Position numbers and translations under genes: made by a program. The notes under the pieces are model-generated. The model was not told the DNA's origin, did no database searches, and saw only the letters and a program-made list of their open reading frames with translations. Source: an uncultured Gammaproteobacteria bacterium (GTDB lineage Bacteria > Patescibacteriota > Microgenomatia > CAZETR01 > Amesbacteraceae). Taken from it: 64,000 bases of DNA. How positions within the stretch are numbered: the first letter of the stretch is position 1; the number at the start of each line of letters is the position of its first letter. Shown piece by piece: positions 1 to 64,000 of this stretch. The stretch covers positions 669,404 through 733,403 of the forward strand of contig CAZFGX010000001.1 in NCBI GenBank assembly GCA_964518565.1, given 5' to 3'.

Positions 1-566
1 TTGACGGTGGCATCAAACCCACCTCGGTTTCCACCCAACTCAAACGCAATACGAATCAGTTGCATGGTCTCAAAAGCCACACCAGCATAGTCACAATCCA
101 CATACTGTGTTGAGCGATTACGCGACAAAGGCTTACCGACAACCATCGGATCCTCTTGGACAAAGTCCTCGGGGACCACACCGATCGGATACAACCGAAC
201 CAAGCGACCACCGACATAAATACTGGGCTGCTTAAAATTGGCATCGCGACGAAGATCACTGATGTAGGCAGCAGTTTCCTGCACTGCCACTTCACGAGTC
301 CCCGGCTTGAAAGCCACGACAGGTTCGTTTCCAAACTTGCCCTGCAAAATGCCAACGGCAATATTGTCCGGATCTGTCGGTTCGTACATGTCGAGCAATG
401 CATCGATCTTGATCAAACCTAACAGCCGGCTTACATCACCACTTCCCATGAGCGCCATCATCAAGACATTTTGATCAACACCCAAAGTCTTTGCGATGGA
501 CTTGTCTTGTTGCACTTGCGTCTTGGTCGGCTTCACGATTTTCTTAGCAGTTTTCTTAGGAGCCAT
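1..566 (-). CDS. hypothetical protein, partial (3' end outside window); lysine-rich N-terminus MAPKKTAKK
   Basis: ATG at 566 on the minus strand opens a frame that runs past position 1 with protein-like composition. The track ORF 56..403 is in a different frame and shorter. No recognisable motif. Confidence 0.45.
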   Translation of the reverse strand, partial: MAPKKTAKKIVKPTKTQVQQDKSIAKTLGVDQNVLMMALMGSGDVSRLLGLIKIDALLDMYEPTDPDNIAVGILQGKFGNEPVVAFKPGTREVAVQETAAYISDLRRDANFKQPSIYVGGRLVRLYPIGVVPEDFVQEDPMVVGKPLSRNRSTQYVDCDYAGVAFETMQLIRIAFELGGNRGGFDATV

Positions 567-614
567 AGTAGATACTTCCTTTTTATACTGAATTGAAAAA
601 TTAAAAAACAAAAA

Positions 615-1076
615 CTATTTCGTCGGCCAAGTATAACTTGGACGCATTTCGGCAGCCATATTCAACAAATCCCGCTGGCTGCCTCTGCGTGTACAATACA
701 ACCAAAGATTTGCGATCTTCACAACCTTTGTGTTGCCACCAATGTTGCTAGGATCAGCCTGCATGGCCGTACACAAATCGATAACATCAGCCATACTAAA
801 AGCTTGATTGGCAACATCGGTAAATTGAGTAACCAGATTCTTTCCGACCAATCTGCGCGGATTCATCGAACACATCTGTTCAGCTGCTTCTTGCAATTTG
901 TCGAAAGTGCCACGACGATTTTGGTGCTGAATCAGCTGCAAGGCCTTCCCTTCTTTGGTATCACCAGAAATATTCTCCCAATCAGCAAACTCCAAACAAA
1001 GCAGCATGATCTCGTCCAGATCAAAATTATCAACCAAATACTGTCGTAATTGCGGTGGCGTCTTTCGTTCTGACAT
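615..1076 (-). CDS. small all-helical protein with two tandem death-like/EAD-like repeats
   Basis: 153 aa. Two copies of the pattern L..L...F...E...LC.......I.G.TK....LI....RRG....L, resembling effector-associated/death-like domains. No enzymatic motif. Confidence 0.5.
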   Translation of the reverse strand: MSERKTPPQLRQYLVDNFDLDEIMLLCLEFADWENISGDTKEGKALQLIQHQNRRGTFDKLQEAAEQMCSMNPRRLVGKNLVTQFTDVANQAFSMADVIDLCTAMQADPSNIGGNTKVVKIANLWLYCTRRGSQRDLLNMAAEMRPSYTWPTK

Positions 1077-1301
1077 AAAACCTCCATATCAAACAAAAAA
1101 TGAGTATTTTTCCTCCCGTAGGGAGACGATCCCAACACGAAATAAGCCGCTTAAAATAATGGATGCATTCATCCAATCTCTTAGAGCGACTTCTCATGTC
1201 GGAATAACTCCCTACGAAAATAGCTTTTTAAGGAGCCAGAACACTCTGCCCACTTTAGCATATTGAACTCAAAAATGCAACTATAGGCCTAGTGAATAAC
1301 C

Positions 1302-1342
1302 CAAAAAATGCGCCCTAGGGTGGAAATTCCACCCCAAGGCGC
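1302..1342 (-). terminator. intrinsic terminator for the minus-strand gene ending at 1355
   Basis: Two-tier hairpin GCGCC-cta-GGGTGGA-aat-TCCACCC-caa-GGCGC (1310-1342), followed on the minus strand by a U-run (plus-strand A-run 1303-1308). Confidence 0.5.
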
Positions 1343-1354
1343 AAACATCACAAT

Positions 1355-1639
1355 TTAGCGTAGCGTAATCGTCATGCGACGAGACGTCTTATCCAAGACT
1401 TTATCCAAATTTCCTGTCACTGGCGGTCGCTGACCTGCTGCACAGCAGCATCGCACTCTACCGGTAGAGATCTTGTCTGAATTTTGGCAATTCGGACATG
1501 GTTTGTTCTTCGGCGTCTGATTGCTGCCATTGGGCACATAGGTCAAACCATTACACGTCGGGCACGTTGCCCAGCCACTTCCCTGACATGTGCAAATCGA
1601 AACTGTTGCCTTCACTGGCTTCACGGAACTCTTATTCAT
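1355..1639 (-). CDS. small DnaJ-type (CxxCxGxG-like) zinc-finger protein
   Basis: The track ORF extends to 1801, but its N-terminal 54 aa are not protein-like. An internal ATG at 1639 has AGGAG about 11 nt upstream. Motifs CTCQGSGW, CPTCNG, CPNC and CCC, with a basic tail. Confidence 0.4.
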   Translation of the reverse strand: MNKSSVKPVKATVSICTCQGSGWATCPTCNGLTYVPNGSNQTPKNKPCPNCQNSDKISTGRVRCCCAAGQRPPVTGNLDKVLDKTSRRMTITLR

Positions 1640-1814
1640 ATCTAAACTTACTCCTATCAAAAAACTGTGAATGTACGCTGGGTGTCCTTTGGCAAAAAAT
1701 GCCGCGATTGGCCTCAGTTTTGCTCCTAGCCCCAGTCTGTCAATTATACCCCATAAAAAAAGCCGGAGAAAACCTATCAAGGTTTGCCCCGGCTGACCCA
1801 CTGATATGCAAATA

Positions 1815-2015
1815 CTATTTCACCAACTCCCGTTCATGTCGCACTCGCAAAAATTCCTTATGTAGATCCAAATCAGGCTGGATTTGCTCCCGCCAAACCC
1901 TGTCTACAAAGTCTTTTGCCCGCCGCTGCACAGCTACTTGTTCAGCAAACGACAATTTACGAGTCGTAGATTGGTTAAAAAATTTATCCCACATGTTTTT
2001 CCACCATTGTTCCAT
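1815..2015 (-). CDS. small hypothetical protein (66 aa)
   Basis: ORF overlaps the end of the upstream membrane-protein gene by 32 nt. GGAGG lies adjacent to the start. Weak support. Confidence 0.3.
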   Translation of the reverse strand: MEQWWKNMWDKFFNQSTTRKLSFAEQVAVQRRAKDFVDRVWREQIQPDLDLHKEFLRVRHERELVK

Positions 2016-2373
2016 CCCTCCACCATCCTAAAAACGCTGCCCCTGTTGCCAGAGTCGAAAAACCAAATCCTACTTCCAAGCTCAGCACTACACTTCCCAA
2101 GGCATACGCGGCTGCCAACAATCCACCCAAGATAAAACAGACCAATGCCCAGATGGTCAGCCGATAAGCCACCCCAGTCATAAATACTCGCAAAAACCAG
2201 CCCAGTGCACCTAATGCTATCAAAATAGCCACCGGGGTGACAAAAGCAATCGCCTCAGGCACATATAGCTTGGAAAATCCATTTGTCGCACTCGCCAAAA
2301 ACATTCCAGCGGTAAATGTCACAGTCGCTAACATTCCAAACACGACTCCCGGCCAAGACAATTGTCTTTCCAT
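1984..2373 (-). CDS. integral membrane protein (about 4 TM helices)
   Basis: 129 aa with four hydrophobic helices. Strong SD AAGGAG 7 nt upstream of the ATG at 2373. Confidence 0.6.
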   Translation of the reverse strand: MERQLSWPGVVFGMLATVTFTAGMFLASATNGFSKLYVPEAIAFVTPVAILIALGALGWFLRVFMTGVAYRLTIWALVCFILGGLLAAAYALGSVVLSLEVGFGFSTLATGAAFLGWWRDGTMVEKHVG

Positions 2374-2386
2374 TCGATATCTCCTT

Positions 2387-2806
2387 CTAACGAATCACAT
2401 TGCCCTGAGCATCCAATACCATGGTATAAGTTTTTCCATCATATTGGACAAAAACTCCAGTCCCATCCCAGGACATCATTGTTCCCACAGGCACACACGC
2501 CACATCTTTTGGCAATGCCACCACCGTCTCATTTTCTACCAACACCAACGCCACTTCACAGCCGCGTCGCGTATATAGACTCAGCATTCTGGCACCCAAA
2601 ATGACTACATCTTCGCAGCCTTTTTTACCTACTGGCGTATAGCGTTTACCGTCAAAACAGGCCTGTCCCATTGGCGGAGCTGTTGGCACTGTCGCTGCGG
2701 CTAAATTTCCCACAAGCGCAGCTGGTTTTACCCCTGTCGTAGTGGGCACTGCAGGGTTTGAACAAGCACACAGTATCAAAACCAACCACCAGATAAACCA
2801 TTTCAT
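2387..2806 (-). CDS. secreted/lipoprotein-like protein
   Basis: The internal start MKWFIWWLVLILCACS is a signal peptide with a Cys-containing lipobox-like end. AGGAGG lies 4 nt upstream of the ATG at 2806. The track ORF extends to 2875. Confidence 0.55.
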   Translation of the reverse strand: MKWFIWWLVLILCACSNPAVPTTTGVKPAALVGNLAAATVPTAPPMGQACFDGKRYTPVGKKGCEDVVILGARMLSLYTRRGCEVALVLVENETVVALPKDVACVPVGTMMSWDGTGVFVQYDGKTYTMVLDAQGNVIR

Positions 2807-3032
2807 TTCACCTCCTTTGCATATCAATGTCAAAGTTCTAGACCAATCCTCCACTGCATCAGTGGGGTTGATCAATTTGAGCTAATTATAGGACAATTCT
2901 CACCATTGACGCAAATCAAAAAAAAGCGTTTACTAAATCCCAGCTGTGTTCAAGGAACCGAGGTGAAACTCCCGGACTGTGCCGCAACCGTAAAGTCGGA
3001 AAACTAGCAGCCTTATTATCCCGAGCAGGAAT

Positions 3033-4214
3033 ATGTCGTATCAAACAAAAGAAAATTATCATGTCCCCCAGTTTTGGTTTGAGGCCGAATATGCCAAAGC
3101 CCGTACTATTTTAGATTCCTCTCCACTTCCCGATGCCAAACACTTGATATACGACCACATCACAGATAGTCTCAAGGGTACTCACAATGAATTTTTCCTC
3201 AATTTAGATGGTCAGCGCAGCCCAGTGCTCCCTTTCAAACTCGAAATTCGCGACCAGCGTTTATATGGCTTTGGGGATTGGTATACCGACGCCATAAAAA
3301 CTGAAGAACACCACGGCCAAACCAAAGCTACTTGCCAAAAAATCGAGCAGTTTCTCATCTCTGCCCCAGAAGGCAAACTGGCCTTCTTTGTCAGCCCATC
3401 TGGCCCCTCAGGCATGGAGGATGAACATGGCCAACCAGTTATTTATAAAGATACTGCTATTTATTTTTTTCAGCGTACCTCAACCACCCAAGTCCAATGC
3501 TGGAATGTCTTTACCGATCTATCTCTTTTAGAAAGCGAGCGCCTACTCCAATCGTATGGCATCAAATCCGACACGACAAAAGATTTACCAGATCGCATGG
3601 AGCATGTCATCGCTTCACCAGTATTTCCTTCTTCGGGTATTAGTGGGGTATTACACGATGTTCAGACCCTCCTCAATACCCCGTATATAAAAGGTACTCA
3701 AACATTCGAATATACTCAATGGTTAGTGGATAATCCAGATATTGTCGAGCAGTCTTGGAGCACATCAGAACAAATAAAATCTCTACTTTCTCAATTTGAA
3801 CAACTCATCCAAGCTGCTCCTGACAATATCTTGCTAATGAGCACACTCCAACGGGAACTCCCCACTCTCCTACTCAAAATTTCTGCCGTTGCTCGTGGCA
3901 AAGATGCCGCAAAGGCGGATCTATCACATGAAGCGAGTTATATTAGCTCTTTAGACGGTTGTACGAGTTCAGGCAGCGGTCTGGAAAATATTTCCGGCTA
4001 CCGCGAAACATATATCGATGGCGATAGCTACGTCATGTCTGGTGGCGTGTACCATTACGAAGTCGTTATCAAAACTCCCTGGGGCTACAAACGCTGCCGA
4101 CCACAACCAGTTCTGCGCTGCCCACACACTGGCTGCAACAAAGCCTATTACGGCCAGACGCTGCCTGTAGGCTTTCGTTGTGACTGCCGGCAGATCTTCT
4201 GGGGCATTTGTTAA
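3033..4214 (+). CDS. hypothetical protein with C-terminal Cys-rich (zinc-ribbon-like) tail
   Basis: 393-aa ORF with AGGA upstream. C-terminus CRPQPVLRCPHTGC...CDCRQ. No recognised catalytic motif. Confidence 0.6.
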   Translation: MSYQTKENYHVPQFWFEAEYAKARTILDSSPLPDAKHLIYDHITDSLKGTHNEFFLNLDGQRSPVLPFKLEIRDQRLYGFGDWYTDAIKTEEHHGQTKATCQKIEQFLISAPEGKLAFFVSPSGPSGMEDEHGQPVIYKDTAIYFFQRTSTTQVQCWNVFTDLSLLESERLLQSYGIKSDTTKDLPDRMEHVIASPVFPSSGISGVLHDVQTLLNTPYIKGTQTFEYTQWLVDNPDIVEQSWSTSEQIKSLLSQFEQLIQAAPDNILLMSTLQRELPTLLLKISAVARGKDAAKADLSHEASYISSLDGCTSSGSGLENISGYRETYIDGDSYVMSGGVYHYEVVIKTPWGYKRCRPQPVLRCPHTGCNKAYYGQTLPVGFRCDCRQIFWGIC

Positions 4215-4235
4215 ATAGCAAATTTGTGCTATACT
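4208..4235 (+). promoter_or_regulatory. candidate sigma70-type promoter for secE-nusG-rplK (TTGTTA-16-TATACT)
   Basis: -35-like TTGTTA at 4208-4213 and -10 TATACT at 4230-4235, preceded by TG. Confidence 0.3.
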
Positions 4236-4282
4236 ATTGACAGCGAGCCGAAAGGCTTTTTTTTAATGGTAGAATACAATCT

Positions 4283-4462
4283 ATGAACCCTGTCACGTAC
4301 TTTAAAGAGACCATGTCCGAACTGCGCCAAGTCCGCTGGCCTACCCGCCAAACGACCATCCAACTAACCAGTATCGTCATTGTTGTCTCCTTAATTGTTG
4401 CCTTGTACGTCGGTGCTCTAGATTTTAGCTTTACCAAATTACTCTCAGAACTGGTCAAATAA
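4283..4462 (+). CDS. secE: preprotein translocase subunit SecE (59 aa; below the ORF-track size cutoff)
   Basis: MNPVTYFKETMSELRQVRWPTRQTTIQLTSIVIVVSLIVALYVGALDFSFTKLL is a typical SecE sequence with a single TM helix. It lies immediately upstream of nusG. Confidence 0.8.
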   Translation: MNPVTYFKETMSELRQVRWPTRQTTIQLTSIVIVVSLIVALYVGALDFSFTKLLSELVK

Positions 4463-4479
4463 ACTGCTAAAATAAACAT

Positions 4480-5103
4480 ATGCAAGACGAAAATCCAAAT
4501 AAATCTATCAACGAACGAGGTCTTGGTGGCAAAGCCATCCCTGGCCATATCGTCGTCAACAGTGACGTCGCACTCACCGAAAAAGCCAAATGGTACGTCG
4601 TCCACACCTACTCTGGCCACGAAGCTCGTGTCGCCGAAACTCTTCGCCAACGTCTCGCCACCCTTGGCCAGACCGACAAGGTCGCCGAACTCCTCATCCC
4701 TACTCAAGATCAAATTCATATCAAATCTGGTAAAAAATACTCCGTCAAAGAAAAGATTTTCCCAGGATATCTACTGATCAAAATGATCGTCGATGACGAA
4801 TCCTGGCTGGTCGTTCGTACCACCCAAGGTATTACTGGCTTCGTCGGCGTAGGCAACAAGCCTACCCCACTCTCAGTCAAAGAAGTCGAAGCCATCATGC
4901 AATTTGCTCAGATCGGTGCACCAAAGCACAAGACCAACTTCACCACTGGCGAAGCCGTCAAAATTACCGATGGTCCATTTGCCGATTTCCTGGGCTCCAT
5001 CGAATCTATCGACGAAGCTCACGGCAAACTCCGCGTCCTGGTCTCTATCTTCGGCCGGGAAACGCCAGTCGAACTCGACTTTTTACAAGTAAAGAAGATA
5101 TAA
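4480..5103 (+). CDS. nusG: transcription antiterminator NusG (with N-terminal extension)
   Basis: NGN-domain sequence WYVVHTYSGHE and a KOW region. Canonical secE-nusG-rplK context. Confidence 0.9.
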   Translation: MQDENPNKSINERGLGGKAIPGHIVVNSDVALTEKAKWYVVHTYSGHEARVAETLRQRLATLGQTDKVAELLIPTQDQIHIKSGKKYSVKEKIFPGYLLIKMIVDDESWLVVRTTQGITGFVGVGNKPTPLSVKEVEAIMQFAQIGAPKHKTNFTTGEAVKITDGPFADFLGSIESIDEAHGKLRVLVSIFGRETPVELDFLQVKKI

Positions 5104-5115
5104 TCCCTACACTAT

Positions 5116-5541
5116 ATGGCAGCCAAAAAAATTAAAGTCATTTTAAAGCTCAATCTCCCAGCTGGTGGCGCAACTCCTGCACCACCTGTCGGTCCAGCTC
5201 TCGGTCAGCACGGTATTCCCATCATGGAATTCGTCAAACAATACAATGACCGCACCAAAGACCAAAAAGGTGACATTATCCCTGCTGTTATCACCGTCTA
5301 CGAAGATCGCAGCTTTACCTTTATCACCAAACTTCCCCCAGTCTCAGCCATGATCAAAAAGGCCTTAAACCTTGAATCTGCTTCCAAAAAACCCGGCCGT
5401 GAATCAGCCGGCAATATCACCAAAGATCAAATCCGCGAAATCGCCCAACGCAAACTCGTAGATCTCAATACTGACAATATCGAATCCGCCGTCAACTCCG
5501 TCGCCGGCACCGCCCGCTCCATGGGTATCAAAGTGATCTAA
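5116..5541 (+). CDS. rplK: 50S ribosomal protein L11
   Basis: [20 protein letters not shown] is the L11 hallmark. Confidence 0.95.
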
Positions 5542-6095
5542 TGGACATTTACCTGCTTAGCAAAAACTCCGGCAAGATCGCAGCCGCCAACTCTGTCTTC
5601 AACCAATACCACATCACGGTAAAAAGTATTTCCGAGGAATTCCCTGAAATTCAAGCCAATTCTAGTGCAGAGATCGCCAAATTTACCGTTCTAGAAGCGG
5701 TCCAAAAACTCCAGCTCCCCGTCATTCGTGAAGATCATAGTTTGTATATTCATGCCCTCGGTATCCCCGGGCCATATACGGCATTTATAGAAAAGACTCT
5801 GCCAGCAACCAAGCTCCTAGAAATCCTCGCCCTGCATCCAGATCGTACTGGCCATTTCGAAATCTCCGCCGCCTATGCCGATCCATCTGGCACACTCAAA
5901 GAATATTCCTATACAGTTCCCATCCATTTCAAAATCCAAGAAGTAGTCCCAGACCCTCGTGGAGGTTGGAGTGGACTCATGTGTCTAGAAGGCGAAACAC
6001 GAGCATTTACTGAATATCCAGAAGAAGACCGCCTATCTGTCTGGAACAAAAACTATATAGAAATAGCTAAATACCTCACTCAGGCTCAAGTATAG
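5541..6095 (+). CDS. Ham1/RdgB-family non-canonical purine NTP pyrophosphatase-like protein
   Basis: NSGKI...EDHSLYIHALGIPGPYTAF parallels Ham1 ATGNPGK...DDSGL.VDAL.G.PG.YSAR. A C-terminal EEDRLSVWNKN region resembles the EEKN..SHRG segment. Confidence 0.65.
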   Translation: MDIYLLSKNSGKIAAANSVFNQYHITVKSISEEFPEIQANSSAEIAKFTVLEAVQKLQLPVIREDHSLYIHALGIPGPYTAFIEKTLPATKLLEILALHPDRTGHFEISAAYADPSGTLKEYSYTVPIHFKIQEVVPDPRGGWSGLMCLEGETRAFTEYPEEDRLSVWNKNYIEIAKYLTQAQV

Positions 6096-6125
6096 TATAA
6101 TTAGCCTCCAGTCGAGGCTAAACAC

Positions 6126-6154
6126 TTGACAAATACAATACTATAGGATATAAT
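6126..6154 (+). promoter_or_regulatory. consensus sigma70 promoter TTGACA-17-TATAAT
   Basis: TTGACA at 6126-6131 and TATAAT at 6149-6154 with an exact 17-nt spacer. It lies upstream of a 176-nt structured leader before the gene at 6331. Confidence 0.5.
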
Positions 6155-6330
6155 CCTATTTAGGATAAGTTAGTGAGATCCAACATCTCGTTGACCATCT
6201 CACTCCTTGTTCAGCTCTTTAAAAATCGAGCGTGGACAAAATACTTCTGGACTCTCTTCCAGCGGCCATCTACGGCTGCTTAACAAATAATCTAAACAAT
6301 ATTCAAGTTCGTTTTTCAGGAGGTTAAGTT

Positions 6331-7029
6331 ATGCAAGCTAAGAAACAATCTAATCCATTCGCTATTGTTTTCATTGCCCTGCCAGTAGTAGTGGTAGTAG
6401 CACTGATAGTGTTCGGCATGTCCGACTCACCTTCTATCAGCCTCTCCACTGGAAACATTGCAGACGCAGCGCCAGAAAAAATCAATGTTTCATCGGTCAG
6501 CATGGACATGCCATCTATCGACGAACAATCACTAGAAGCTATCGTCCAAGTAGTAGAACCCGATGGTACATTGACGCTGCCTGCTGCAGATCCCGAAGGA
6601 TTTCAGCATGCCATGGAACGCCGTGGCATTTCAGCTGCTGGCTGTCCAGCCAAAACGAAGTATGCAGAACAGGCCGTGAATCAAGGGTATTTCATGATTA
6701 TGTCATGCTATGACCATGTTCGTGATAATCCCGAAGGCGCCTTTTTCTCACCCACCGCTGGAACAATCATGGTAATTGCCAACGCACCCCAACCTGTTGG
6801 GGCAATCGTTGTCATTTTCCAAGCAAACGTCCAGGGTGGAAATCTAATCGGCTTCGGCCGACCGTTAACCGTCTTAGTCAAAGGTGTAAATGTACACCGA
6901 GCTCGACTTTCTTCTTGTGCTAGCACACAGTTCTTTCCGCTAACCCAAGTGAAATTCCAGCCGGAATACGAACCACCCCCACTAGGCGGAGGCACCTGCC
7001 TCAAAAATAATAACGTCCATTCGTTTTAG
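6331..7029 (+). CDS. membrane-anchored hypothetical protein
   Basis: AGGAGG SD. N-terminal TM helix IVFIALPVVVVVALIVFG, followed by an extracytoplasmic domain. Confidence 0.6.
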   Translation: MQAKKQSNPFAIVFIALPVVVVVALIVFGMSDSPSISLSTGNIADAAPEKINVSSVSMDMPSIDEQSLEAIVQVVEPDGTLTLPAADPEGFQHAMERRGISAAGCPAKTKYAEQAVNQGYFMIMSCYDHVRDNPEGAFFSPTAGTIMVIANAPQPVGAIVVIFQANVQGGNLIGFGRPLTVLVKGVNVHRARLSSCASTQFFPLTQVKFQPEYEPPPLGGGTCLKNNNVHSF

Positions 7030-7044
7030 TAGCCACGCTCGTAG

Positions 7045-7082
7045 CCACCAGCCGACTCTTAGTTGGCTGGTGGTCTTTTTTG
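7045..7082 (+). terminator. rho-independent terminator
   Basis: Perfect 9-bp stem CCACCAGCC/GGCTGGTGG with an 11-nt loop, followed by TCTTTTTTG. Confidence 0.6.
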
Positions 7083-7119
7083 AAAAATTTCAATTATTTA
7101 CCAAAATATCGTATAATTT

Positions 7120-7677
7120 ATGGAGAACAAAATTGACATGATACCAAAATCTGAAGTTACAGCTATGCGCTCTGACGCTCCGAAGGCAGTACAACCAACA
7201 GAACTGGATCAACAAAACGAATTACTTAGAGATATTGATATGCGAAAAATTGCAGAAGCAACCACAAACACGTCTATTACCCAAGAAATGGTTCAAAAAC
7301 TGGTCGATTCAGAACCAGGGAGTTTGCGTAACCATTTATTTGGAATTAATGGCCAAAATCGAATGCGAAACCTCTGGCAAATATTGCAAATGAGCCTCTT
7401 GAGCGATGAAGATAAACAAAAAATGGTCGCGGGTGTAATAACTCAAATTGGGCTAGCCACTAAAGAAGCCTTAGACGAAAATGGATCAACAAAAGTTTTT
7501 AAACACGACATTACCCCAAGTGAATTACAAGTTCTAAAAACAGAAATGAATCCAGTTGTGATGAGTGAAGCCATGGAAATTCTAGACCATCCTGAAAAAA
7601 TTGAATCAACCGAAATCACTCCTGCACACATTGCAGCCATTGCAATGTTAAAAATAAACTCCACTACGAAAGAGTAA
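7120..7677 (+). CDS. hypothetical protein (alternative start 7138)
   Basis: 185-aa ORF of unknown function. TATAAT at 7112-7117 suggests the in-frame ATG at 7138 may be the true start. Confidence 0.55.
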   Translation: MENKIDMIPKSEVTAMRSDAPKAVQPTELDQQNELLRDIDMRKIAEATTNTSITQEMVQKLVDSEPGSLRNHLFGINGQNRMRNLWQILQMSLLSDEDKQKMVAGVITQIGLATKEALDENGSTKVFKHDITPSELQVLKTEMNPVVMSEAMEILDHPEKIESTEITPAHIAAIAMLKINSTTKE

Positions 7678-8023
7678 CATTCTCATAGTGGTTGATTCGT
7701 AACACGTCACCTTCTCTACCAAGCACAATCGCCACCATATCTATCCGGCAGGCCACTTCATCTCCTTTCAAATACACCTGTGCCATCCGTTTGACCTTGG
7801 TATATTTCCCTTTAGTAAACATCTCCTCAGGCCTTCCGTACCCTTCACCAATTTTTGTCTTCACTTCCACAAAAACCAATATTTTTTTATCCAGAAATAT
7901 CAGATCTATTTCCCCAAAACGAGTAGAAAAATTCCTCTGCACCAGTTCATAACCTTTTTTCATTAAATATTGCTCAGCTATCCCCTCACCCACTTGTCCA
8001 GTCGCTCGATTTTGCTGCTTCAT
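7664..8023 (-). CDS. yraN: YraN-family (UPF0102) endonuclease-like protein
   Basis: GEGIAEQYL...GYELVQRN...GEIDLIF......VFVEVKTK matches the UPF0102 pattern. The track ORF extends to 8071. Confidence 0.7.
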   Translation of the reverse strand: MKQQNRATGQVGEGIAEQYLMKKGYELVQRNFSTRFGEIDLIFLDKKILVFVEVKTKIGEGYGRPEEMFTKGKYTKVKRMAQVYLKGDEVACRIDMVAIVLGREGDVLRINHYENVTLS

Positions 8024-8052
8024 ACCGTATTGTACGAGTATAATCCCCCACA

Positions 8053-8772
8053 ATGGAACGCAATAGACCAATAAATCTGGATCACTATGTCGACGTCCTC
8101 GATGGCTGGCGATACAACAACGATTTTTTCTTAGCGCCTGAAGATATAAATCAGGCCGAAACCTATCTCCAAAATCAATATTCTCGTCTAGACACCCACA
8201 TGCTCAAAGAAGTGGCCAGTCGCACAATATTAGATCAGGACAGTCGACTGAAACCCCAAATTGTCCTAGCCCGTCAATTCTTACGTCAATTTTTTGGTGA
8301 TCTACCAGAACTGCAACCACTCACAAAATCCGGCGGCGGCATCGTTTTATACGGATCGCTGCAATATAACGATCCCAGAAACTTCGATGCAGATATTTTA
8401 ATCGTAAATCCAGGCCAAAAAGCTATTCGGGACTTTTCCTCACCACAATATCTGCAAATCGAACGCGAATTTATCTCCAAGTGGAGTCGCTACGGCAGCG
8501 AACCCCATATCGACGAACTCATGCTCAAATCTGCCCCATCCCAACTCGCCAGCCTACAAAAAACCGAAGGCGGCTGGTTCAACAATCTATCAATTCACAT
8601 TACCAAAGTGGTCACTGGACTTCCTCTCTGGCCAATTCCTACCAAATGGCATAACAATTGTTTCACTCAGGCCAAACAGATCTTAGAATCACACCCGCTC
8701 GCAGCTGCTCTAGCCAATGTCAGCATAGCCGAGACGCTCGATATCCGTCGCCAGCGCCAAAAACAAATCTAA
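8053..8772 (+). CDS. nucleotidyltransferase-fold (Pol-beta superfamily) domain protein
   Basis: GGGIVLYGSLQYNDPRNFDADILIV gives a hG[GS]-x9-DxD signature. Its partner and function are unknown. Confidence 0.55.
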   Translation: MERNRPINLDHYVDVLDGWRYNNDFFLAPEDINQAETYLQNQYSRLDTHMLKEVASRTILDQDSRLKPQIVLARQFLRQFFGDLPELQPLTKSGGGIVLYGSLQYNDPRNFDADILIVNPGQKAIRDFSSPQYLQIEREFISKWSRYGSEPHIDELMLKSAPSQLASLQKTEGGWFNNLSIHITKVVTGLPLWPIPTKWHNNCFTQAKQILESHPLAAALANVSIAETLDIRRQRQKQI

Positions 8773-10286
8773 ATCATTTGCCGATACTGCAACGCTTCAG
8801 CCAAATGACGAGCCAGTATCTGCTCAGAATCAGCCAAATCAGCAATAGTTCTCGCTACTTTAATAATCCGAAAATAGCTTCTAGCTGACAAATCAAATCG
8901 TTCTACCGCCAATCTCATCACCCCTTCCCCTTCAGGATCCAGCTTACAATATCGTTTTACCTGTTTATTTTTCATTTGCGAATTTGTATACATTCCATCA
9001 GATTCGAGCCTATGTTGCTGGATATTTCTACATTGGACAACCTGTTTTCTGATCTGTCCAGAATTAATCTGCTCCACTCCAGCCGCACCAGTCAGCTTCT
9101 CCACCTCCACCACACTTACATTAATATGCAAATCAATCCGGTCCAGTATTGGACCAGACAATCGGGCTCTATACTTAGCAATTTGCTTAGGAGAACAAAT
9201 GCACGCTCGCTTAGGATGCCCTAAATAGCCACACGGGCATGGATTCACAGCTGCCAAAAGCGTAAAACTAGCCGGATAACTCACATGAGCCGTAGCTCGG
9301 ACTATGCCTACAACCCCATCTTCCATTGGTTGCCTCAATGATTCCAAGACCGATCTGCCAAATTCTGGCATCTCATCCAAAAATAATACTCCCAAGTGAG
9401 CCAAGCTTACCTCACCAGGCATAGGATTGGATCCACCACCTATCATGCCTGCCGCGGATACTCCATGATGTGGACTACGATATGGCCGTCTTCGCACCAC
9501 AGATTCTCCCGGCTGCAGCAATCCAGATACTGAATATATTCGTGTTACCTCTAATGCTTCAGAGACTGAAAGTGGAGGCAAAATTCCCGGCATCGCTCGT
9601 GCCAACATCGTCTTTCCTGTACCCGGCGGCCCCCACAACAGCAAGTTGTGCCCACCTGCTGCCGCAATAGTCAGTGCCCGTTTGGCTTGTTCCTGACCAA
9701 TCACCTCTGCCAAATCAAATTCTATATGTGCATCTTCCACTAGCTCTTCTACTGCCAGACTTCGTAGCTGTTCCACAGATTTCACACCATTCAAATGATC
9801 TACCAGCTCCCCTAATTGTCGTATAGGATATACCGCGACACCTTTTACAATCGTTGCCTCATTCGCAGATTCAATGGGCACAAAAATAGCTCTCGACTTG
9901 GCAAACAAAGCTACCAACAGCACTCCCTTGGTAGCTCGGACTCCACCGTCTAAGCCTAATTCACCATAAAATATTCTCTCCTCAATACTCGCCACCGGTA
10001 TCTGGCCACTAGCTGCCAAGATGCCCACCGCTATCGCCAAATCATAAGCTCCGCCGTCCTTGGGCAAATCAGCGGGTGCTAGGTTCACAGTAATTTTCTT
10101 TGGTGGAAAGTCTAGACCAGAATTCCCGATCGCCGTCTTCACTCGCTCTCGAGCTTCTTCTACTGCCTTACCTGCCAATCCCACAATAGTAAATCCTGGA
10201 AATCCTTGATCTGCCACATCTACCTCCACCACAACCCCCACACTCTCCAGTCCCACATGTGCCACACTGTGGACTTTTACCAACAT
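8769..10286 (-). CDS. comM: Mg-chelatase-like AAA+ ATPase ComM/YifB
   Basis: N-terminal Lon-like domain, Walker A GPPGTGKT, Walker B LFLDE, and a C-terminal YifB-type region. Confidence 0.9.
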   Translation of the reverse strand: MLVKVHSVAHVGLESVGVVVEVDVADQGFPGFTIVGLAGKAVEEARERVKTAIGNSGLDFPPKKITVNLAPADLPKDGGAYDLAIAVGILAASGQIPVASIEERIFYGELGLDGGVRATKGVLLVALFAKSRAIFVPIESANEATIVKGVAVYPIRQLGELVDHLNGVKSVEQLRSLAVEELVEDAHIEFDLAEVIGQEQAKRALTIAAAGGHNLLLWGPPGTGKTMLARAMPGILPPLSVSEALEVTRIYSVSGLLQPGESVVRRRPYRSPHHGVSAAGMIGGGSNPMPGEVSLAHLGVLFLDEMPEFGRSVLESLRQPMEDGVVGIVRATAHVSYPASFTLLAAVNPCPCGYLGHPKRACICSPKQIAKYRARLSGPILDRIDLHINVSVVEVEKLTGAAGVEQINSGQIRKQVVQCRNIQQHRLESDGMYTNSQMKNKQVKRYCKLDPEGEGVMRLAVERFDLSARSYFRIIKVARTIADLADSEQILARHLAEALQYRQMI

Positions 10287-10310
10287 AATTTATGCTAACA
10301 CAACACACCT

Positions 10311-11102
10311 CTAAATCACCCAATACTTTCCGTCTCGTTCTTCAATTTGTCCCAACAATTGTAACTGCATCAATTCATAACTTAGTACATCAATTGGCTT
10401 TTCAACTAATCGACACAATTCATCAATTGTTAATGGTTCATTTTGTAACAAACTATATAAATCAGTAGATTTAATGTATCGATATTTTTTCATTTGCGGC
10501 ATCCAAAGTTTTGCCTGTCCGGTCGCAATCAAAGAATTGGTTCCCAAAGAAACAGCACTAGTAATCGGACCCGGCACAGCCCAAATTTCCTTGCCCATTT
10601 TTTTGGCAATTTCTACTGTTCCCAATGACCCAGATTTGACCCCTGCTTCGATGACATATACTCGCTGACAAAGTGCTGCCACAATTCGGTTGCGCAAAGG
10701 AAAAGTCCACAGTGCTCCTTTCTGTTTTTTCCACTCCGAAAAGATCAGTCCATCGGCTGCCAAAATAGCTCTTCCCAAATCATCGATTTGTTCATCAATT
10801 CCCCACCCCAAAACTGCAATAGTTTTTCCGCCCACGGTCAGACAAATCTCATGTGCGGTTCGATCCACTCCGTACATAAATCCGGACACAATTGTCCACC
10901 CGTCAGCGACCAACTGTGGCACCAAAATTTCCACCGCTCGTCTGCCGTATTGGGTCATCTGCCTGCTGCCAATAACTGCAGCCATTCGGGGTGGCATTTC
11001 ACCTTGCCAATTACCCAAATACCATAGCTCTTTCACAATCGGTTTCACATCTGCCAACCACCTCTCCAACACCCCCTGATCTAGTTGCCCAGCAGTTAGC
11101 AT
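10311..11102 (-). CDS. dprA: DNA processing protein DprA/Smf
   Basis: AVIGSRQMTQYGRR ... SGFMYGVDRTAH ... LGWGID is the DprA Rossmann core, with a C-terminal winged-helix tail. Confidence 0.9.
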   Translation of the reverse strand: MLTAGQLDQGVLERWLADVKPIVKELWYLGNWQGEMPPRMAAVIGSRQMTQYGRRAVEILVPQLVADGWTIVSGFMYGVDRTAHEICLTVGGKTIAVLGWGIDEQIDDLGRAILAADGLIFSEWKKQKGALWTFPLRNRIVAALCQRVYVIEAGVKSGSLGTVEIAKKMGKEIWAVPGPITSAVSLGTNSLIATGQAKLWMPQMKKYRYIKSTDLYSLLQNEPLTIDELCRLVEKPIDVLSYELMQLQLLGQIEERDGKYWVI

Positions 11103-11165
11103 ATATCAATATTAATTATATTGACTTTCTATGTGAAGTATGGGCACAATAGATACATAGTTAGA

Positions 11166-11220
11166 ACTTGTAAAAACTGGTAAAAACAGCTTCAAAAAAT
11201 TGTAAAAAGTTGTCAAAACC
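11166..11220 (+). repeat. phased array of T(T)GTAAAAA / TTGTCAAAA motifs upstream of the HTH-TM-Cache gene
   Basis: Copies start at 11168, 11178, 11200 and 11210 (about 10-11 bp phasing). The same motif, reverse-complemented, forms a longer array at 38097-38170. Confidence 0.6.
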
Positions 11221-11234
11221 AGCCCTGCCAAAAA

Positions 11235-13070
11235 ATGCCCAAAACATTCACCGTCAAAGAAGTCGCTGATGCCTTGGGTTTTTCGACCAATACCGTCTAC
11301 AAATACCTAGACGAAGGCAAGATAAAAGCTACCCGTTTAGGGTCAGAAGGTCGCTTCAAAATCCCAGCTTCTGAAGTAGAAAGATTACTAGGAAAACCCA
11401 AGACGGTTCAGGTCATAAATCAACCCGTCCAAACAGTCACAGTCGTAGAAGAAACTGCCGAAAGTTTGATCCGCGAAAAGCCCGCCTCATCCCCAGAACT
11501 TTTTGATTGGCTCCTCTCCCTAACTGCAGTGTTTACAGGCATCTCCCAACTGACCAGTCCAATCAAAAATTTTGCCCTAGCTTCAGATCAATTTCGCACT
11601 CTGTTTTCTATCGCAAATATTGACCTAATTTTGGCAGGTGGATCACTGTTTGCCCTGGACATGTTTTCCCCAAAAAAAACTCGCATATTTTCACTGATCG
11701 CACGCATTCCTCTTGCTGCCACTTTTGGCTATTTAAGCTACCTCCATTTCGTCACCAAAGACATGTGGCAAGCCAGTTATTTTTTTGTACTCAGTCTATT
11801 TACGTTTGCGTCATGTGTATGGCCGGAAAAACACTTTGAAACAAAGTGTTCTCTATTCATGTTTTCTCTTATTAGCATCACGGCAATCGCCTATAGTCGC
11901 AACCCTCAACCGTTTATTTTTTCCGACCCACGCTATGAAATTTCCAACAACCCCAATGGCTTTGTTATGGGAGTGCTTGCCGTCAGCGCCATCATCACCG
12001 CCATTCTGATTTTTGCCAAAAATCGCAGTCGAGTCCTATACCCCATCTTTACTACTTTGACCGGTTGCATCTTTTTGGTTTTGACCATCAGCTATATCGC
12101 TACTGGCGACTTAGCCAAAACCATTATTTGTTTATTCACTGGCTGCTTTGCCCTGATACTTCCACTCACCAACCAAATCGAGTCTTTCTCTCACTATACC
12201 AAACGCCAACTTGCAATTGGATTCATTTGGATCGTTGCTGCCATCGCTCTGGGAGTTGTCGGGGTTCAAGTCACCAAGGCTACCACTGGTTCTCTCGCTA
12301 TCAAAAATGCAAAAGACAAAACCGACTCTACAGCCAAAGTAGCCGACCGCAGTATCTCTGATGCTTCACTGAATGTGATTCGTGCTGCCTCAGATGACCG
12401 ACTCGATTCTCTTCCTATATCCGAAGCCTCTGAAACGACCCTACTGGAAATGTCCAAAAGTATCTATTTCACATCTTCACTTACTCGTCGAGTCTTTTTT
12501 GCCGACCAAGATGGGAACACGTTTGGTGTTTATCCCCCAATCAACTCCAATATCCGTTCAGTAGCTACGCGTGACTTCTTCCAACAAACCAAATCAACTC
12601 GCAAAACCGTAGTCTCAGATGTAATCCAACCCCAAGTAGCCCTTCCAGCCACCGTTTATATCTCCACTCCAATCATTTCTGAAGCCAATGAATTTCGCGG
12701 CACGATCACCATAGCTATTGATCCACAACTACTTCAGGATCGATTGACACTCATGACTCAAGCCGAAAACAGTCGGATTCTCATCACAGATGTCAAAGGT
12801 GATTATTTATTTGGCCAAGAGGTTCTCTCAAAAGAATCAGCCAAAAATCAAAACTCAATTGTATTCGATAATTCAAAAAATCTAGCCGTGCAAACCAAGT
12901 CAAAAGCCGAAGCTCTAGGCTGGAATATTACTCTAGTTCAACCATATGACGAGGTATTCAAAGAATCCACAGCCATCTCATCTTTCATCTTTTTTGTGAG
13001 CGCAGTCCTTGGTATTGGCGCTCTGCTTATAAACACCCACTTACCTCACACACAAAAAGACCATGAATAA
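11235..13070 (+). CDS. membrane protein with an N-terminal excisionase/MerR-type HTH, about nine TM helices, a Cache-like extracytoplasmic domain and a final TM helix
   Basis: FTVKEVADALGFSTNTVYKYLDEGKIKATRLGSEGRFKIPASEVERLL is an HTH_17-like domain. Multiple hydrophobic helices follow. FFADQDGNTFGVYPP...RDFF...VVSDVIQP...TVYISTPII...GTITIAIDPQLL is a Cache-like region. The stop overlaps the giant gene start by 8 nt. Confidence 0.75.
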   Translation: MPKTFTVKEVADALGFSTNTVYKYLDEGKIKATRLGSEGRFKIPASEVERLLGKPKTVQVINQPVQTVTVVEETAESLIREKPASSPELFDWLLSLTAVFTGISQLTSPIKNFALASDQFRTLFSIANIDLILAGGSLFALDMFSPKKTRIFSLIARIPLAATFGYLSYLHFVTKDMWQASYFFVLSLFTFASCVWPEKHFETKCSLFMFSLISITAIAYSRNPQPFIFSDPRYEISNNPNGFVMGVLAVSAIITAILIFAKNRSRVLYPIFTTLTGCIFLVLTISYIATGDLAKTIICLFTGCFALILPLTNQIESFSHYTKRQLAIGFIWIVAAIALGVVGVQVTKATTGSLAIKNAKDKTDSTAKVADRSISDASLNVIRAASDDRLDSLPISEASETTLLEMSKSIYFTSSLTRRVFFADQDGNTFGVYPPINSNIRSVATRDFFQQTKSTRKTVVSDVIQPQVALPATVYISTPIISEANEFRGTITIAIDPQLLQDRLTLMTQAENSRILITDVKGDYLFGQEVLSKESAKNQNSIVFDNSKNLAVQTKSKAEALGWNITLVQPYDEVFKESTAISSFIFFVSAVLGIGALLINTHLPHTQKDHE

Positions 13071-16000
13071 ACGCGGTATTTCACCCATCATCATCTTGCT
13101 CGTCATTGGCCTTGCTACTACTGTCACCTTTGGCACAGCCACGCTTGTTCGCCATTATTCAAACCCGTTCGCCAAAGCCAATCTCCAGCTCAATCTCAAA
13201 AACAGTCCAGACGTAATTGATGCCAGCAAACTAGCTGGAGCTGTACTCCAAAGCCCAGTCGTAGGCATTACCCAATTGGAATCTGGCAAATACACCGCGT
13301 TCCAAATCCAAGATGCCGATATCCAAAATATAGACAACACCCCAACGCTATCTCTCAGTGCCCGACTACTTTCACTTTCCAACGACCCAATATCTCTGAG
13401 TGGCCCAAACAAAATCGACTACATCGAACTCAAAAATCATAAAACTTCCAATGCGAAGGTTGTGATCCCTGGTATCGTCCAAGTCAAAACCAAATCCGGC
13501 GACATCATAAACGTTCTCCTTTCCCAGGCCAAAATTCGCAACGGCCAAATCATCGATGCCTTTTATGGCCAGGTCGTAGATTCAGCCCATTTAATCGCTG
13601 GTGTAGGTGAAATCTCCGGCAATCTTACCTACCCAGCTGTCGAAATCGGTGGCCAACCTGCCAATTCAGGCATTTCGTCACTAGTCAGACAAGCCATGCG
13701 GGTTGTACCTTCACTTTCACTAGATTCCCGACCAATTTCAATCTCCCAAACCCAAGGTACAGTTGTACTGGGTGCAACTACGGACATGCTCCAAAGTCTA
13801 AATCTAGATTTCTCTGCTCCATACGATGCTGTCTTCGATGAAAAGTCTGGCACTTGGACTTTGCCTGGTCAATCTGGCGTATCAATTTCTACCATTGCCA
13901 CAGACCGCCAAGTAGCCAAGGCAATTGAAGACAAAATTAGTTCAGGTGATTTAGTGCTACCTACAGCCACAAATGGCATTACCGAAATCAAATCAGCCAA
14001 CGACAAGCTTACAGTGACCACTAACGAATCGCTAGTTACTCTAAGACTATCACTCGTAAACAGTATCGACTCTGATAGTATTATTGACGGTTCCATCACC
14101 AATTCTGATATCTATTCCGGAGCAAATATTGGCGATAGTAAGCTAGATCAAATCAAATCAGCCAACAAAGTGGCTGGCTCAGCCATCCAACTCTCTACCA
14201 CTGGTGGACTAGAAAATAATTCTGGACTATCCCTACTTACCTCATGTTCAATTAACCAAGTTCTCAAATGGGATGGGTCGGACTGGATTTGTGCTACCCA
14301 ATCTGGTGGTGGTGGCAGTAGTATAGATATTCAAGAAAACGACAGCACAATTACCAGTGCCGCAGCTTTTCTGGATTTTCTGGGTTCAGACTTCACCGTC
14401 ACCAACTCTCCGAGCGGTGAAGCAAATGTAGCTATCGATTACACAAATTCAGCCATCACTCGCTCCAATCAAAATGAAACTATCTCCGGTACTTGGACCT
14501 TTTCTAGCACACCCACCATCACCAATCTTCCCAATTCAGCTTTAGCCAACTCTGGTATTACTGTCACCGCGGGTACAGGCCTATCTGGCGGCGGAGCAGT
14601 CTCCCTCGGCGGTTCAGTCACCTTGTCTTCTACCCTCGGCACAGCCATCGATTCCTCTGAAATCACTAACGACACAATAGTCAATGCCGACATCAATTCA
14701 GCAGCCGCAATAGACTTCACAAAACTCGCCAGTCTGACTGCTGGGTATATCTTGCTCGGAAACTCTTCAAACGTAGTTACCGCCACCGCTCTTAGTGGCG
14801 ATATCACCATAGATAGTTCCGGTGTCACTACCATCGGCGCGGACAAAGTCGCCCTGGGTACCGATACTACCGGCAACTACGTTGCTGGCGCCACCACAAA
14901 TGGCGGTCTGGCACTCACTGGCACCGAAGCTGGCACACTCGGCCTCATCACTTCTTGTAGCGACAACCAAGTGCTCAAATATACAGCGGCCGGCGGTTGG
15001 GCATGTGCCAACGATACCACTGGTGGTGGATCAGGAAATTCATTCGAAACTATTTCCACTGCCTCTGGCACTTCCCCAGTCGCTGATTCCTCTACAGATA
15101 CGTTGTCGCTTACTGCTGGTTCAGGAATCACAATTGTAGGCGATGCCTCAAACGACAGTATCGCTATTGCGGCAACGCTAGGCAACACTATCGATTCTTC
15201 AGAAATCACCAATGACACCATCGTCAATGCCGATATCAACTCTGCTGCCGCCATCGACTTCTCAAAGTTAGGTGCACTCACAGCTGGGAACATTCTTTTG
15301 GGTAACAGTTCAAACGTCGCCACCTCCACTGCCATGTCAGGTGATATTACGATCGACAGTTCTGGCGTCACCACCATCGGCGCAGACAAAGTGGCTCTGG
15401 CCACCGACACTACTGGCAACTATGTCGCCACTGTCACTGGCAATTCTCAAATCTCAGTGTCTGGATCTGGTTCAGAAAATGCTGGCGTTTCTCTTTCCAT
15501 CGCCGCTGATAGTATTGGTGATTCACAGCTCGCCTTCAATACCGGCCAAAACCTGACCACTTCCTCCACGCCAACATTTAGCGCGCTAACACTAAACGGC
15601 AATCTGACTCTAGCCAATGCAGAAACCTTATCCAATGGTACCGACGGTCAAATTACTTTTGGTCGAAATGATGCTGGCACAGTCACACTGACTGCCGCTG
15701 ACAATGACTCCACCGCAGCACTGACTATCTTGCCCGGCGGCGCCGCAGGATTGACTCTCGGCGGATCGTCTACCACGGCTATCACCATAACCACCGATGG
15801 CACTGGTGACAGTGAAGTCGTTCTACCTGCAAATTCCGTAGGTAATTCAGAATTGGTAAATTCTAGTATTACCATCAATTCCGCTGGCATCCTCTCTGGT
15901 GGCGCCTCAGTATCTCTCGGTGGAAATATCACCCTCACCGCCACAGAAGCAGACACGCTCAACACCGTTGCGGGGCGTGGTGCATCTACTGCCACTGCAT

Positions 16001-19000
16001 TGACCCTCTCCTCCACCTCAAATGCCATCACCGCCGGCACACTAACCATCAATGGCGACACGTTTACTGATTTAACCGGTACCGGCTTGACCATTTCTGG
16101 CGGCGCTCTGCAAACTACACTTGGCACAGCAATTGATAGTTCCGAAATTACCGACGATACAATTACCGCCTCAGATCTAGCTGCCACACTCACATTCGCC
16201 GACGGTGATCTTTTAGATCTTTCCAATATCAACAACTCTTCTACATCTGAAGGCTTAAAACTCCCCCAAGCTACCGCTTGTACTTCAGCTACTGCTAACG
16301 GTCAAATTTGTTGGGACAACGACACCTTTGTTCTATATGTTGGCAACGGTACAACCGCCAGCTCCATCTCAAACCCCTTTGGTGTCAGTATCGACAGTAG
16401 CGAAATTACCAACGACTCCATCGTCAACGCTGACATCAACTCATCTGCAGCCATCGACTTCTCAAAATTAGCTACTCTAACTGCTGGAAATGTTTTACTC
16501 GGCAATAGTTCAAACGTCGCCACCTCCACTGCTCTTTCCGGCGATGTCACAGTCGACAGTTCCGGTGTGACCACTATTGGTGCAGACAAAGTCGCCCTGG
16601 CCACCGACACTACTGGCAACTATGTTGCTACCGTGACGGGAAACTCCCAAATCTCCGTCTCTGGTTCTGGTTCAGAAAACGCAGGCGTATCACTCAGTAT
16701 CGCTGCAGACAGTATTGGCGATTCTCAACTGGCATTCAATACTGGCCAAAATTTGACCACCGCCTCTTCTCCATCATTTGCTAGCCAAACACTTTCAAAC
16801 ACTACCAACCAACTCGTTCTCGGTACGACCAACACTACGACCATTTCCAGCACTGCACCAAGTACATCCAGAACCTACACCATTCCAGACTTTGGTTCCA
16901 ACGATTCTTTTGTTGGTTTAGCCGCTACTCAGACTCTAACCAATAAAACCATTTCCGGTTCATCAAACACACTGAGTAACATTGGCAATTCTTCACTCAC
17001 CAACTCATCCATCACCATAAACACTAGCGGCATTCTTACTGGTGGCGCCTCCGTCTCACTCGGCGGCAACATTACTCTCACAGCTACTGAAGCAGACACA
17101 CTAGCCACAGTTACAGGTCGCGGCGCTTCCACCTCGACAACACTTTCTCTTGCTGCTTTCACCGCATCTGACACTTTCACTCAAACCTATACTCCAGCCG
17201 GCACAGTAGCATCTCCCCGCGGCGTCATTCTGACTCCTACGTTTGGCATCGACGCTACAGATCAAACCTTAGCTGCTCTCTATATCAATCCCAACACCAA
17301 CTCCAACTCAGATTCTGGCGACTCCCTCAACGGAATAAATATCGCCGCCATTACAGCTTCATCCGCCAATGAAACCGCCATTCTTATTGGCTCTGCCGGT
17401 GGTGGCTCTACTGGCTGGAACAATATATTGGCCGTCAACAGCAGTGTCATCATCAATGGTTCAGGTGTTCTACAATCTGCAGCTCTTTCCGGCACATATA
17501 GCAATGCTCTCACCTTGTCTTCAACCTCAAATGCCATTACTGCTGGTACAGTTACCGTCAACTCCGACGCTATCACCGACTTTACTGGTACTGGACTCCA
17601 GATGAACAGTGGTTCACTCGAAACCACGTTGGGCACAGACATTACCAATTCAGAAATCAACGCCTCCGCTGCCATCGATTTTTCAAAGCTTGCGACCCTC
17701 ACAGCTGGCAACGTCTTGCTCGGCAATGCTTCCAACATCGCCACCTCTACTACCTTGTCTGGCGATATCACTGTAGACAATTCCGGTGTTACTACTATTG
17801 GTGCAGACAAAGTGGCTCTAGGAACAGATACCACCGGCAACTATGTTTCTTCAGCCACCACAAACAAAGGTTTAACTCTATCTGGCACCGAAGGTGGTTC
17901 ACTGGGACTCCAAAACTGTGCTGACAACGAAATCCTCAAATATTCCACTGGCACTTCTACTTGGAGCTGTGCTTCAGATGCCACAGGCGGCACTATCAAT
18001 TCTTTTGAAACTATCACCACTACCTCAGGCACTTCCCCAGTAGCCGATTCTTCTACAGACACTCTTACTCTTACAGCTGGCACTGGTATCACTGTCACTG
18101 GCGATTCTTCTACTGACACTATTACACTCGCCGCCACTCTTGGCACTGCAATTGATTCTTCAGAAATCACCAACGACACCATCGTCAATGCAGATATCAA
18201 CTCGGCTGCTGCCATCGACTTCTCCAAACTCGCCGCGTTAACAGCAGGCAATATTCTTCTTGGAAACGGTTCCAATGTCGCTACATCCACCACTCTGTCT
18301 GGTGATATTACGATCGACAGCTCTGGCGTCACCACCATCGGTGCCAACACTGTTGCATTAGCTACAGATACTACTGGCAACTACGTTGCCACAATTACCG
18401 GCAACTCTCAAATCTCCGTCTCTGGTTCTGGTTCAGAAAACGCAGGTGTATCACTCAGCATTGCTGCCGATTCCATTGGTGATTCTCAACTAGCTTTCGA
18501 TACTGGTCAAAATCTGACCTCCACTTCCACTCCTACATTTGGCGCCTTAACTCTAAATGGCAGTCTTACTCTGGCCAACTCGGAAACTATTGCAAACTCT
18601 ACCAACTCTCAATTCACTTTTGGCCGCAACGATGCCGGTACAGTCACATTGACGGCTGCAGACAATGATGCCACTGCCGCACTTAGTATTCTCCCTGGTG
18701 GCGCAGCCGCTCTGACACTGGGTGGATCTTCCACTACAGCCGTTACTTTGACAACTGACAATACCGGCGATGCAGAAGTAGTTCTACCAGCCAACTCAAT
18801 AGGCAATTCAGAATTAGTCAATTCCAGTATTACGATCAACTCTGCCGGCATTCTCACCGGCGGCGCCTCAGTCTCACTCGGTGGCAATATCACCCTCACT
18901 GCGACAGAAGCAGACACGTTAGACGCAGTTGCTGGCCGAGGCGCCTCTACTTCCACAGCCCTAACTTTATCCTCCACATCAAATGCCATCACAGCTGGCA

Positions 19001-22000
19001 CACTTACTATTTCCGGAGATGCCTTCACTGATTTAACAGGCACCGGGTTGACTATCTCTGGCGGTGCTCTTCAAACAACACTAGGTACTGCCATCGATAG
19101 CTCTGAAATTACCGACAACACCATCACTGCTTCAGATCTCAATGCCACATTGACCTTTGCAGACAGCGATCTACTAGATCTTTCCAGTATCAACAACTCC
19201 TCTGCCAGTGAGGGGTTGTTATTACCCCAAGCCACTGCTTGTACTTCAGCTACCGCCAATGGTCAAATTTGTTGGGACAACGACACATTTGTGTTGTACG
19301 TTGGTAACGGCACCACAGCCACCTCAATTTCAAATCCTTTTGGCGCCAGCATTGATTCATCTGAAATTACCAACGACACCATCGTCAATGCCGACATCAA
19401 TTCCGCTGCTGCCATCGATTTCTCCAAACTTGCGACCCTCACAGCTGGCAACGTCTTGCTCGGCAATGCTTCCAACATCGCCACCTCTACTACCCTTTCC
19501 GGAGACGTAACCGTCGACAGTTCTGGTGTGACAACTATTGGTGCAGATAAAGTCGCCCTGACAACAGACACCACCGGTAACTACGTCGCTTCAGTCACCA
19601 ACGGCAACGGTATCACCGGTGGCAATGGTGGTTCCGAAGGCGCAGCTCTGACTCTCGCCGTCGACCAAACCTACGCCTTTACCTGGACTGGTCTCCAAAC
19701 CCACACCAACACCATTACCGACGACGGTAGTCAATCAATTTTCAATCTGACGCTTGGCAACGACGCCAATACCGATACCGTTTCCGCCATCAAAGTAGCT
19801 GCTACCTCCGCCGCCACCGGTGACGCTGATACCATCTACGGCCTAGATATTGCCAATCTTGCTTCAGCAAACGCTACTGTTGCCGAACAGGCTATCCATA
19901 TCGGTTCTGGTTGGGACAATATCTTTGATATCAACGGCACACTTATTTCAGCCACTGAAATTGGCTTGCTTGATGGTCTATCTGGCACAATTCTGACTTC
20001 TGGCAACTACTCTTCCACTCTGGACAGTGTCTACGTCAACGTCGGTGAATCTCCCGCTGCTGGAGATATCACTGGCTCATTCTCCGGCGGTTTAACTATC
20101 GGTTCAGACTCAGTCGCCTTAGCCACTGACACTACCGGTAATTATGTCGCCACAGTTACTGGCAACTCTCAGATTTCTGTTTCAGGATCTGGTTCCGAAA
20201 ATGCCGGCGTTTCACTCTCAGTAGCTGCGGACAGTATCGGCGATTCCCAACTTGCCTTTGATACTGGTCAAAATCTGACTTCCACCTCCACTCCAACCTT
20301 TGGCTCATTAACTCTCAACGGCTCCCTTACCCTGGCCAACTCAGAAACTATTGCCAATAGCACAAATTCCCAATTTACTTTCGGCCGCAACGATGCCGGT
20401 ACAGTTACTCTGACCGCTGCCGACAATGATGCTACTGCTGCTCTGAGTATCTTGCCTGGCGGAGCAGCTGCATTTACTCTCGGCGGAGCTTCCACTACTG
20501 CCATAACTCTCACTACCGACAGCACAGGTGACAGTGAAGTAGTCTTACCAGCCAACTCAATCGGTAATTCAGAATTAGTGAATTCTAGTATCACCATAAA
20601 TTCTGCCGGCATCCTCACTGGCGGTGCATCTGTATCCCTCGGTGGAAATATCACACTCACTGCCACTGAAGCCGACACTCTAAATTCAGTCGCCGGTCGC
20701 GGTGCATCTACTGCCACAGCTTTAACACTTTCCTCTACTTCAAATGCTATTACTGCTGGAACGCTTACAATCAACAGTGACGCGTTTACAGATCTGACAG
20801 GCACTGGTCTGACAATCTCAGGTGGAGCACTGCAAACCACACTCGGAACTGCTATCGATAGTTCTGAAATTACCGACGATACAATCACCGCCTCTGATCT
20901 AAACGCTACCTTAACATTCGCAGACGGTGATCTAATCGATCTTTCCTCAATCAATAACTCCTCCACCACCGAAGGTCTAAAACTTCCCCAAGCCACTGCC
21001 TGTACTTCAGCCACCGCCAATGGACAAATTTGTTGGGACAACGATACATTTGTGTTGTATGTCGGCAATGGTACTACTGCTACCTCCATCTCCAATCCAT
21101 TTGGCGCTAGTATAGATTCTTCAGAAATCACCAACGACACCATAGTCAACGCGGACATCAATTCTGCCGCTGCAATAGACTTCTCCAAACTAGCCGCTCT
21201 TTCTTCTGGAAACATCCTCGTCGGTTCAGTGGGCAACGTCGCCACCTCAGTCGCCATGTCTGGAGACGTCACTATAGATAATGCCGGCGCCACAACTATT
21301 GGTGCCGACAAAGTGGCACTAACAACTGATACTACCGGCAACTATGTCGCTTCAGTTACCAACGGCACAGGTATTACAGGTGGCAACGGTGGTTCAGAAG
21401 GTGCTGCTCTAACCTTGGCAGTAGACCAATCAACAGCATTTACTTGGACCGGTCTCCAAACTCATACCAATACAATCACAGACGACGGATCTCAATCTAC
21501 CTTCAACCTCACCCTTGGCAATGATGCAAATACCGACACCATTTCTGCCATCAAAGTCGCCGCCACTTCGGCTGCCACTGGCGACATCGATACAGTCTAC
21601 GGACTCGATATCGCCAACCTAGCTTCCGCCAATGGTACTGTCTTAGAACAAGCCATTCATATCGGCACAGGTTGGGACAATATCTTTGATCTAAACGGCA
21701 CACTTATTTCTGCCACTGAACTAGGTCTTTTGGACGGTCTATCAGGTACACTACTTACGTCAGCCAATTACACGTCCACTCTCGACAGTGTCTATGTCAA
21801 TGTCGGCGAATCACCTGCCGCAGGCGACATTGCCGGTTCCTTCTCTGGCGGCCTAACGGTCGGCGCTGATTCCGTTGCTCTAGCTACAGATACTACTGGA
21901 AACTATGTCGCCACTATCACTGGCGATTCTCAAGTTTCAGTCTCTGGTTCTGGATCTGAAAATGCTGGCGTATCTATCTCCATAGCTGCAAATAGCATCG

Positions 22001-25000
22001 CCGACGCCCAACTAGCTTTCAACACAGGTCAACACTTAACCACTACATCCACACCTACTTTTGGTTCACTCACCCTCAATGGATCCCTCACTTTGGCCAA
22101 CAGCGAAACGATTGCAAACGGCACAGACGGCCAAATCCTCTTCTCTCGCAACGACGCCGGCACAGTCACGATCAATGCTGCCGATAACGATGCCAATGCA
22201 GACCTCGTAATCAGAGCTGGTGGCACAGGTGCATTAACCTTTGGCAATGCAAGCAACACGTCCATCACCCTTACCACTGATAGTACTGGTGACGCGGAAG
22301 TCGTCCTACCAGCAAGCTCAGTTGGCAATTCTGAACTAGTAAATTCCTCAATTACCATCAATTCATCAGGCATCCTAACTGGTGGCGCTTCAGTATCTCT
22401 TGGTGGAAATATTACCCTAACCGCCACTGAAGCAGACACTCTAAACTCAGTCGCTGGTCGTGGCGCATCTACTGCCACTGCCCTGACACTTTCTTCCACT
22501 TCAAATGCCATTACTGCCGGTACGATCACAGTTAACGCCGATGCTATTACAGACTTCACCGGCACTGGTATCACGATTTCCGGTGGTGCACTCCAAACCA
22601 CTCTCGGTACTGCGATCGATTCTTCAGAAATTACTGACAATACTATCACTGCCTCAGATCTCAATGCCACATTGACCTTTGCAGACAGTGATCTAATCGA
22701 CCTCTCTGCCATAAACAACTCCTCAACAACTGAAGGCTTACTTCTTCCTCAAGCCACCGCTTGTACTTCAGCTACTGCCAACGGCCAAATCTGCTGGGAC
22801 AACGATTCCTTCACACTCAGTATCGGCAATGGCACAACTACCACATCCATAGGCAACCCCTTCGGTGCCAGTATCGATTCTTCAGAAATCACCAATGACA
22901 CCATCGTTAATGCCGACATCAACTCCGCTGCCGCCATCGACTTTTCCAAGCTGGCCGCTCTTTCCTCTGGAAACATCTTGGTCGGTTCTGTAGGCAACGT
23001 TGCCACATCAGTTACCATGTCTGGCGACATCACTATCGACAACACTGGCGCCACTACTATCGGAGCAGATAAAGTCGCCTTAACTACCGACACCACTGGT
23101 AACTATGTCACTTCCGTCACCAACGGCACAGGTATTACAGGTGGCAATGGTGGATCTGAAGGTGCAGCCTTAACCTTGGCTGTAGATCAAACCACCGCTT
23201 TCACTTGGACTGGTCTCCAAACCCACACCAACACCATCACCGACGATGGTAGTCAATCTATATTCAACCTCACTCTAGGCAACGATGCTAACACCGACAC
23301 TATTTCTGCCATCAAAGTCGCAGCCACTTCTGCGACCACTGGCGATGCCGACACAGTCTACGGTCTAGATATCGCCAACTTATCTTCAGCTGATGGCACT
23401 GTTGCAGAAAATGCAATTCACATCGGCACAGGCTGGGACAACGTCTTCGACCTCAACGGTACTCTTATTTCCAGCTCAGAACTTACTTTATTAGATGGAG
23501 TTTCTGGCACTCTCGTCACCACCACCACCAACCCCACTTCAGCCGACATATCTGGTTCATTCTCAGCTGGATTCACAGTCGCAGCTAATGCAGTAGCCTT
23601 AGCTACCGACACTACTGGCAATTATGTCGCAACCGTCGCCGGTGATTCCCAAATCTCAGTTTCAGGCTCTGGTTCAGAAAACGCTGGAGTTTCACTCTCA
23701 ATTGCCGCCGACAGTATTGGCGATTCCCAACTCGCTTTCAATACCGGTCAAAATCTAACCACTACTTCTACTCCCACCTTTGGCTCACTCACTCTCAATG
23801 GCTCTCTCACCCTCGCCAACTCAGAAACTATTGCCAATGGTACAGATGGTCAAATTCTTTTCTCTCGCAACGATGCTGGCACTGTCACCATAAACGCCGC
23901 AGACGATAATGCCAACGCAGATCTGGTTGTCAGAGCCGGCGGCACTGGCGCTCTTACACTCGGAAACTCTAGCAATACTGCCATTACACTAACCACTGAC
24001 AGTACTGGTGATGGCGAAATCGTTCTACCTGCCAACTCTATCGGCAACTCAGAACTCGTAAACTCTGCCATCACCATCAATTCCGCTGGCATTCTCTCCG
24101 GAGGCGCTTCCGTTTCACTAGGCGGCAATGTCACTCTAACCGCCACTGAAGCAGACACGCTCAACACAGTTGCAGGTCGCGGCGCCTCCACTGCTACTGC
24201 CTTGACACTCTCCTCCACATCAAACGCCATTACCGCCGGAACCATCACCGTCAATTCAGACGGAATCACCGACTTTACTGGTACTGGCTTACAAATGAAC
24301 AGTGGATCCTTAGAAGCCACCCTGGGTACCAGTATCGTTTCCGGCGAAATCACCGACGACACTATTACTGCCTCAGACCTAAACGCTACTCTCACATTTG
24401 CTGACAGTGACATGATTGACCTCTCCAGTATCAACGGTTCATCTACTACTGAAGGGCTTAAACTCCCACAAAATACCTCCTGTGCTTCATCTACTGCCAA
24501 TGGCCAGATTTGTTGGGACAACGACGGTTTTGTTCTCTACATCGGTAACGGCACTACGACCACGGCCATTACTGGTGGTGGCGGAAATTCATTTGAAACT
24601 ATCACTACCACTTCTGGCTCTTCCCCAGTCGCCGATTCTTCCACCGACACACTCACACTTACCGCCGGAACCGGTATGACCGTTACCGGTGATTCCTCTA
24701 CTGACACCATTACTCTCGCCACTACTCTCGGCACTGCTATCGATAGTTCAGAAATCACTAACGATTCGATCGTTAATGCTGATATTAATTCGGCTGCCGC
24801 CATCGACTTCTCCAAGCTCGCTACCTTGTCTTCAGGCAACATTCTCGTTGGATCAGTCGGCAATGTCGCCACATCAGTCGCGATGTCTGGCGACGTCACT
24901 ATCGACAACACAGGTGCCACCACCATCGGTGCAGACAAAGTTGCCTTAACGACAGACACCACTGGCAACTATGTCCAAAGTATCACCAACGGTACAGGTA

Positions 25001-28000
25001 TCTCCGGCGGCAATGGTGGTGGCGAAGGCTCAGCTCTTACTCTTGCAGTGGATCAAACCACGGCCTTCACTTGGACAGGTCTACAAACTCATACCAACAC
25101 TATTACCGATGATGGGGCCCAATCTACCTACAACCTCACCCTCGGCAATGATGCCAATACAGATACGGTTTCAGGTGTAGCTATCAATGTCACCTCCACA
25201 GCTACTGGTGACGCCGACACACTCTACGGTCTAAACATTGCCAATATCACTGCCCAAGCCGTGGTCACTGAAACCGCTATCAACATCGGCACAGGTTGGG
25301 AACAGGCTATCAACGCCGGCGGTACGTTGATCTCCCTCTCAGAACTCCAATTAATCGATGGTGGTATAGCTCTATCTGAACTCACTGATTCTGGTACTCT
25401 GACAGCTGGCACAGTCGACATCAACGGTGGCGCAATTGACGGCGTAACTATTGGTGGCTCTTCAGCAGGTGCCGGCACATTCACCACCCTAACAGCTACC
25501 GGCGATGTCACCATGAACGATGCTGGCGCAGACAATATCTTAATCGGTGCCGCCGCAGACACACTGACTCTGACATCAAATTCCCTCTCGCTCACCGATG
25601 ACAACTGGAGTATTTCCACCTCCGGCGCTCTTACCACTTCCGGAGCCATCAATGCCAACGGCGGCATCACCACATCCACTTCAAACACAGCTCTCGCTTT
25701 CACTGTAAACGGATCTGGAGACTTCACCTTTACTGCCGACAGTGACAGCCAAGTCCAAATCAGTCTCGACGACAGCAGTACCAACACCGGTCTCGAACTT
25801 CTGCGCCTGACCCGCACTACTTCCAGTACAGCAGCTGACAGTATCGGTGGCTACATAAGCTTCTATATCGAAAACGATACTAGTACTGCCGAAGCTGCCC
25901 GCATCTTAGCCAACCTCCGCGATGCCAATGTCGCCACAACAGTAGGTACAGATATAACCATGTACGTAGCACGCGACGGATCCACCGGTGAATTGATCGA
26001 CGGTATGACAGTCTATGTGGACGCTGCCAACAAATGGGTCTGTGGTAACGCCAACAAACTCGGCAACGATGGCTACGACTGTTTCGGTTTCCAAATCGGT
26101 ACATCCAACATCATCAACTTTAGCTTTGATGGGAGTAATAGATTCAATGTGGATTACAGTTCAGGTAGTACTCAGCTAGCTCTTTATTCTGTAAACAGTG
26201 GCGACGATCTCTTGGTTAAAACTCTCGGCGACCAGGCCATCAGCTTTGACCAAAACAACGACGGCAACAACATGGTTATTGATACTGATGGCCAAGTAGG
26301 TATCGGTACTGATACTCCAGCCAATGCCCTAGAAGTCTTGTCTACCACCACTCCCCAATTTAGAGTTTCCTACGACACCAGCAACTACACCACTTTCGCC
26401 GTTTCCTCCACCGGCGTACTCACCATCGACTACACTGGTACAGCTGGCGGAATTACTCTAGCCGATTTCACCGGCGGTGGCTCTGGCTGTTCAGCCCTGG
26501 AGACCAACAGTTCAGGCGTCCTTGCCTGTGGCACAGACGATACTGGTGGATCCTCCACTATGCAAGGTGTATATGACAACGATGTCAACGGCAGCGATGT
26601 TACTATTGCCATGAATACTACAGACGGCTCAATCATTTTCACAGAAGCTGCTGGTACTAATCACCAAATCACAACCACTGCCGCCCCAACGCTTGACCAG
26701 CTGGCTCTTACAAATACTGGATTTGGCACCACCACTGATGGTGTAGATGGTCTATCAATTGTCTTCGAACAAGCCGACGATGCCGACGCCACAGATACAA
26801 ACGCCGGCCTAAATGTTTCCGTCTCTGGAGCCTCTGGAGACCTAGGAGATATCCTTTCAGGAATCAGTATTAACACAACTGCTCAAACAGCCAACAATCG
26901 CGAAATTGGTCTCACTATCGGTACAGGATTCGATGAAGACATTCGCTTTGCTTCCGCTTCTGCAATAATTCGTATGCAAGACGGTGGCACACTCAGCTTT
27001 ATGGATGGCTCATATGGCCAAGGTGCTACAAAGGATCAACCAAATGCCCGCGTAATTGAGTACTTTAGCACCGCAAACTATGGCGTCTTTGAAGCTGGTG
27101 GGTTTGTAAATATTGATGGTAGCTACTATCAAGATAACTTTAGTATCCCCATGACAGCAGTAACAGCGGATGTGACTAGTCGCACAAACCGATTTGGTGA
27201 CCATGGAAACTGGTCGTTTGACGAAGCCGGTACCGGCGGTGGCTCAACCGCGACCAACTCAACAAAGTATGGATGTACTCTATCTCAAGGTGGTTCTGGT
27301 GCAGGAGCTGGTACAAACACATCCTTTGGTCGTTTAGAGTTCTCTCCAGATTTGGGAACACACACACATACTGCCGCAGATTCTGCCTGTGTCGCCCATC
27401 TTGGTATAGGCACCGGCACAAACACTGCTGGTGTATTAAACGCTGCCTACAAATATGTTCAATATTTCAAAGTTGGTTTTTCATCAGGTTTCACCAACAA
27501 CAATTCAGCCAATCAAGCGTTTGTAGGTGCACACAATTACACAGAAGCCTGGGGACAGAATTGGAGCTCAATTGCAGCAACTCATGGCTTTATTGGGTTT
27601 GCGAATCTTATCTCCACAACCACAGCCACAGATGCACAAGGCGGCACCCAATGGAACGGATTTGCTCGCGTAGGCAACGCTATTAGCTCGGTCGCCTGTG
27701 GAACAACCGGAAATATTAGTACAGCTTCAAATGCCTGGGCACTTATGCGTATCGAAGCACGTGCCACAAATGACGTGCACTTCTTTATTGATAGTGACGT
27801 AAGCAATGGTATAGCACTAACAGAGTGTGGCGCTGGTGTTTCTTCAAACATCTCCACTCGCAACTTAAACCCAGCCATGAATGTTGTCCATCAACAAAAC
27901 CTTTCCTCTGCCGGTAATTCTTGGACCATGTATGTAGACTTATATGCCCACGTTCAAGACGATCCAAAACCAGAAAATGGTCCAATAGCCTTCAGTGACA

Positions 28001-29262
28001 CAGTAGACACCAACTCACCACTGGATCCCATTTCTGGCGCGGACGTAGCCGAATACTACCAAATGCCAAACGGCTATGATTCTATAAACATTGGTGACAT
28101 CGTCTCCTTGGGCTCTGAGCCAGGCAAGGCTGAAGTTGCAACAAAACCTCAAGACCGAAAAATGCTAGGTGTAGTTTCCGAAAAGCCTGGACTCACACTC
28201 GGCCAATCTGAAGGCCAAAACATGATGCCTATTGCTCTCACCGGCCGCGTACCGGTTCGTATTAGCTCTAAAAATGGCACCATTAAAATCGGCGACGCAA
28301 TCACCTCTTCAGATATACCAGGTGTAGGTATCAAGGCTACCCAACCAGGAAAAATTCTCGGAACTGCCATGGAAAACTTCGACTCAAATGACGAAGGCCG
28401 CATCATGGTAAACATCAATGTCGGATATTACCTAGGTGAAGAATCTGAACAACCCCTACTCGTCCAAAAAAATGAAATAAACATCACACCTTCTATTGAA
28501 TCTGACACATCAATGGCCACAGATAGCGCTGGATTAACAGCTGGGTCAGTCGGAGAATTTATCATTAACAAACCCTCAGTGTTCCAACAACTCTCTCAAT
28601 TCATGAATGACATAATAGTGAACGGCAAAGCGACGTTTAACAATTCAGTAGCCTTCTTGGGCAACACACTATTTAAAGGTAAAGCAACCTTTGAAAAAAC
28701 TGTAGAGTTTAATGAAGACGCCGCTGGTTATGCTGTAATCAAAGCCGGCCATCGTGCAGTGAATATTACCTATGCTACTGAGTATTCAAATAATCCATTA
28801 GTAAACACCTCTCTCGTCGTCACCAAAATTACTCCAGAAATCTACACTGATCGTGTATCTCGCGGCATCTGTAATGAGACGGCCGGCATGCAAGCCTGCC
28901 AAGACAATATGGTAAATGAGGTACTTGGAAACGATGTAAAATTTGCCATCGTCGACAGCAGTACCCAAGGATTCATGATTCTTCTCAACAAGCCAACTCA
29001 AGTAGACATGACCTTCTCATGGACAGCTACTGCAGTAACAAAAACAAAGGTAAGCACAAGTACAACCGATCCAGCTCTAGAATCAGCATTTAAAAATATC
29101 AGCGAGTCATCGTCTGACTCAGCTAGTTTAATCCAGGAGATAAACGAACAAATAGCTACAACATCAGCAATTCTAGGAAGTCAAATCAGTATAAATGACC
29201 AATTGTTAAACGAAAATTCAGCTACTTCTTCAGCCTCACCCTCAGCATCGACATCCCCATAG
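13063..29262 (+). CDS. giant (5399 aa) secreted/surface-anchored repeat protein, fibre/adhesin-like
   Basis: Single uninterrupted ORF with an N-terminal signal anchor. Thr/Ser/Gly/Asn-rich beta-type repeats and a non-repetitive C-terminal 1300 aa containing VGIGTDTPANALEV and a beta-rich terminal domain. All minus-strand ORFs in this interval are shadows. Confidence 0.85.
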   Translation: MNKRGISPIIILLVIGLATTVTFGTATLVRHYSNPFAKANLQLNLKNSPDVIDASKLAGAVLQSPVVGITQLESGKYTAFQIQDADIQNIDNTPTLSLSARLLSLSNDPISLSGPNKIDYIELKNHKTSNAKVVIPGIVQVKTKSGDIINVLLSQAKIRNGQIIDAFYGQVVDSAHLIAGVGEISGNLTYPAVEIGGQPANSGISSLVRQAMRVVPSLSLDSRPISISQTQGTVVLGATTDMLQSLNLDFSAPYDAVFDEKSGTWTLPGQSGVSISTIATDRQVAKAIEDKISSGDLVLPTATNGITEIKSANDKLTVTTNESLVTLRLSLVNSIDSDSIIDGSITNSDIYSGANIGDSKLDQIKSANKVAGSAIQLSTTGGLENNSGLSLLTSCSINQVLKWDGSDWICATQSGGGGSSIDIQENDSTITSAAAFLDFLGSDFTVTNSPSGEANVAIDYTNSAITRSNQNETISGTWTFSSTPTITNLPNSALANSGITVTAGTGLSGGGAVSLGGSVTLSSTLGTAIDSSEITNDTIVNADINSAAAIDFTKLASLTAGYILLGNSSNVVTATALSGDITIDSSGVTTIGADKVALGTDTTGNYVAGATTNGGLALTGTEAGTLGLITSCSDNQVLKYTAAGGWACANDTTGGGSGNSFETISTASGTSPVADSSTDTLSLTAGSGITIVGDASNDSIAIAATLGNTIDSSEITNDTIVNADINSAAAIDFSKLGALTAGNILLGNSSNVATSTAMSGDITIDSSGVTTIGADKVALATDTTGNYVATVTGNSQISVSGSGSENAGVSLSIAADSIGDSQLAFNTGQNLTTSSTPTFSALTLNGNLTLANAETLSNGTDGQITFGRNDAGTVTLTAADNDSTAALTILPGGAAGLTLGGSSTTAITITTDGTGDSEVVLPANSVGNSELVNSSITINSAGILSGGASVSLGGNITLTATEADTLNTVAGRGASTATALTLSSTSNAITAGTLTINGDTFTDLTGTGLTISGGALQTTLGTAIDSSEITDDTITASDLAATLTFADGDLLDLSNINNSSTSEGLKLPQATACTSATANGQICWDNDTFVLYVGNGTTASSISNPFGVSIDSSEITNDSIVNADINSSAAIDFSKLATLTAGNVLLGNSSNVATSTALSGDVTVDSSGVTTIGADKVALATDTTGNYVATVTGNSQISVSGSGSENAGVSLSIAADSIGDSQLAFNTGQNLTTASSPSFASQTLSNTTNQLVLGTTNTTTISSTAPSTSRTYTIPDFGSNDSFVGLAATQTLTNKTISGSSNTLSNIGNSSLTNSSITINTSGILTGGASVSLGGNITLTATEADTLATVTGRGASTSTTLSLAAFTASDTFTQTYTPAGTVASPRGVILTPTFGIDATDQTLAALYINPNTNSNSDSGDSLNGINIAAITASSANETAILIGSAGGGSTGWNNILAVNSSVIINGSGVLQSAALSGTYSNALTLSSTSNAITAGTVTVNSDAITDFTGTGLQMNSGSLETTLGTDITNSEINASAAIDFSKLATLTAGNVLLGNASNIATSTTLSGDITVDNSGVTTIGADKVALGTDTTGNYVSSATTNKGLTLSGTEGGSLGLQNCADNEILKYSTGTSTWSCASDATGGTINSFETITTTSGTSPVADSSTDTLTLTAGTGITVTGDSSTDTITLAATLGTAIDSSEITNDTIVNADINSAAAIDFSKLAALTAGNILLGNGSNVATSTTLSGDITIDSSGVTTIGANTVALATDTTGNYVATITGNSQISVSGSGSENAGVSLSIAADSIGDSQLAFDTGQNLTSTSTPTFGALTLNGSLTLANSETIANSTNSQFTFGRNDAGTVTLTAADNDATAALSILPGGAAALTLGGSSTTAVTLTTDNTGDAEVVLPANSIGNSELVNSSITINSAGILTGGASVSLGGNITLTATEADTLDAVAGRGASTSTALTLSSTSNAITAGTLTISGDAFTDLTGTGLTISGGALQTTLGTAIDSSEITDNTITASDLNATLTFADSDLLDLSSINNSSASEGLLLPQATACTSATANGQICWDNDTFVLYVGNGTTATSISNPFGASIDSSEITNDTIVNADINSAAAIDFSKLATLTAGNVLLGNASNIATSTTLSGDVTVDSSGVTTIGADKVALTTDTTGNYVASVTNGNGITGGNGGSEGAALTLAVDQTYAFTWTGLQTHTNTITDDGSQSIFNLTLGNDANTDTVSAIKVAATSAATGDADTIYGLDIANLASANATVAEQAIHIGSGWDNIFDINGTLISATEIGLLDGLSGTILTSGNYSSTLDSVYVNVGESPAAGDITGSFSGGLTIGSDSVALATDTTGNYVATVTGNSQISVSGSGSENAGVSLSVAADSIGDSQLAFDTGQNLTSTSTPTFGSLTLNGSLTLANSETIANSTNSQFTFGRNDAGTVTLTAADNDATAALSILPGGAAAFTLGGASTTAITLTTDSTGDSEVVLPANSIGNSELVNSSITINSAGILTGGASVSLGGNITLTATEADTLNSVAGRGASTATALTLSSTSNAITAGTLTINSDAFTDLTGTGLTISGGALQTTLGTAIDSSEITDDTITASDLNATLTFADGDLIDLSSINNSSTTEGLKLPQATACTSATANGQICWDNDTFVLYVGNGTTATSISNPFGASIDSSEITNDTIVNADINSAAAIDFSKLAALSSGNILVGSVGNVATSVAMSGDVTIDNAGATTIGADKVALTTDTTGNYVASVTNGTGITGGNGGSEGAALTLAVDQSTAFTWTGLQTHTNTITDDGSQSTFNLTLGNDANTDTISAIKVAATSAATGDIDTVYGLDIANLASANGTVLEQAIHIGTGWDNIFDLNGTLISATELGLLDGLSGTLLTSANYTSTLDSVYVNVGESPAAGDIAGSFSGGLTVGADSVALATDTTGNYVATITGDSQVSVSGSGSENAGVSISIAANSIADAQLAFNTGQHLTTTSTPTFGSLTLNGSLTLANSETIANGTDGQILFSRNDAGTVTINAADNDANADLVIRAGGTGALTFGNASNTSITLTTDSTGDAEVVLPASSVGNSELVNSSITINSSGILTGGASVSLGGNITLTATEADTLNSVAGRGASTATALTLSSTSNAITAGTITVNADAITDFTGTGITISGGALQTTLGTAIDSSEITDNTITASDLNATLTFADSDLIDLSAINNSSTTEGLLLPQATACTSATANGQICWDNDSFTLSIGNGTTTTSIGNPFGASIDSSEITNDTIVNADINSAAAIDFSKLAALSSGNILVGSVGNVATSVTMSGDITIDNTGATTIGADKVALTTDTTGNYVTSVTNGTGITGGNGGSEGAALTLAVDQTTAFTWTGLQTHTNTITDDGSQSIFNLTLGNDANTDTISAIKVAATSATTGDADTVYGLDIANLSSADGTVAENAIHIGTGWDNVFDLNGTLISSSELTLLDGVSGTLVTTTTNPTSADISGSFSAGFTVAANAVALATDTTGNYVATVAGDSQISVSGSGSENAGVSLSIAADSIGDSQLAFNTGQNLTTTSTPTFGSLTLNGSLTLANSETIANGTDGQILFSRNDAGTVTINAADDNANADLVVRAGGTGALTLGNSSNTAITLTTDSTGDGEIVLPANSIGNSELVNSAITINSAGILSGGASVSLGGNVTLTATEADTLNTVAGRGASTATALTLSSTSNAITAGTITVNSDGITDFTGTGLQMNSGSLEATLGTSIVSGEITDDTITASDLNATLTFADSDMIDLSSINGSSTTEGLKLPQNTSCASSTANGQICWDNDGFVLYIGNGTTTTAITGGGGNSFETITTTSGSSPVADSSTDTLTLTAGTGMTVTGDSSTDTITLATTLGTAIDSSEITNDSIVNADINSAAAIDFSKLATLSSGNILVGSVGNVATSVAMSGDVTIDNTGATTIGADKVALTTDTTGNYVQSITNGTGISGGNGGGEGSALTLAVDQTTAFTWTGLQTHTNTITDDGAQSTYNLTLGNDANTDTVSGVAINVTSTATGDADTLYGLNIANITAQAVVTETAINIGTGWEQAINAGGTLISLSELQLIDGGIALSELTDSGTLTAGTVDINGGAIDGVTIGGSSAGAGTFTTLTATGDVTMNDAGADNILIGAAADTLTLTSNSLSLTDDNWSISTSGALTTSGAINANGGITTSTSNTALAFTVNGSGDFTFTADSDSQVQISLDDSSTNTGLELLRLTRTTSSTAADSIGGYISFYIENDTSTAEAARILANLRDANVATTVGTDITMYVARDGSTGELIDGMTVYVDAANKWVCGNANKLGNDGYDCFGFQIGTSNIINFSFDGSNRFNVDYSSGSTQLALYSVNSGDDLLVKTLGDQAISFDQNNDGNNMVIDTDGQVGIGTDTPANALEVLSTTTPQFRVSYDTSNYTTFAVSSTGVLTIDYTGTAGGITLADFTGGGSGCSALETNSSGVLACGTDDTGGSSTMQGVYDNDVNGSDVTIAMNTTDGSIIFTEAAGTNHQITTTAAPTLDQLALTNTGFGTTTDGVDGLSIVFEQADDADATDTNAGLNVSVSGASGDLGDILSGISINTTAQTANNREIGLTIGTGFDEDIRFASASAIIRMQDGGTLSFMDGSYGQGATKDQPNARVIEYFSTANYGVFEAGGFVNIDGSYYQDNFSIPMTAVTADVTSRTNRFGDHGNWSFDEAGTGGGSTATNSTKYGCTLSQGGSGAGAGTNTSFGRLEFSPDLGTHTHTAADSACVAHLGIGTGTNTAGVLNAAYKYVQYFKVGFSSGFTNNNSANQAFVGAHNYTEAWGQNWSSIAATHGFIGFANLISTTTATDAQGGTQWNGFARVGNAISSVACGTTGNISTASNAWALMRIEARATNDVHFFIDSDVSNGIALTECGAGVSSNISTRNLNPAMNVVHQQNLSSAGNSWTMYVDLYAHVQDDPKPENGPIAFSDTVDTNSPLDPISGADVAEYYQMPNGYDSINIGDIVSLGSEPGKAEVATKPQDRKMLGVVSEKPGLTLGQSEGQNMMPIALTGRVPVRISSKNGTIKIGDAITSSDIPGVGIKATQPGKILGTAMENFDSNDEGRIMVNINVGYYLGEESEQPLLVQKNEINITPSIESDTSMATDSAGLTAGSVGEFIINKPSVFQQLSQFMNDIIVNGKATFNNSVAFLGNTLFKGKATFEKTVEFNEDAAGYAVIKAGHRAVNITYATEYSNNPLVNTSLVVTKITPEIYTDRVSRGICNETAGMQACQDNMVNEVLGNDVKFAIVDSSTQGFMILLNKPTQVDMTFSWTATAVTKTKVSTSTTDPALESAFKNISESSSDSASLIQEINEQIATTSAILGSQISINDQLLNENSATSSASPSASTSP
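14600..25200 (+). repeat. intragenic tandem repeats of about 1.2-1.8 kb (6-7 units, roughly 85-90% nt identity)
   Basis: The motif coding for IDSSEITNDTIVNADINSAAAIDF recurs near 14641, 15181, 16381, 18141, 19341, 21111, 22861 and 24731. TGTTGGGACAACGAC recurs at 16311, 19271, 21031, 22791 and 24521. Confidence 0.8.
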
Positions 29263-30880
29263 CATCTAATTCAGGTGCAGCCTCAAACATAAACTTACGA
29301 GTAACTTCAGTACATTTATCAGGGTAGCGATCACAAGTATAAGTCTGAAGCAGATAAACATCTTTTCCTTTAGCTAATTGTTCTTGAACAAATTCTTGGG
29401 CAGAAGTGTTGTATAAAAAAGATCCATAGTAAACAACAGTGTGTCCATGCAACAAAGACAAAGCGGTCATCGCATGTATGACAACCGCATCAGAAGAAAT
29501 ACGCGGTGTCACGTAATCCTCAATATATGTATGAACATCCCGAGGTCCCTTATCCACATACTCATAATAAGGAGATACAGAAATCATTCTTTTATATCGA
29601 AAAACAGTCGGCAAAAGCGACAAAGCCACCACAACACTTAAAAGTATAAAAAAACTCTTTCTCTGACGATGCACAAAATACGCTCTGAGTAGTGATGCAG
29701 AATACCAAACAGCTAAAATCGTCAAGGGAACGACTAAAATTAAAAAATATCTACCATAAGACCCAGAATACTCAACAGAAAAAAACTCCCCAGCAAAATA
29801 AAACGAATAAATTAAAAAATAAAATCCAAACCAAGCAACAAACGCCCACTTACGAACATCTTTTATGGTCAAGATGCCCAGCAATGAAAATACAGTAAGA
29901 ACCACCGGCCACTCAGGCCTTTTAAATAAAGACAAAATATTGGGTAATGTATTCCTAATAACATATCCCACACTAAATGCTTCTAAAGGAGTTGCGTCTC
30001 CACAACACCACGTTTGACCTAAAACAGATAAAGACACGATAGCTCGGAATCCAATCAAGCATCCACTAACCAGCGCGTAGCCTACATCCTTTTTAGTAAA
30101 AAGAGGCAAACCCAACTGTTTACGAATAGCAAAAATAGCCATTAGCTGAACTCCCAAAAATAAAAAGGCTTCCAAACGCACAAACAATAAAAGTAGGGTA
30201 GCCGAAAGCAAAAATAACCAACTCCCAAACGCTGGACGAGATCCATACCAAGCAGCTCCAATGAAAGCAAGTAAAGCAAAAAAAACAAAGTAAGAATCCA
30301 ATCCAATAGACAAACTCCAAAAAATAGGCACTGGTAATATAGCAAAAATTCCAGCAGCCACCAAGCCCATACTACGTGACCGTAAATACATAACTACAGC
30401 TATAAAAACAAAAATAATTTGGCTAGTGCTAAAAATTCTTGAACCAATAAATAGGTATTTTTCACTATAACCGAACACTTTAAATATCCAAGCATTTAAA
30501 GTCGGAACTGTGACTCGCGCAACCAAATCCGGATCGCCTGTGAGAAAAGTATCATTTGTCGCAACGTTTATCAGACGCTGAGTGCCGAATTTTGCAAAAG
30601 TTACAGCCCCGGAAAGATAACGATCCTCATCAAAATAAATTCTATGTTGATCTGGACTATAAAAACGTAATAGTCCTCCAACAACAACAATAACTCCAAG
30701 CAATACCCAAATCCAAACAGACTGAGATCGACAATATTTAAAAATTTTCCCTAGCTGAAACAACCCAATAAATACTAAAACAAAACCACATATACTTACA
30801 ACCCAAGGAGACACATCCGAGATAAGCCAACTTCCCATATTACTTATTATCACTATCTGCTTCATCAATTGCCACACCAA
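29222..30880 (-). CDS. GT-C fold membrane glycosyltransferase (PMT/ArnT-like, GT39/GT83 type)
   Basis: More than 10 TM helices. The first extracytoplasmic loop carries RFYSPDQHRIYFDEDRY (DE motif). The 3' end overlaps the 3' end of the giant gene by 41 nt, convergently. Confidence 0.7.
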   Translation of the reverse strand: MVWQLMKQIVIISNMGSWLISDVSPWVVSICGFVLVFIGLFQLGKIFKYCRSQSVWIWVLLGVIVVVGGLLRFYSPDQHRIYFDEDRYLSGAVTFAKFGTQRLINVATNDTFLTGDPDLVARVTVPTLNAWIFKVFGYSEKYLFIGSRIFSTSQIIFVFIAVVMYLRSRSMGLVAAGIFAILPVPIFWSLSIGLDSYFVFFALLAFIGAAWYGSRPAFGSWLFLLSATLLLLFVRLEAFLFLGVQLMAIFAIRKQLGLPLFTKKDVGYALVSGCLIGFRAIVSLSVLGQTWCCGDATPLEAFSVGYVIRNTLPNILSLFKRPEWPVVLTVFSLLGILTIKDVRKWAFVAWFGFYFLIYSFYFAGEFFSVEYSGSYGRYFLILVVPLTILAVWYSASLLRAYFVHRQRKSFFILLSVVVALSLLPTVFRYKRMISVSPYYEYVDKGPRDVHTYIEDYVTPRISSDAVVIHAMTALSLLHGHTVVYYGSFLYNTSAQEFVQEQLAKGKDVYLLQTYTCDRYPDKCTEVTRKFMFEAAPELDAMGMSMLRVRLKK

Positions 30881-32864
30881 AATCCTTAGCGACTTTCCTT
30901 ACCCGTTCCCGTTCATCAGGAGGAAGTGGATAAGAATTATATCTCTTAAAATAATGTTCAGCTTTCGGGATATCGTGCAAACATCCTGCATACAAAACAG
31001 CAAGATCCAATACTGCCTTTGACACATTTGTTTCCTTGCGCTGGTCTAAAGCCAAAATAAACCATTTCTCAGCTAATCGACACTCACCCTTAGCTGCTTG
31101 AAGCCGAGCCATTTCCACCATGACGGAAAACGACCAATTTGCATCAGGAATTTCCTTTAAAATCCGCTCTGCATCAGCATAACGCTTCTGAATCCGCAAA
31201 ACAGTCGCCAACTGACCTCGGGCTAAAACTGCGTGTGGATAAAGTTTTACAAATCTTTCCAGTTCCAAAATAGCTTCATTACTTTTTTCAGGATCAAATC
31301 CCAAACTACGTCCAAACGTTACAGCGGAAAACCCCCTTGTCCTCAAATAATCATTTGACACTGCCGTTTTTCGCACATATACAAAGCCATCTTCATCAAA
31401 ATAAACAAGAGACCAATCAGGACTCTTACTTGTCGTGGCTATAAGATAATCAGCACTCCGACTCAAAAGAAGTGCATTAATGTTCTGGTCACGATAAAAC
31501 CGTTCAAATGCACTATTCTGTTCAGGCACCAATAAAGAATAAACATTAATACTTTCATATTCATCAAAAAACAAATCCATTACATCCAAATTCGCTAACC
31601 GTGGATATTGCACATAAAACATGTAAGCCGAAATATCAGGAGTAGTCGCTATATTTCCTTCTATATGTAGACTTCGAAGAGATCTTTCAGACTCTTGAGG
31701 TAAACGAAGAAGCAAGGCTTTGGGCGGAAAAAAAATAGTAAATACAGTTATCCCAAAAGCCAACCCGCAACAAATCAAAAAGATTTTTTTATAAAAAACT
31801 TTCTCCCAAAAGAGGTTCGTTAATATCCACGCAAACGGTACAATAAGCAAAATCCCTGAAAAAGGGACAAAACGAACCCACCAATACCCACTTAACGAAA
31901 GAATAAGTAAAGGTAAAAATACAGTAACACTAACAAATCCATTCCAGCCTCTACGTACCACATAAATCAAAAAACCCACAACACTAAACAGGCTAAGTAA
32001 TAGGAAAATTACATAGGGGTATGTGGATATATTTTCTCGAATATAATTTGAATTTGCTGCAATCAATATTCCAGATAGCGAGCTGTAAACCTTATTCGCA
32101 CCCGACAAGAGCCGCAAGTTATCAATATTCAACCACAATCGAATACCGTGGGGATTTATCAGTGTCAACCCAATACTCACAACCGACCACACGATCAAAG
32201 GGCTGATTTGTTTATTTGGCCGCTTGAAATCCAATTTCCATATTCGACTACAAATTATATAAATAGATTCCAAAATACATATCAAAATTAACAACCCAAA
32301 ACCCAAAGCAATATACTCACCCGCCAACTGTGCCCACAACCACATCACAAGTGGAAAAAGAATAAAAAGTGTTTTTCCTTTCAAAACCCATCGCTGATAC
32401 ACAAAAAAGAGGATCAACAACATAGCGGGAACCAACACCAGTGGATGAAGTTTCCAAAAAATCCCCACAAAAACCGCACTAAACAACCACAGCACGAGTA
32501 AAAGAGGCTGAGGAATTTTTAGTTCTTTACCCAGAAAAACAATGAGCCAACCTATTCCAAACCACAATAAAATTAACACAGAAACAACACTCCATGAACC
32601 GGCCAAAAATAGTACATAACTTAAAAGATCAAATAGCCACGAGGTGGCAACGAGTTGGTTTTCAACAGGAATTACTTTAAAAGAGATATCTTGGTGATCA
32701 GGTATGTGTCTATTTTCCAAAATAAACCTTCCAATACCCACATGAATCCATGAATCAGGAGCCATAAATGTAGCCAAACTTCCCACACGAAAAAGAATAC
32801 ATACTGAAATCACACCCATAACCAAAAACAACCAAGACTGTTTAATATGCGTCCACATACTCAT
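30840..32864 (-). CDS. polytopic membrane protein with C-terminal TPR repeats (probable GT-C-type glycosyltransferase)
   Basis: About 12 TM helices followed by soluble TPR-like helices (RGQLATVLRIQKRYADAERILKEI ... AEKWFILALDQ). Confidence 0.6.
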   Translation of the reverse strand: MSMWTHIKQSWLFLVMGVISVCILFRVGSLATFMAPDSWIHVGIGRFILENRHIPDHQDISFKVIPVENQLVATSWLFDLLSYVLFLAGSWSVVSVLILLWFGIGWLIVFLGKELKIPQPLLLVLWLFSAVFVGIFWKLHPLVLVPAMLLILFFVYQRWVLKGKTLFILFPLVMWLWAQLAGEYIALGFGLLILICILESIYIICSRIWKLDFKRPNKQISPLIVWSVVSIGLTLINPHGIRLWLNIDNLRLLSGANKVYSSLSGILIAANSNYIRENISTYPYVIFLLLSLFSVVGFLIYVVRRGWNGFVSVTVFLPLLILSLSGYWWVRFVPFSGILLIVPFAWILTNLFWEKVFYKKIFLICCGLAFGITVFTIFFPPKALLLRLPQESERSLRSLHIEGNIATTPDISAYMFYVQYPRLANLDVMDLFFDEYESINVYSLLVPEQNSAFERFYRDQNINALLLSRSADYLIATTSKSPDWSLVYFDEDGFVYVRKTAVSNDYLRTRGFSAVTFGRSLGFDPEKSNEAILELERFVKLYPHAVLARGQLATVLRIQKRYADAERILKEIPDANWSFSVMVEMARLQAAKGECRLAEKWFILALDQRKETNVSKAVLDLAVLYAGCLHDIPKAEHYFKRYNSYPLPPDERERVRKVAKDFGVAIDEADSDNK

Positions 32865-33531
32865 ATACTAATCTAAAAATCTTTTCAAACAAATCATCAC
32901 TTTTAGCCATCATGCACAATACGTAGGGTCTCTTCGGTCGGTAGACCAAACGGCAATCTCCAACGTTATTTTTTGATTTGAATCGAAACATGGAAACATC
33001 TGCTTCAGACACGTGTTGAACATGAGATTTTAAAATTTTATTTGAATTTTCCAAATCTAAATAAGTAGATAAATACAAATTTCTCAAAACAGATGAAAAA
33101 TTCTTAGGACTCACGACCAAATCAGAATCGTTTTGACTCTGAGGAAAATCTAAATAATCAAAAATAGGCTGATGAGAATTAAGGCTTTCTAATTCATTCA
33201 AAAGCGGAATCTGAGTCGTAGCAAACATGGGCACCTTTTCGTTTACCCCCACATAGACACCTGAGGGTAAATATTCAAAATATATACCCATGGCAGTATT
33301 CGCCACAATTTGCTCCAGTTGAGTTCGTAAGGAGACAAAGTTTATAAGAACATCATTTGGCTGGTTTATAAATACTCTCGGTGATAAAAACCGATAGGAT
33401 AAAACACTTGCAGATTGGAGCGATGAAGCCTGAACGGGATTATAGACGCGACGAAATATGATAACAAATAAAACAATATTTGTGACACATGATGCACAGA
33501 AAAAAACCCAAAATGAATGTTTTTTTGTCAT
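32842..33531 (-). CDS. degenerate paralog of the class A beta-lactamase-fold proteins (lacks SxxK and SDN)
   Basis: Shares the YFEYLPSGV..G.NE, SPKN.SSVLR.LY.S.YLD and RPYVLCMM blocks with its two neighbours, but the catalytic motifs are missing. Confidence 0.55.
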   Translation of the reverse strand: MTKKHSFWVFFCASCVTNIVLFVIIFRRVYNPVQASSLQSASVLSYRFLSPRVFINQPNDVLINFVSLRTQLEQIVANTAMGIYFEYLPSGVYVGVNEKVPMFATTQIPLLNELESLNSHQPIFDYLDFPQSQNDSDLVVSPKNFSSVLRNLYLSTYLDLENSNKILKSHVQHVSEADVSMFRFKSKNNVGDCRLVYRPKRPYVLCMMAKSDDLFEKIFRLVYEYVDAY

Positions 33532-34469
33532 GGAGTAGGTAATTTTGACACATAGTCATATACAATAGTAGAAATCCCCTTCATAGTAACATCAGCTTCT
33601 GCCTCTGAAGAATTAATCATCATACACAACAAATACGGTCTTTGAGGTAAATAAAAAATTCCGCAGTCAGTAAATACATCACTTACTCCTGGCTTTCCCT
33701 TTCGTACACCTATTTTGTGAGCAACAGTCAAATCTTTTGGCACCCCAGCTACAATCATGTCGGAAAACTCACTACGACTAAGCAAATCCAGAACTGAATT
33801 GGAATTTGTTGGATTTATAAAAGACGAAAAATATAAGCTTCGCAAAATTGAAGAATAATTCTTAGGGGAAATCGTTGGCTCTTCACCAAAATCTTTAGGA
33901 ATTCCCAAATAATCATAAACATCCACTATTTGTTGCTGAGATACAAGTTTGAACAACAAATTTCTGGCAGTATTATCAGATTCTGCCAAAATTTTTTCCA
34001 AAGCGACAGACACGGTTAGTCGAGTACCTACCCCTTGTTTATACAACTCACCAAAATTCGGGTCTATGTCTTGTTCGGCTATTTCGATTTGATCCCCCGT
34101 ACCAATCCTTCCACTTTCGACTTGTTTCAAAACCGCCATGGCTAAAGGAATTTTCAACAACGACGCTTGAATAAATTCTTGATTTTCATGAATGCCAATA
34201 GACGTCCCACTGGGCAAATATTCAAAATACAATCCAACATTATCCTTTGTAGCCAGTATCTCGTTGAGAGCGGAACGTAAAACCACAAAATTAGTTAACA
34301 AGTGATATTGATGTCCTGCAAAAACACGCCGTGAGATATAAGGATACTGCTGGCTTAAATCTGAAGCCTGAGACACACCACTTTCCAAAGCTTTGGGTGA
34401 AAAATTAATTAAAAACGCCGCTAAAACAATATTTATACCAACAGAAACACAAAACAAAACATATTTCAT
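33528..34469 (-). CDS. class A beta-lactamase-fold serine hydrolase-like protein with signal anchor
   Basis: ASLLK (SxxK), ESDNTARNLL (SDN motif, close to the TEM sequence SDNTAANLL), an EEP...SP omega-loop-like segment, and HKIGV in the KTG position. Confidence 0.7.
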   Translation of the reverse strand: MKYVLFCVSVGINIVLAAFLINFSPKALESGVSQASDLSQQYPYISRRVFAGHQYHLLTNFVVLRSALNEILATKDNVGLYFEYLPSGTSIGIHENQEFIQASLLKIPLAMAVLKQVESGRIGTGDQIEIAEQDIDPNFGELYKQGVGTRLTVSVALEKILAESDNTARNLLFKLVSQQQIVDVYDYLGIPKDFGEEPTISPKNYSSILRSLYFSSFINPTNSNSVLDLLSRSEFSDMIVAGVPKDLTVAHKIGVRKGKPGVSDVFTDCGIFYLPQRPYLLCMMINSSEAEADVTMKGISTIVYDYVSKLPTP

Positions 34470-34471
34470 AA

Positions 34472-35401
34472 TTAGTAATCCCTAATATATGAATATACAT
34501 CCTGAGAAATACTCTTAAACACGGATCGAGCCACATCTTCACTAGACTTCATCATCAAACATAAAATGTATGGCCGCTTCGGCATATATACTATTCCACA
34601 ATCTGTATATACCGAATCTGGAGTATCAGGTGAATAAACACCAATTTTATGAGCCACTTTTACCTGTTCAGGTACACCAGCTCGCAATTTATCGGTAAAT
34701 TTACTTTGAGTCATTAAATCCAATATCTCATTTGAATCAGCCATATCTAAATAAGAAGATAGATACAAGCTTCTAAGTACCGAAGAATAATTTTTAGGTG
34801 TCACCACTACAGTATTTTGTTCTAATTCCTTAGGAATATCCAATGAATCAAACACATCTTCAATCGTTCCTGCAGGCAATCTATTAAACAACACACTTTT
34901 TGCCGTATTGTCAGACTCGGTAAGCACCAAACGAACCGCATCATTTACTGAAATTTTCGCCCCCACCCCCTGTTTCCAAAAATCCCCAAAATTATTATCT
35001 ATATTCTCAGGTTGTATGGTTAATATTTCATTCATATCCAGAGCATGGTTCTCTTTCTGTTTATATACACCCATAACCATAGGGACTTTCAAAAGCGACG
35101 CCAATACAAACTGTTTTTTTTCATTAATCCCTATAGATACACCCGAAGGCAAATATTCAAAATACACACCAAGTTCACCTGAAACAGTCGAGGAATTAAT
35201 TACTTCTCGTAATTCTGACCGCAATTTCACAAAATTTATAAGTATTTCATTCTTCTCACTCGCCATTATCCTCGGAGACAAAAATTGAAATTCCTGCTTA
35301 TCATAAACATGCAAATGACGAAATGGCCTACGGAGCAAAAAGTAGCCATTGATGATAAGGCTAACAATCAAAAACCCTAGCAAAAGCATCCTGCTTCGCA
35401 T
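34472..35401 (-). CDS. class A beta-lactamase-fold serine hydrolase-like protein with signal anchor (paralog)
   Basis: ASLLKVPMV (SxxK), ESDNTAKSVL (SDN) and HKIGV. Start taken at MRSRM (35401). The track ORF extends to 35428. Confidence 0.7.
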   Translation of the reverse strand: MRSRMLLLGFLIVSLIINGYFLLRRPFRHLHVYDKQEFQFLSPRIMASEKNEILINFVKLRSELREVINSSTVSGELGVYFEYLPSGVSIGINEKKQFVLASLLKVPMVMGVYKQKENHALDMNEILTIQPENIDNNFGDFWKQGVGAKISVNDAVRLVLTESDNTAKSVLFNRLPAGTIEDVFDSLDIPKELEQNTVVVTPKNYSSVLRSLYLSSYLDMADSNEILDLMTQSKFTDKLRAGVPEQVKVAHKIGVYSPDTPDSVYTDCGIVYMPKRPYILCLMMKSSEDVARSVFKSISQDVYSYIRDY

Positions 35402-35426
35402 GAATATATGCAGTATACTCCAACCC

Positions 35427-36350
35427 ATGCCAAAAAAAATTGTCCTTACTGGTAGTTCAGGTTTTTTAGGCCAGCACCTTTTCTCAAGCCTGAAAAGAGT
35501 CTACCCAAAAAGCATTATCAGTACTCCCAGTTCAAAAGATGCAGATCTAAGAATTCTTGAAAATTGTCTAAAAATTACTACTAAAGCGGATTTAGTAATC
35601 CACGCAGCAGCTAATGTTGGAGGTATTGGTAAAAATCAACAACTTCCCGGTACCTTGCTTTACGACAACGCCATCATGGGTCTGTATATGATCGAAGCAG
35701 CTAAATTAAATAAGGTGTCTAAAACAATAGTTATAGGTACGGTATGTGAATACCCCAAATATACCGACATTCCGTTCAAAGAATCAGATATATGGCTCGG
35801 ATATCCTGAATCAACCAACGCGCCCTACGGACTAGCCAAAAAACTTCTCCTTGTTCAAGGTCAAGCATATCATCAAGAATTTGGCATAAATATCATCCAC
35901 ATCCTACCCACAAATTTATATGGACCACACGACCACATAGACGCACAATATGCTCATGTAATCCCCGACCTAATTCGCAAATTTCATACCGCAAAGAACA
36001 CAAAACAACCCACTGTCACACTCTGGGGCGACGGCTCAGCCACCAGAGAATTCATGTATGTAGCAGATGCGGCTGATGCAATTGTACTAATTAGCAAAAA
36101 ATACGATTCCCAAGATCCAATAAACATTGGCTCAGGCGAAGAAATCTCTATTAAGGACCTAGCCGAACTAATAAAAAATAAAATAGGGTATACGGGTGAA
36201 ATAATTTGGGACACCAGCCGTCCAAACGGCCAACCTCGTCGGCTAATTGATCATTCTAAACTTGCGAGTCTGAAATTTAAACCCAAAACAAATATTTCCA
36301 CTGGACTAGATAAAACAATTAATTGGTATATCAAAAGCATTCAAACATGA
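35427..36350 (+). CDS. NAD(P)-dependent epimerase/reductase, GDP-L-fucose synthase (Fcl/WcaG)-like
   Basis: Rossmann start KKIVLTGSSGFLG, then AAANVGGI, GTVCEYPK, and NAPYGLAKK (YxxxK). The track's start at 35349 is a TTG. ATG 35427 fits the family's N-terminus. Confidence 0.75.
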   Translation: MPKKIVLTGSSGFLGQHLFSSLKRVYPKSIISTPSSKDADLRILENCLKITTKADLVIHAAANVGGIGKNQQLPGTLLYDNAIMGLYMIEAAKLNKVSKTIVIGTVCEYPKYTDIPFKESDIWLGYPESTNAPYGLAKKLLLVQGQAYHQEFGINIIHILPTNLYGPHDHIDAQYAHVIPDLIRKFHTAKNTKQPTVTLWGDGSATREFMYVADAADAIVLISKKYDSQDPINIGSGEEISIKDLAELIKNKIGYTGEIIWDTSRPNGQPRRLIDHSKLASLKFKPKTNISTGLDKTINWYIKSIQT

Positions 36351-37537
36351 ACAATCTGCAACGTTTCTATCTCAATCAGCATTCAAACTTAATCAACCAT
36401 CTAGTACCAGTTGGTGCCCATTCCAACTATCGAGTACTAAATGACAATATTGGCGAACAAACAGATATTTTAAAAACTCTAGAAAAAGCCCGAAGTGAAT
36501 TGTCTGCCAATGGTCGGATAGTCTTCACATCTATTAATTTCCTATGGCAACCCATAGTTACCCTAGCTGAGTACCTAAAAATCAAAAGGCCACAACCGCA
36601 ACAAAGCTGGCTATCACATACCGACATAAAAAATTTACTCTATCTTGCAAATTTTGAAGTTGTCACATCAGGCACCCACCTCCTATTGCCTATCTATATC
36701 CCTTATTTCAGTTCATTTATAAACCAATATATAGCTCGTCTTCCTATTATTAAACACCTTTGCCTTATTCAGTATTTCGTCGCCAAAAAAATACCCCAGA
36801 CAAACCCAGACAAAGACTATAGTGTATCTATTATCGTCCCAGCCAGAAACGAATCAGGAACTATAGAGACCATTATCAAAAACCTACCTTATCTAGGCAC
36901 CCATACAGAAATTATTTTTGTCGAAGGTCATTCAAAAGATGGTACCAACACAACTATTCGCCAAGCAATTACAAAATTCAAACATAAAGATATAAAACTA
37001 ATTACTCAAACCACTACATCTGGCAAAGGCGATGCCGTTAGAAAAGGTTTTAATCGAGCCACTGGTGACATACTTGTGATATTTGACGCAGATCTATCCA
37101 TGTCCGCAAATGAATTACCCATTTTTTACCACGTGCTTAGAACCCACAAAGCAGACTTTGTCATGGGTTCGAGACTTATTTACCCCATGGAAAACCAAGC
37201 CATGAGGTTTCTAAACATTTTAGGCAATAAAGCATTTAGTCTCATTTTTTCTTGGATTTTAAATCTACCAGTAAAAGATACGCTCTGTGGCACAAAGTGT
37301 TTATTTAAAAAGGACTATCAGTTAATAGCTAAAAATAGAGCATATTTTGGCGACTTTGATCCCTTCGGCGATTTTGACCTCATTCTTGGCGCCTCAAAAG
37401 CAAATCTAAAAATTATCGAAGTTCCTATTCATTACAAAGCAAGAGTCTATGGCAAAACCAACATTAGTCGTTTCCGCCACGGTTGGTTACTAGTACAAAT
37501 GACTTTATTTGCCGCCAAAAAGCTCAAATTCTTTTAA
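36347..37537 (+). CDS. GT2 glycosyltransferase, DPM1/GtrB-like polyprenyl-phosphate sugar synthase with N-terminal extension
   Basis: ATGA overlap with the upstream gene. VSIIVPARNESGTIETII, FVEGHSKDGT and GKGDAVRKGFNRATGDILVIFDADLS are GT2 signatures. Confidence 0.75.
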   Translation: MNNLQRFYLNQHSNLINHLVPVGAHSNYRVLNDNIGEQTDILKTLEKARSELSANGRIVFTSINFLWQPIVTLAEYLKIKRPQPQQSWLSHTDIKNLLYLANFEVVTSGTHLLLPIYIPYFSSFINQYIARLPIIKHLCLIQYFVAKKIPQTNPDKDYSVSIIVPARNESGTIETIIKNLPYLGTHTEIIFVEGHSKDGTNTTIRQAITKFKHKDIKLITQTTTSGKGDAVRKGFNRATGDILVIFDADLSMSANELPIFYHVLRTHKADFVMGSRLIYPMENQAMRFLNILGNKAFSLIFSWILNLPVKDTLCGTKCLFKKDYQLIAKNRAYFGDFDPFGDFDLILGASKANLKIIEVPIHYKARVYGKTNISRFRHGWLLVQMTLFAAKKLKFF

Positions 37538-38117
37538 AAACCAGCCTGGTAATAGGAAACCAGGTCGGATTTTTCTCCACCAAAGCTAACCCCACACTCC
37601 TGGCTTGATTCACAATCTTGGGCATATCCACTCTTTGATGAGGACCTTCAGGCATTTTCCAGCCCATTTTTTCCCAGACTATCAGTAACGGCTCCCAAAA
37701 CGGACCCACAAATGTCACTATCAGCCGACCATCAGCTTCTAAATGCGATTTAATCCAATCCAAGTCCCCTCTCAGATCCATTGTGTGCTCTACAACATCT
37801 GCCATAATCACTGTATTAAATTTGTCTTTTATCTCTGATTTTTTAGCCGTAAATCTGAAGTTTGGGAATTTTCTTGCCGCAAGTTTTACCATTTCACTAC
37901 TAATATCAAAACCTGTTCCCATTATCGGGTCTAAATAAGCCAATATCTGGCCAGTTCCGCATCCATAATCTAATACGTTTTTTTTATTACCAGCTTTTGA
38001 ACGAATTATCCTTTTAAGTACACTATAATAAATGCCATTTTTTCGCTTAAAACTGTCATACAAATGTGCGATTTCATCAAAATGTTGTTCTACGTCGTTT
38101 TTACAAGTTTTTACCAT
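37524..38117 (-). CDS. class I SAM-dependent methyltransferase
   Basis: VLDYGCGTGQILAYL (motif I) and ADVVEH (post-I acidic region). Confidence 0.8.
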   Translation of the reverse strand: MVKTCKNDVEQHFDEIAHLYDSFKRKNGIYYSVLKRIIRSKAGNKKNVLDYGCGTGQILAYLDPIMGTGFDISSEMVKLAARKFPNFRFTAKKSEIKDKFNTVIMADVVEHTMDLRGDLDWIKSHLEADGRLIVTFVGPFWEPLLIVWEKMGWKMPEGPHQRVDMPKIVNQARSVGLALVEKNPTWFPITRLVFKRI

Positions 38118-38170
38118 ATTTTAGCCTTGTTTTTACAAGTTTTTACAACTTATTACAAGTGTTTACAATC
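38097..38170. repeat. phased array (6-7 copies, about 10.5 bp period) of TTTTTACAAG, the reverse complement of CTTGTAAAAA
   Basis: Copies start at 38098, 38108, 38130, 38140, 38151 and 38162. The array overlaps the methyltransferase start codon and matches the array at 11166-11220. Confidence 0.65.
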
Positions 38171-38218
38171 AATAAAATGCTTGCAATTTAGATAAAAATA
38201 GTGCTAAGGTAATTTTAG

Positions 38219-38962
38219 ATGGCATTTATTACCAAAAAGAAACTCCTTATTGGCACGGTTGTCTTACCATTTATCGCCGGAATTGCTGGCGGCGGTTATT
38301 ATTTCTACAAACAATATAGCACTACCAAGTCCCAACTAGAGCAACTCAAGTCTCAAGCTCCAAACAATGCTTCAGCTGAGGAAAACCAAAAAACCGTCTC
38401 CCAAGTAGCCAAGCTCATGGACCTCCCATCAGATCAGCCAACAGTAGCAACCATCACAGACAAAGAAAAGCTTAAAGATCAGCCATTTTTTAGCCGTGCA
38501 GACAACGGTGACAAGGTTTTAATATTCGCCGCCTCTAAAAAAGCCATTATCTATAGACCTAGTACAAACAAAATTGTAGATATTGCCCCAATCAATATCT
38601 CAAATGCCACACCCTCTGGTCAAACCGCTCAGCCGACTGGAAAAGTAGCCGGAGCCACGGCCTCCACACCCACGACTAAACCCCTGAGCGTACTACTGGT
38701 AAATGGTACAGATTCTTCTGGCTTGACCAACAAATTCGAAGCCTCTGTCAAAAAAGTAATTACCGGAGCCACTGTCACCAAGGAACAAGGCCAAAAACAA
38801 GATCATGACAAATCAGTCATTGTCGTCTCAAAAGATGAATTTAAAGACGCCGCCGACAAACTCAGCAAAGAGTTAGGTATATCTCTGGGAGATTCCCCCT
38901 ATGGCGAAGATCTAGCCGGCAAAGCTGACATCGTAGTTCTATTCGGCACAGATAAAAAATAA
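38219..38962 (+). CDS. membrane-anchored LytR_C-domain protein
   Basis: N-terminal TM helix. C-terminal VLLVNGTDSSGLTNKFEASV...DIVVLFGTD resembles the LytR C-terminal (cell envelope-related) domain. Confidence 0.6.
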   Translation: MAFITKKKLLIGTVVLPFIAGIAGGGYYFYKQYSTTKSQLEQLKSQAPNNASAEENQKTVSQVAKLMDLPSDQPTVATITDKEKLKDQPFFSRADNGDKVLIFAASKKAIIYRPSTNKIVDIAPINISNATPSGQTAQPTGKVAGATASTPTTKPLSVLLVNGTDSSGLTNKFEASVKKVITGATVTKEQGQKQDHDKSVIVVSKDEFKDAADKLSKELGISLGDSPYGEDLAGKADIVVLFGTDKK

Positions 38963-39017
38963 ACCAAAACAAAGGCAATTCACTTTTTAAATCGAATCTT
39001 GTATAATCCTCCAAGCC

Positions 39018-39806
39018 ATGGGTAAAAAACGCGCTGCAGTTCTTGGATCAGACCAAGAAGAATCATTAAAAGCTGAAAAAGCCGTCAAACGCGAGCAAAA
39101 AAAATTGCGTGAAGGCCAAACAGTAAAAAAATCTTCTGAAAAAGAAGCTGCTCCTGTCATGGAACAAACAGCCCCTGAAGTAGAAACCAAATCCACTTCT
39201 CCCAAAAAAGACCATCATCGCTCTAAAGCCTATCAAACAGCAAAATCCGCAATTGACAGTAATAAAGTATATTCAATCGATGCTGGACTTACTCTGCTTC
39301 GCAAAGTTTCACTTACCAAATTTGATTCCACCGTCGAGCTTCACATTGTTCTCAAAAAAGCCCCAGAAGCCAAACTCTCAGTAAATCTTCCTCACAACAC
39401 CAAAGCTGGCAAAAAAGTTTCCCTCGTTACCGATGAACTCCTAGCCAAGCTCGAATCTGGCAATACCAATCTTGATCTAGACTTTATCGTCGCCACTCCA
39501 GCTCAAATGGGCAAACTCGTCAAATTTGCCAAAGTCTTAGGTCCAAAAGGTCTAATGCCAAATCCAAAAACCGGAACCGTCAGCGAAAAGCCAGAAGAAG
39601 CAGCCAAAAAACTCGCCGCAGACACCTCCATGGCTTTAAAAATCGACAAATCCGCCCCAGTAATCCACACAACAGTCGGCAAACTCTCACTCAAAGACGA
39701 TCAACTCCAAGAAAATATCCAAGCAATTCTCACTCTTTTACCCGGAAATCTGAAAAAAATCGTACTCAAATCAACTATGTCCCCAGCCATCAAGTTGCAA
39801 GCCTAA
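39018..39806 (+). CDS. rplA: 50S ribosomal protein L1 with lysine/glutamate-rich N-terminal extension
   Basis: KVYSIDAGLTLLRKVSLTKFDSTVELHIVLKK and the downstream L1 core. Immediately precedes rplJ. Confidence 0.9.
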   Translation: MGKKRAAVLGSDQEESLKAEKAVKREQKKLREGQTVKKSSEKEAAPVMEQTAPEVETKSTSPKKDHHRSKAYQTAKSAIDSNKVYSIDAGLTLLRKVSLTKFDSTVELHIVLKKAPEAKLSVNLPHNTKAGKKVSLVTDELLAKLESGNTNLDLDFIVATPAQMGKLVKFAKVLGPKGLMPNPKTGTVSEKPEEAAKKLAADTSMALKIDKSAPVIHTTVGKLSLKDDQLQENIQAILTLLPGNLKKIVLKSTMSPAIKLQA

Positions 39807-39823
39807 GCTTCTCTTGATACAAT
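39795..39823 (+). promoter_or_regulatory. candidate promoter for rplJ-rplL (TTGCAA-17-TACAAT), overlapping the rplA stop
   Basis: TTGCAA at 39795-39800 and TACAAT at 39818-39823 with a 17-nt spacer. Confidence 0.4.
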
Positions 39824-39878
39824 ACGTATCGTTAACCAAAGACAGCGTGCACACAAATAAGCCACGCCGAGGCAAAAT

Positions 39879-40391
39879 ATGGCTCCCAAAAAACTATCCA
39901 CCAAAAAAACAGATTCATTAGCCAAAATTAAAGATTTACTTCAAAAATCTAAATCTGTTGCTGTCGTCGACTACACTGGTCTAAAAGTCTCCCAAGCTAC
40001 TGAACTTCGAAAAACTATTCGCCAAGCAGGTGGTGAATATTTAGTTACCAAAAATACCCTCTTCAAGATTGCTACGGGAAACGACGAAGTCAATGTCACT
40101 GGTCTTTCAGGCTATGTCTTTTCTACTAAAGATGAAGTCTCAGCTATCAAATCCGTCGCAGAATTTTCAAAGAAAAACAACGTTTTAGCCTTCAAGGGTG
40201 GCATGCTTGGAGAAAAAATCCTGTCAGCCGAAGAGGTTTCCCAACTAGCTTCCCTACCAGACAAGCCAACCATGGTCGCCAAAATGCTGGGCAGTGTCAA
40301 AGCGCCTCTATTCAATCTAACCTACAACCTCAACTGGAATATTTCCAAATTAGTTCGCACGCTCGATGCAGTAGCCAAATCAAAATCTTAA
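39879..40391 (+). CDS. rplJ: 50S ribosomal protein L10
   Basis: L10 fold sequence. Sits upstream of L7/L12. Confidence 0.9.
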
Positions 40392-40410
40392 AGGAGGTGA
40401 CCAATTAACA

Positions 40411-40800
40411 ATGTCAGACAAAGTAACCAAAATCATAGAACATATCGAAGCCTTGACCGTTATTGAACTCAACGAATTGGTCAAAGCATTAGAAGAAAAA
40501 TTCGGCGTCACAGCCGCAGCCCCAGTAGCTATGGCCGCAGCCCCAGCCGCTGGTGGAGCAGATGCTGCTGCCGCAGGTGAAGAAAAGTCTTCTTTCACCA
40601 TCGTCTTGAAAGATGCCGGAGCTCAAAAAATCGCCGTCATTAAAGCTCTTCGCGAAATCAACCCCAACTTAGGTTTGAAAGAAGCCAAAGATCTTTCAGA
40701 AAAAGCTGGTGCAGTTGTAGCAGAAAACGTCAACAAAGCTACAGCCGATGAAGCCAAAGCTAAACTCACCGCCGCAGGTGCAACCGTAGAACTGAAGTAA
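40411..40800 (+). CDS. rplL: 50S ribosomal protein L7/L12
   Basis: Ala-rich hinge and a C-terminal domain [10 protein letters not shown]...LGLKEAKDL. Confidence 0.95.
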
Positions 40801-40814
40801 AGCTTCCTCTACAA

Positions 40815-40847
40815 ACAAAAAAAACGCTCCCATAAGGAGCGTTTTTT
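40815..40847. terminator. bidirectional intrinsic terminator
   Basis: AACGCTCC-cataa-GGAGCGTT flanked by an A-run (5') and a T-run (3'). It ends rplL on plus and the gene ending at 40856 on minus. Confidence 0.6.
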
Positions 40848-40855
40848 AATCCAAA

Positions 40856-41146
40856 TTACCCTCTACGCAGAATTTTTGCAGCCACATACACAGACACCCT
40901 TTGTTCATGAGAAAGCCGAATGGGAGAATCAGGATTTGCATGAGATTTAATTTTTGCCGACGCGTCATCAATAAGCTGCTGCAAATATACCCCAGAATTT
41001 CTGGATGTTTGGCGATTATTCATCGCACGTAAAGCAGTCACAACATCAGACACAGAGTCTATATACAGCTCTCCTGATGCAAAAAGTTTATCCAATCTGT
41101 CAGCACAGGCCTCATTGACCAATCGCTGTACGTCTCGTTCTATCAT
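40856..41146 (-). CDS. small hypothetical protein (96 aa)
   Basis: ORF with a protein-like helical sequence. No recognised motif. Confidence 0.45.
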   Translation of the reverse strand: MIERDVQRLVNEACADRLDKLFASGELYIDSVSDVVTALRAMNNRQTSRNSGVYLQQLIDDASAKIKSHANPDSPIRLSHEQRVSVYVAAKILRRG

Positions 41147-41226
41147 GGCGGTATTATACTATAAGTCTAAAAAAACAGCCAATGTTAAAATAAATCCCAA
41201 TCCCCCTCGCACATTCAAAAAGGAGT

Positions 41227-42006
41227 TTGATAAAAATGGTAAATGTTTTGTTATTTATCAGTATCGTTCTTATCTCTGTAACCTTGCACGAAATTGGTCA
41301 CTATATCTTCGCAAAACTATTTAATGTGTTTACAAACGAATTTGGCATCGGCGGACCTCCGTTTGGTCCTAAAAAGGTTTTATTCAAAATTGATGGAATG
41401 CCAGTTGTTCTACGCCCAATTCCTATAATGGGCTATGTGAAAGTTGCCACCGAAAAGGAAGACGTACCTTCAAATATGAAAAACAAGTTTGCCCTAGAAG
41501 AAATTTCAAAAATCAAGCAAATATTTTTCCTACTCTCAGGCGTAATTATGAACTATATCCTAGCAGTATTTGCATTTATTCTAGCTGCTATAGAAAAATT
41601 TAATGGTCATTTACTTGAGTTGTTCCTTCGAGCCATATCCGCACCAGTTCTTGGTATGGGTTTTATGTTTCAGTTGTTTTTTGGGACATTAAAGAATGCT
41701 TCATTCACTGACTTTTCAAATGTAAACGCGCTCGATATTGTGTCTCAAAAACCTACCATTGTTGGTAGTGATATTTGGGTATATGTATTTTTAATCAACC
41801 TGAGTTTAATTTTCTTCAATCTATGCTTACCAATTTTTGGGGTAACTGATGGTGGAAAAATCATTTTGATAGTTATAGAAAAAATCTTTGGCAAGCATGG
41901 ACCGTTTATCAAACAAATTTTAACCGCAACCGGAGTATTTGTGTTCTTATTATTTGTTTTGGTCAGCTGTGGCGCTGATGCTTTTCATCTAATAACACGC
42001 AAATAA
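41227..42006 (+). CDS. M50-family (site-2 protease-like) membrane zinc metalloprotease
   Basis: HEIGHY in the first TM helix (HExxH), polytopic, no PDZ domain. SD AAAGGAG lies upstream. Confidence 0.65.
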   Translation: MIKMVNVLLFISIVLISVTLHEIGHYIFAKLFNVFTNEFGIGGPPFGPKKVLFKIDGMPVVLRPIPIMGYVKVATEKEDVPSNMKNKFALEEISKIKQIFFLLSGVIMNYILAVFAFILAAIEKFNGHLLELFLRAISAPVLGMGFMFQLFFGTLKNASFTDFSNVNALDIVSQKPTIVGSDIWVYVFLINLSLIFFNLCLPIFGVTDGGKIILIVIEKIFGKHGPFIKQILTATGVFVFLLFVLVSCGADAFHLITRK

Positions 42007-42014
42007 ACTCTACA

Positions 42015-42048
42015 CCCCAGCATCACAATTGTGATTCTGGGGTTTTTT
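42015..42048 (+). terminator. intrinsic terminator after the M50 gene
   Basis: CCCCAG-c-ATCACAA/TTGTGAT-t-CTGGGG hairpin followed by TTTTTT. The T-run overlaps the mreB stop on the opposite strand. Confidence 0.5.
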
Positions 42049-43054
42049 ATTTCTTAGTCACACTTTTTTTGTACAAATCCAAATTTTCAATCGCAATTCC
42101 TGTTCCCCGAACCACACATAATAGCGGCTCTTCAGCCACATGACATGGCACTCCAGTCAGTTCTGTCATCAATCGATCAAAATTTCGTATCGTGGACGTT
42201 CCGCCACTCATGACAATCCCCTTATCAATAATATCTGATGCCAATTCTGGTGGAGTTTCCTCTAGCACTCCACGAGCGGCACCCACTATTTGCATCAAAA
42301 CTGGTCGGATAGCCTCCGTAATTTCAGTGGAAGTTACCATCATTGCTCTGGGTAATCCGGTGACATAATCCCGACCCTTAACCTCCACTGTTTCAACGAC
42401 TGGCAATACTGTGGCTGAGCCAATTCGTTTTTTTACCTCTTCTGCCGTCGTATCACCCACCAACAAATTATGACGTTTTTTAAGATACATAATAATCGCC
42501 TCATCTATTTTATTTCCCGCCACCCGCACGCTTTTATGTACCACCACTCCACCCAAAGAAATCACCGCTGCTTCGGCCGACCCACCACCAATATCGATAA
42601 TCATATTTCCACTGGCTGCAGCAATCGGAATTTTTGCTCCAATAGCGGCTGCCAATGGCTCATCTATTAAATATGCCACCTTAGCCCCTGCTGAAAGCGC
42701 AGCATCCAATACCGCCCGCCGTTCAACCTGGGTCACCCCTGCTGGCACGCAAATCATTACTTCTGGTTTGAGAAAAAACACTCTTCCGCAGACTTTTTGA
42801 ATAAACACCTGCAACATAGCTTGGGTTACTTTGTAATCCGCAATCACCCCATCACGCATCGGGCGTGAAGCTTTAATATTGCCGGGGGTCTTCCCCAGCA
42901 TTTCTTTTGCCTCATTCCCCACCGCCAATACCCGACCATCATCACTCGAAACCGCCACTACAGTTGGCTCATTCATCACAATCCCTTCTCCAGCCACATA
43001 GACCAGACTATTCGCAGTCCCCAAATCAATACCTATACGTCTTCCAAATTTCAT
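42047..43054 (-). CDS. mreB: rod-shape-determining actin homolog MreB
   Basis: IGIDLGTANSLVY phosphate-1 motif and the actin-fold motifs throughout. Confidence 0.95.
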   Translation of the reverse strand: MKFGRRIGIDLGTANSLVYVAGEGIVMNEPTVVAVSSDDGRVLAVGNEAKEMLGKTPGNIKASRPMRDGVIADYKVTQAMLQVFIQKVCGRVFFLKPEVMICVPAGVTQVERRAVLDAALSAGAKVAYLIDEPLAAAIGAKIPIAAASGNMIIDIGGGSAEAAVISLGGVVVHKSVRVAGNKIDEAIIMYLKKRHNLLVGDTTAEEVKKRIGSATVLPVVETVEVKGRDYVTGLPRAMMVTSTEITEAIRPVLMQIVGAARGVLEETPPELASDIIDKGIVMSGGTSTIRNFDRLMTELTGVPCHVAEEPLLCVVRGTGIAIENLDLYKKSVTKK

Positions 43055-43094
43055 AAAAAAAATAAATATCTAACTCGAGCAGATTGTACAGTAA

Positions 43095-44336
43095 ATGCTA
43101 GAATCTATGTATATGCAAGGCGCATTAAAAACTCGCATCCTCCTCTCATGTCTCAGTGTGATTGTCGTGATTATTGGAACCATCTTCGCCATTAAGTTTG
43201 CCAAAGGTTACCGACCAGATTTACAAAATGGCACTTTTCGACCAACCGGAATCATTAACATGGAGTCATATCCTGAATCCGCAAAGGTTTATATCAATGG
43301 CGAATACAAAACTATTACCAAAGACAAAATAAATCTTGACCCAGGTATCTATGATGTAGAAATTCGTCTCGATGGCTTTGTTACCTGGAAAAAACAAATT
43401 ACAATCGAACCCGAAGTCGTGAGCAACGTCACTGCCTGGCTTTTCCCATCAGTCCCATCACTCAAGGCAATTACTAGTAACGGCGCCAGTATGCCAGTCA
43501 TCTCTCCAGATGGCACAAAAATTGCCTATATCAGAACAGAAAAAAATAGCAATAAACTATACACACTAGATCTTACAGAATCAGCTTTTGGCTTCATCAG
43601 CCGCGACCCAAAAGAGATCTCTACTGATCTTTCTACTCCAAATTCCATTCGTTGGTCACCTGACAGTCGACAAATTTTATATTCCGCCTCCGCCTCTGCA
43701 ATACTTATTGACACCAACGGTCAAAAAACCACCCCAGATGTCGTAGCACTCCAAAAACAATGGCAAACACTCGCCGACCAAAAAGAAGCAGATAAATTTG
43801 CGAATCTACCAGAGAAACTGCAACAGATTTTTGCCACTTCTTCGGCCAATGTTGTCTGGTCACCAAAAGAAGACAAAATTATGTATACCGCTACCGCTTC
43901 GGCCGTTATAGCTGAAAATATCATTCCCCAATTACCCGGATCCAGTTCCCAAATCCAACAACGTACACTAGTACCAAACCATGTTTATATTTATGATGTC
44001 GAAGAAGATCGAAATTTCTTAATAGATACCATCAATCCAGTAATTCCTACTCAATGTCCACCAAAATCCAAATGCCCAAACATAAATCCTGTGAACACGT
44101 CAGCCAAAAATAATAATTGGCAATGGTTCCCCACCTCAAACCACATTATTCGCGCTCTTGATGGCAAAATTACAATCATGGAATACGATGCGCAAAATGC
44201 CACCACTGTCTATGCAGGACCCATGGAAAGCAATTTCATCGCCCCATACCCATCCACCAAACAAGTACTCATCCTCTCAAATCTCAACCCCACTCTCTCC
44301 CTCACACCCAACCTCTACGCAGTGAGCCTTAGGTAA
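43095..44336 (+). CDS. membrane-anchored PEGA-domain / TolB-like beta-propeller protein
   Basis: TM helix, then AKVYINGEYKTITKDKINLDPGIYDVEIRLDGF (PEGA), then repeated SPDG/SPDS/SPKE..Y blades. Confidence 0.6.
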   Translation: MLESMYMQGALKTRILLSCLSVIVVIIGTIFAIKFAKGYRPDLQNGTFRPTGIINMESYPESAKVYINGEYKTITKDKINLDPGIYDVEIRLDGFVTWKKQITIEPEVVSNVTAWLFPSVPSLKAITSNGASMPVISPDGTKIAYIRTEKNSNKLYTLDLTESAFGFISRDPKEISTDLSTPNSIRWSPDSRQILYSASASAILIDTNGQKTTPDVVALQKQWQTLADQKEADKFANLPEKLQQIFATSSANVVWSPKEDKIMYTATASAVIAENIIPQLPGSSSQIQQRTLVPNHVYIYDVEEDRNFLIDTINPVIPTQCPPKSKCPNINPVNTSAKNNNWQWFPTSNHIIRALDGKITIMEYDAQNATTVYAGPMESNFIAPYPSTKQVLILSNLNPTLSLTPNLYAVSLR

Positions 44337-44357
44337 TTGTATATAATCATCTCTGAC

Positions 44358-44432
44358 GCCCTAGTAGCTCAACGGATAGAGCAGACCCGTCCTAAGGGTA
44401 AGATGAGGGTTCAATTCCTTCCTGGGGCACCA
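44358..44432 (+). tRNA. tRNA-Arg (anticodon CCU), CCA encoded
   Basis: Cloverleaf with acceptor GCCCTAG/CTGGGGC, D-stem GCTC/GAGC, anticodon loop gUCCUaa, T-arm GAGGG-TTCAATT-CCTTC, discriminator A and CCA. Confidence 0.8.
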
Positions 44433-44454
44433 AAGAGTAAAATAACGTGATTCT

Positions 44455-44529
44455 CGGGGTGTAGGTCATCGGTAGACCGCCTGTTTCGGGTACAGGAGGC
44501 AGAGGGTTCAATTCCCTCCACCCCGACCA
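44455..44529 (+). tRNA. tRNA-Pro (anticodon CGG), CCA encoded
   Basis: Acceptor CGGGGTG/CACCCCG, D-stem GGTC/GACC, anticodon stem CCTGT/ACAGG with loop uUCGGGu (G37), T-arm GAGGG-TTCAATT-CCCTC and CCA. Confidence 0.85.
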
Positions 44530-44532
44530 AAT

Positions 44533-44565
44533 GGAGGAAATAAAAGACACCGCCTTCGCGGTGTC
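44533..44565 (-). terminator. intrinsic terminator for the long minus-strand operon (reads through the ndk 3' region)
   Basis: GACACCGC-cttc-GCGGTGTC hairpin at 44546-44565, followed on the minus strand by UUUUAUUUCC. Confidence 0.45.
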
Positions 44566-44910
44566 ATAATAAAAACTCCAACCAAAAATATCCTACGCAA
44601 AATCTCCACCGACCAACAAGAAATCTTTAATAACGGAAAAGATATTTTTTACTGTCACTGGTTTCTCTTCCACAATGGGTGAAGCGATTTTTTTGATTAC
44701 CAATCCTTTTATCTTTATAGCAGTCATAAATATATAGAACCACTTAGCTCATAGTACTGTCAATACCCAGAAATTAAAAACAAACACAATTTGTGTTCAT
44801 TTATTAGACCAATATATACTCAATAAAATGCCTCAACATCGGCCAATAAATAAAATTAATTAATCAATTTTTATATACAATTTCAGAAGAGGACCAAAAT
44901 ACTATGAGAC

Positions 44911-45384
44911 TTATTTTCTCTCTTGTTCGGAGTATACCAATGCATCCATGCCACTTTGATAATCAAAAATTTCTTCTTTTTTAAACAACATAGCAATTTC
45001 TTTTTCTGCTGATTCTATTGAGTCAGAAGCATGAATCATATTTTGTGCACCACTCATTCCGAAATCTCCACGGATAGATCCCGCCTCTGCTTCTCTGCCT
45101 TTTGTAGAACCAACTATTTTACGAACAGCAGGAATAACATCATATCCTTCTAGCACCATAGCAACTACTGGTGTCCATTGCATAAAACTCTTCAATTCAC
45201 CAAAAAAACTCTTCTCCTTGTGGTGAGCATACCAAGTGTCAATAATCTGATCAGTCAACGCCACCATTTTGAGCCCTAGAATTTTTAGTCCTTTACGTTC
45301 GAATCGATGAACTATTTCACCCACCAAACCACGTTGCATGCCATCCGGCTTTATCAACACAACAGTTTTTTGCATATTTATCAT
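44911..45384 (-). CDS. ndk: nucleoside diphosphate kinase
   Basis: VVLIKPDGMQRGLVGEIV ... catalytic His region NMIHASDS. The family start is probably MQKT at 45375. Confidence 0.9.
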   Translation of the reverse strand: MINMQKTVVLIKPDGMQRGLVGEIVHRFERKGLKILGLKMVALTDQIIDTWYAHHKEKSFFGELKSFMQWTPVVAMVLEGYDVIPAVRKIVGSTKGREAEAGSIRGDFGMSGAQNMIHASDSIESAEKEIAMLFKKEEIFDYQSGMDALVYSEQERK

Positions 45385-45402
45385 TTGCTGATTATATCAA
45401 AG

Positions 45403-46686
45403 CTAATCCAAACTGAGAAGACTACGCAAACTCTTTGCTCTGTCTTTATTGACAGGTCCCACCACTGCCAAATTCAAATTCTGAGTCACAAAGATATCTT
45501 TTGCTATATTTTGTATATCGTCCACGGTAACTTTATTCATACCCTCTTCTATTTGCGAGTAGGTCAACACCTCCTCTGGCGTATCTAATACTTGTTTGGC
45601 ATAAAAATTCATTTGGTTAATTGGATTCTCCATTGAAAACAACATCGGTCCTCGCAGTTTCTCTCTGGCAGCATCCAATTCAGATTGAGTTAATTTTTCC
45701 GTCTTCATTCGTTTTAGCTCAGCCAGAATAGCCACGATCGCATCTTCCAACTTTTCAATATTCAACCCAGCATAGACTCCCCAAATACCAGTATCTGGAT
45801 ACCGCTCCTCCGATGCATGAACGGCATAACACAAACCTCGCTTCTCTCGTAGTTCCAAAAACAACCGACTAGACAATCCGCTACCCAAATAAGAAGTCAA
45901 TATTCCCAATGCAAACCTACGCGGATCTTTTGAAGTCAATCCTCGCAAACCAATCTCGATGTGTACTTGTTGTGCCAAATCTTTTTCATGAACCAAAATT
46001 TCCGGACCAGTTTGATTGACCTCAACTGGAGCAAACCCACCAGGCTCACCATCCCGAGCCCCCAAAAACCAGTCACCGATGACCGATCTGACAGTGGCCA
46101 TATCAGAGATTTTTCCCGCCAAAACTACGACGATATTTTTGGCCACATATTGAGATTGGTGATAATCCAAAAAATCTTGACGCGAAATCTGTTTAATATT
46201 CTCTGCCGGACCCAAAACAGTCATACCCAAAGAATTTTGACCAAATAACAACTGGTACAAATCTTCAGATACAATCTCATCTGGACGATCTTCACGTCTG
46301 TTAATTTCTTCCAATATTACTCCACGCTCAATTTCCAGATCATTAGCAGGCAATGTCGGGTTCAGGGCCAGCTCTTTCACCAGTTCCAGCCCTTCAGACC
46401 AACGATTATGAGGCACCTTACACCAATAAGCCGTAGCATCTACATCCGTCCAGGCGTTTTGGATGGCACCTAGTCCTTCCAAATAACTTGTTTCAGTATG
46501 TGAAGGGTATTTCTTGGTTCCTTTAAATACCATATGTTCCAAAAAATGTGAGATACCATTAATTCGAGTAGATTCATATCGAGATCCTGTTCCCACATAA
46601 ACACCAATAGCAGTACTTTGTACACCTTCCATTGGCACCATAACTACTCGCACACCATTTGCCAATGAATATTGTTCAAAACTCAT
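45403..46686 (-). CDS. M16-family (insulinase/pitrilysin-like) zinc peptidase
   Basis: Inverted zinc motif HFLEHMVFKGT (HxxEH) and a downstream E in the typical M16 position. Confidence 0.85.
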   Translation of the reverse strand: MSFEQYSLANGVRVVMVPMEGVQSTAIGVYVGTGSRYESTRINGISHFLEHMVFKGTKKYPSHTETSYLEGLGAIQNAWTDVDATAYWCKVPHNRWSEGLELVKELALNPTLPANDLEIERGVILEEINRREDRPDEIVSEDLYQLLFGQNSLGMTVLGPAENIKQISRQDFLDYHQSQYVAKNIVVVLAGKISDMATVRSVIGDWFLGARDGEPGGFAPVEVNQTGPEILVHEKDLAQQVHIEIGLRGLTSKDPRRFALGILTSYLGSGLSSRLFLELREKRGLCYAVHASEERYPDTGIWGVYAGLNIEKLEDAIVAILAELKRMKTEKLTQSELDAAREKLRGPMLFSMENPINQMNFYAKQVLDTPEEVLTYSQIEEGMNKVTVDDIQNIAKDIFVTQNLNLAVVGPVNKDRAKSLRSLLSLD

Positions 46687-46698
46687 CGCTGTATTCTC

Positions 46699-48432
46699 CT
46701 ACATTCGTTTCACTGCTTCAATGCCCAAAATATGCAGGCCATTTTTCAATACCTGGCCGACAGCGGTAGTCATTAAAATTCGAAAATCCCGCTGAATAGC
46801 CTCATCTGCCTGCAATACACTAAAATTATTATAAAAAGCATTGTAACTTTGGGCTAATTCAAATAAATAATTACATAGCAGATTTGGCTGTAGTCTGCTA
46901 GCCGACTGTTCAACAACAGAGCCAAATTTAATGACAGTTTTTACAACCATTTCTTCAGCCAAATTTATCCTGTAATCTTTAAACATGTCTATATCAAAGG
47001 ATTTTTTTTCATATTTCTCTAGGATACTTTGCGTACGCGCATATGCATATTGCAAGTAAGGTCCAGAGTTACCTTGTAAAGCCATAATCGACTCCCAATC
47101 AAAAACAATGTCTGAAGAAATATTGTGAGACAGATCAAAATATTTGACGGCACCTACACCGACCGAAGTTGCAGTCTCGCGATCGTCCACCCCTAAACGA
47201 GTGGCCCGATCGATCGCCTCCTCCAAAACAGCCTCAAGTTTAACAGTCTTACCAGAACGAGTGCTAAACTTTTTACCATCTGGCGCCAGGTATAAACCAT
47301 GTTTTGTATGAACAAGTTCTGTAGAAGCAGTGGTATAGCCCAACGCCGATGCCACGGAAAATATCTGCTGAAAATGCAATGTTTGTTCATGACCCACTTC
47401 GTAAATAATTTTTACCGGTTTCCACTCTTGCATACGAAACTTTATCGTCGCCAAATCTCGAGTTGCGTAGGTACTCGCCCCATCGCTCTTGACCAACATT
47501 AGAGGCGTGTGACTACCGGGTACATCTATCACAAGAGCCCCCTCACTTTCGTATGCCAAACCTAGACGTTTTGCATCGGAAATCACTTCCGGCATAATTT
47601 GCTCGTAAAAACTCTCACCATACGCATGATCAATCGTTACATTTAGCAGTGAGTAAATCGGTTTATATTCAGACATAGATATATCTACACATATCTTCCA
47701 TAGTTTCTTAGCTTGTTCATCTCCAGACTCCAATCGTTTAAACCATTCTCGCCCAGCTTGTTCTAATTCAGGCTCTTTCTCCAATCGAGAGTGAAATTCT
47801 ACATACCACTGCTCTAGTTTTTCGATCGTGAGATTTGAATCCTTTTTTTCATCAATCATGTAAAGCAATTTACCAAATTGTGTACCCCAATCTCCCAAAT
47901 GGTTGTCCCCTATGACTTTATAGCCCTGGAATCGCAAAAGATTATAGAGAGCTTGACCAATAATCGTAGACCGCAAGTGGCCAATCCCAAAAGGTTTTGC
48001 TATATTAGGAGCAGAATAATCGACAACTATTCGCTTCTCTTCATCTATTTTACCTTTTCCATACTCTTTACCCTCTTTTAGCACTCTATACAAATCTTTG
48101 ATAACGCAATCAGTTTGGAGCCATATATTGAGAAAACCGGGTCCTGCAACTTCTACCTTTTTAATAATTTCATCACCAGTAAGATTTGCACAAATATAAT
48201 TGGCAAACTCTTTAGTATTACTGAATTTACTAGGAATATTATTAGTTTTAACTCCAGAAATTGAAGTTTTTATTTTTTTAAATGCTATTAAAGCCAAGTT
48301 TGTTGATATATCACCAAATTCACTAGAGTCAGGATATTCTAAATGTATTTCTGATTCTTCAAAATTTTCAATAATTTGATCTTTTAAGATATTAAATATT
48401 CTTCTTTTAATATGTGATTGTATATTATCCAT
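46699..48432 (-). CDS. argS: arginyl-tRNA synthetase
   Basis: PNIAKPFGIGHLRSTIIG (HIGH-class signature region) and a C-terminal DALR anticodon-binding region. Confidence 0.9.
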   Translation of the reverse strand: MDNIQSHIKRRIFNILKDQIIENFEESEIHLEYPDSSEFGDISTNLALIAFKKIKTSISGVKTNNIPSKFSNTKEFANYICANLTGDEIIKKVEVAGPGFLNIWLQTDCVIKDLYRVLKEGKEYGKGKIDEEKRIVVDYSAPNIAKPFGIGHLRSTIIGQALYNLLRFQGYKVIGDNHLGDWGTQFGKLLYMIDEKKDSNLTIEKLEQWYVEFHSRLEKEPELEQAGREWFKRLESGDEQAKKLWKICVDISMSEYKPIYSLLNVTIDHAYGESFYEQIMPEVISDAKRLGLAYESEGALVIDVPGSHTPLMLVKSDGASTYATRDLATIKFRMQEWKPVKIIYEVGHEQTLHFQQIFSVASALGYTTASTELVHTKHGLYLAPDGKKFSTRSGKTVKLEAVLEEAIDRATRLGVDDRETATSVGVGAVKYFDLSHNISSDIVFDWESIMALQGNSGPYLQYAYARTQSILEKYEKKSFDIDMFKDYRINLAEEMVVKTVIKFGSVVEQSASRLQPNLLCNYLFELAQSYNAFYNNFSVLQADEAIQRDFRILMTTAVGQVLKNGLHILGIEAVKRM

Positions 48433-48444
48433 AAGCCAATTTTA

Positions 48445-50923
<2,479 letters not shown>

Positions 50924-50925
50924 AT

Positions 50926-52359
50926 TCAGTTTGAAAATAAAATGTTGGCTATAGATCGGATTTTTTCAGTCAATTTTTGCAAAGAATCAGAAGAAGTGAC
51001 AGCAGTCTCAACTTTCTTTTGATAGTCCTGATCTTTCGTATATTTCTCTACTAGTGGCGAGATATTTTTACCATCCCACATCCCAGAGAGTAATGCAGCA
51101 AGTAACACAAGTTGTAAAGAAAATGGTAAGGGTAAATATGCAGGTTGATCAAAAAATGCCAAAATTTTATCTCCCAAAGCCAATATTTGCCTGGAATTTT
51201 CTCCGAGTTCGGCACCAAAACGCAAAAATTGCTGGGTCTTCTCATACTCTCCCATGAGTTGTAACAACTGTCTACCTGCTTCTTTAGCAATCAAACTCTG
51301 CGTCTGATGACCTACACGAGTAACCGAAATAAACGGATTTATAGCCGGTCTTCTTCCTTTGAAGAATAAATCACTGTCAAAATAAATATGCCCATCTGTC
51401 ATAGACATCAAATTTGTCTGAATATAACCAGTGATGTCACCTTGAACAGTTTCTACAACGGGCAAACAGGTAATAGAAGCTTCTTTATCCCCAATTTGAA
51501 AATTTCCCGCCCGTTCTACCAGCTTTGAATGAACATAAAATATGTCACCGGGATAGGAATCTCTACCTGGGAATTTCCGGGATAATAAAGATAATTCTCG
51601 ATAAAACTTTGCGTGCGTGGACATATCATCAAAAACTACCAACACATCTCGACCTTGATCTCTAAAATACTCCGCAATTGTCATTGCGGTATAAGGAGCC
51701 AAAAAAATCTCCGCTGCAGAATCTTCTAATGCTGCACCTACGATAATAGTATTATTACGAACACCTTGTTGGACAAATAAATCGCCTATTCGTGCTATTT
51801 CAGTATTTTTTTTGCCCACTGCTGCATATACACACACTGTTCCAGAACGAGCCTGATTTAAAATCGTTTGAGACAACAAATAACTTTTACCAGTTTTACG
51901 ATCTCCCATTATCAACTCACGCTGACCATAACCAATAGGCACCACCAGATCAATCATGGCAACGCCCGTCACTAACTGTCGGCCAATTTTTCGTCTAGGC
52001 ACAATACCCTGAGGTGTAATATCTATTTCTCGTGTTTCGCTAGATTCGAAAAAATCTTCCCCTACACCAATTGCATTTACCGACTTTCCCAAAAGGGCCT
52101 CTGATACAGAAATTGTTAATGCCGACCCAGTACGAGCCACACGTGTCCCTACAGCCACTGGTATAGATGACAATACCAAAACTTCAACAGTTGATACTGT
52201 CAATGCAGAAACCATCCCCGACTGACCACTTTCAAACAACACCAGTTCACCCAAACGCACAGTCGGCAATCCATCGACAATTGCCACCCAATGAATAGAC
52301 TTACTTACAAAGCCAACCTCACCCAATTCATGAAGGCATACTTGAAAAGTTTTGATCAT
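50926..52359 (-). CDS. atpA: F-type ATP synthase alpha subunit
   Basis: GDRKTGKS Walker A variant and the alpha-type nucleotide-binding core. Confidence 0.95.
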   Translation of the reverse strand: MIKTFQVCLHELGEVGFVSKSIHWVAIVDGLPTVRLGELVLFESGQSGMVSALTVSTVEVLVLSSIPVAVGTRVARTGSALTISVSEALLGKSVNAIGVGEDFFESSETREIDITPQGIVPRRKIGRQLVTGVAMIDLVVPIGYGQRELIMGDRKTGKSYLLSQTILNQARSGTVCVYAAVGKKNTEIARIGDLFVQQGVRNNTIIVGAALEDSAAEIFLAPYTAMTIAEYFRDQGRDVLVVFDDMSTHAKFYRELSLLSRKFPGRDSYPGDIFYVHSKLVERAGNFQIGDKEASITCLPVVETVQGDITGYIQTNLMSMTDGHIYFDSDLFFKGRRPAINPFISVTRVGHQTQSLIAKEAGRQLLQLMGEYEKTQQFLRFGAELGENSRQILALGDKILAFFDQPAYLPLPFSLQLVLLAALLSGMWDGKNISPLVEKYTKDQDYQKKVETAVTSSDSLQKLTEKIRSIANILFSN

Positions 52360-52826
52360 AACTCAAAATACCCCCTAATCCAGTCAGATTGTTTTGAAAA
52401 AAAGTCTAAAAATTTCGTCTTAAATGATAAATCAATATAATTTCCCTTATAAGAAATAGTCGCTCCAGATATCAACCCTGGATTGTAAATAAATTCGACA
52501 AGACAGGCCTCAGAAATATTCTCTTTCACCCATGAAACGATGCTATTTTGTGATTCCGAATCTAAATTTATGGCTATTCGCAACTCTACAATATCCATAG
52601 CTAATATTTGCTCAGATATTTGAGATAGCAATCCTTTACGAGGCAAAATATCAGTTCTATCTTCAATATTAGAATCTAAAAACAACCTCAAATTATCAGC
52701 AATCTTTGAGGATTGCTGACTAATAACAGTTGGAGTAAATATAGATTTACTTAATTGATCTATTTCAAATAACCAATCAATCTGCTCTGATCTCGTACCG
52801 ATTTTTTTAAGAAGTTCAGAATACAT
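52356..52826 (-). CDS. atpH: F-type ATP synthase delta (OSCP) subunit
   Basis: Size and position. The C-terminal ISGATISYKGNYIDLSFKTKF resembles the delta C-terminal strand motif. Confidence 0.6.
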   Translation of the reverse strand: MYSELLKKIGTRSEQIDWLFEIDQLSKSIFTPTVISQQSSKIADNLRLFLDSNIEDRTDILPRKGLLSQISEQILAMDIVELRIAINLDSESQNSIVSWVKENISEACLVEFIYNPGLISGATISYKGNYIDLSFKTKFLDFFSKQSDWIRGYFEL

Positions 52827-53373
52827 GCCCCTCCTTTGCTTCTTCCAAACTTTTTAAAATAAATTCCTTTTGGGTTTCCGGTTTTATTGAATCAGACAAA
52901 ACTTTTAAAGACAGTTCTTTGATAAAAGACATCATGCGGTTATTAATTTCAATAATTTTTTTCTGCTTATAATCATCCACTTGTTGTTCTGCGGTTTTTA
53001 ATAATTCCCGCATTTTATCGTCTACAATATTTTTACCTTCAATTATTTCCCGCACACTCGAATCTTCGATATCTTTTGATACCTTTTGTATTGTTTGTTT
53101 ATATTCTTTGAGTTCTGTTTCATTTACCGCATCTAGTTTTGAATCAAGACTATTTTGAATTTTCTTCGCATCTACATGAGCCGAGTCAACGATTCTTATT
53201 GCTTCTGCGTTTGCATCATCAATAATCCTCTTTGCACGAGCCTTCAATTCTTTCTCGTGTTCAGAGTTTACAGATTCCAGCTTTGATATTTTCCGCATCC
53301 GAAGCTGATATACCCACAACAATGCTGCTACACAAATTGCCAGTAATAAAACAATAATATGTTCAATAATCAT
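52816..53373 (-). CDS. atpF: F-type ATP synthase subunit b
   Basis: Single N-terminal TM helix followed by a long charged coiled coil. Operon position. Confidence 0.6.
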   Translation of the reverse strand: MIIEHIIVLLLAICVAALLWVYQLRMRKISKLESVNSEHEKELKARAKRIIDDANAEAIRIVDSAHVDAKKIQNSLDSKLDAVNETELKEYKQTIQKVSKDIEDSSVREIIEGKNIVDDKMRELLKTAEQQVDDYKQKKIIEINNRMMSFIKELSLKVLSDSIKPETQKEFILKSLEEAKEGHVF

Positions 53374-53377
53374 ATAA

Positions 53378-54160
<783 letters not shown>

Positions 54161-54189
54161 TCATGCTAAAAGCAATCTCAGGCTGTGTC

Positions 54190-54350
54190 AACCAATGTCC
54201 AAGTTTTTTTCCCGAAAATTTTGAGGCTAAAAATTTTTTTTAAGTCAAAATTGAACAGATCTTGTATCCAAAAATGATCGACATAAAAAAATGAATACTC
54301 TAGGATATTTACCCTGCAAAAAATGTCCAAGATTTTTTCCGAAAAAAATA
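54190..54350. repeat. pair of direct repeats AATGTCCAAG-T7-CCGAAAA(A), 128 bp apart, in the divergent intergenic region
   Basis: Copies at 54194-54222 and 54322-54347. Each contains the near-palindrome T(n)CC(C)GA(n). Confidence 0.55.
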
Positions 54351-54458
54351 ATGTTTTTTTGACCTATTTATTTTGGAGAAATTAGCTTCATTTGTCCAAA
54401 AATTTTACTGACAGAATTGTAAAAGATTTTTTGACTGATCAAAAATAAAAACTACATA

Positions 54459-54488
54459 TTGACACAGGAGTCAAAATTACCGTAATCT
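54459..54488 (+). promoter_or_regulatory. candidate promoter for giant gene 2 (TTGACA-18-TAATCT)
   Basis: Consensus -35 TTGACA at 54459-54464. A -10-like TAATCT lies at 54483-54488. Confidence 0.35.
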
Positions 54489-54526
54489 AAAGTTAGACAT
54501 ACTTATACATTTCGATTCTGCCAAAA

Positions 54527-57500
54527 ATGCCCAACTCAATTTCAGATTTAAATGCAAATTCCCGCTTAACTATTCAAGAAGCGGCAAAAATTCTCAAAGT
54601 CTCCACAAAGACTCTTCGTCGTTGGGAAGCCCAAGGCTTGATCGTTCCAGAAAGAACACCAGGCAACCAAAGACGCTACAACAAATATCAATTAGAAAAT
54701 ATTGGCAAATCCCCTATTTTAGTCAAAGCACCAGTCATAAATCCCGAACCAGAAATTGATTCCATCATCGAAGAAAAAAATAACGAAGAAGTTGTTCATC
54801 AAATTCCCGCATCTATACCCACCACACCAAAACGTTCATTGTCCAAGTTCCCCTTTATTGCCACTGCAGCCATAGCTGTATTCATAGGTCTCATTGCAGC
54901 TAGTAAATCATTTAGTGCGGAAAAACTTACCCAAATTCTCCCTAAATTCACTGCCTCAAAATCTGAACCCACTATCAAAGCAATCGCCCAAGACGTCAAA
55001 AATATTCAACAAGGCACAGTTCTTGCAGAACAAACATCCGCGCTAAATGACTATATATTCTCAGTCAATGTTCCAGCTAAATTTGCCCAAGATGCGACCA
55101 TCTCAGGCAAGTTGACTGCTCCTAATGTCGTTTACAATATAAATGCAGGCACAGGTATCACCCTTTCTGGCGATCCACAAACCCCCACCATCTCAGCAAA
55201 CACCTCCGCCTTAGATTTCTTTAATAGTATCAAGGTCTCTGGTCAATCAGATGTAGTGGCCAATACCAACAACGATAGTTTTACCTTAGTCGGCGGATCC
55301 AATGTTTCTATTACTACAGATGCCACAAATAAAAAAATTACTATCACTTCAACTGATACTCAAGGTCTTACAGGCACAATTGAAGTTGGTAATGGTGGAA
55401 CTGGTCTCACTTCTTACACCACTGGAGACATTTTATATGCCTCAGCCGACGATACTCTTAGCGCTTTACCCATCGGCAGTGCCAATCAAGTGCTTACAGT
55501 CTCCGGTGGCATTCCTTCATGGACCACTTCATCCTCCAGCTGTGTTGGTGGCTGTGTTGGCCTGAATCCTTCTGCCACTCAGACTATCACTCCCGGATCT
55601 AGCACTGTCACTGGCTTAGTAGTAGCCCAAGCCTCTAGTGGCTCAGTGGATGTCTTCTCTGTTACCAACAATGCTGGCTCCACCAAATATCTATATGTAG
55701 ATTCTACTGGCAGTTTAAACGTAAATTCGCAAATAAGCTTTCCCGGTGCTGGCAGTGTCAAGTCTACTTCGACAAGTAGCCTCACTTTAGACTCTGGAAC
55801 CACCGGAGATGTGAACCTGGGTACTGGAAACAATCCCAAAACCGTCAACATCGCCACTGGTACTGGTGGAGACATTACAAATATCTCCACAGACAACACC
55901 ACCGCCGACACTATAAACATTGGCTCCTCTTTAGATACCACAACCATCCTCGGTACCACACTTATTCGTGGTGCAACTACTATCAACGACACTGGATCCA
56001 CAGCTACAAACATCGGTACAGGCTCTTCGACTGGCACCATCACTCTCGGTCGAACAACTGGTACAGACCTAGTCTTAAACGATTCAAACTGGAACATTTC
56101 CGGAGCTGGTGCAGCCAATTTTGCCACTATCGGCGCCACCACTCGCGGTACCGGCGCCTTCACTACACTTGGTGCGAATTCCACAGTCACCTTCTCTGGA
56201 CTATCATCTGGATCTGGAACAAATCTATGTCTAGATGGTAGCAACAACGTTGTTACTTGTAGCGGTGCTACTGGTATCACTGGAAGTGGCACCACAAACC
56301 GGCTCGCCAAATTCACATCTGCCTCAGTCATCGGTGACGCTATTCTTTCAGACGATGGCACTACCGTTTCTTGGACTTCCACAGCCACCACCGCAGATGC
56401 TCTTGATATCACAGCTTCATCACTCACCACAGGTAAATTGGCCAATTTCACAGGTACTTCTACTCCAGCTACAAATACAGCTACAAGTCAAAATCTGTTT
56501 GATGTCACCTACGCTCAAAGCAGCTTGGCCAACACTGCCGGCTTTGCTGGTATCAGCCTAAACTTTACCAACAATCCTACAGTTGCTGGCAATACCGAAT
56601 ATGCGATGCGAATTCAAAATCAAATCACTACAAACACTACTGACAACGCCGTCGCCGCTTTGCTCTTACTAGACAACGCTGACACTGCTGGCACTGGATC
56701 CACTGTAGTGACAGACGCCCTACGCATTACAAATTCCGGAGCTATCGGTAGCGGTATTACCAACGGTATTACATTTGGCTCTACCTCTATTGCTACCGGA
56801 TTAAACTTCTCCTCCACGCCTACTACAAATTACGTTTCAGGCACAAATTGGAGTATTACCGCAGCTGGTGCGCAAACTCTAGCCTCCTCACTCCAAGCCA
56901 CAGCTGGTACCTTTACTACGGGAAATGTCGCCATCACTGCCGGAGCTCTCACTTTAAATGGCACTACCCGCATCGCCAATTCAGGTGTAGCCACTTTGGC
57001 CGCCAACTCCACTATCGGTACTCAAACTTTTAGTGCCAATAGCATTACCGACTCCGGATCGCTAACCATCAACTCAACTAGTAATAATGCCCTGACATTG
57101 GACTCCGGTACTACTGGTACCGTAAATATCGGTACAGGCAGTGCCGGCAAAACTATCAACATCGCTACCGACAATTCAAACGCCGATACTATTAATATTG
57201 GCTCAGGCTTAGACACATTAACACTTCTTGGCACCACCAATATCAACACCACCGGCACCGCGACCACTACTCTTGGCGCCACTAGCAACACAAATCTAGT
57301 TCTCAACGACGCAGATTGGAACATTTCCGGCGCAGGAGCTGCAAACTTCGCCAGTATCGGCGCCACCACCCGCGGCACTGGAGCATTTACTACCCTTGGT
57401 GCTAATTCTACCGTCACATTCTCCGGCCTATCAGGCGGCAACGGTACAGCCTTATGTCTAGATGGTTCCAACAATGTAGTTACCTGTACAGCCGGTAACG

Positions 57501-60500
57501 GTGCCATCACCGGTTCAGGTACCACCAACCAACTAGCCAAATTCACAGCTACAGGCATCATCGGCGATAGTAGTATCTCAGACAACGGCACTACTGTGAC
57601 CATCGCTGCAGGTAAAAACCTCAGTCTAGCCGACGGGGTTGGTACATTTGCACAAACCTTCTCTCCTCTAGGAACAACTGCCACTGCTAACGGCCTTACA
57701 ATTACTCCCAAATTTACTCTGGATGCTACAGATCAAACCTTATCTTCAATATATGTAAACGCCAACAGCAACTCAAACAACGATTCCGGCGATACTCTTT
57801 ATGGCATAAACTTGGACAACATCACTTCCTCTTCAGCCTCAGAAACAGCCATAAAAGTCGGCACTGGTTGGGACAATATTATTTCATCCGCAAACTTTAC
57901 AGTTACGCAGTCTGGTGGAGTGACTGCTACTAGTGCTAGCCTCACTGGAACAGTCGACATCAACACTTCTGGATCAGCCACCACCACCATCGGCGCTGCA
58001 TCTGGCACGAACCTAGTCTTGGCCGATGCCGATTGGAATATCGCCGGCAACGGTACGGCAAACTTTGCCAGTATCGGCGCCACCACCCGCGGCACCGGCG
58101 CCTTCACCACCCTAGCCGCCAACTCTACAGTCACCTTTTCAGGTCTCTCATCTGGTACTGGCACTTCACTTTGTGTAGACGGTTCAAACAACGTCGTCAC
58201 TTGTACTGCTACTTCTAGTCAATGGCAAACAAACAGCAATGTGGTCAATCTGGTCACTTCTACTGACAATGTCACTGTCGGTTCAGCCACAAATCTGGGC
58301 AAACTCGCTGTCGATGGCGACACAGATGAAGTCCAATTGCTTATCCAAGGCAATGGCACTCAGACTTCAAATCTAGCCGTCTTCGAACAAAGCGATGGCA
58401 CAGACGCCTTCTCTATCACCAACGCTGGAAATGTTACAGTTGCTGGCACAATTACAGCCGGTTCAGGTGGTCAAGTAATCACCACTTCAGCAGGTAAAAT
58501 TGATGCAGACGCAATTGGCCTTATTTCCTCTGATGGTACTGGTGGCACTAGCTCTGGATCTGGCCTAGAAGTAGATACAGATCGACTAGGTCTATTACAA
58601 GGTTGTAGTGATGGCCAAGTTCTCAAGTGGAACGATTCAAATACCAATTGGGAATGTGCCAACGACACTGGCGCCACCTCAGCTGTCGTAAACATTCAAA
58701 ATAATGATGTAGCCGTTGGCACTAGTGTAGACACTATCGATTTCTCAACTGATTTCTCAGTCACAGCCTCACCTTCAAACGAAGCCAATATCGCCATCGA
58801 TTACTCTGCTTCAGGTATTACTCGCAAAGCTCAGGCCGAGAGTATCACTGGTGGCTGGACATTTGGTACAGGCAGCACCACCTTCAATTCCCTTTCTACC
58901 TTCAACACCGACGTAGATCTGACTTTTGCTGGTACAGAAAATCTTAGCCTTACCTCAGATCTAGCCGGCACTGTAAATCTCGCCTCCATAGTAGGTACAC
59001 CTTCTTCTACTTCAGGTACCACTCGCGGTCTATTTATCCAACAAGCCAACAGTGCCAATACAAACGGGTTAGATACAGCCATCGCTATAGACAATGCTGA
59101 TGCAGATCTAGCTCTCACCACAGCTATTAGTATCGCCAATTCTGGGGGTGGTGGCTACACCACTATTCTAGATACCACTTCCCTCGACATCTCCGGCACT
59201 GGTGCTATTACAGGTGCCACTGGTATCACCTCCTCAGGCACAATCAACTTCTCTGGTCTAACGGCCAGCAAAGTCGTCTTTACTGATGGTTCAAAAAATC
59301 TGACCTCTTCAGGCACAGTCGGTGTCGATCAAGGTGGTACTGGTGCCGGTACATTTACAACCAACGGCGTTCTCTATGGCAACGGTACTTCAGCCATTGG
59401 CGTAACCGCCGCAGGCACAAATGGTCAATTATTATTAGGCGTCACTTCCAGCGCTCCAGCCTTTGGCACTATGAGCGGCGATGCTACCATAAACAATACC
59501 GGCACACTCACCATAGCCGCGGATGCAGTAGCTCTCGGCACAGACACTACTGGAAATTACGTCGCCACAATTACCGCTGGAAATGGTATTTCCGGTTCAG
59601 TCTCTTCTGAAGGATCCACTCCCACTATTGCTCTATCAGCACTAACTGGAGACTGGGATCAAACCGGTGCTTTCGATATACTTCTAGATAATGCTAGCTC
59701 AGAATTAAAGATTTTAGAATCTTCGGGTGCCACCTATTTTGGCATCATTGATGTCGGTGACCTATCCGCAGATCGTACGTATACTTTCCCAGATGCCACC
59801 GGCACTGTGTGTTTAACTTCTGGAAACTGTTCTGGTGTCGGCGGCAGTGTCAGCACTGCGGGTGGCAGCACTAATCAACTGGCCAAATTCACTGGCGCCT
59901 CCTCTATTGGCGACTCAAATATTTCCGATGACGGCACTACAGTTACCATTGCTGCTGGCAAAAATTTAGCTCTAGCCGACGGAGTTGGCACATTTGCTCA
60001 AACTTTCTCCCCCTTAGGTACCACTTCTAATGCCAATGGTCTGACTGTCACTCCTAAATTTACTCTGAATGCTACTGACCAAACTCTATCAGCCATCTAC
60101 ATAAATCCCGACACAAATTCAAACAACGACACCGGTGACACGCTCTACGGCTTAAACATCGACAACATTACTGGATCTTCTGCAAATGAATTTGCCCTCA
60201 GACTTGGATCTGGTTATGACGCTCCCATCTATTTCGAACTCGGCTCAAATGATCTCAAACTCACCGCCACTGCCCCATCTGGTGCAACTCGTGCAGTAAA
60301 CATTCCTGCAGTTTCGGCTGACGATGAATTTTGTATCCGCACACTTGGAAATTGTTTTGGTGGCGGTGGTGGTGGTATCACTGGATCCGGTTCGGCCAAC
60401 CAAGTCGCCTATTGGTCTTCTAGTTCTGCAATCGCTGGAAATGCTGGTTACACCTTTGATCCTTCCGCCACTACCGGAAATACTCTTGCGCTTTCAAACA

Positions 60501-63500
60501 CCGGTCTAACTACCGGAAAGCTGACCTCATTCACTGGGACTTCTACTCCAGCAGCCAACACCGCTACTACTCAAAATCTATTCGATATTACATTTGCCCA
60601 ATCTACTGCCGCCAATACCAATGGCTTTACAGGTCTGGGAGTAAATTTCACCAACAACCCATCTATTTCTGGAAACACCGAATACGCAGCACGCATCCAA
60701 AACCAAGTTACTACAAACACCACTGACAATGCCGTCGCCGCTTTATTACTTTTAGACAACGCTGACACCAATGGTACTGGTTCCACCGTAGTTACCGATG
60801 CGTTAAGAATTACCAATTCTGGTGCCATCACTGCCGGCGTCACCAACGGTATCACCTTTGGTTCCACCACTATCGGAACTGGCTTAAACTTCTCTTCTAC
60901 ACCAGCTACTAACTATGTCTCTGGTACAAATTGGAGCATCACTGCCGCTGGTGCCGAAACACTCGCCTCTTCACTTCAAGCTACAGCTGGTACTTTCACT
61001 ACAGGTGACGTCGCCATCACTTCTGGCGCCCTCACTTTAAATGGCTCAACCCGAATCTCAAATGCTGGTGTCGGCTCATTCATCACCGGCACCACTATCG
61101 GTTCTCAAACATTCACGACCAACAACATTGCCGATTCAGGTGCTTTGACTATCAAATCTGCCACATCAAATGCCATTACTCTAGATTCCGGCACCACTGG
61201 TACTGTCAATATCGGTACCGGCTCATCCGGCAAAACTATTAATATCGGCACTGACAACACCAATGCAGACACCATCAACTTGGGTTCAATTGCTGACACC
61301 ACTGCTATTTCCGGAACCATCAACATTGGCACTGGCTCAAACACTGGCACCATCACCCTCGGTCGCACTGCTAGCACAGATTTAGTCTTAAACGATGCTG
61401 ATTGGAATATTTCTGGAGCTGGTGCGGCAAATCTAGCCAGTATCGGTGCCACCACTCGCGGTACTGGTGCATTTACCACGCTGGCTGCCAATTCCACAGT
61501 CACTCTTTCTGGCATATCCTCTGGTTCCGGCAGTGCTCTATGTCTAGATGTTTCAAACAACGTAGTTACTTGTTCCTCAGGATCCTCCGTCTCCGGTTCT
61601 GGTGCCGCAAACCGAGTTGCTTATTGGTCAGGCGCCAGCTCACTTACTAGTAGTGCCAACTTTACTATCGATCCTTCAGCTACCACCGGCAACACTCTGG
61701 CTCTTACAAACACTGGTCTTACCACAGGCAAACTCTTAAACCTCACTTCCACCACCAATTCAGCCGCAAACACTGCCTGGGCTGCCAATCAATTCAATGT
61801 CACCAACGCTCAAGGTACTACTGCTGTCTCCACCGGTTCAATCGCCGGAGTCGATGTTCAATTCACCCAAGGCACATCAGTTTCTGGCAACAACGAAACC
61901 GCCCTTCGAGTCAATGCAGCTCAAAACGATTCTTCCACCACAGATGCCACCATTGCTTCACTTATCGATGTCGCCAACAATGATACGTCCACTGGCAATC
62001 AAATCACCGTTACTGATGGCTTGAAAATTACTGGCTCAAACATCACCAACGGTATAAATCTATCTGGCACATTCGGCACAAATCTCATCACTTCTTCAAA
62101 CTTTAGTGTTTCCCAAGCCGGTGCCATCACTGCAGCAACTTCTAGCAACACCATCAATGGATTGATAATTAATTCTGGTGCTCTTTCCGGCATCACTGGC
62201 TACACCCAAACCTCAGGAAACTTTGCCATGTCTGGCACAGGCAGCTTTGGCACAGGTACTGGCGCCATCTCTCTCAATGGTGATACTACTATTGCTGCCG
62301 ACAAAAACTTCGTCATGACTTCTGGTACTGGCAACTTCACTGAAACTTTTGCCCCAGCTGGCACTTCTGCTACTGCCCGAGCCATGATCTTGACTCCCAC
62401 ATTTGGCATCGACGCTACAGATCAAACTCTCGCGGGTCTATACATTAATCCAAATACAAACAGCAACAGTGATTCTGGTGACGCGCTTAACGGTATAAAT
62501 ATCGCCGCGATTACCGCTTCATCGGCAAACGAAAGCGCGATCCTTATTGGTTCAGCTGGTGGTGGATCATTGGGCTGGAACAATATTTTAGTCTCAAATA
62601 GTACAGTCCTTATCAATGGTTCAGGTATCGTCCAGTCATCTGCCATCTCTGGTAGTTACACCGGTATCACCGGCACCGGTGCCTTAGATGCCGGCTCCAT
62701 CACTTCAAACTTTGGTGCCATAGATACAGGTGCCGACAACATCACCACGACTGGTACAGTCTTTGCCAACAACTTTGATCGCTCCACTTCTGGCGCCCTC
62801 ACCTTTGGCAACACCAATGCCACCTCAGTTTCTATTTGTAACTCAGCGGCATGTGACACCATCGATATCGGCACCAACACCGACGCAGATACTATTACTC
62901 TTGGTGACACAAACGACACCCTCTCTATCGCCTCCACTGGTCTAAACGTCTCTTCTGGTGGCGCACTCACTGGAGTGGCATCAATTGATACTATTGCCAC
63001 CTCAGCTACAGCATTAACATTTGCCGGTGCTGGCACAATTTCTTCAACAACCACTAGTGCTCTGACACTAGATACTGGCTCAACTGGTACATTAAATCTC
63101 GGCACAGGCAACAACGCCAAAACTATTAATCTCGGCACAGGCAATGCTGGTGACACTATCAATATCGGTACAAACAACACAGTTGCCGATACAATCAACA
63201 TTGCCTCAGCATTAGACACCACCACAGTAGCTGGAGCTGTTAAATTAACCAATCTTTCATCTGGCACAGGCAATGCTATTTGTCTGGATGGCACAAATGC
63301 ACTAGTTACTTGTACTGTTGGTTCCGGCGGCGTATCCGGCTCTGGTTCTGCCAACCAAATCACCTACTTCAGTGGCACCTCTGCCGTCACTGGGAATGCC
63401 AACTTCACTATCAACCCCGGCTCTACCACTGGCAACACCCTTGCACTGGCCAACACATCTCTGACTACAGGTTCACTGGCAAACTTCTCCGCCACTTCCA

Positions 63501-64000
63501 CACCCACCGGCGCCGCATCTACTTCAAATGGTATAACATTAGATCTTACTGAATCAGCTGGTACCAATGCCACGACATATACAGGCTTAAATCTTAAATT
63601 CACCAGCACTCCAACTGTAGCTGGTAACACCGAATACGTCGCCCAAATCCAAAACCAAGCCACCACCAATACTACCGACAATTCAGTAAATGCACTTCTT
63701 TTACTGGACAACGCTGACACAAATTCTACTGGCTCAACCGTAGTCGCAGACGCACTCCGCATTACCAATTCTGGTGCTATCTCTGGCGGTATCACCAATG
63801 GCATCACTTTTGGCTCAGCCACCATTAGTAATGGTATTAATTTCAGCAGTGATCCGGCTTCCAAATACATCAACTCCACCAACTTCAATGTCACCACAGC
63901 TGGCGCCATGACACTCGCCTCTTCACTTCAAGCCACAGCTGGTACTTTCACTACAGGTGACGTCGCCATCACATCTGGCGCCCTAACCCTAAACGGCTCC
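54527..64000 (+). CDS. second giant repeat surface protein (over 3158 aa, continues past window end) with N-terminal MerR/excisionase-type HTH and a single TM helix
   Basis: Frame checked open from 54527 to 64000. LTIQEAAKILKVSTKTLRRWEAQGLIVPERTPGNQRRYNKYQLENI is the HTH. FPFIATAAIAVFIGLIAASKSF is the TM helix. Large Thr/Ser/Gly/Asn repeats follow, sharing segments with giant gene 1. Confidence 0.8.
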   Translation, partial: MPNSISDLNANSRLTIQEAAKILKVSTKTLRRWEAQGLIVPERTPGNQRRYNKYQLENIGKSPILVKAPVINPEPEIDSIIEEKNNEEVVHQIPASIPTTPKRSLSKFPFIATAAIAVFIGLIAASKSFSAEKLTQILPKFTASKSEPTIKAIAQDVKNIQQGTVLAEQTSALNDYIFSVNVPAKFAQDATISGKLTAPNVVYNINAGTGITLSGDPQTPTISANTSALDFFNSIKVSGQSDVVANTNNDSFTLVGGSNVSITTDATNKKITITSTDTQGLTGTIEVGNGGTGLTSYTTGDILYASADDTLSALPIGSANQVLTVSGGIPSWTTSSSSCVGGCVGLNPSATQTITPGSSTVTGLVVAQASSGSVDVFSVTNNAGSTKYLYVDSTGSLNVNSQISFPGAGSVKSTSTSSLTLDSGTTGDVNLGTGNNPKTVNIATGTGGDITNISTDNTTADTINIGSSLDTTTILGTTLIRGATTINDTGSTATNIGTGSSTGTITLGRTTGTDLVLNDSNWNISGAGAANFATIGATTRGTGAFTTLGANSTVTFSGLSSGSGTNLCLDGSNNVVTCSGATGITGSGTTNRLAKFTSASVIGDAILSDDGTTVSWTSTATTADALDITASSLTTGKLANFTGTSTPATNTATSQNLFDVTYAQSSLANTAGFAGISLNFTNNPTVAGNTEYAMRIQNQITTNTTDNAVAALLLLDNADTAGTGSTVVTDALRITNSGAIGSGITNGITFGSTSIATGLNFSSTPTTNYVSGTNWSITAAGAQTLASSLQATAGTFTTGNVAITAGALTLNGTTRIANSGVATLAANSTIGTQTFSANSITDSGSLTINSTSNNALTLDSGTTGTVNIGTGSAGKTINIATDNSNADTINIGSGLDTLTLLGTTNINTTGTATTTLGATSNTNLVLNDADWNISGAGAANFASIGATTRGTGAFTTLGANSTVTFSGLSGGNGTALCLDGSNNVVTCTAGNGAITGSGTTNQLAKFTATGIIGDSSISDNGTTVTIAAGKNLSLADGVGTFAQTFSPLGTTATANGLTITPKFTLDATDQTLSSIYVNANSNSNNDSGDTLYGINLDNITSSSASETAIKVGTGWDNIISSANFTVTQSGGVTATSASLTGTVDINTSGSATTTIGAASGTNLVLADADWNIAGNGTANFASIGATTRGTGAFTTLAANSTVTFSGLSSGTGTSLCVDGSNNVVTCTATSSQWQTNSNVVNLVTSTDNVTVGSATNLGKLAVDGDTDEVQLLIQGNGTQTSNLAVFEQSDGTDAFSITNAGNVTVAGTITAGSGGQVITTSAGKIDADAIGLISSDGTGGTSSGSGLEVDTDRLGLLQGCSDGQVLKWNDSNTNWECANDTGATSAVVNIQNNDVAVGTSVDTIDFSTDFSVTASPSNEANIAIDYSASGITRKAQAESITGGWTFGTGSTTFNSLSTFNTDVDLTFAGTENLSLTSDLAGTVNLASIVGTPSSTSGTTRGLFIQQANSANTNGLDTAIAIDNADADLALTTAISIANSGGGGYTTILDTTSLDISGTGAITGATGITSSGTINFSGLTASKVVFTDGSKNLTSSGTVGVDQGGTGAGTFTTNGVLYGNGTSAIGVTAAGTNGQLLLGVTSSAPAFGTMSGDATINNTGTLTIAADAVALGTDTTGNYVATITAGNGISGSVSSEGSTPTIALSALTGDWDQTGAFDILLDNASSELKILESSGATYFGIIDVGDLSADRTYTFPDATGTVCLTSGNCSGVGGSVSTAGGSTNQLAKFTGASSIGDSNISDDGTTVTIAAGKNLALADGVGTFAQTFSPLGTTSNANGLTVTPKFTLNATDQTLSAIYINPDTNSNNDTGDTLYGLNIDNITGSSANEFALRLGSGYDAPIYFELGSNDLKLTATAPSGATRAVNIPAVSADDEFCIRTLGNCFGGGGGGITGSGSANQVAYWSSSSAIAGNAGYTFDPSATTGNTLALSNTGLTTGKLTSFTGTSTPAANTATTQNLFDITFAQSTAANTNGFTGLGVNFTNNPSISGNTEYAARIQNQVTTNTTDNAVAALLLLDNADTNGTGSTVVTDALRITNSGAITAGVTNGITFGSTTIGTGLNFSSTPATNYVSGTNWSITAAGAETLASSLQATAGTFTTGDVAITSGALTLNGSTRISNAGVGSFITGTTIGSQTFTTNNIADSGALTIKSATSNAITLDSGTTGTVNIGTGSSGKTINIGTDNTNADTINLGSIADTTAISGTINIGTGSNTGTITLGRTASTDLVLNDADWNISGAGAANLASIGATTRGTGAFTTLAANSTVTLSGISSGSGSALCLDVSNNVVTCSSGSSVSGSGAANRVAYWSGASSLTSSANFTIDPSATTGNTLALTNTGLTTGKLLNLTSTTNSAANTAWAANQFNVTNAQGTTAVSTGSIAGVDVQFTQGTSVSGNNETALRVNAAQNDSSTTDATIASLIDVANNDTSTGNQITVTDGLKITGSNITNGINLSGTFGTNLITSSNFSVSQAGAITAATSSNTINGLIINSGALSGITGYTQTSGNFAMSGTGSFGTGTGAISLNGDTTIAADKNFVMTSGTGNFTETFAPAGTSATARAMILTPTFGIDATDQTLAGLYINPNTNSNSDSGDALNGINIAAITASSANESAILIGSAGGGSLGWNNILVSNSTVLINGSGIVQSSAISGSYTGITGTGALDAGSITSNFGAIDTGADNITTTGTVFANNFDRSTSGALTFGNTNATSVSICNSAACDTIDIGTNTDADTITLGDTNDTLSIASTGLNVSSGGALTGVASIDTIATSATALTFAGAGTISSTTTSALTLDTGSTGTLNLGTGNNAKTINLGTGNAGDTINIGTNNTVADTINIASALDTTTVAGAVKLTNLSSGTGNAICLDGTNALVTCTVGSGGVSGSGSANQITYFSGTSAVTGNANFTINPGSTTGNTLALANTSLTTGSLANFSATSTPTGAASTSNGITLDLTESAGTNATTYTGLNLKFTSTPTVAGNTEYVAQIQNQATTNTTDNSVNALLLLDNADTNSTGSTVVADALRITNSGAISGGITNGITFGSATISNGINFSSDPASKYINSTNFNVTTAGAMTLASSLQATAGTFTTGDVAITSGALTLNGS

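What the first reader, a model, noticed from the sequence alone, without database searches (positions are those of the whole stretch)
54527..64000. Giant extracellular repeat protein carrying a cytoplasmic MerR/excisionase-type HTH at its N-terminus
The ORF starts with a classic HTH (LTIQEAAKILKVSTKTLRRWEAQGLIVPERT..RRY), then one TM helix, then more than 3000 aa of extracytoplasmic fibre/adhesin-like repeats. A DNA-binding domain tethered to the membrane by a giant surface protein suggests a contact-sensing signalling device: the HTH could be released or activated when the extracellular fibre engages a target, for example by regulated intramembrane proteolysis. An M50 site-2 protease gene lies at 41227-42006. 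Nothing of this architecture is a textbook family.
Basis: partly seen in the sequence, partly recalled or inferred. Interest (0 to 1): 0.85.

Follow-up and report, generated by a model that had tools for sequence, protein, structure and literature searches.

The report
Giant surface fibre with cytoplasmic DNA-binding head
A 5,023-residue cell-surface fibre of an ultra-small (CPR/Microgenomates) bacterium has a small DNA-binding domain on the inside of the membrane. Its relatives in many species carry matching arrays of 9-bp repeats at their own promoters, which suggests that the fibre controls its own gene from the membrane.

Summary
ATG 54527 opens an ORF that runs off the window. The full protein is 5,023 aa (P0044, identical over the 3,158 aa in the window). 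Residues 15-51 match MerR/HTH_17 above Pfam thresholds. AlphaFold gives a confident winged HTH closest to BldC, a disordered linker and one TM helix. The remainder is Thr/Gly/Ser-rich and repetitive, with paired cysteines and no known domains.

It is not a one-off. At least about 78 species-level Microgenomates genomes encode HTH-TM-long fibre genes, and most are cut by contig ends.

The new result is a 9-bp motif, A(C/G)TT(G/A)GACA. It is about 23-fold enriched just upstream of these genes, usually downstream of the -10. Copies are often tandem at 10-bp phase or inverted. The same tandem motif sits at the ends of IS607 elements, whose transposase has the most similar HTH.

My best reading is a membrane-anchored autoregulator, probably an autorepressor, of a very costly gene.

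The M50 gene is 12.5 kb away, and none lies within 10 kb in 83 related loci. No paper describing this family was found. I rate it a new variant of transmembrane transcription regulators.

The parts
54527..64000 (+). Giant ORF, truncated by the window end. These are the first 3,158 of 5,023 codons.
   Evidence: Translation has no stop. ATG 54527 is the first start after the stop at 54494. It is identical to aa 1-3158 of P0044, which is 5,023 aa.
54557..54709 (+). Cytoplasmic minimal MerR-type winged HTH, aa 11-61, of the BldC / IS607-TnpA-DBD kind.
   Evidence: Pfam MerR, MerR_1 and HTH_17 above cut-off. AF2 pLDDT 90-96 with beta-alpha-alpha-beta-beta-alpha order. Foldseek best matches are BldC 6ama/6amk (TM-score normalised to the target 0.76-0.82), then CarH, RacA and Xis. 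Mean pairwise identity is 68% among 82 family members.
54710..54844 (+). Disordered Pro/Glu-rich cytoplasmic linker, aa 62-106.
   Evidence: AF2 pLDDT 53-60 and no secondary structure. Linker length varies from 9 to 136 aa across the family, median 50.
54845..54910 (+). The single transmembrane helix, about aa 107-128.
   Evidence: It is the only Kyte-Doolittle window above 1.6 in all 5,023 aa. AF2 predicts a helix at 111-128. One TM sits at aa 74-207 in 78 family members.
54911..64000 (+). Extracytoplasmic fibre. It has a conserved base module (about aa 160-300: VLA..F.VNVP..F...LTAPN.Y...AG.GI...Q.PTIS) followed by repetitive shaft modules.
   Evidence: Base module is conserved in the alignments. 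Super-repeats are shown. There is no Pfam, PHROG or PDB sequence hit. All 26 Cys lie in pairs 4-17 aa apart, all after the TM. It is 25% identical over about 3,000 aa to the other giant ORF at 13063-29262.
54491..54499 (+). Forward copy of the family cis-motif (AGTTAGACA). It lies just downstream of promoter-like hexamers: TTGACA 54459-54464 read by eye, or TTGACT-18-CATATT 54431-54460 from the scan.
54520..54536 (+). Start-codon element CTGCCAAAAATGCCCAACT. It contains CTGCC and TGCCCAACT, which is one mismatch from the common inverted motif variant TGTCCAACT.
   Evidence: Sequence. CTGCC lies within 150 nt upstream of the HTH codons in 68/82 family genes against 0.15 expected. The same context precedes the second HTH gene at 11235.
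54195..54218 (+). 24-nt direct repeat, copy 1 (ATGTCCAAGTTTTTTTCCCGAAAA). It contains the motif in reverse orientation and lies next to the divergent promoter.
   Evidence: There are 2 matches in the window against 0 in 100 shuffles.
54323..54346 (+). 24-nt direct repeat, copy 2 (ATGTCCAAGATTTTTTCCGAAAAA), 128 nt from copy 1.
54393..54401 (+). A further motif copy (TGTCCAAAA).
54839..54848 (+). Motif copy TGTCCAAGT inside the ORF. It overlaps in-frame TTG codon 105 immediately before the TM segment. Its significance is unknown.
53378..54157 (-). Conserved divergent neighbour of 259 aa. It has a signal peptide, an ectodomain homologous to a C-terminal domain of the giant, and a C-terminal hairpin weakly resembling ATP synthase subunit c. 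It is the first gene of the ATP synthase operon.
   Evidence: A homologue lies divergently upstream in 71 of 83 loci. The ectodomain is 37% identical (E 3e-13) to the domain with the GDYLTTSSEPGKAQKATK motif, roughly 370-450 residues before the C-terminus of the 5,023-aa protein. PDB c-subunit hits have E 0.025 and 0.095. It has no Pfam or NCBIfam hit.

Best explanation
What it is. The gene encodes a 5,023-aa single-pass membrane protein of a Microgenomates (CPR/Patescibacteria) bacterium. The N-terminus is inside the cell. About 4,900 aa form a repetitive, disulfide-looped, tail-fibre-like surface fibre outside.

The cytoplasmic end. It is a minimal MerR-type winged HTH of the BldC / IS607-transposase kind, held on a flexible tether of about 45 residues.

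Proposed mechanism. This HTH binds the 9-bp repeats A(C/G)TT(G/A)GACA at the gene's own promoter. In relatives these repeats form helically phased arrays between the -10 element and the start codon. In this window there is one forward copy after the promoter, a degenerate inverted copy over the ATG and three copies further upstream.

The protein would then be a membrane-anchored autoregulator. From the operator position it is most likely an autorepressor, so the amount or state of fibre in the membrane feeds back on transcription of a 15-kb gene. The divergent ATP-synthase-operon promoter may be co-regulated.

No proteolytic release is required.

Shown: the architecture, its conservation, the HTH fold, and the specific association and phasing of the motif.

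Inferred: that this HTH binds the motif, the sign of regulation, and N-in topology.
For: Architecture.

Family conservation:
- A genome scan confirmed 226 relatives by tblastn.
- About 78 of the best 80 loci have an HTH, one TM and a long ORF.
- 65 of them run off the contig or locus end, at up to more than 3,660 aa. Complete ones are 720-3,420 aa.
- L001 is a syntenic orthologue.

HTH conservation:
- The HTH is the most conserved part, at 68% mean pairwise identity against about 30-40% overall.
- Invariant residues are S26, T29, L30, R31, R32, W33, R43, G46, R49, R50 and Y51.
- Family K28, R32 and Q/H48 align with BldC's base- and groove-contacting residues Lys26, Arg30 and His46 (alignment; PMC5859096). 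This assumes a 3-residue tag offset in the PDB chain numbering.

Cis-element:
- With at most 1 mismatch, the motif density is 6.4/kb in the 300 nt upstream of family genes and 0.27/kb in the other 1.08 Mb.
- The core is present in 71/82 family upstream regions, and at 2 or more copies in 58/82.
- In 573 control ORFs the figures are 38 and 8.
- In the 27 upstream regions with an exact sigma-70-type promoter match, copies lie mostly downstream of the -10, 54 against 17.
- Successive forward copies are spaced 10 nt apart in 30 cases.
- Inverted pairs are separated by 10-13 nt in 30/37 cases.

Independent link between HTH type and motif:
- The same tandem motif lies at the ends of three complete IS607-type elements. 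Six further TnpB 3' ends abut the tandem motif.
- The HTH of the IS607-type MerR-HTH serine transposase is the closest non-family relative (49% identity).
- IS607-family TnpA and BldC are both shown experimentally to bind 9-bp direct repeats in helical phase (PMC6188088; PMC5859096).

Supporting controls:
- Almost all database proteins with this HTH subtype have a TM downstream.
- The window holds no soluble paralogue.
- The other giant gene in the window lacks this HTH and has no such motif.
Against: - No binding experiment exists.
- A soluble paralogue elsewhere in the roughly 1-Mb genome could be the true binder.
- The window's own promoter has a weaker arrangement than most relatives. It has one forward copy, a degenerate inverted copy 28 nt away and three upstream copies.
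- 11 of 82 family genes show no core motif in -200..+20. Some of these probably reflect mis-assigned start codons.
- Only 20 kb per relative and 64 kb of this genome could be scanned, so a wider regulon is not excluded.
- The HTH recognition helix does not covary with motif variants.
- The local positive-inside bias around the TM is weak: 3 against 3 in this protein, and 2.9 against 1.9 on average in the family.
- Whether a membrane-tethered HTH, possibly in threes if the fibre is trimeric, can occupy such arrays is untested.
Confidence: 0.55

Rival explanations
1. Contact-sensing device with regulated intramembrane proteolysis. Engagement or shearing of the fibre triggers site-1 cleavage. The M50 site-2 protease then releases the HTH, which regulates distant genes.
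For: An M50 protease gene exists in the genome. The architecture is formally like RsgI, RseA or Notch-type receptors. Bacterial SEAL-domain anti-sigma factors show that force-dependent intramembrane proteolysis exists (PMC10556640, listed). Some relatives carry autoproteolytic tail-spike-type domains (Peptidase_G2 IMC in L072). The TM helix contains Pro and Gly.
Against: The M50 gene is 12.5 kb away in a housekeeping context. No M50 lies within 10 kb in 83 related loci. M50 proteases are near-universal. No juxtamembrane autoproteolytic domain was recognised. The only motif clusters found lie at the gene's own promoter region, which a tethered HTH can reach in a very small cell.
Confidence: 0.12
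2. The HTH has a structural or co-translational role and is not a classical regulator. It tethers the chromosome, or the gene's own locus, to the membrane at the fibre base in the manner of RacA. Or the nascent HTH binds in cis to its own promoter while the giant chain is made and inserted, so that one fibre is synthesised at a time.
For: RacA, a chromosome anchor, is among the best fold matches. The operator arrays lie within about 100 nt of the HTH codons, so a nascent HTH would emerge next to them. The gene takes minutes to translate. The promoter region is shared with a conserved divergent membrane-protein gene.
Against: This is purely inferential. It overlaps with the autoregulation model and cannot be separated from it by sequence analysis.
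Confidence: 0.13
3. The conserved 9-bp elements are not bound by this HTH. They are an RNA leader structure, sites for another factor, or relics of an IS607 end. The HTH serves another purpose, such as protein-protein interaction or slowing export.
For: Forward and inverted copies could form a 7-9 bp hairpin in the 5' UTR. A further unexplained CTGCC element sits at the start codon. The motif also occurs at IS607 ends.
Against: Variable positions of the putative stem do not covary and are paired no more often than in shuffles. Seven A-C mismatches lie at the stem centre. Many loci have only tandem direct copies, 1-6 in number at 10-nt phase, which cannot form a hairpin. Rfam gave no hit. The DNA-contact residues of the HTH are invariant.
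Confidence: 0.15
4. Artefact. The HTH and the fibre are separate genes fused by misassembly or a sequencing error, or the true start is the TTG at codon 105, which would give an ordinary signal-anchored fibre.
For: TTG codon 105 would give MSKFPFIATAAI..., a plausible signal anchor. A motif copy overlaps it. One relative (L002/L003) has an in-frame TAA between the base module and the rest.
Against: There is no stop between the HTH and the TM here or in about 78 independent genomes. An identical 5,023-aa protein was called in an NCBI record on a 1.0-Mb contig. The same sequence occurs in two independent SRA assemblies.
Confidence: 0.02

Closest known systems
Transmembrane transcription regulators (TTRs: ToxR, TcpP, CadC; survey by Demey et al. 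2023, PMC10269533)
   Same: A cytoplasmic N-terminal DNA-binding domain, a flexible linker, a single TM and an extracytoplasmic domain. Such proteins act on DNA from the membrane without release.
   Different: ToxR and CadC use an OmpR-type winged helix and small periplasmic sensor domains of 100-300 aa. Here the DNA-binding domain is a minimal MerR/BldC-type HTH and the outside part is a fibre of about 4,900 aa. The survey text I read mentions neither MerR-type nor Patescibacteria examples.
BldC (Streptomyces; PDB 6AMA/6AMK; PMC5859096)
   Same: It is the best structural match. It is a MerR-like wHTH without the coiled coil or an effector domain. It binds 9-bp direct repeats head-to-tail, matching the 9-bp motif and 10-nt phasing found here. 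The base-contacting Lys and Arg are conserved.
   Different: BldC is a 68-aa soluble protein. The NCBIfam BldC model scores 35.8 bits against a cut-off of 77. Sequence identity is about 31%. The motif sequence differs, although BldC's whiI site, TGTCCGAATT, is reminiscent.
IS607-family serine transposase TnpA, N-terminal DNA-binding domain (PMC6188088)
   Same: It is the closest non-family HTH in sequence (49% identity, recognition helix STKTLRRW). In three complete elements the same A(C/G)TT(G/A)GACA 9-mers sit about 40-60 nt upstream of tnpA in forward orientation and as a tandem pair at the other end. IS1535 TnpA binds four helically phased 9-bp repeats.
   Different: There is no resolvase catalytic domain and no TnpB. 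The gene is a stable, syntenic chromosomal gene next to the ATP synthase operon.
RsgI-type anti-sigma factors and SEAL-domain intramembrane proteolysis (PMC10556640)
   Same: A single-pass N-in protein whose cytoplasmic end controls transcription and whose large extracellular part contacts the environment.
   Different: In RsgI the cytoplasmic part binds a sigma factor, not DNA. No SEAL or autoproteolytic juxtamembrane domain and no linked protease were found here.
Giant surface proteins of CPR and Omnitrophota (West-Roberts et al. 2023 preprint, 10.1101/2023.11.21.568195) and phage tail fibres or tailspikes
   Same: Multi-thousand-residue, repetitive, N-terminally anchored extracellular proteins. 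Relatives carry Peptidase_G2 IMC, End_tail_spike, K1-lyase_C and FG-GAP hits.
   Different: That preprint does not mention an HTH or DNA-binding N-terminus. This protein itself has no recognisable tail-fibre domain.

Membership tests
MerR family (Pfam PF00376 / PF13411) | N-terminal winged HTH matching the family profile above the gathering score | tested here: met
   PF00376 scores 57.4 bits against 28.2. PF13411 scores 46.2 against 21.6.
MerR family (classical regulators) | A long antiparallel coiled-coil dimerisation helix and a C-terminal effector-binding domain after the HTH | tested here: not met
   After helix 53-61 the chain is disordered up to the TM helix at 111-128. Only the 38-45 residue HTH part of the profiles aligns.
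MerR family (classical regulators) | A palindromic operator inside an over-long (19-20 bp) -35/-10 spacer | tested here: not met
   In the 27 upstream regions with an exact sigma-70-type promoter match, motif copies lie mostly downstream of the -10, 54 against 17. They are often direct repeats.
BldC family (NCBIfam NF033787) | Profile score above the curated cut-off | tested here: not met
   35.8 bits against a cut-off of 77.
BldC family | Minimal wHTH fold without a dimerisation helix | tested here: met
   Foldseek top hits are 6ama and 6amk, with TM-score normalised to the target of 0.76-0.82 and rmsd 1.6-2.9 Å.
BldC family | Cooperative head-to-tail binding to 9-bp direct repeats | not testable with these tools
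   Candidate sites exist: a 9-bp motif with 10-nt start-to-start spacing in 30 cases. Binding itself needs an experiment.
Transmembrane transcription regulators (TTR, PMC10269533) | A DNA-binding domain and at least one TM region in one polypeptide | tested here: met
Transmembrane transcription regulators | Regulates transcription while membrane-bound | not testable with these tools
   Only indirect support: conserved motif arrays at the gene's own promoter.
ToxR/CadC-like receptors | An OmpR/PhoB-type (Trans_reg_C) winged-helix DNA-binding domain | tested here: not met
   No Trans_reg_C hit. The HTH is of MerR/HTH_17 type.
Substrates of regulated intramembrane proteolysis (RseA/RsgI type) | Genetic linkage to a site-2 protease, or a recognisable site-1 or autoproteolytic juxtamembrane domain | tested here: not met
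   0 of 83 related loci have an M50 homologue within 10 kb. There is no such domain in Pfam. The juxtamembrane model is of low confidence.
IS607-family TnpA | A serine-recombinase (Resolvase) catalytic domain after the HTH | tested here: not met
   No PF00239 hit in the protein. It is present in the comparison elements L093, L098 and L156.
Phage tail fibre / tailspike-like proteins | A recognisable tail-fibre, tailspike or intramolecular-chaperone domain | tested here: inconclusive
   None in this protein by Pfam, PHROGs or PDB sequence search. The AF2 model of a shaft module is unusable, with pLDDT 53. Relatives show Peptidase_G2 IMC, End_tail_spike and K1-lyase_C. The C-terminal ...F(D/S)WW(I/V)(V/I) domain is shared.

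The most novel reading that the evidence does not exclude
The HTH and its promoter-proximal repeat array are a domesticated IS607 left end plus transposase DNA-binding domain, fused to a giant fibre gene. The nascent HTH binds its own promoter in cis, co-translationally. It stays there, membrane-tethered, until the fibre is finished or mechanically loaded. Synthesis of a 5,023-aa surface fibre would then be gated one molecule at a time, or coupled to fibre tension or host contact. This would be a transcription factor whose sensor domain is a micrometre-scale surface filament.
Probability: 0.15. Interest if true: 0.88.

Novelty: new variant of a known kind. Interest (0 to 1): 0.72.

Why it matters
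CPR/Patescibacteria are mostly uncultured epibionts, and their attachment apparatus and gene regulation are almost unknown.

- This is a widespread Microgenomates family. Public records label its members MerR or excisionase-family regulators, or give them no name at all. Assemblies break inside the repeats, so the full architecture is rarely seen.
- It links a very large surface fibre directly to DNA through one polypeptide.
- It supplies a concrete 9-bp DNA target that can be tested at once in vitro with a 70-residue peptide.
- It extends the class of membrane-bound one-component regulators to giant adhesin-like proteins.
- It suggests an evolutionary route in which a transposase DNA-binding domain and a transposon end were recruited.
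- It gives a handle on how tiny cells budget a gene that is about 1.5% of their genome.

Tried and rejected
1. Ectodomain identity. Pfam, PHROGs and PDB sequence searches found nothing. A database search with the 401-aa shaft module gave only 8 hypothetical proteins. AlphaFold2 on that module, with internal repeats and those hits, gave pLDDT 53 and no secondary structure, so it is unusable.

2. RNA-leader hypothesis for the motif. Rfam found nothing relevant. The covariation test was negative. Rejected as the main explanation.

3. M50 linkage. tblastn of the window's M50 against 83 loci gave no hit.

4. Covariation between HTH residues and motif variants (TTGGACA against TTAGACA). Uninformative, because the variants are mixed within loci and the recognition helix is invariant.

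5. Reverse search from the tandem motif into metagenomes. Most are probably chance matches or transposon ends, and only 4 are family genes. It could not define a regulon, but it did reveal the IS607 connection.

6. Retrieving DNA downstream of the window through P0044. The protein is not on record in the contig index.

7. Literature. Eight searches found no description of this architecture. The library holds open-access papers only.

8. Internal start at codon 105. Considered and judged unlikely to be the sole start, because the HTH is conserved in frame.
Full report
OBSERVATION

The + strand ORF starting at ATG 54527 runs without a stop to the window end, 3,158 codons. ATG 54527 is the first start codon after the in-frame stop at 54494. 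The only later in-frame starts are TTG at codon 38, inside the HTH, and TTG at codon 105.

Residues 15-51 match Pfam MerR (E 1.2e-15, 57.4 bits against a cut-off of 28.2), MerR_1 and HTH_17, all above threshold.

A Kyte-Doolittle scan finds exactly one hydrophobic segment, at about aa 107-128. The remainder is 64% Thr/Gly/Ser/Ala/Asn.

An exhaustive HMMER search of 1.84 billion representatives returned P0044. It is 100% identical and 5,023 aa long. Its first 3,158 residues equal the window ORF, and it has no second hydrophobic segment. It comes from an NCBI record on a 1,001,365-bp contig.

The same organism appears in two SRA assemblies. In both, the giant gene is cut at a contig end.

STRUCTURE OF THE N-TERMINUS

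AlphaFold2 was run on aa 1-300 with 29 homologues.
- Residues 11-61 form a confident winged HTH with pLDDT 90-96. The order is strand, helix 16-23, helix 27-36, hairpin 42-52, helix 53-61.
- Residues 62-110 are a disordered linker.
- Residues 111-128 form a helix.
- The first ectodomain module is modelled at low confidence.

Foldseek against the PDB puts BldC-DNA complexes first (6ama and 6amk, TM-score normalised to the target of 0.76-0.82). CarH, RacA, mycobacteriophage Xis, GlnR, SoxR and other MerR-type DNA-binding domains follow.

By sequence, the PDB hits are BrlR (8e-7) and BldC (1e-3). NCBIfam gives sub-threshold hits to HspR, BldC, excisionase and IS607 transposase models.

So this is a minimal MerR-type wHTH of the BldC/excisionase kind. 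It lacks the coiled coil and effector domain of classical MerR regulators.

TOPOLOGY (inferred)

No signal peptide precedes the HTH. There is a single TM. All 26 cysteines lie after the TM, in 13 pairs spaced 4-17 residues apart. The large part has the composition of a secreted fibre.

The local positive-inside bias is weak: 3 against 3 here, and 2.9 against 1.9 as the family mean. I could not run a dedicated topology predictor.

THE ECTODOMAIN

Pfam, PHROGs, NCBIfam and PDB sequence searches find nothing in aa 130-5023.

The ectodomain is built of repeated modules. A super-repeat of about 400 aa recurs at aa 600-1000, 1964-2361, 2368-2727 and from 2949 onward, at 34-89% identity.

It is 25% identical over about 3,000 aa to the second giant ORF in the window (13063-29262, 5,399 aa). 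The shaft module has only 8 database homologues, all hypothetical. AlphaFold2 failed on it (pLDDT 53).

Complete relatives occasionally show Peptidase_G2 IMC, End_tail_spike, K1-lyase_C and FG-GAP hits. They share with P0044 a C-terminal domain ending ...F(D/S)WW(I/V)(V/I). None has a C-terminal TM, and only one (L027) has a single LPxT[GAS]-type match, at residue 334 of 1,809 rather than near the C-terminus.

Calling the ectodomain tail-fibre-like is therefore an inference from relatives and composition. It was not demonstrated for this protein.

THE FAMILY

A word-indexed search with aa 1-300 found proteins with the same HTH, linker, TM and base module. The base module reads VLA..F.VNVP..F...LTAPN.Y...AG.GI...Q.PTIS, and identity is 30-40%.

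A scan of one genome per GTDB species gave 226 tblastn-confirmed relatives. The 80 best loci are titled Amesbacteria, Levybacteria, Woesebacteria, Shapirobacteria and Patescibacteria. Many third-party (TPA) MAG records among them are titled 'uncultured Gammaproteobacteria'; these titles are probably placeholders, which I did not check.

In about 78 of the 80 loci the ORF has the HTH at about aa 16-50, one TM at aa 74-207 and then a long ORF. In 65 loci the ORF runs off the contig or locus end, at up to more than 3,660 aa. Complete examples are 720-3,420 aa. These genes break assemblies. That explains the labels seen where a source names them at all: 'MerR family regulator, partial' or 'excisionase family DNA binding protein'; most carry no name.

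L001 is a syntenic orthologue, with the order NDK, M16 peptidase, ArgRS, ATP synthase operon and then the divergent HTH gene. It continues after a frameshift to the contig end.

The HTH is by far the most conserved part. Mean pairwise identity is 68% among 82 members, and 61% when the residues fixed by the search pattern are excluded. Invariant residues are S26, T29, L30, R31, R32, W33, R43, G46, R49, R50 and Y51.

I aligned the family to BldC, assuming the PDB chain carries three extra N-terminal residues. On that alignment, BldC's base-contacting Lys26 and Arg30 and its groove-inserting His46 (PMC5859096) correspond to family K28, R32 and Q/H48.

A CONSERVED CIS-ELEMENT

K-mer enrichment was run on the 250 nt upstream of 82 family genes. 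It singled out ACTTGGACA / TGTCCAAGT, present in 43/82 regions against 0.3 expected.

- Density. With at most 1 mismatch there are 161 hits in the 300 nt upstream of family genes (6.4/kb). There are 296 in the remaining 1.08 Mb (0.27/kb, about the chance level).
- Specificity. The core TT(G/A)GACA occurs in -200..+20 of 71/82 family genes. It occurs at 2 or more copies in 58 and at 3 or more in 28. For 573 control ORFs in the same loci the counts are 38, 8 and 2, and several of those 8 are the divergent neighbour.
- Position. The typical layout is cTTGACA-N17-19, a -10 element, and then forward copies starting a few nucleotides later. In the 27 upstream regions with an exact sigma-70-type promoter match, 54 cores lie downstream of the -10 and 17 upstream.
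- Phasing. Successive forward copies are 10 nt apart in 30 cases, with minor peaks at 12, 21-22 and 32. Some loci have 4-6 copies.
- Inverted copies. An inverted copy often follows after 10-13 nt, in 30 of 37 pairs.
- RNA hairpin. This reading is not supported. Variable positions are paired no more often than in shuffles. Seven pairs have a central A-C mismatch. Many loci have direct repeats only. Rfam finds nothing.

In this window the arrangement is weaker than in most relatives.
- AGTTAGACA (54491-54499) follows promoter-like hexamers.
- TGCCCAACT (54528-54536) overlaps the ATG.
- Three further copies lie upstream, at 54196, 54324 and 54393. Two of them sit within a 24-nt direct repeat that occurs nowhere else in the window.

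INDEPENDENT LINK BETWEEN THIS HTH TYPE AND THE MOTIF

I scanned metagenome contigs for the tandem form ASTTRGACAAASTTRGACA.

A 19-mer of this degeneracy should give on the order of a hundred chance hits in a collection of roughly 10^12 bases. That collection size is my own rough estimate.

- Four stretches are family genes.
- Three are complete IS607-type elements. Each has a TnpA with a MerR HTH plus Resolvase domain, followed by TnpB (Pfam).
- In those three, one forward motif copy lies 42-62 nt upstream of tnpA. The tandem pair lies just past tnpB in inverted orientation.
- Six more stretches abut a TnpB 3' end.

The HTH of such transposases is the closest non-family relative of the query HTH. 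P0028 is 49% identical, and the recognition helices read STKTLRRW or SSKTLRRW.

Experimentally, IS607-family TnpA nucleates on four helically phased 9-bp direct repeats (PMC6188088). BldC binds 9-bp direct repeats head-to-tail (PMC5859096).

The syntax found at the family promoters is therefore the syntax this HTH clade is known to read.

MECHANISM

My best explanation is that the cytoplasmic HTH binds the repeats at its own promoter. It is tethered by a flexible linker of 9-136 residues (median 50).

The sites sit between the -10 and the start codon, so binding would most simply repress transcription. That would give feedback between the fibre present in the membrane and transcription of a 15-kb gene.

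The conserved divergent neighbour shares the intergenic region and may be co-regulated.

Shown:
- the architecture and its conservation;
- the HTH fold;
- the specificity, position and phasing of the motif;
- the association of the motif with the IS607 HTH type.

Inferred:
- that this HTH, and not a soluble paralogue elsewhere in the genome, is the binder;
- the sign of regulation;
- the topology.

Within the window there is no soluble paralogue. Nearly all database proteins with this HTH subtype have a TM downstream.

The M50 gene is real. It lies 12.5 kb away, between rplL and mreB. No M50 homologue lies within 10 kb of the family gene in 83 loci. No juxtamembrane autoproteolytic module was recognised.

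Release by intramembrane proteolysis is not excluded, but it has no specific support. Ectodomain-dependent modulation of DNA binding remains possible.

COMPARISON WITH WHAT IS KNOWN

Formally the protein belongs to the broad class of transmembrane transcription regulators, defined as a DNA-binding domain plus a TM (PMC10269533).

It differs from ToxR and CadC in the DNA-binding fold, and in having a giant fibre instead of a small sensor.

It fails membership of classical MerR regulators: it has no coiled coil or effector domain, and the operator is not in the promoter spacer. It fails the BldC family on profile score and on size. It fails IS607 TnpA because it has no recombinase domain.

Eight literature searches found no description of an HTH-TM-giant fibre family. 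The giant-gene preprint does not mention an HTH.

I rate it a new variant of a known kind.

SURROUNDINGS

The locus is chromosomal and lies among housekeeping genes. These include the ATP synthase operon, ArgRS, an M16 peptidase, NDK, MreB, ribosomal proteins L1/L10/L12, DprA and ComM.

A second membrane HTH protein lies at 11235-13070. It has HTH_17, several TM segments and dCache_1. Its end overlaps the start of the other giant gene by 8 nt.

That protein has its own 10-nt tandem repeats (TTGTAAAAAC-like) between promoter and start codon. It also shares the CTGCCAAAAA-ATGCCCAA start context.

Both giant fibre genes of this window are therefore physically coupled to a membrane-anchored HTH with promoter-proximal tandem repeats.

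Noticed in passing
window 11235-13070 (+) and 13063-29262 (+); upstream 11160-11234: A second membrane HTH protein of 611 aa has HTH_17, about 5-6 hydrophobic segments and dCache_1. It overlaps by 8 nt the start of a second giant ORF of 5,399 aa with an N-terminal signal anchor. Its upstream region has 10-nt tandem repeats (TTGTAAAAAC, TGGTAAAAAC, TTGTAAAAAG, TTGTCAAAAC) and the same CTGCCAAAAA-ATGCCCAA start context as the target gene.
   Followed up: partly
window 53378-54157 (-): The first gene of the ATP synthase operon encodes a 259-aa protein. It has a signal peptide, an ectodomain of about 170 aa and a C-terminal two-helix hairpin weakly like subunit c (PDB E 0.025), with no acidic residue in the second helix. 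The ectodomain is 37% identical (E 3e-13) to the domain carrying the GDYLTTSSEPGKAQKATK motif, roughly 370-450 residues before the C-terminus of the full-length giant. A homologue is the divergent neighbour of the family gene in 71 of 83 loci. No canonical a or c subunit genes were seen in this operon.
   Followed up: partly
window 54520-54524; family loci L004-L083, around the start codons: A CTGCC(C) element lies at or within a few nucleotides of the start codon in 68/82 family genes. In 46 of them it is at a fixed -60..-51 nt from the STKTLRRW codons. Background is 0.15 per 150 nt. It is not Shine-Dalgarno-like, and its function is unknown.
   Followed up: partly
window 54839-54848: A perfect motif copy, TGTCCAAGT, overlaps in-frame TTG codon 105 immediately before the TM segment. 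Translation from here would give an HTH-less, signal-anchored fibre (MSKFPFIATAAI...). A few relatives (L013, L032, L053) also have motif clusters inside the linker-coding region. The overall enrichment inside the ORFs is not significant.
   Followed up: partly
L002 and L003, positions 10001-15897 (JGI 3300072654 and 3300072976): In this relative a single in-frame TAA at codon 259 interrupts an otherwise continuous reading frame of more than 1,965 codons, and homology to the family continues across it. It is identical in two samples. It could be a pseudogene, a split gene or readthrough; which one was not resolved. An upstream 1,368-aa gene carries a weak Peptidase_S74 hit.
   Followed up: no
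L087, L090, L096, L097, L154 and L088, L091, L094, L162, L189 (metagenome stretches): Two recurrent conserved contexts surround the tandem AGTTGGACAAAGTTGGACA motif. One is ...ctaaaaa-motif-tttttagg...ttgcaactagagtcctggttgagcagtcccaaccg. The other is accgttcattgt-motif-c(a/g)ggagtc...cccag(g/a)aacggcactggg. They are probably right ends of IS607/TnpB elements with their guide-RNA region.
   Followed up: partly
L037 about 6576-6597 and L057 about 1738-1772: Small clusters of the motif core lie just upstream of the ATP synthase gamma-subunit gene in two relatives. They may be chance or a further target.
   Followed up: no
window 8769-11102 (-): ComM/YifB-type Mg-chelatase-like ATPase and DprA, both associated with natural transformation, lie immediately upstream of and divergent from the HTH_17-dCache / giant-1 pair.
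   Followed up: no
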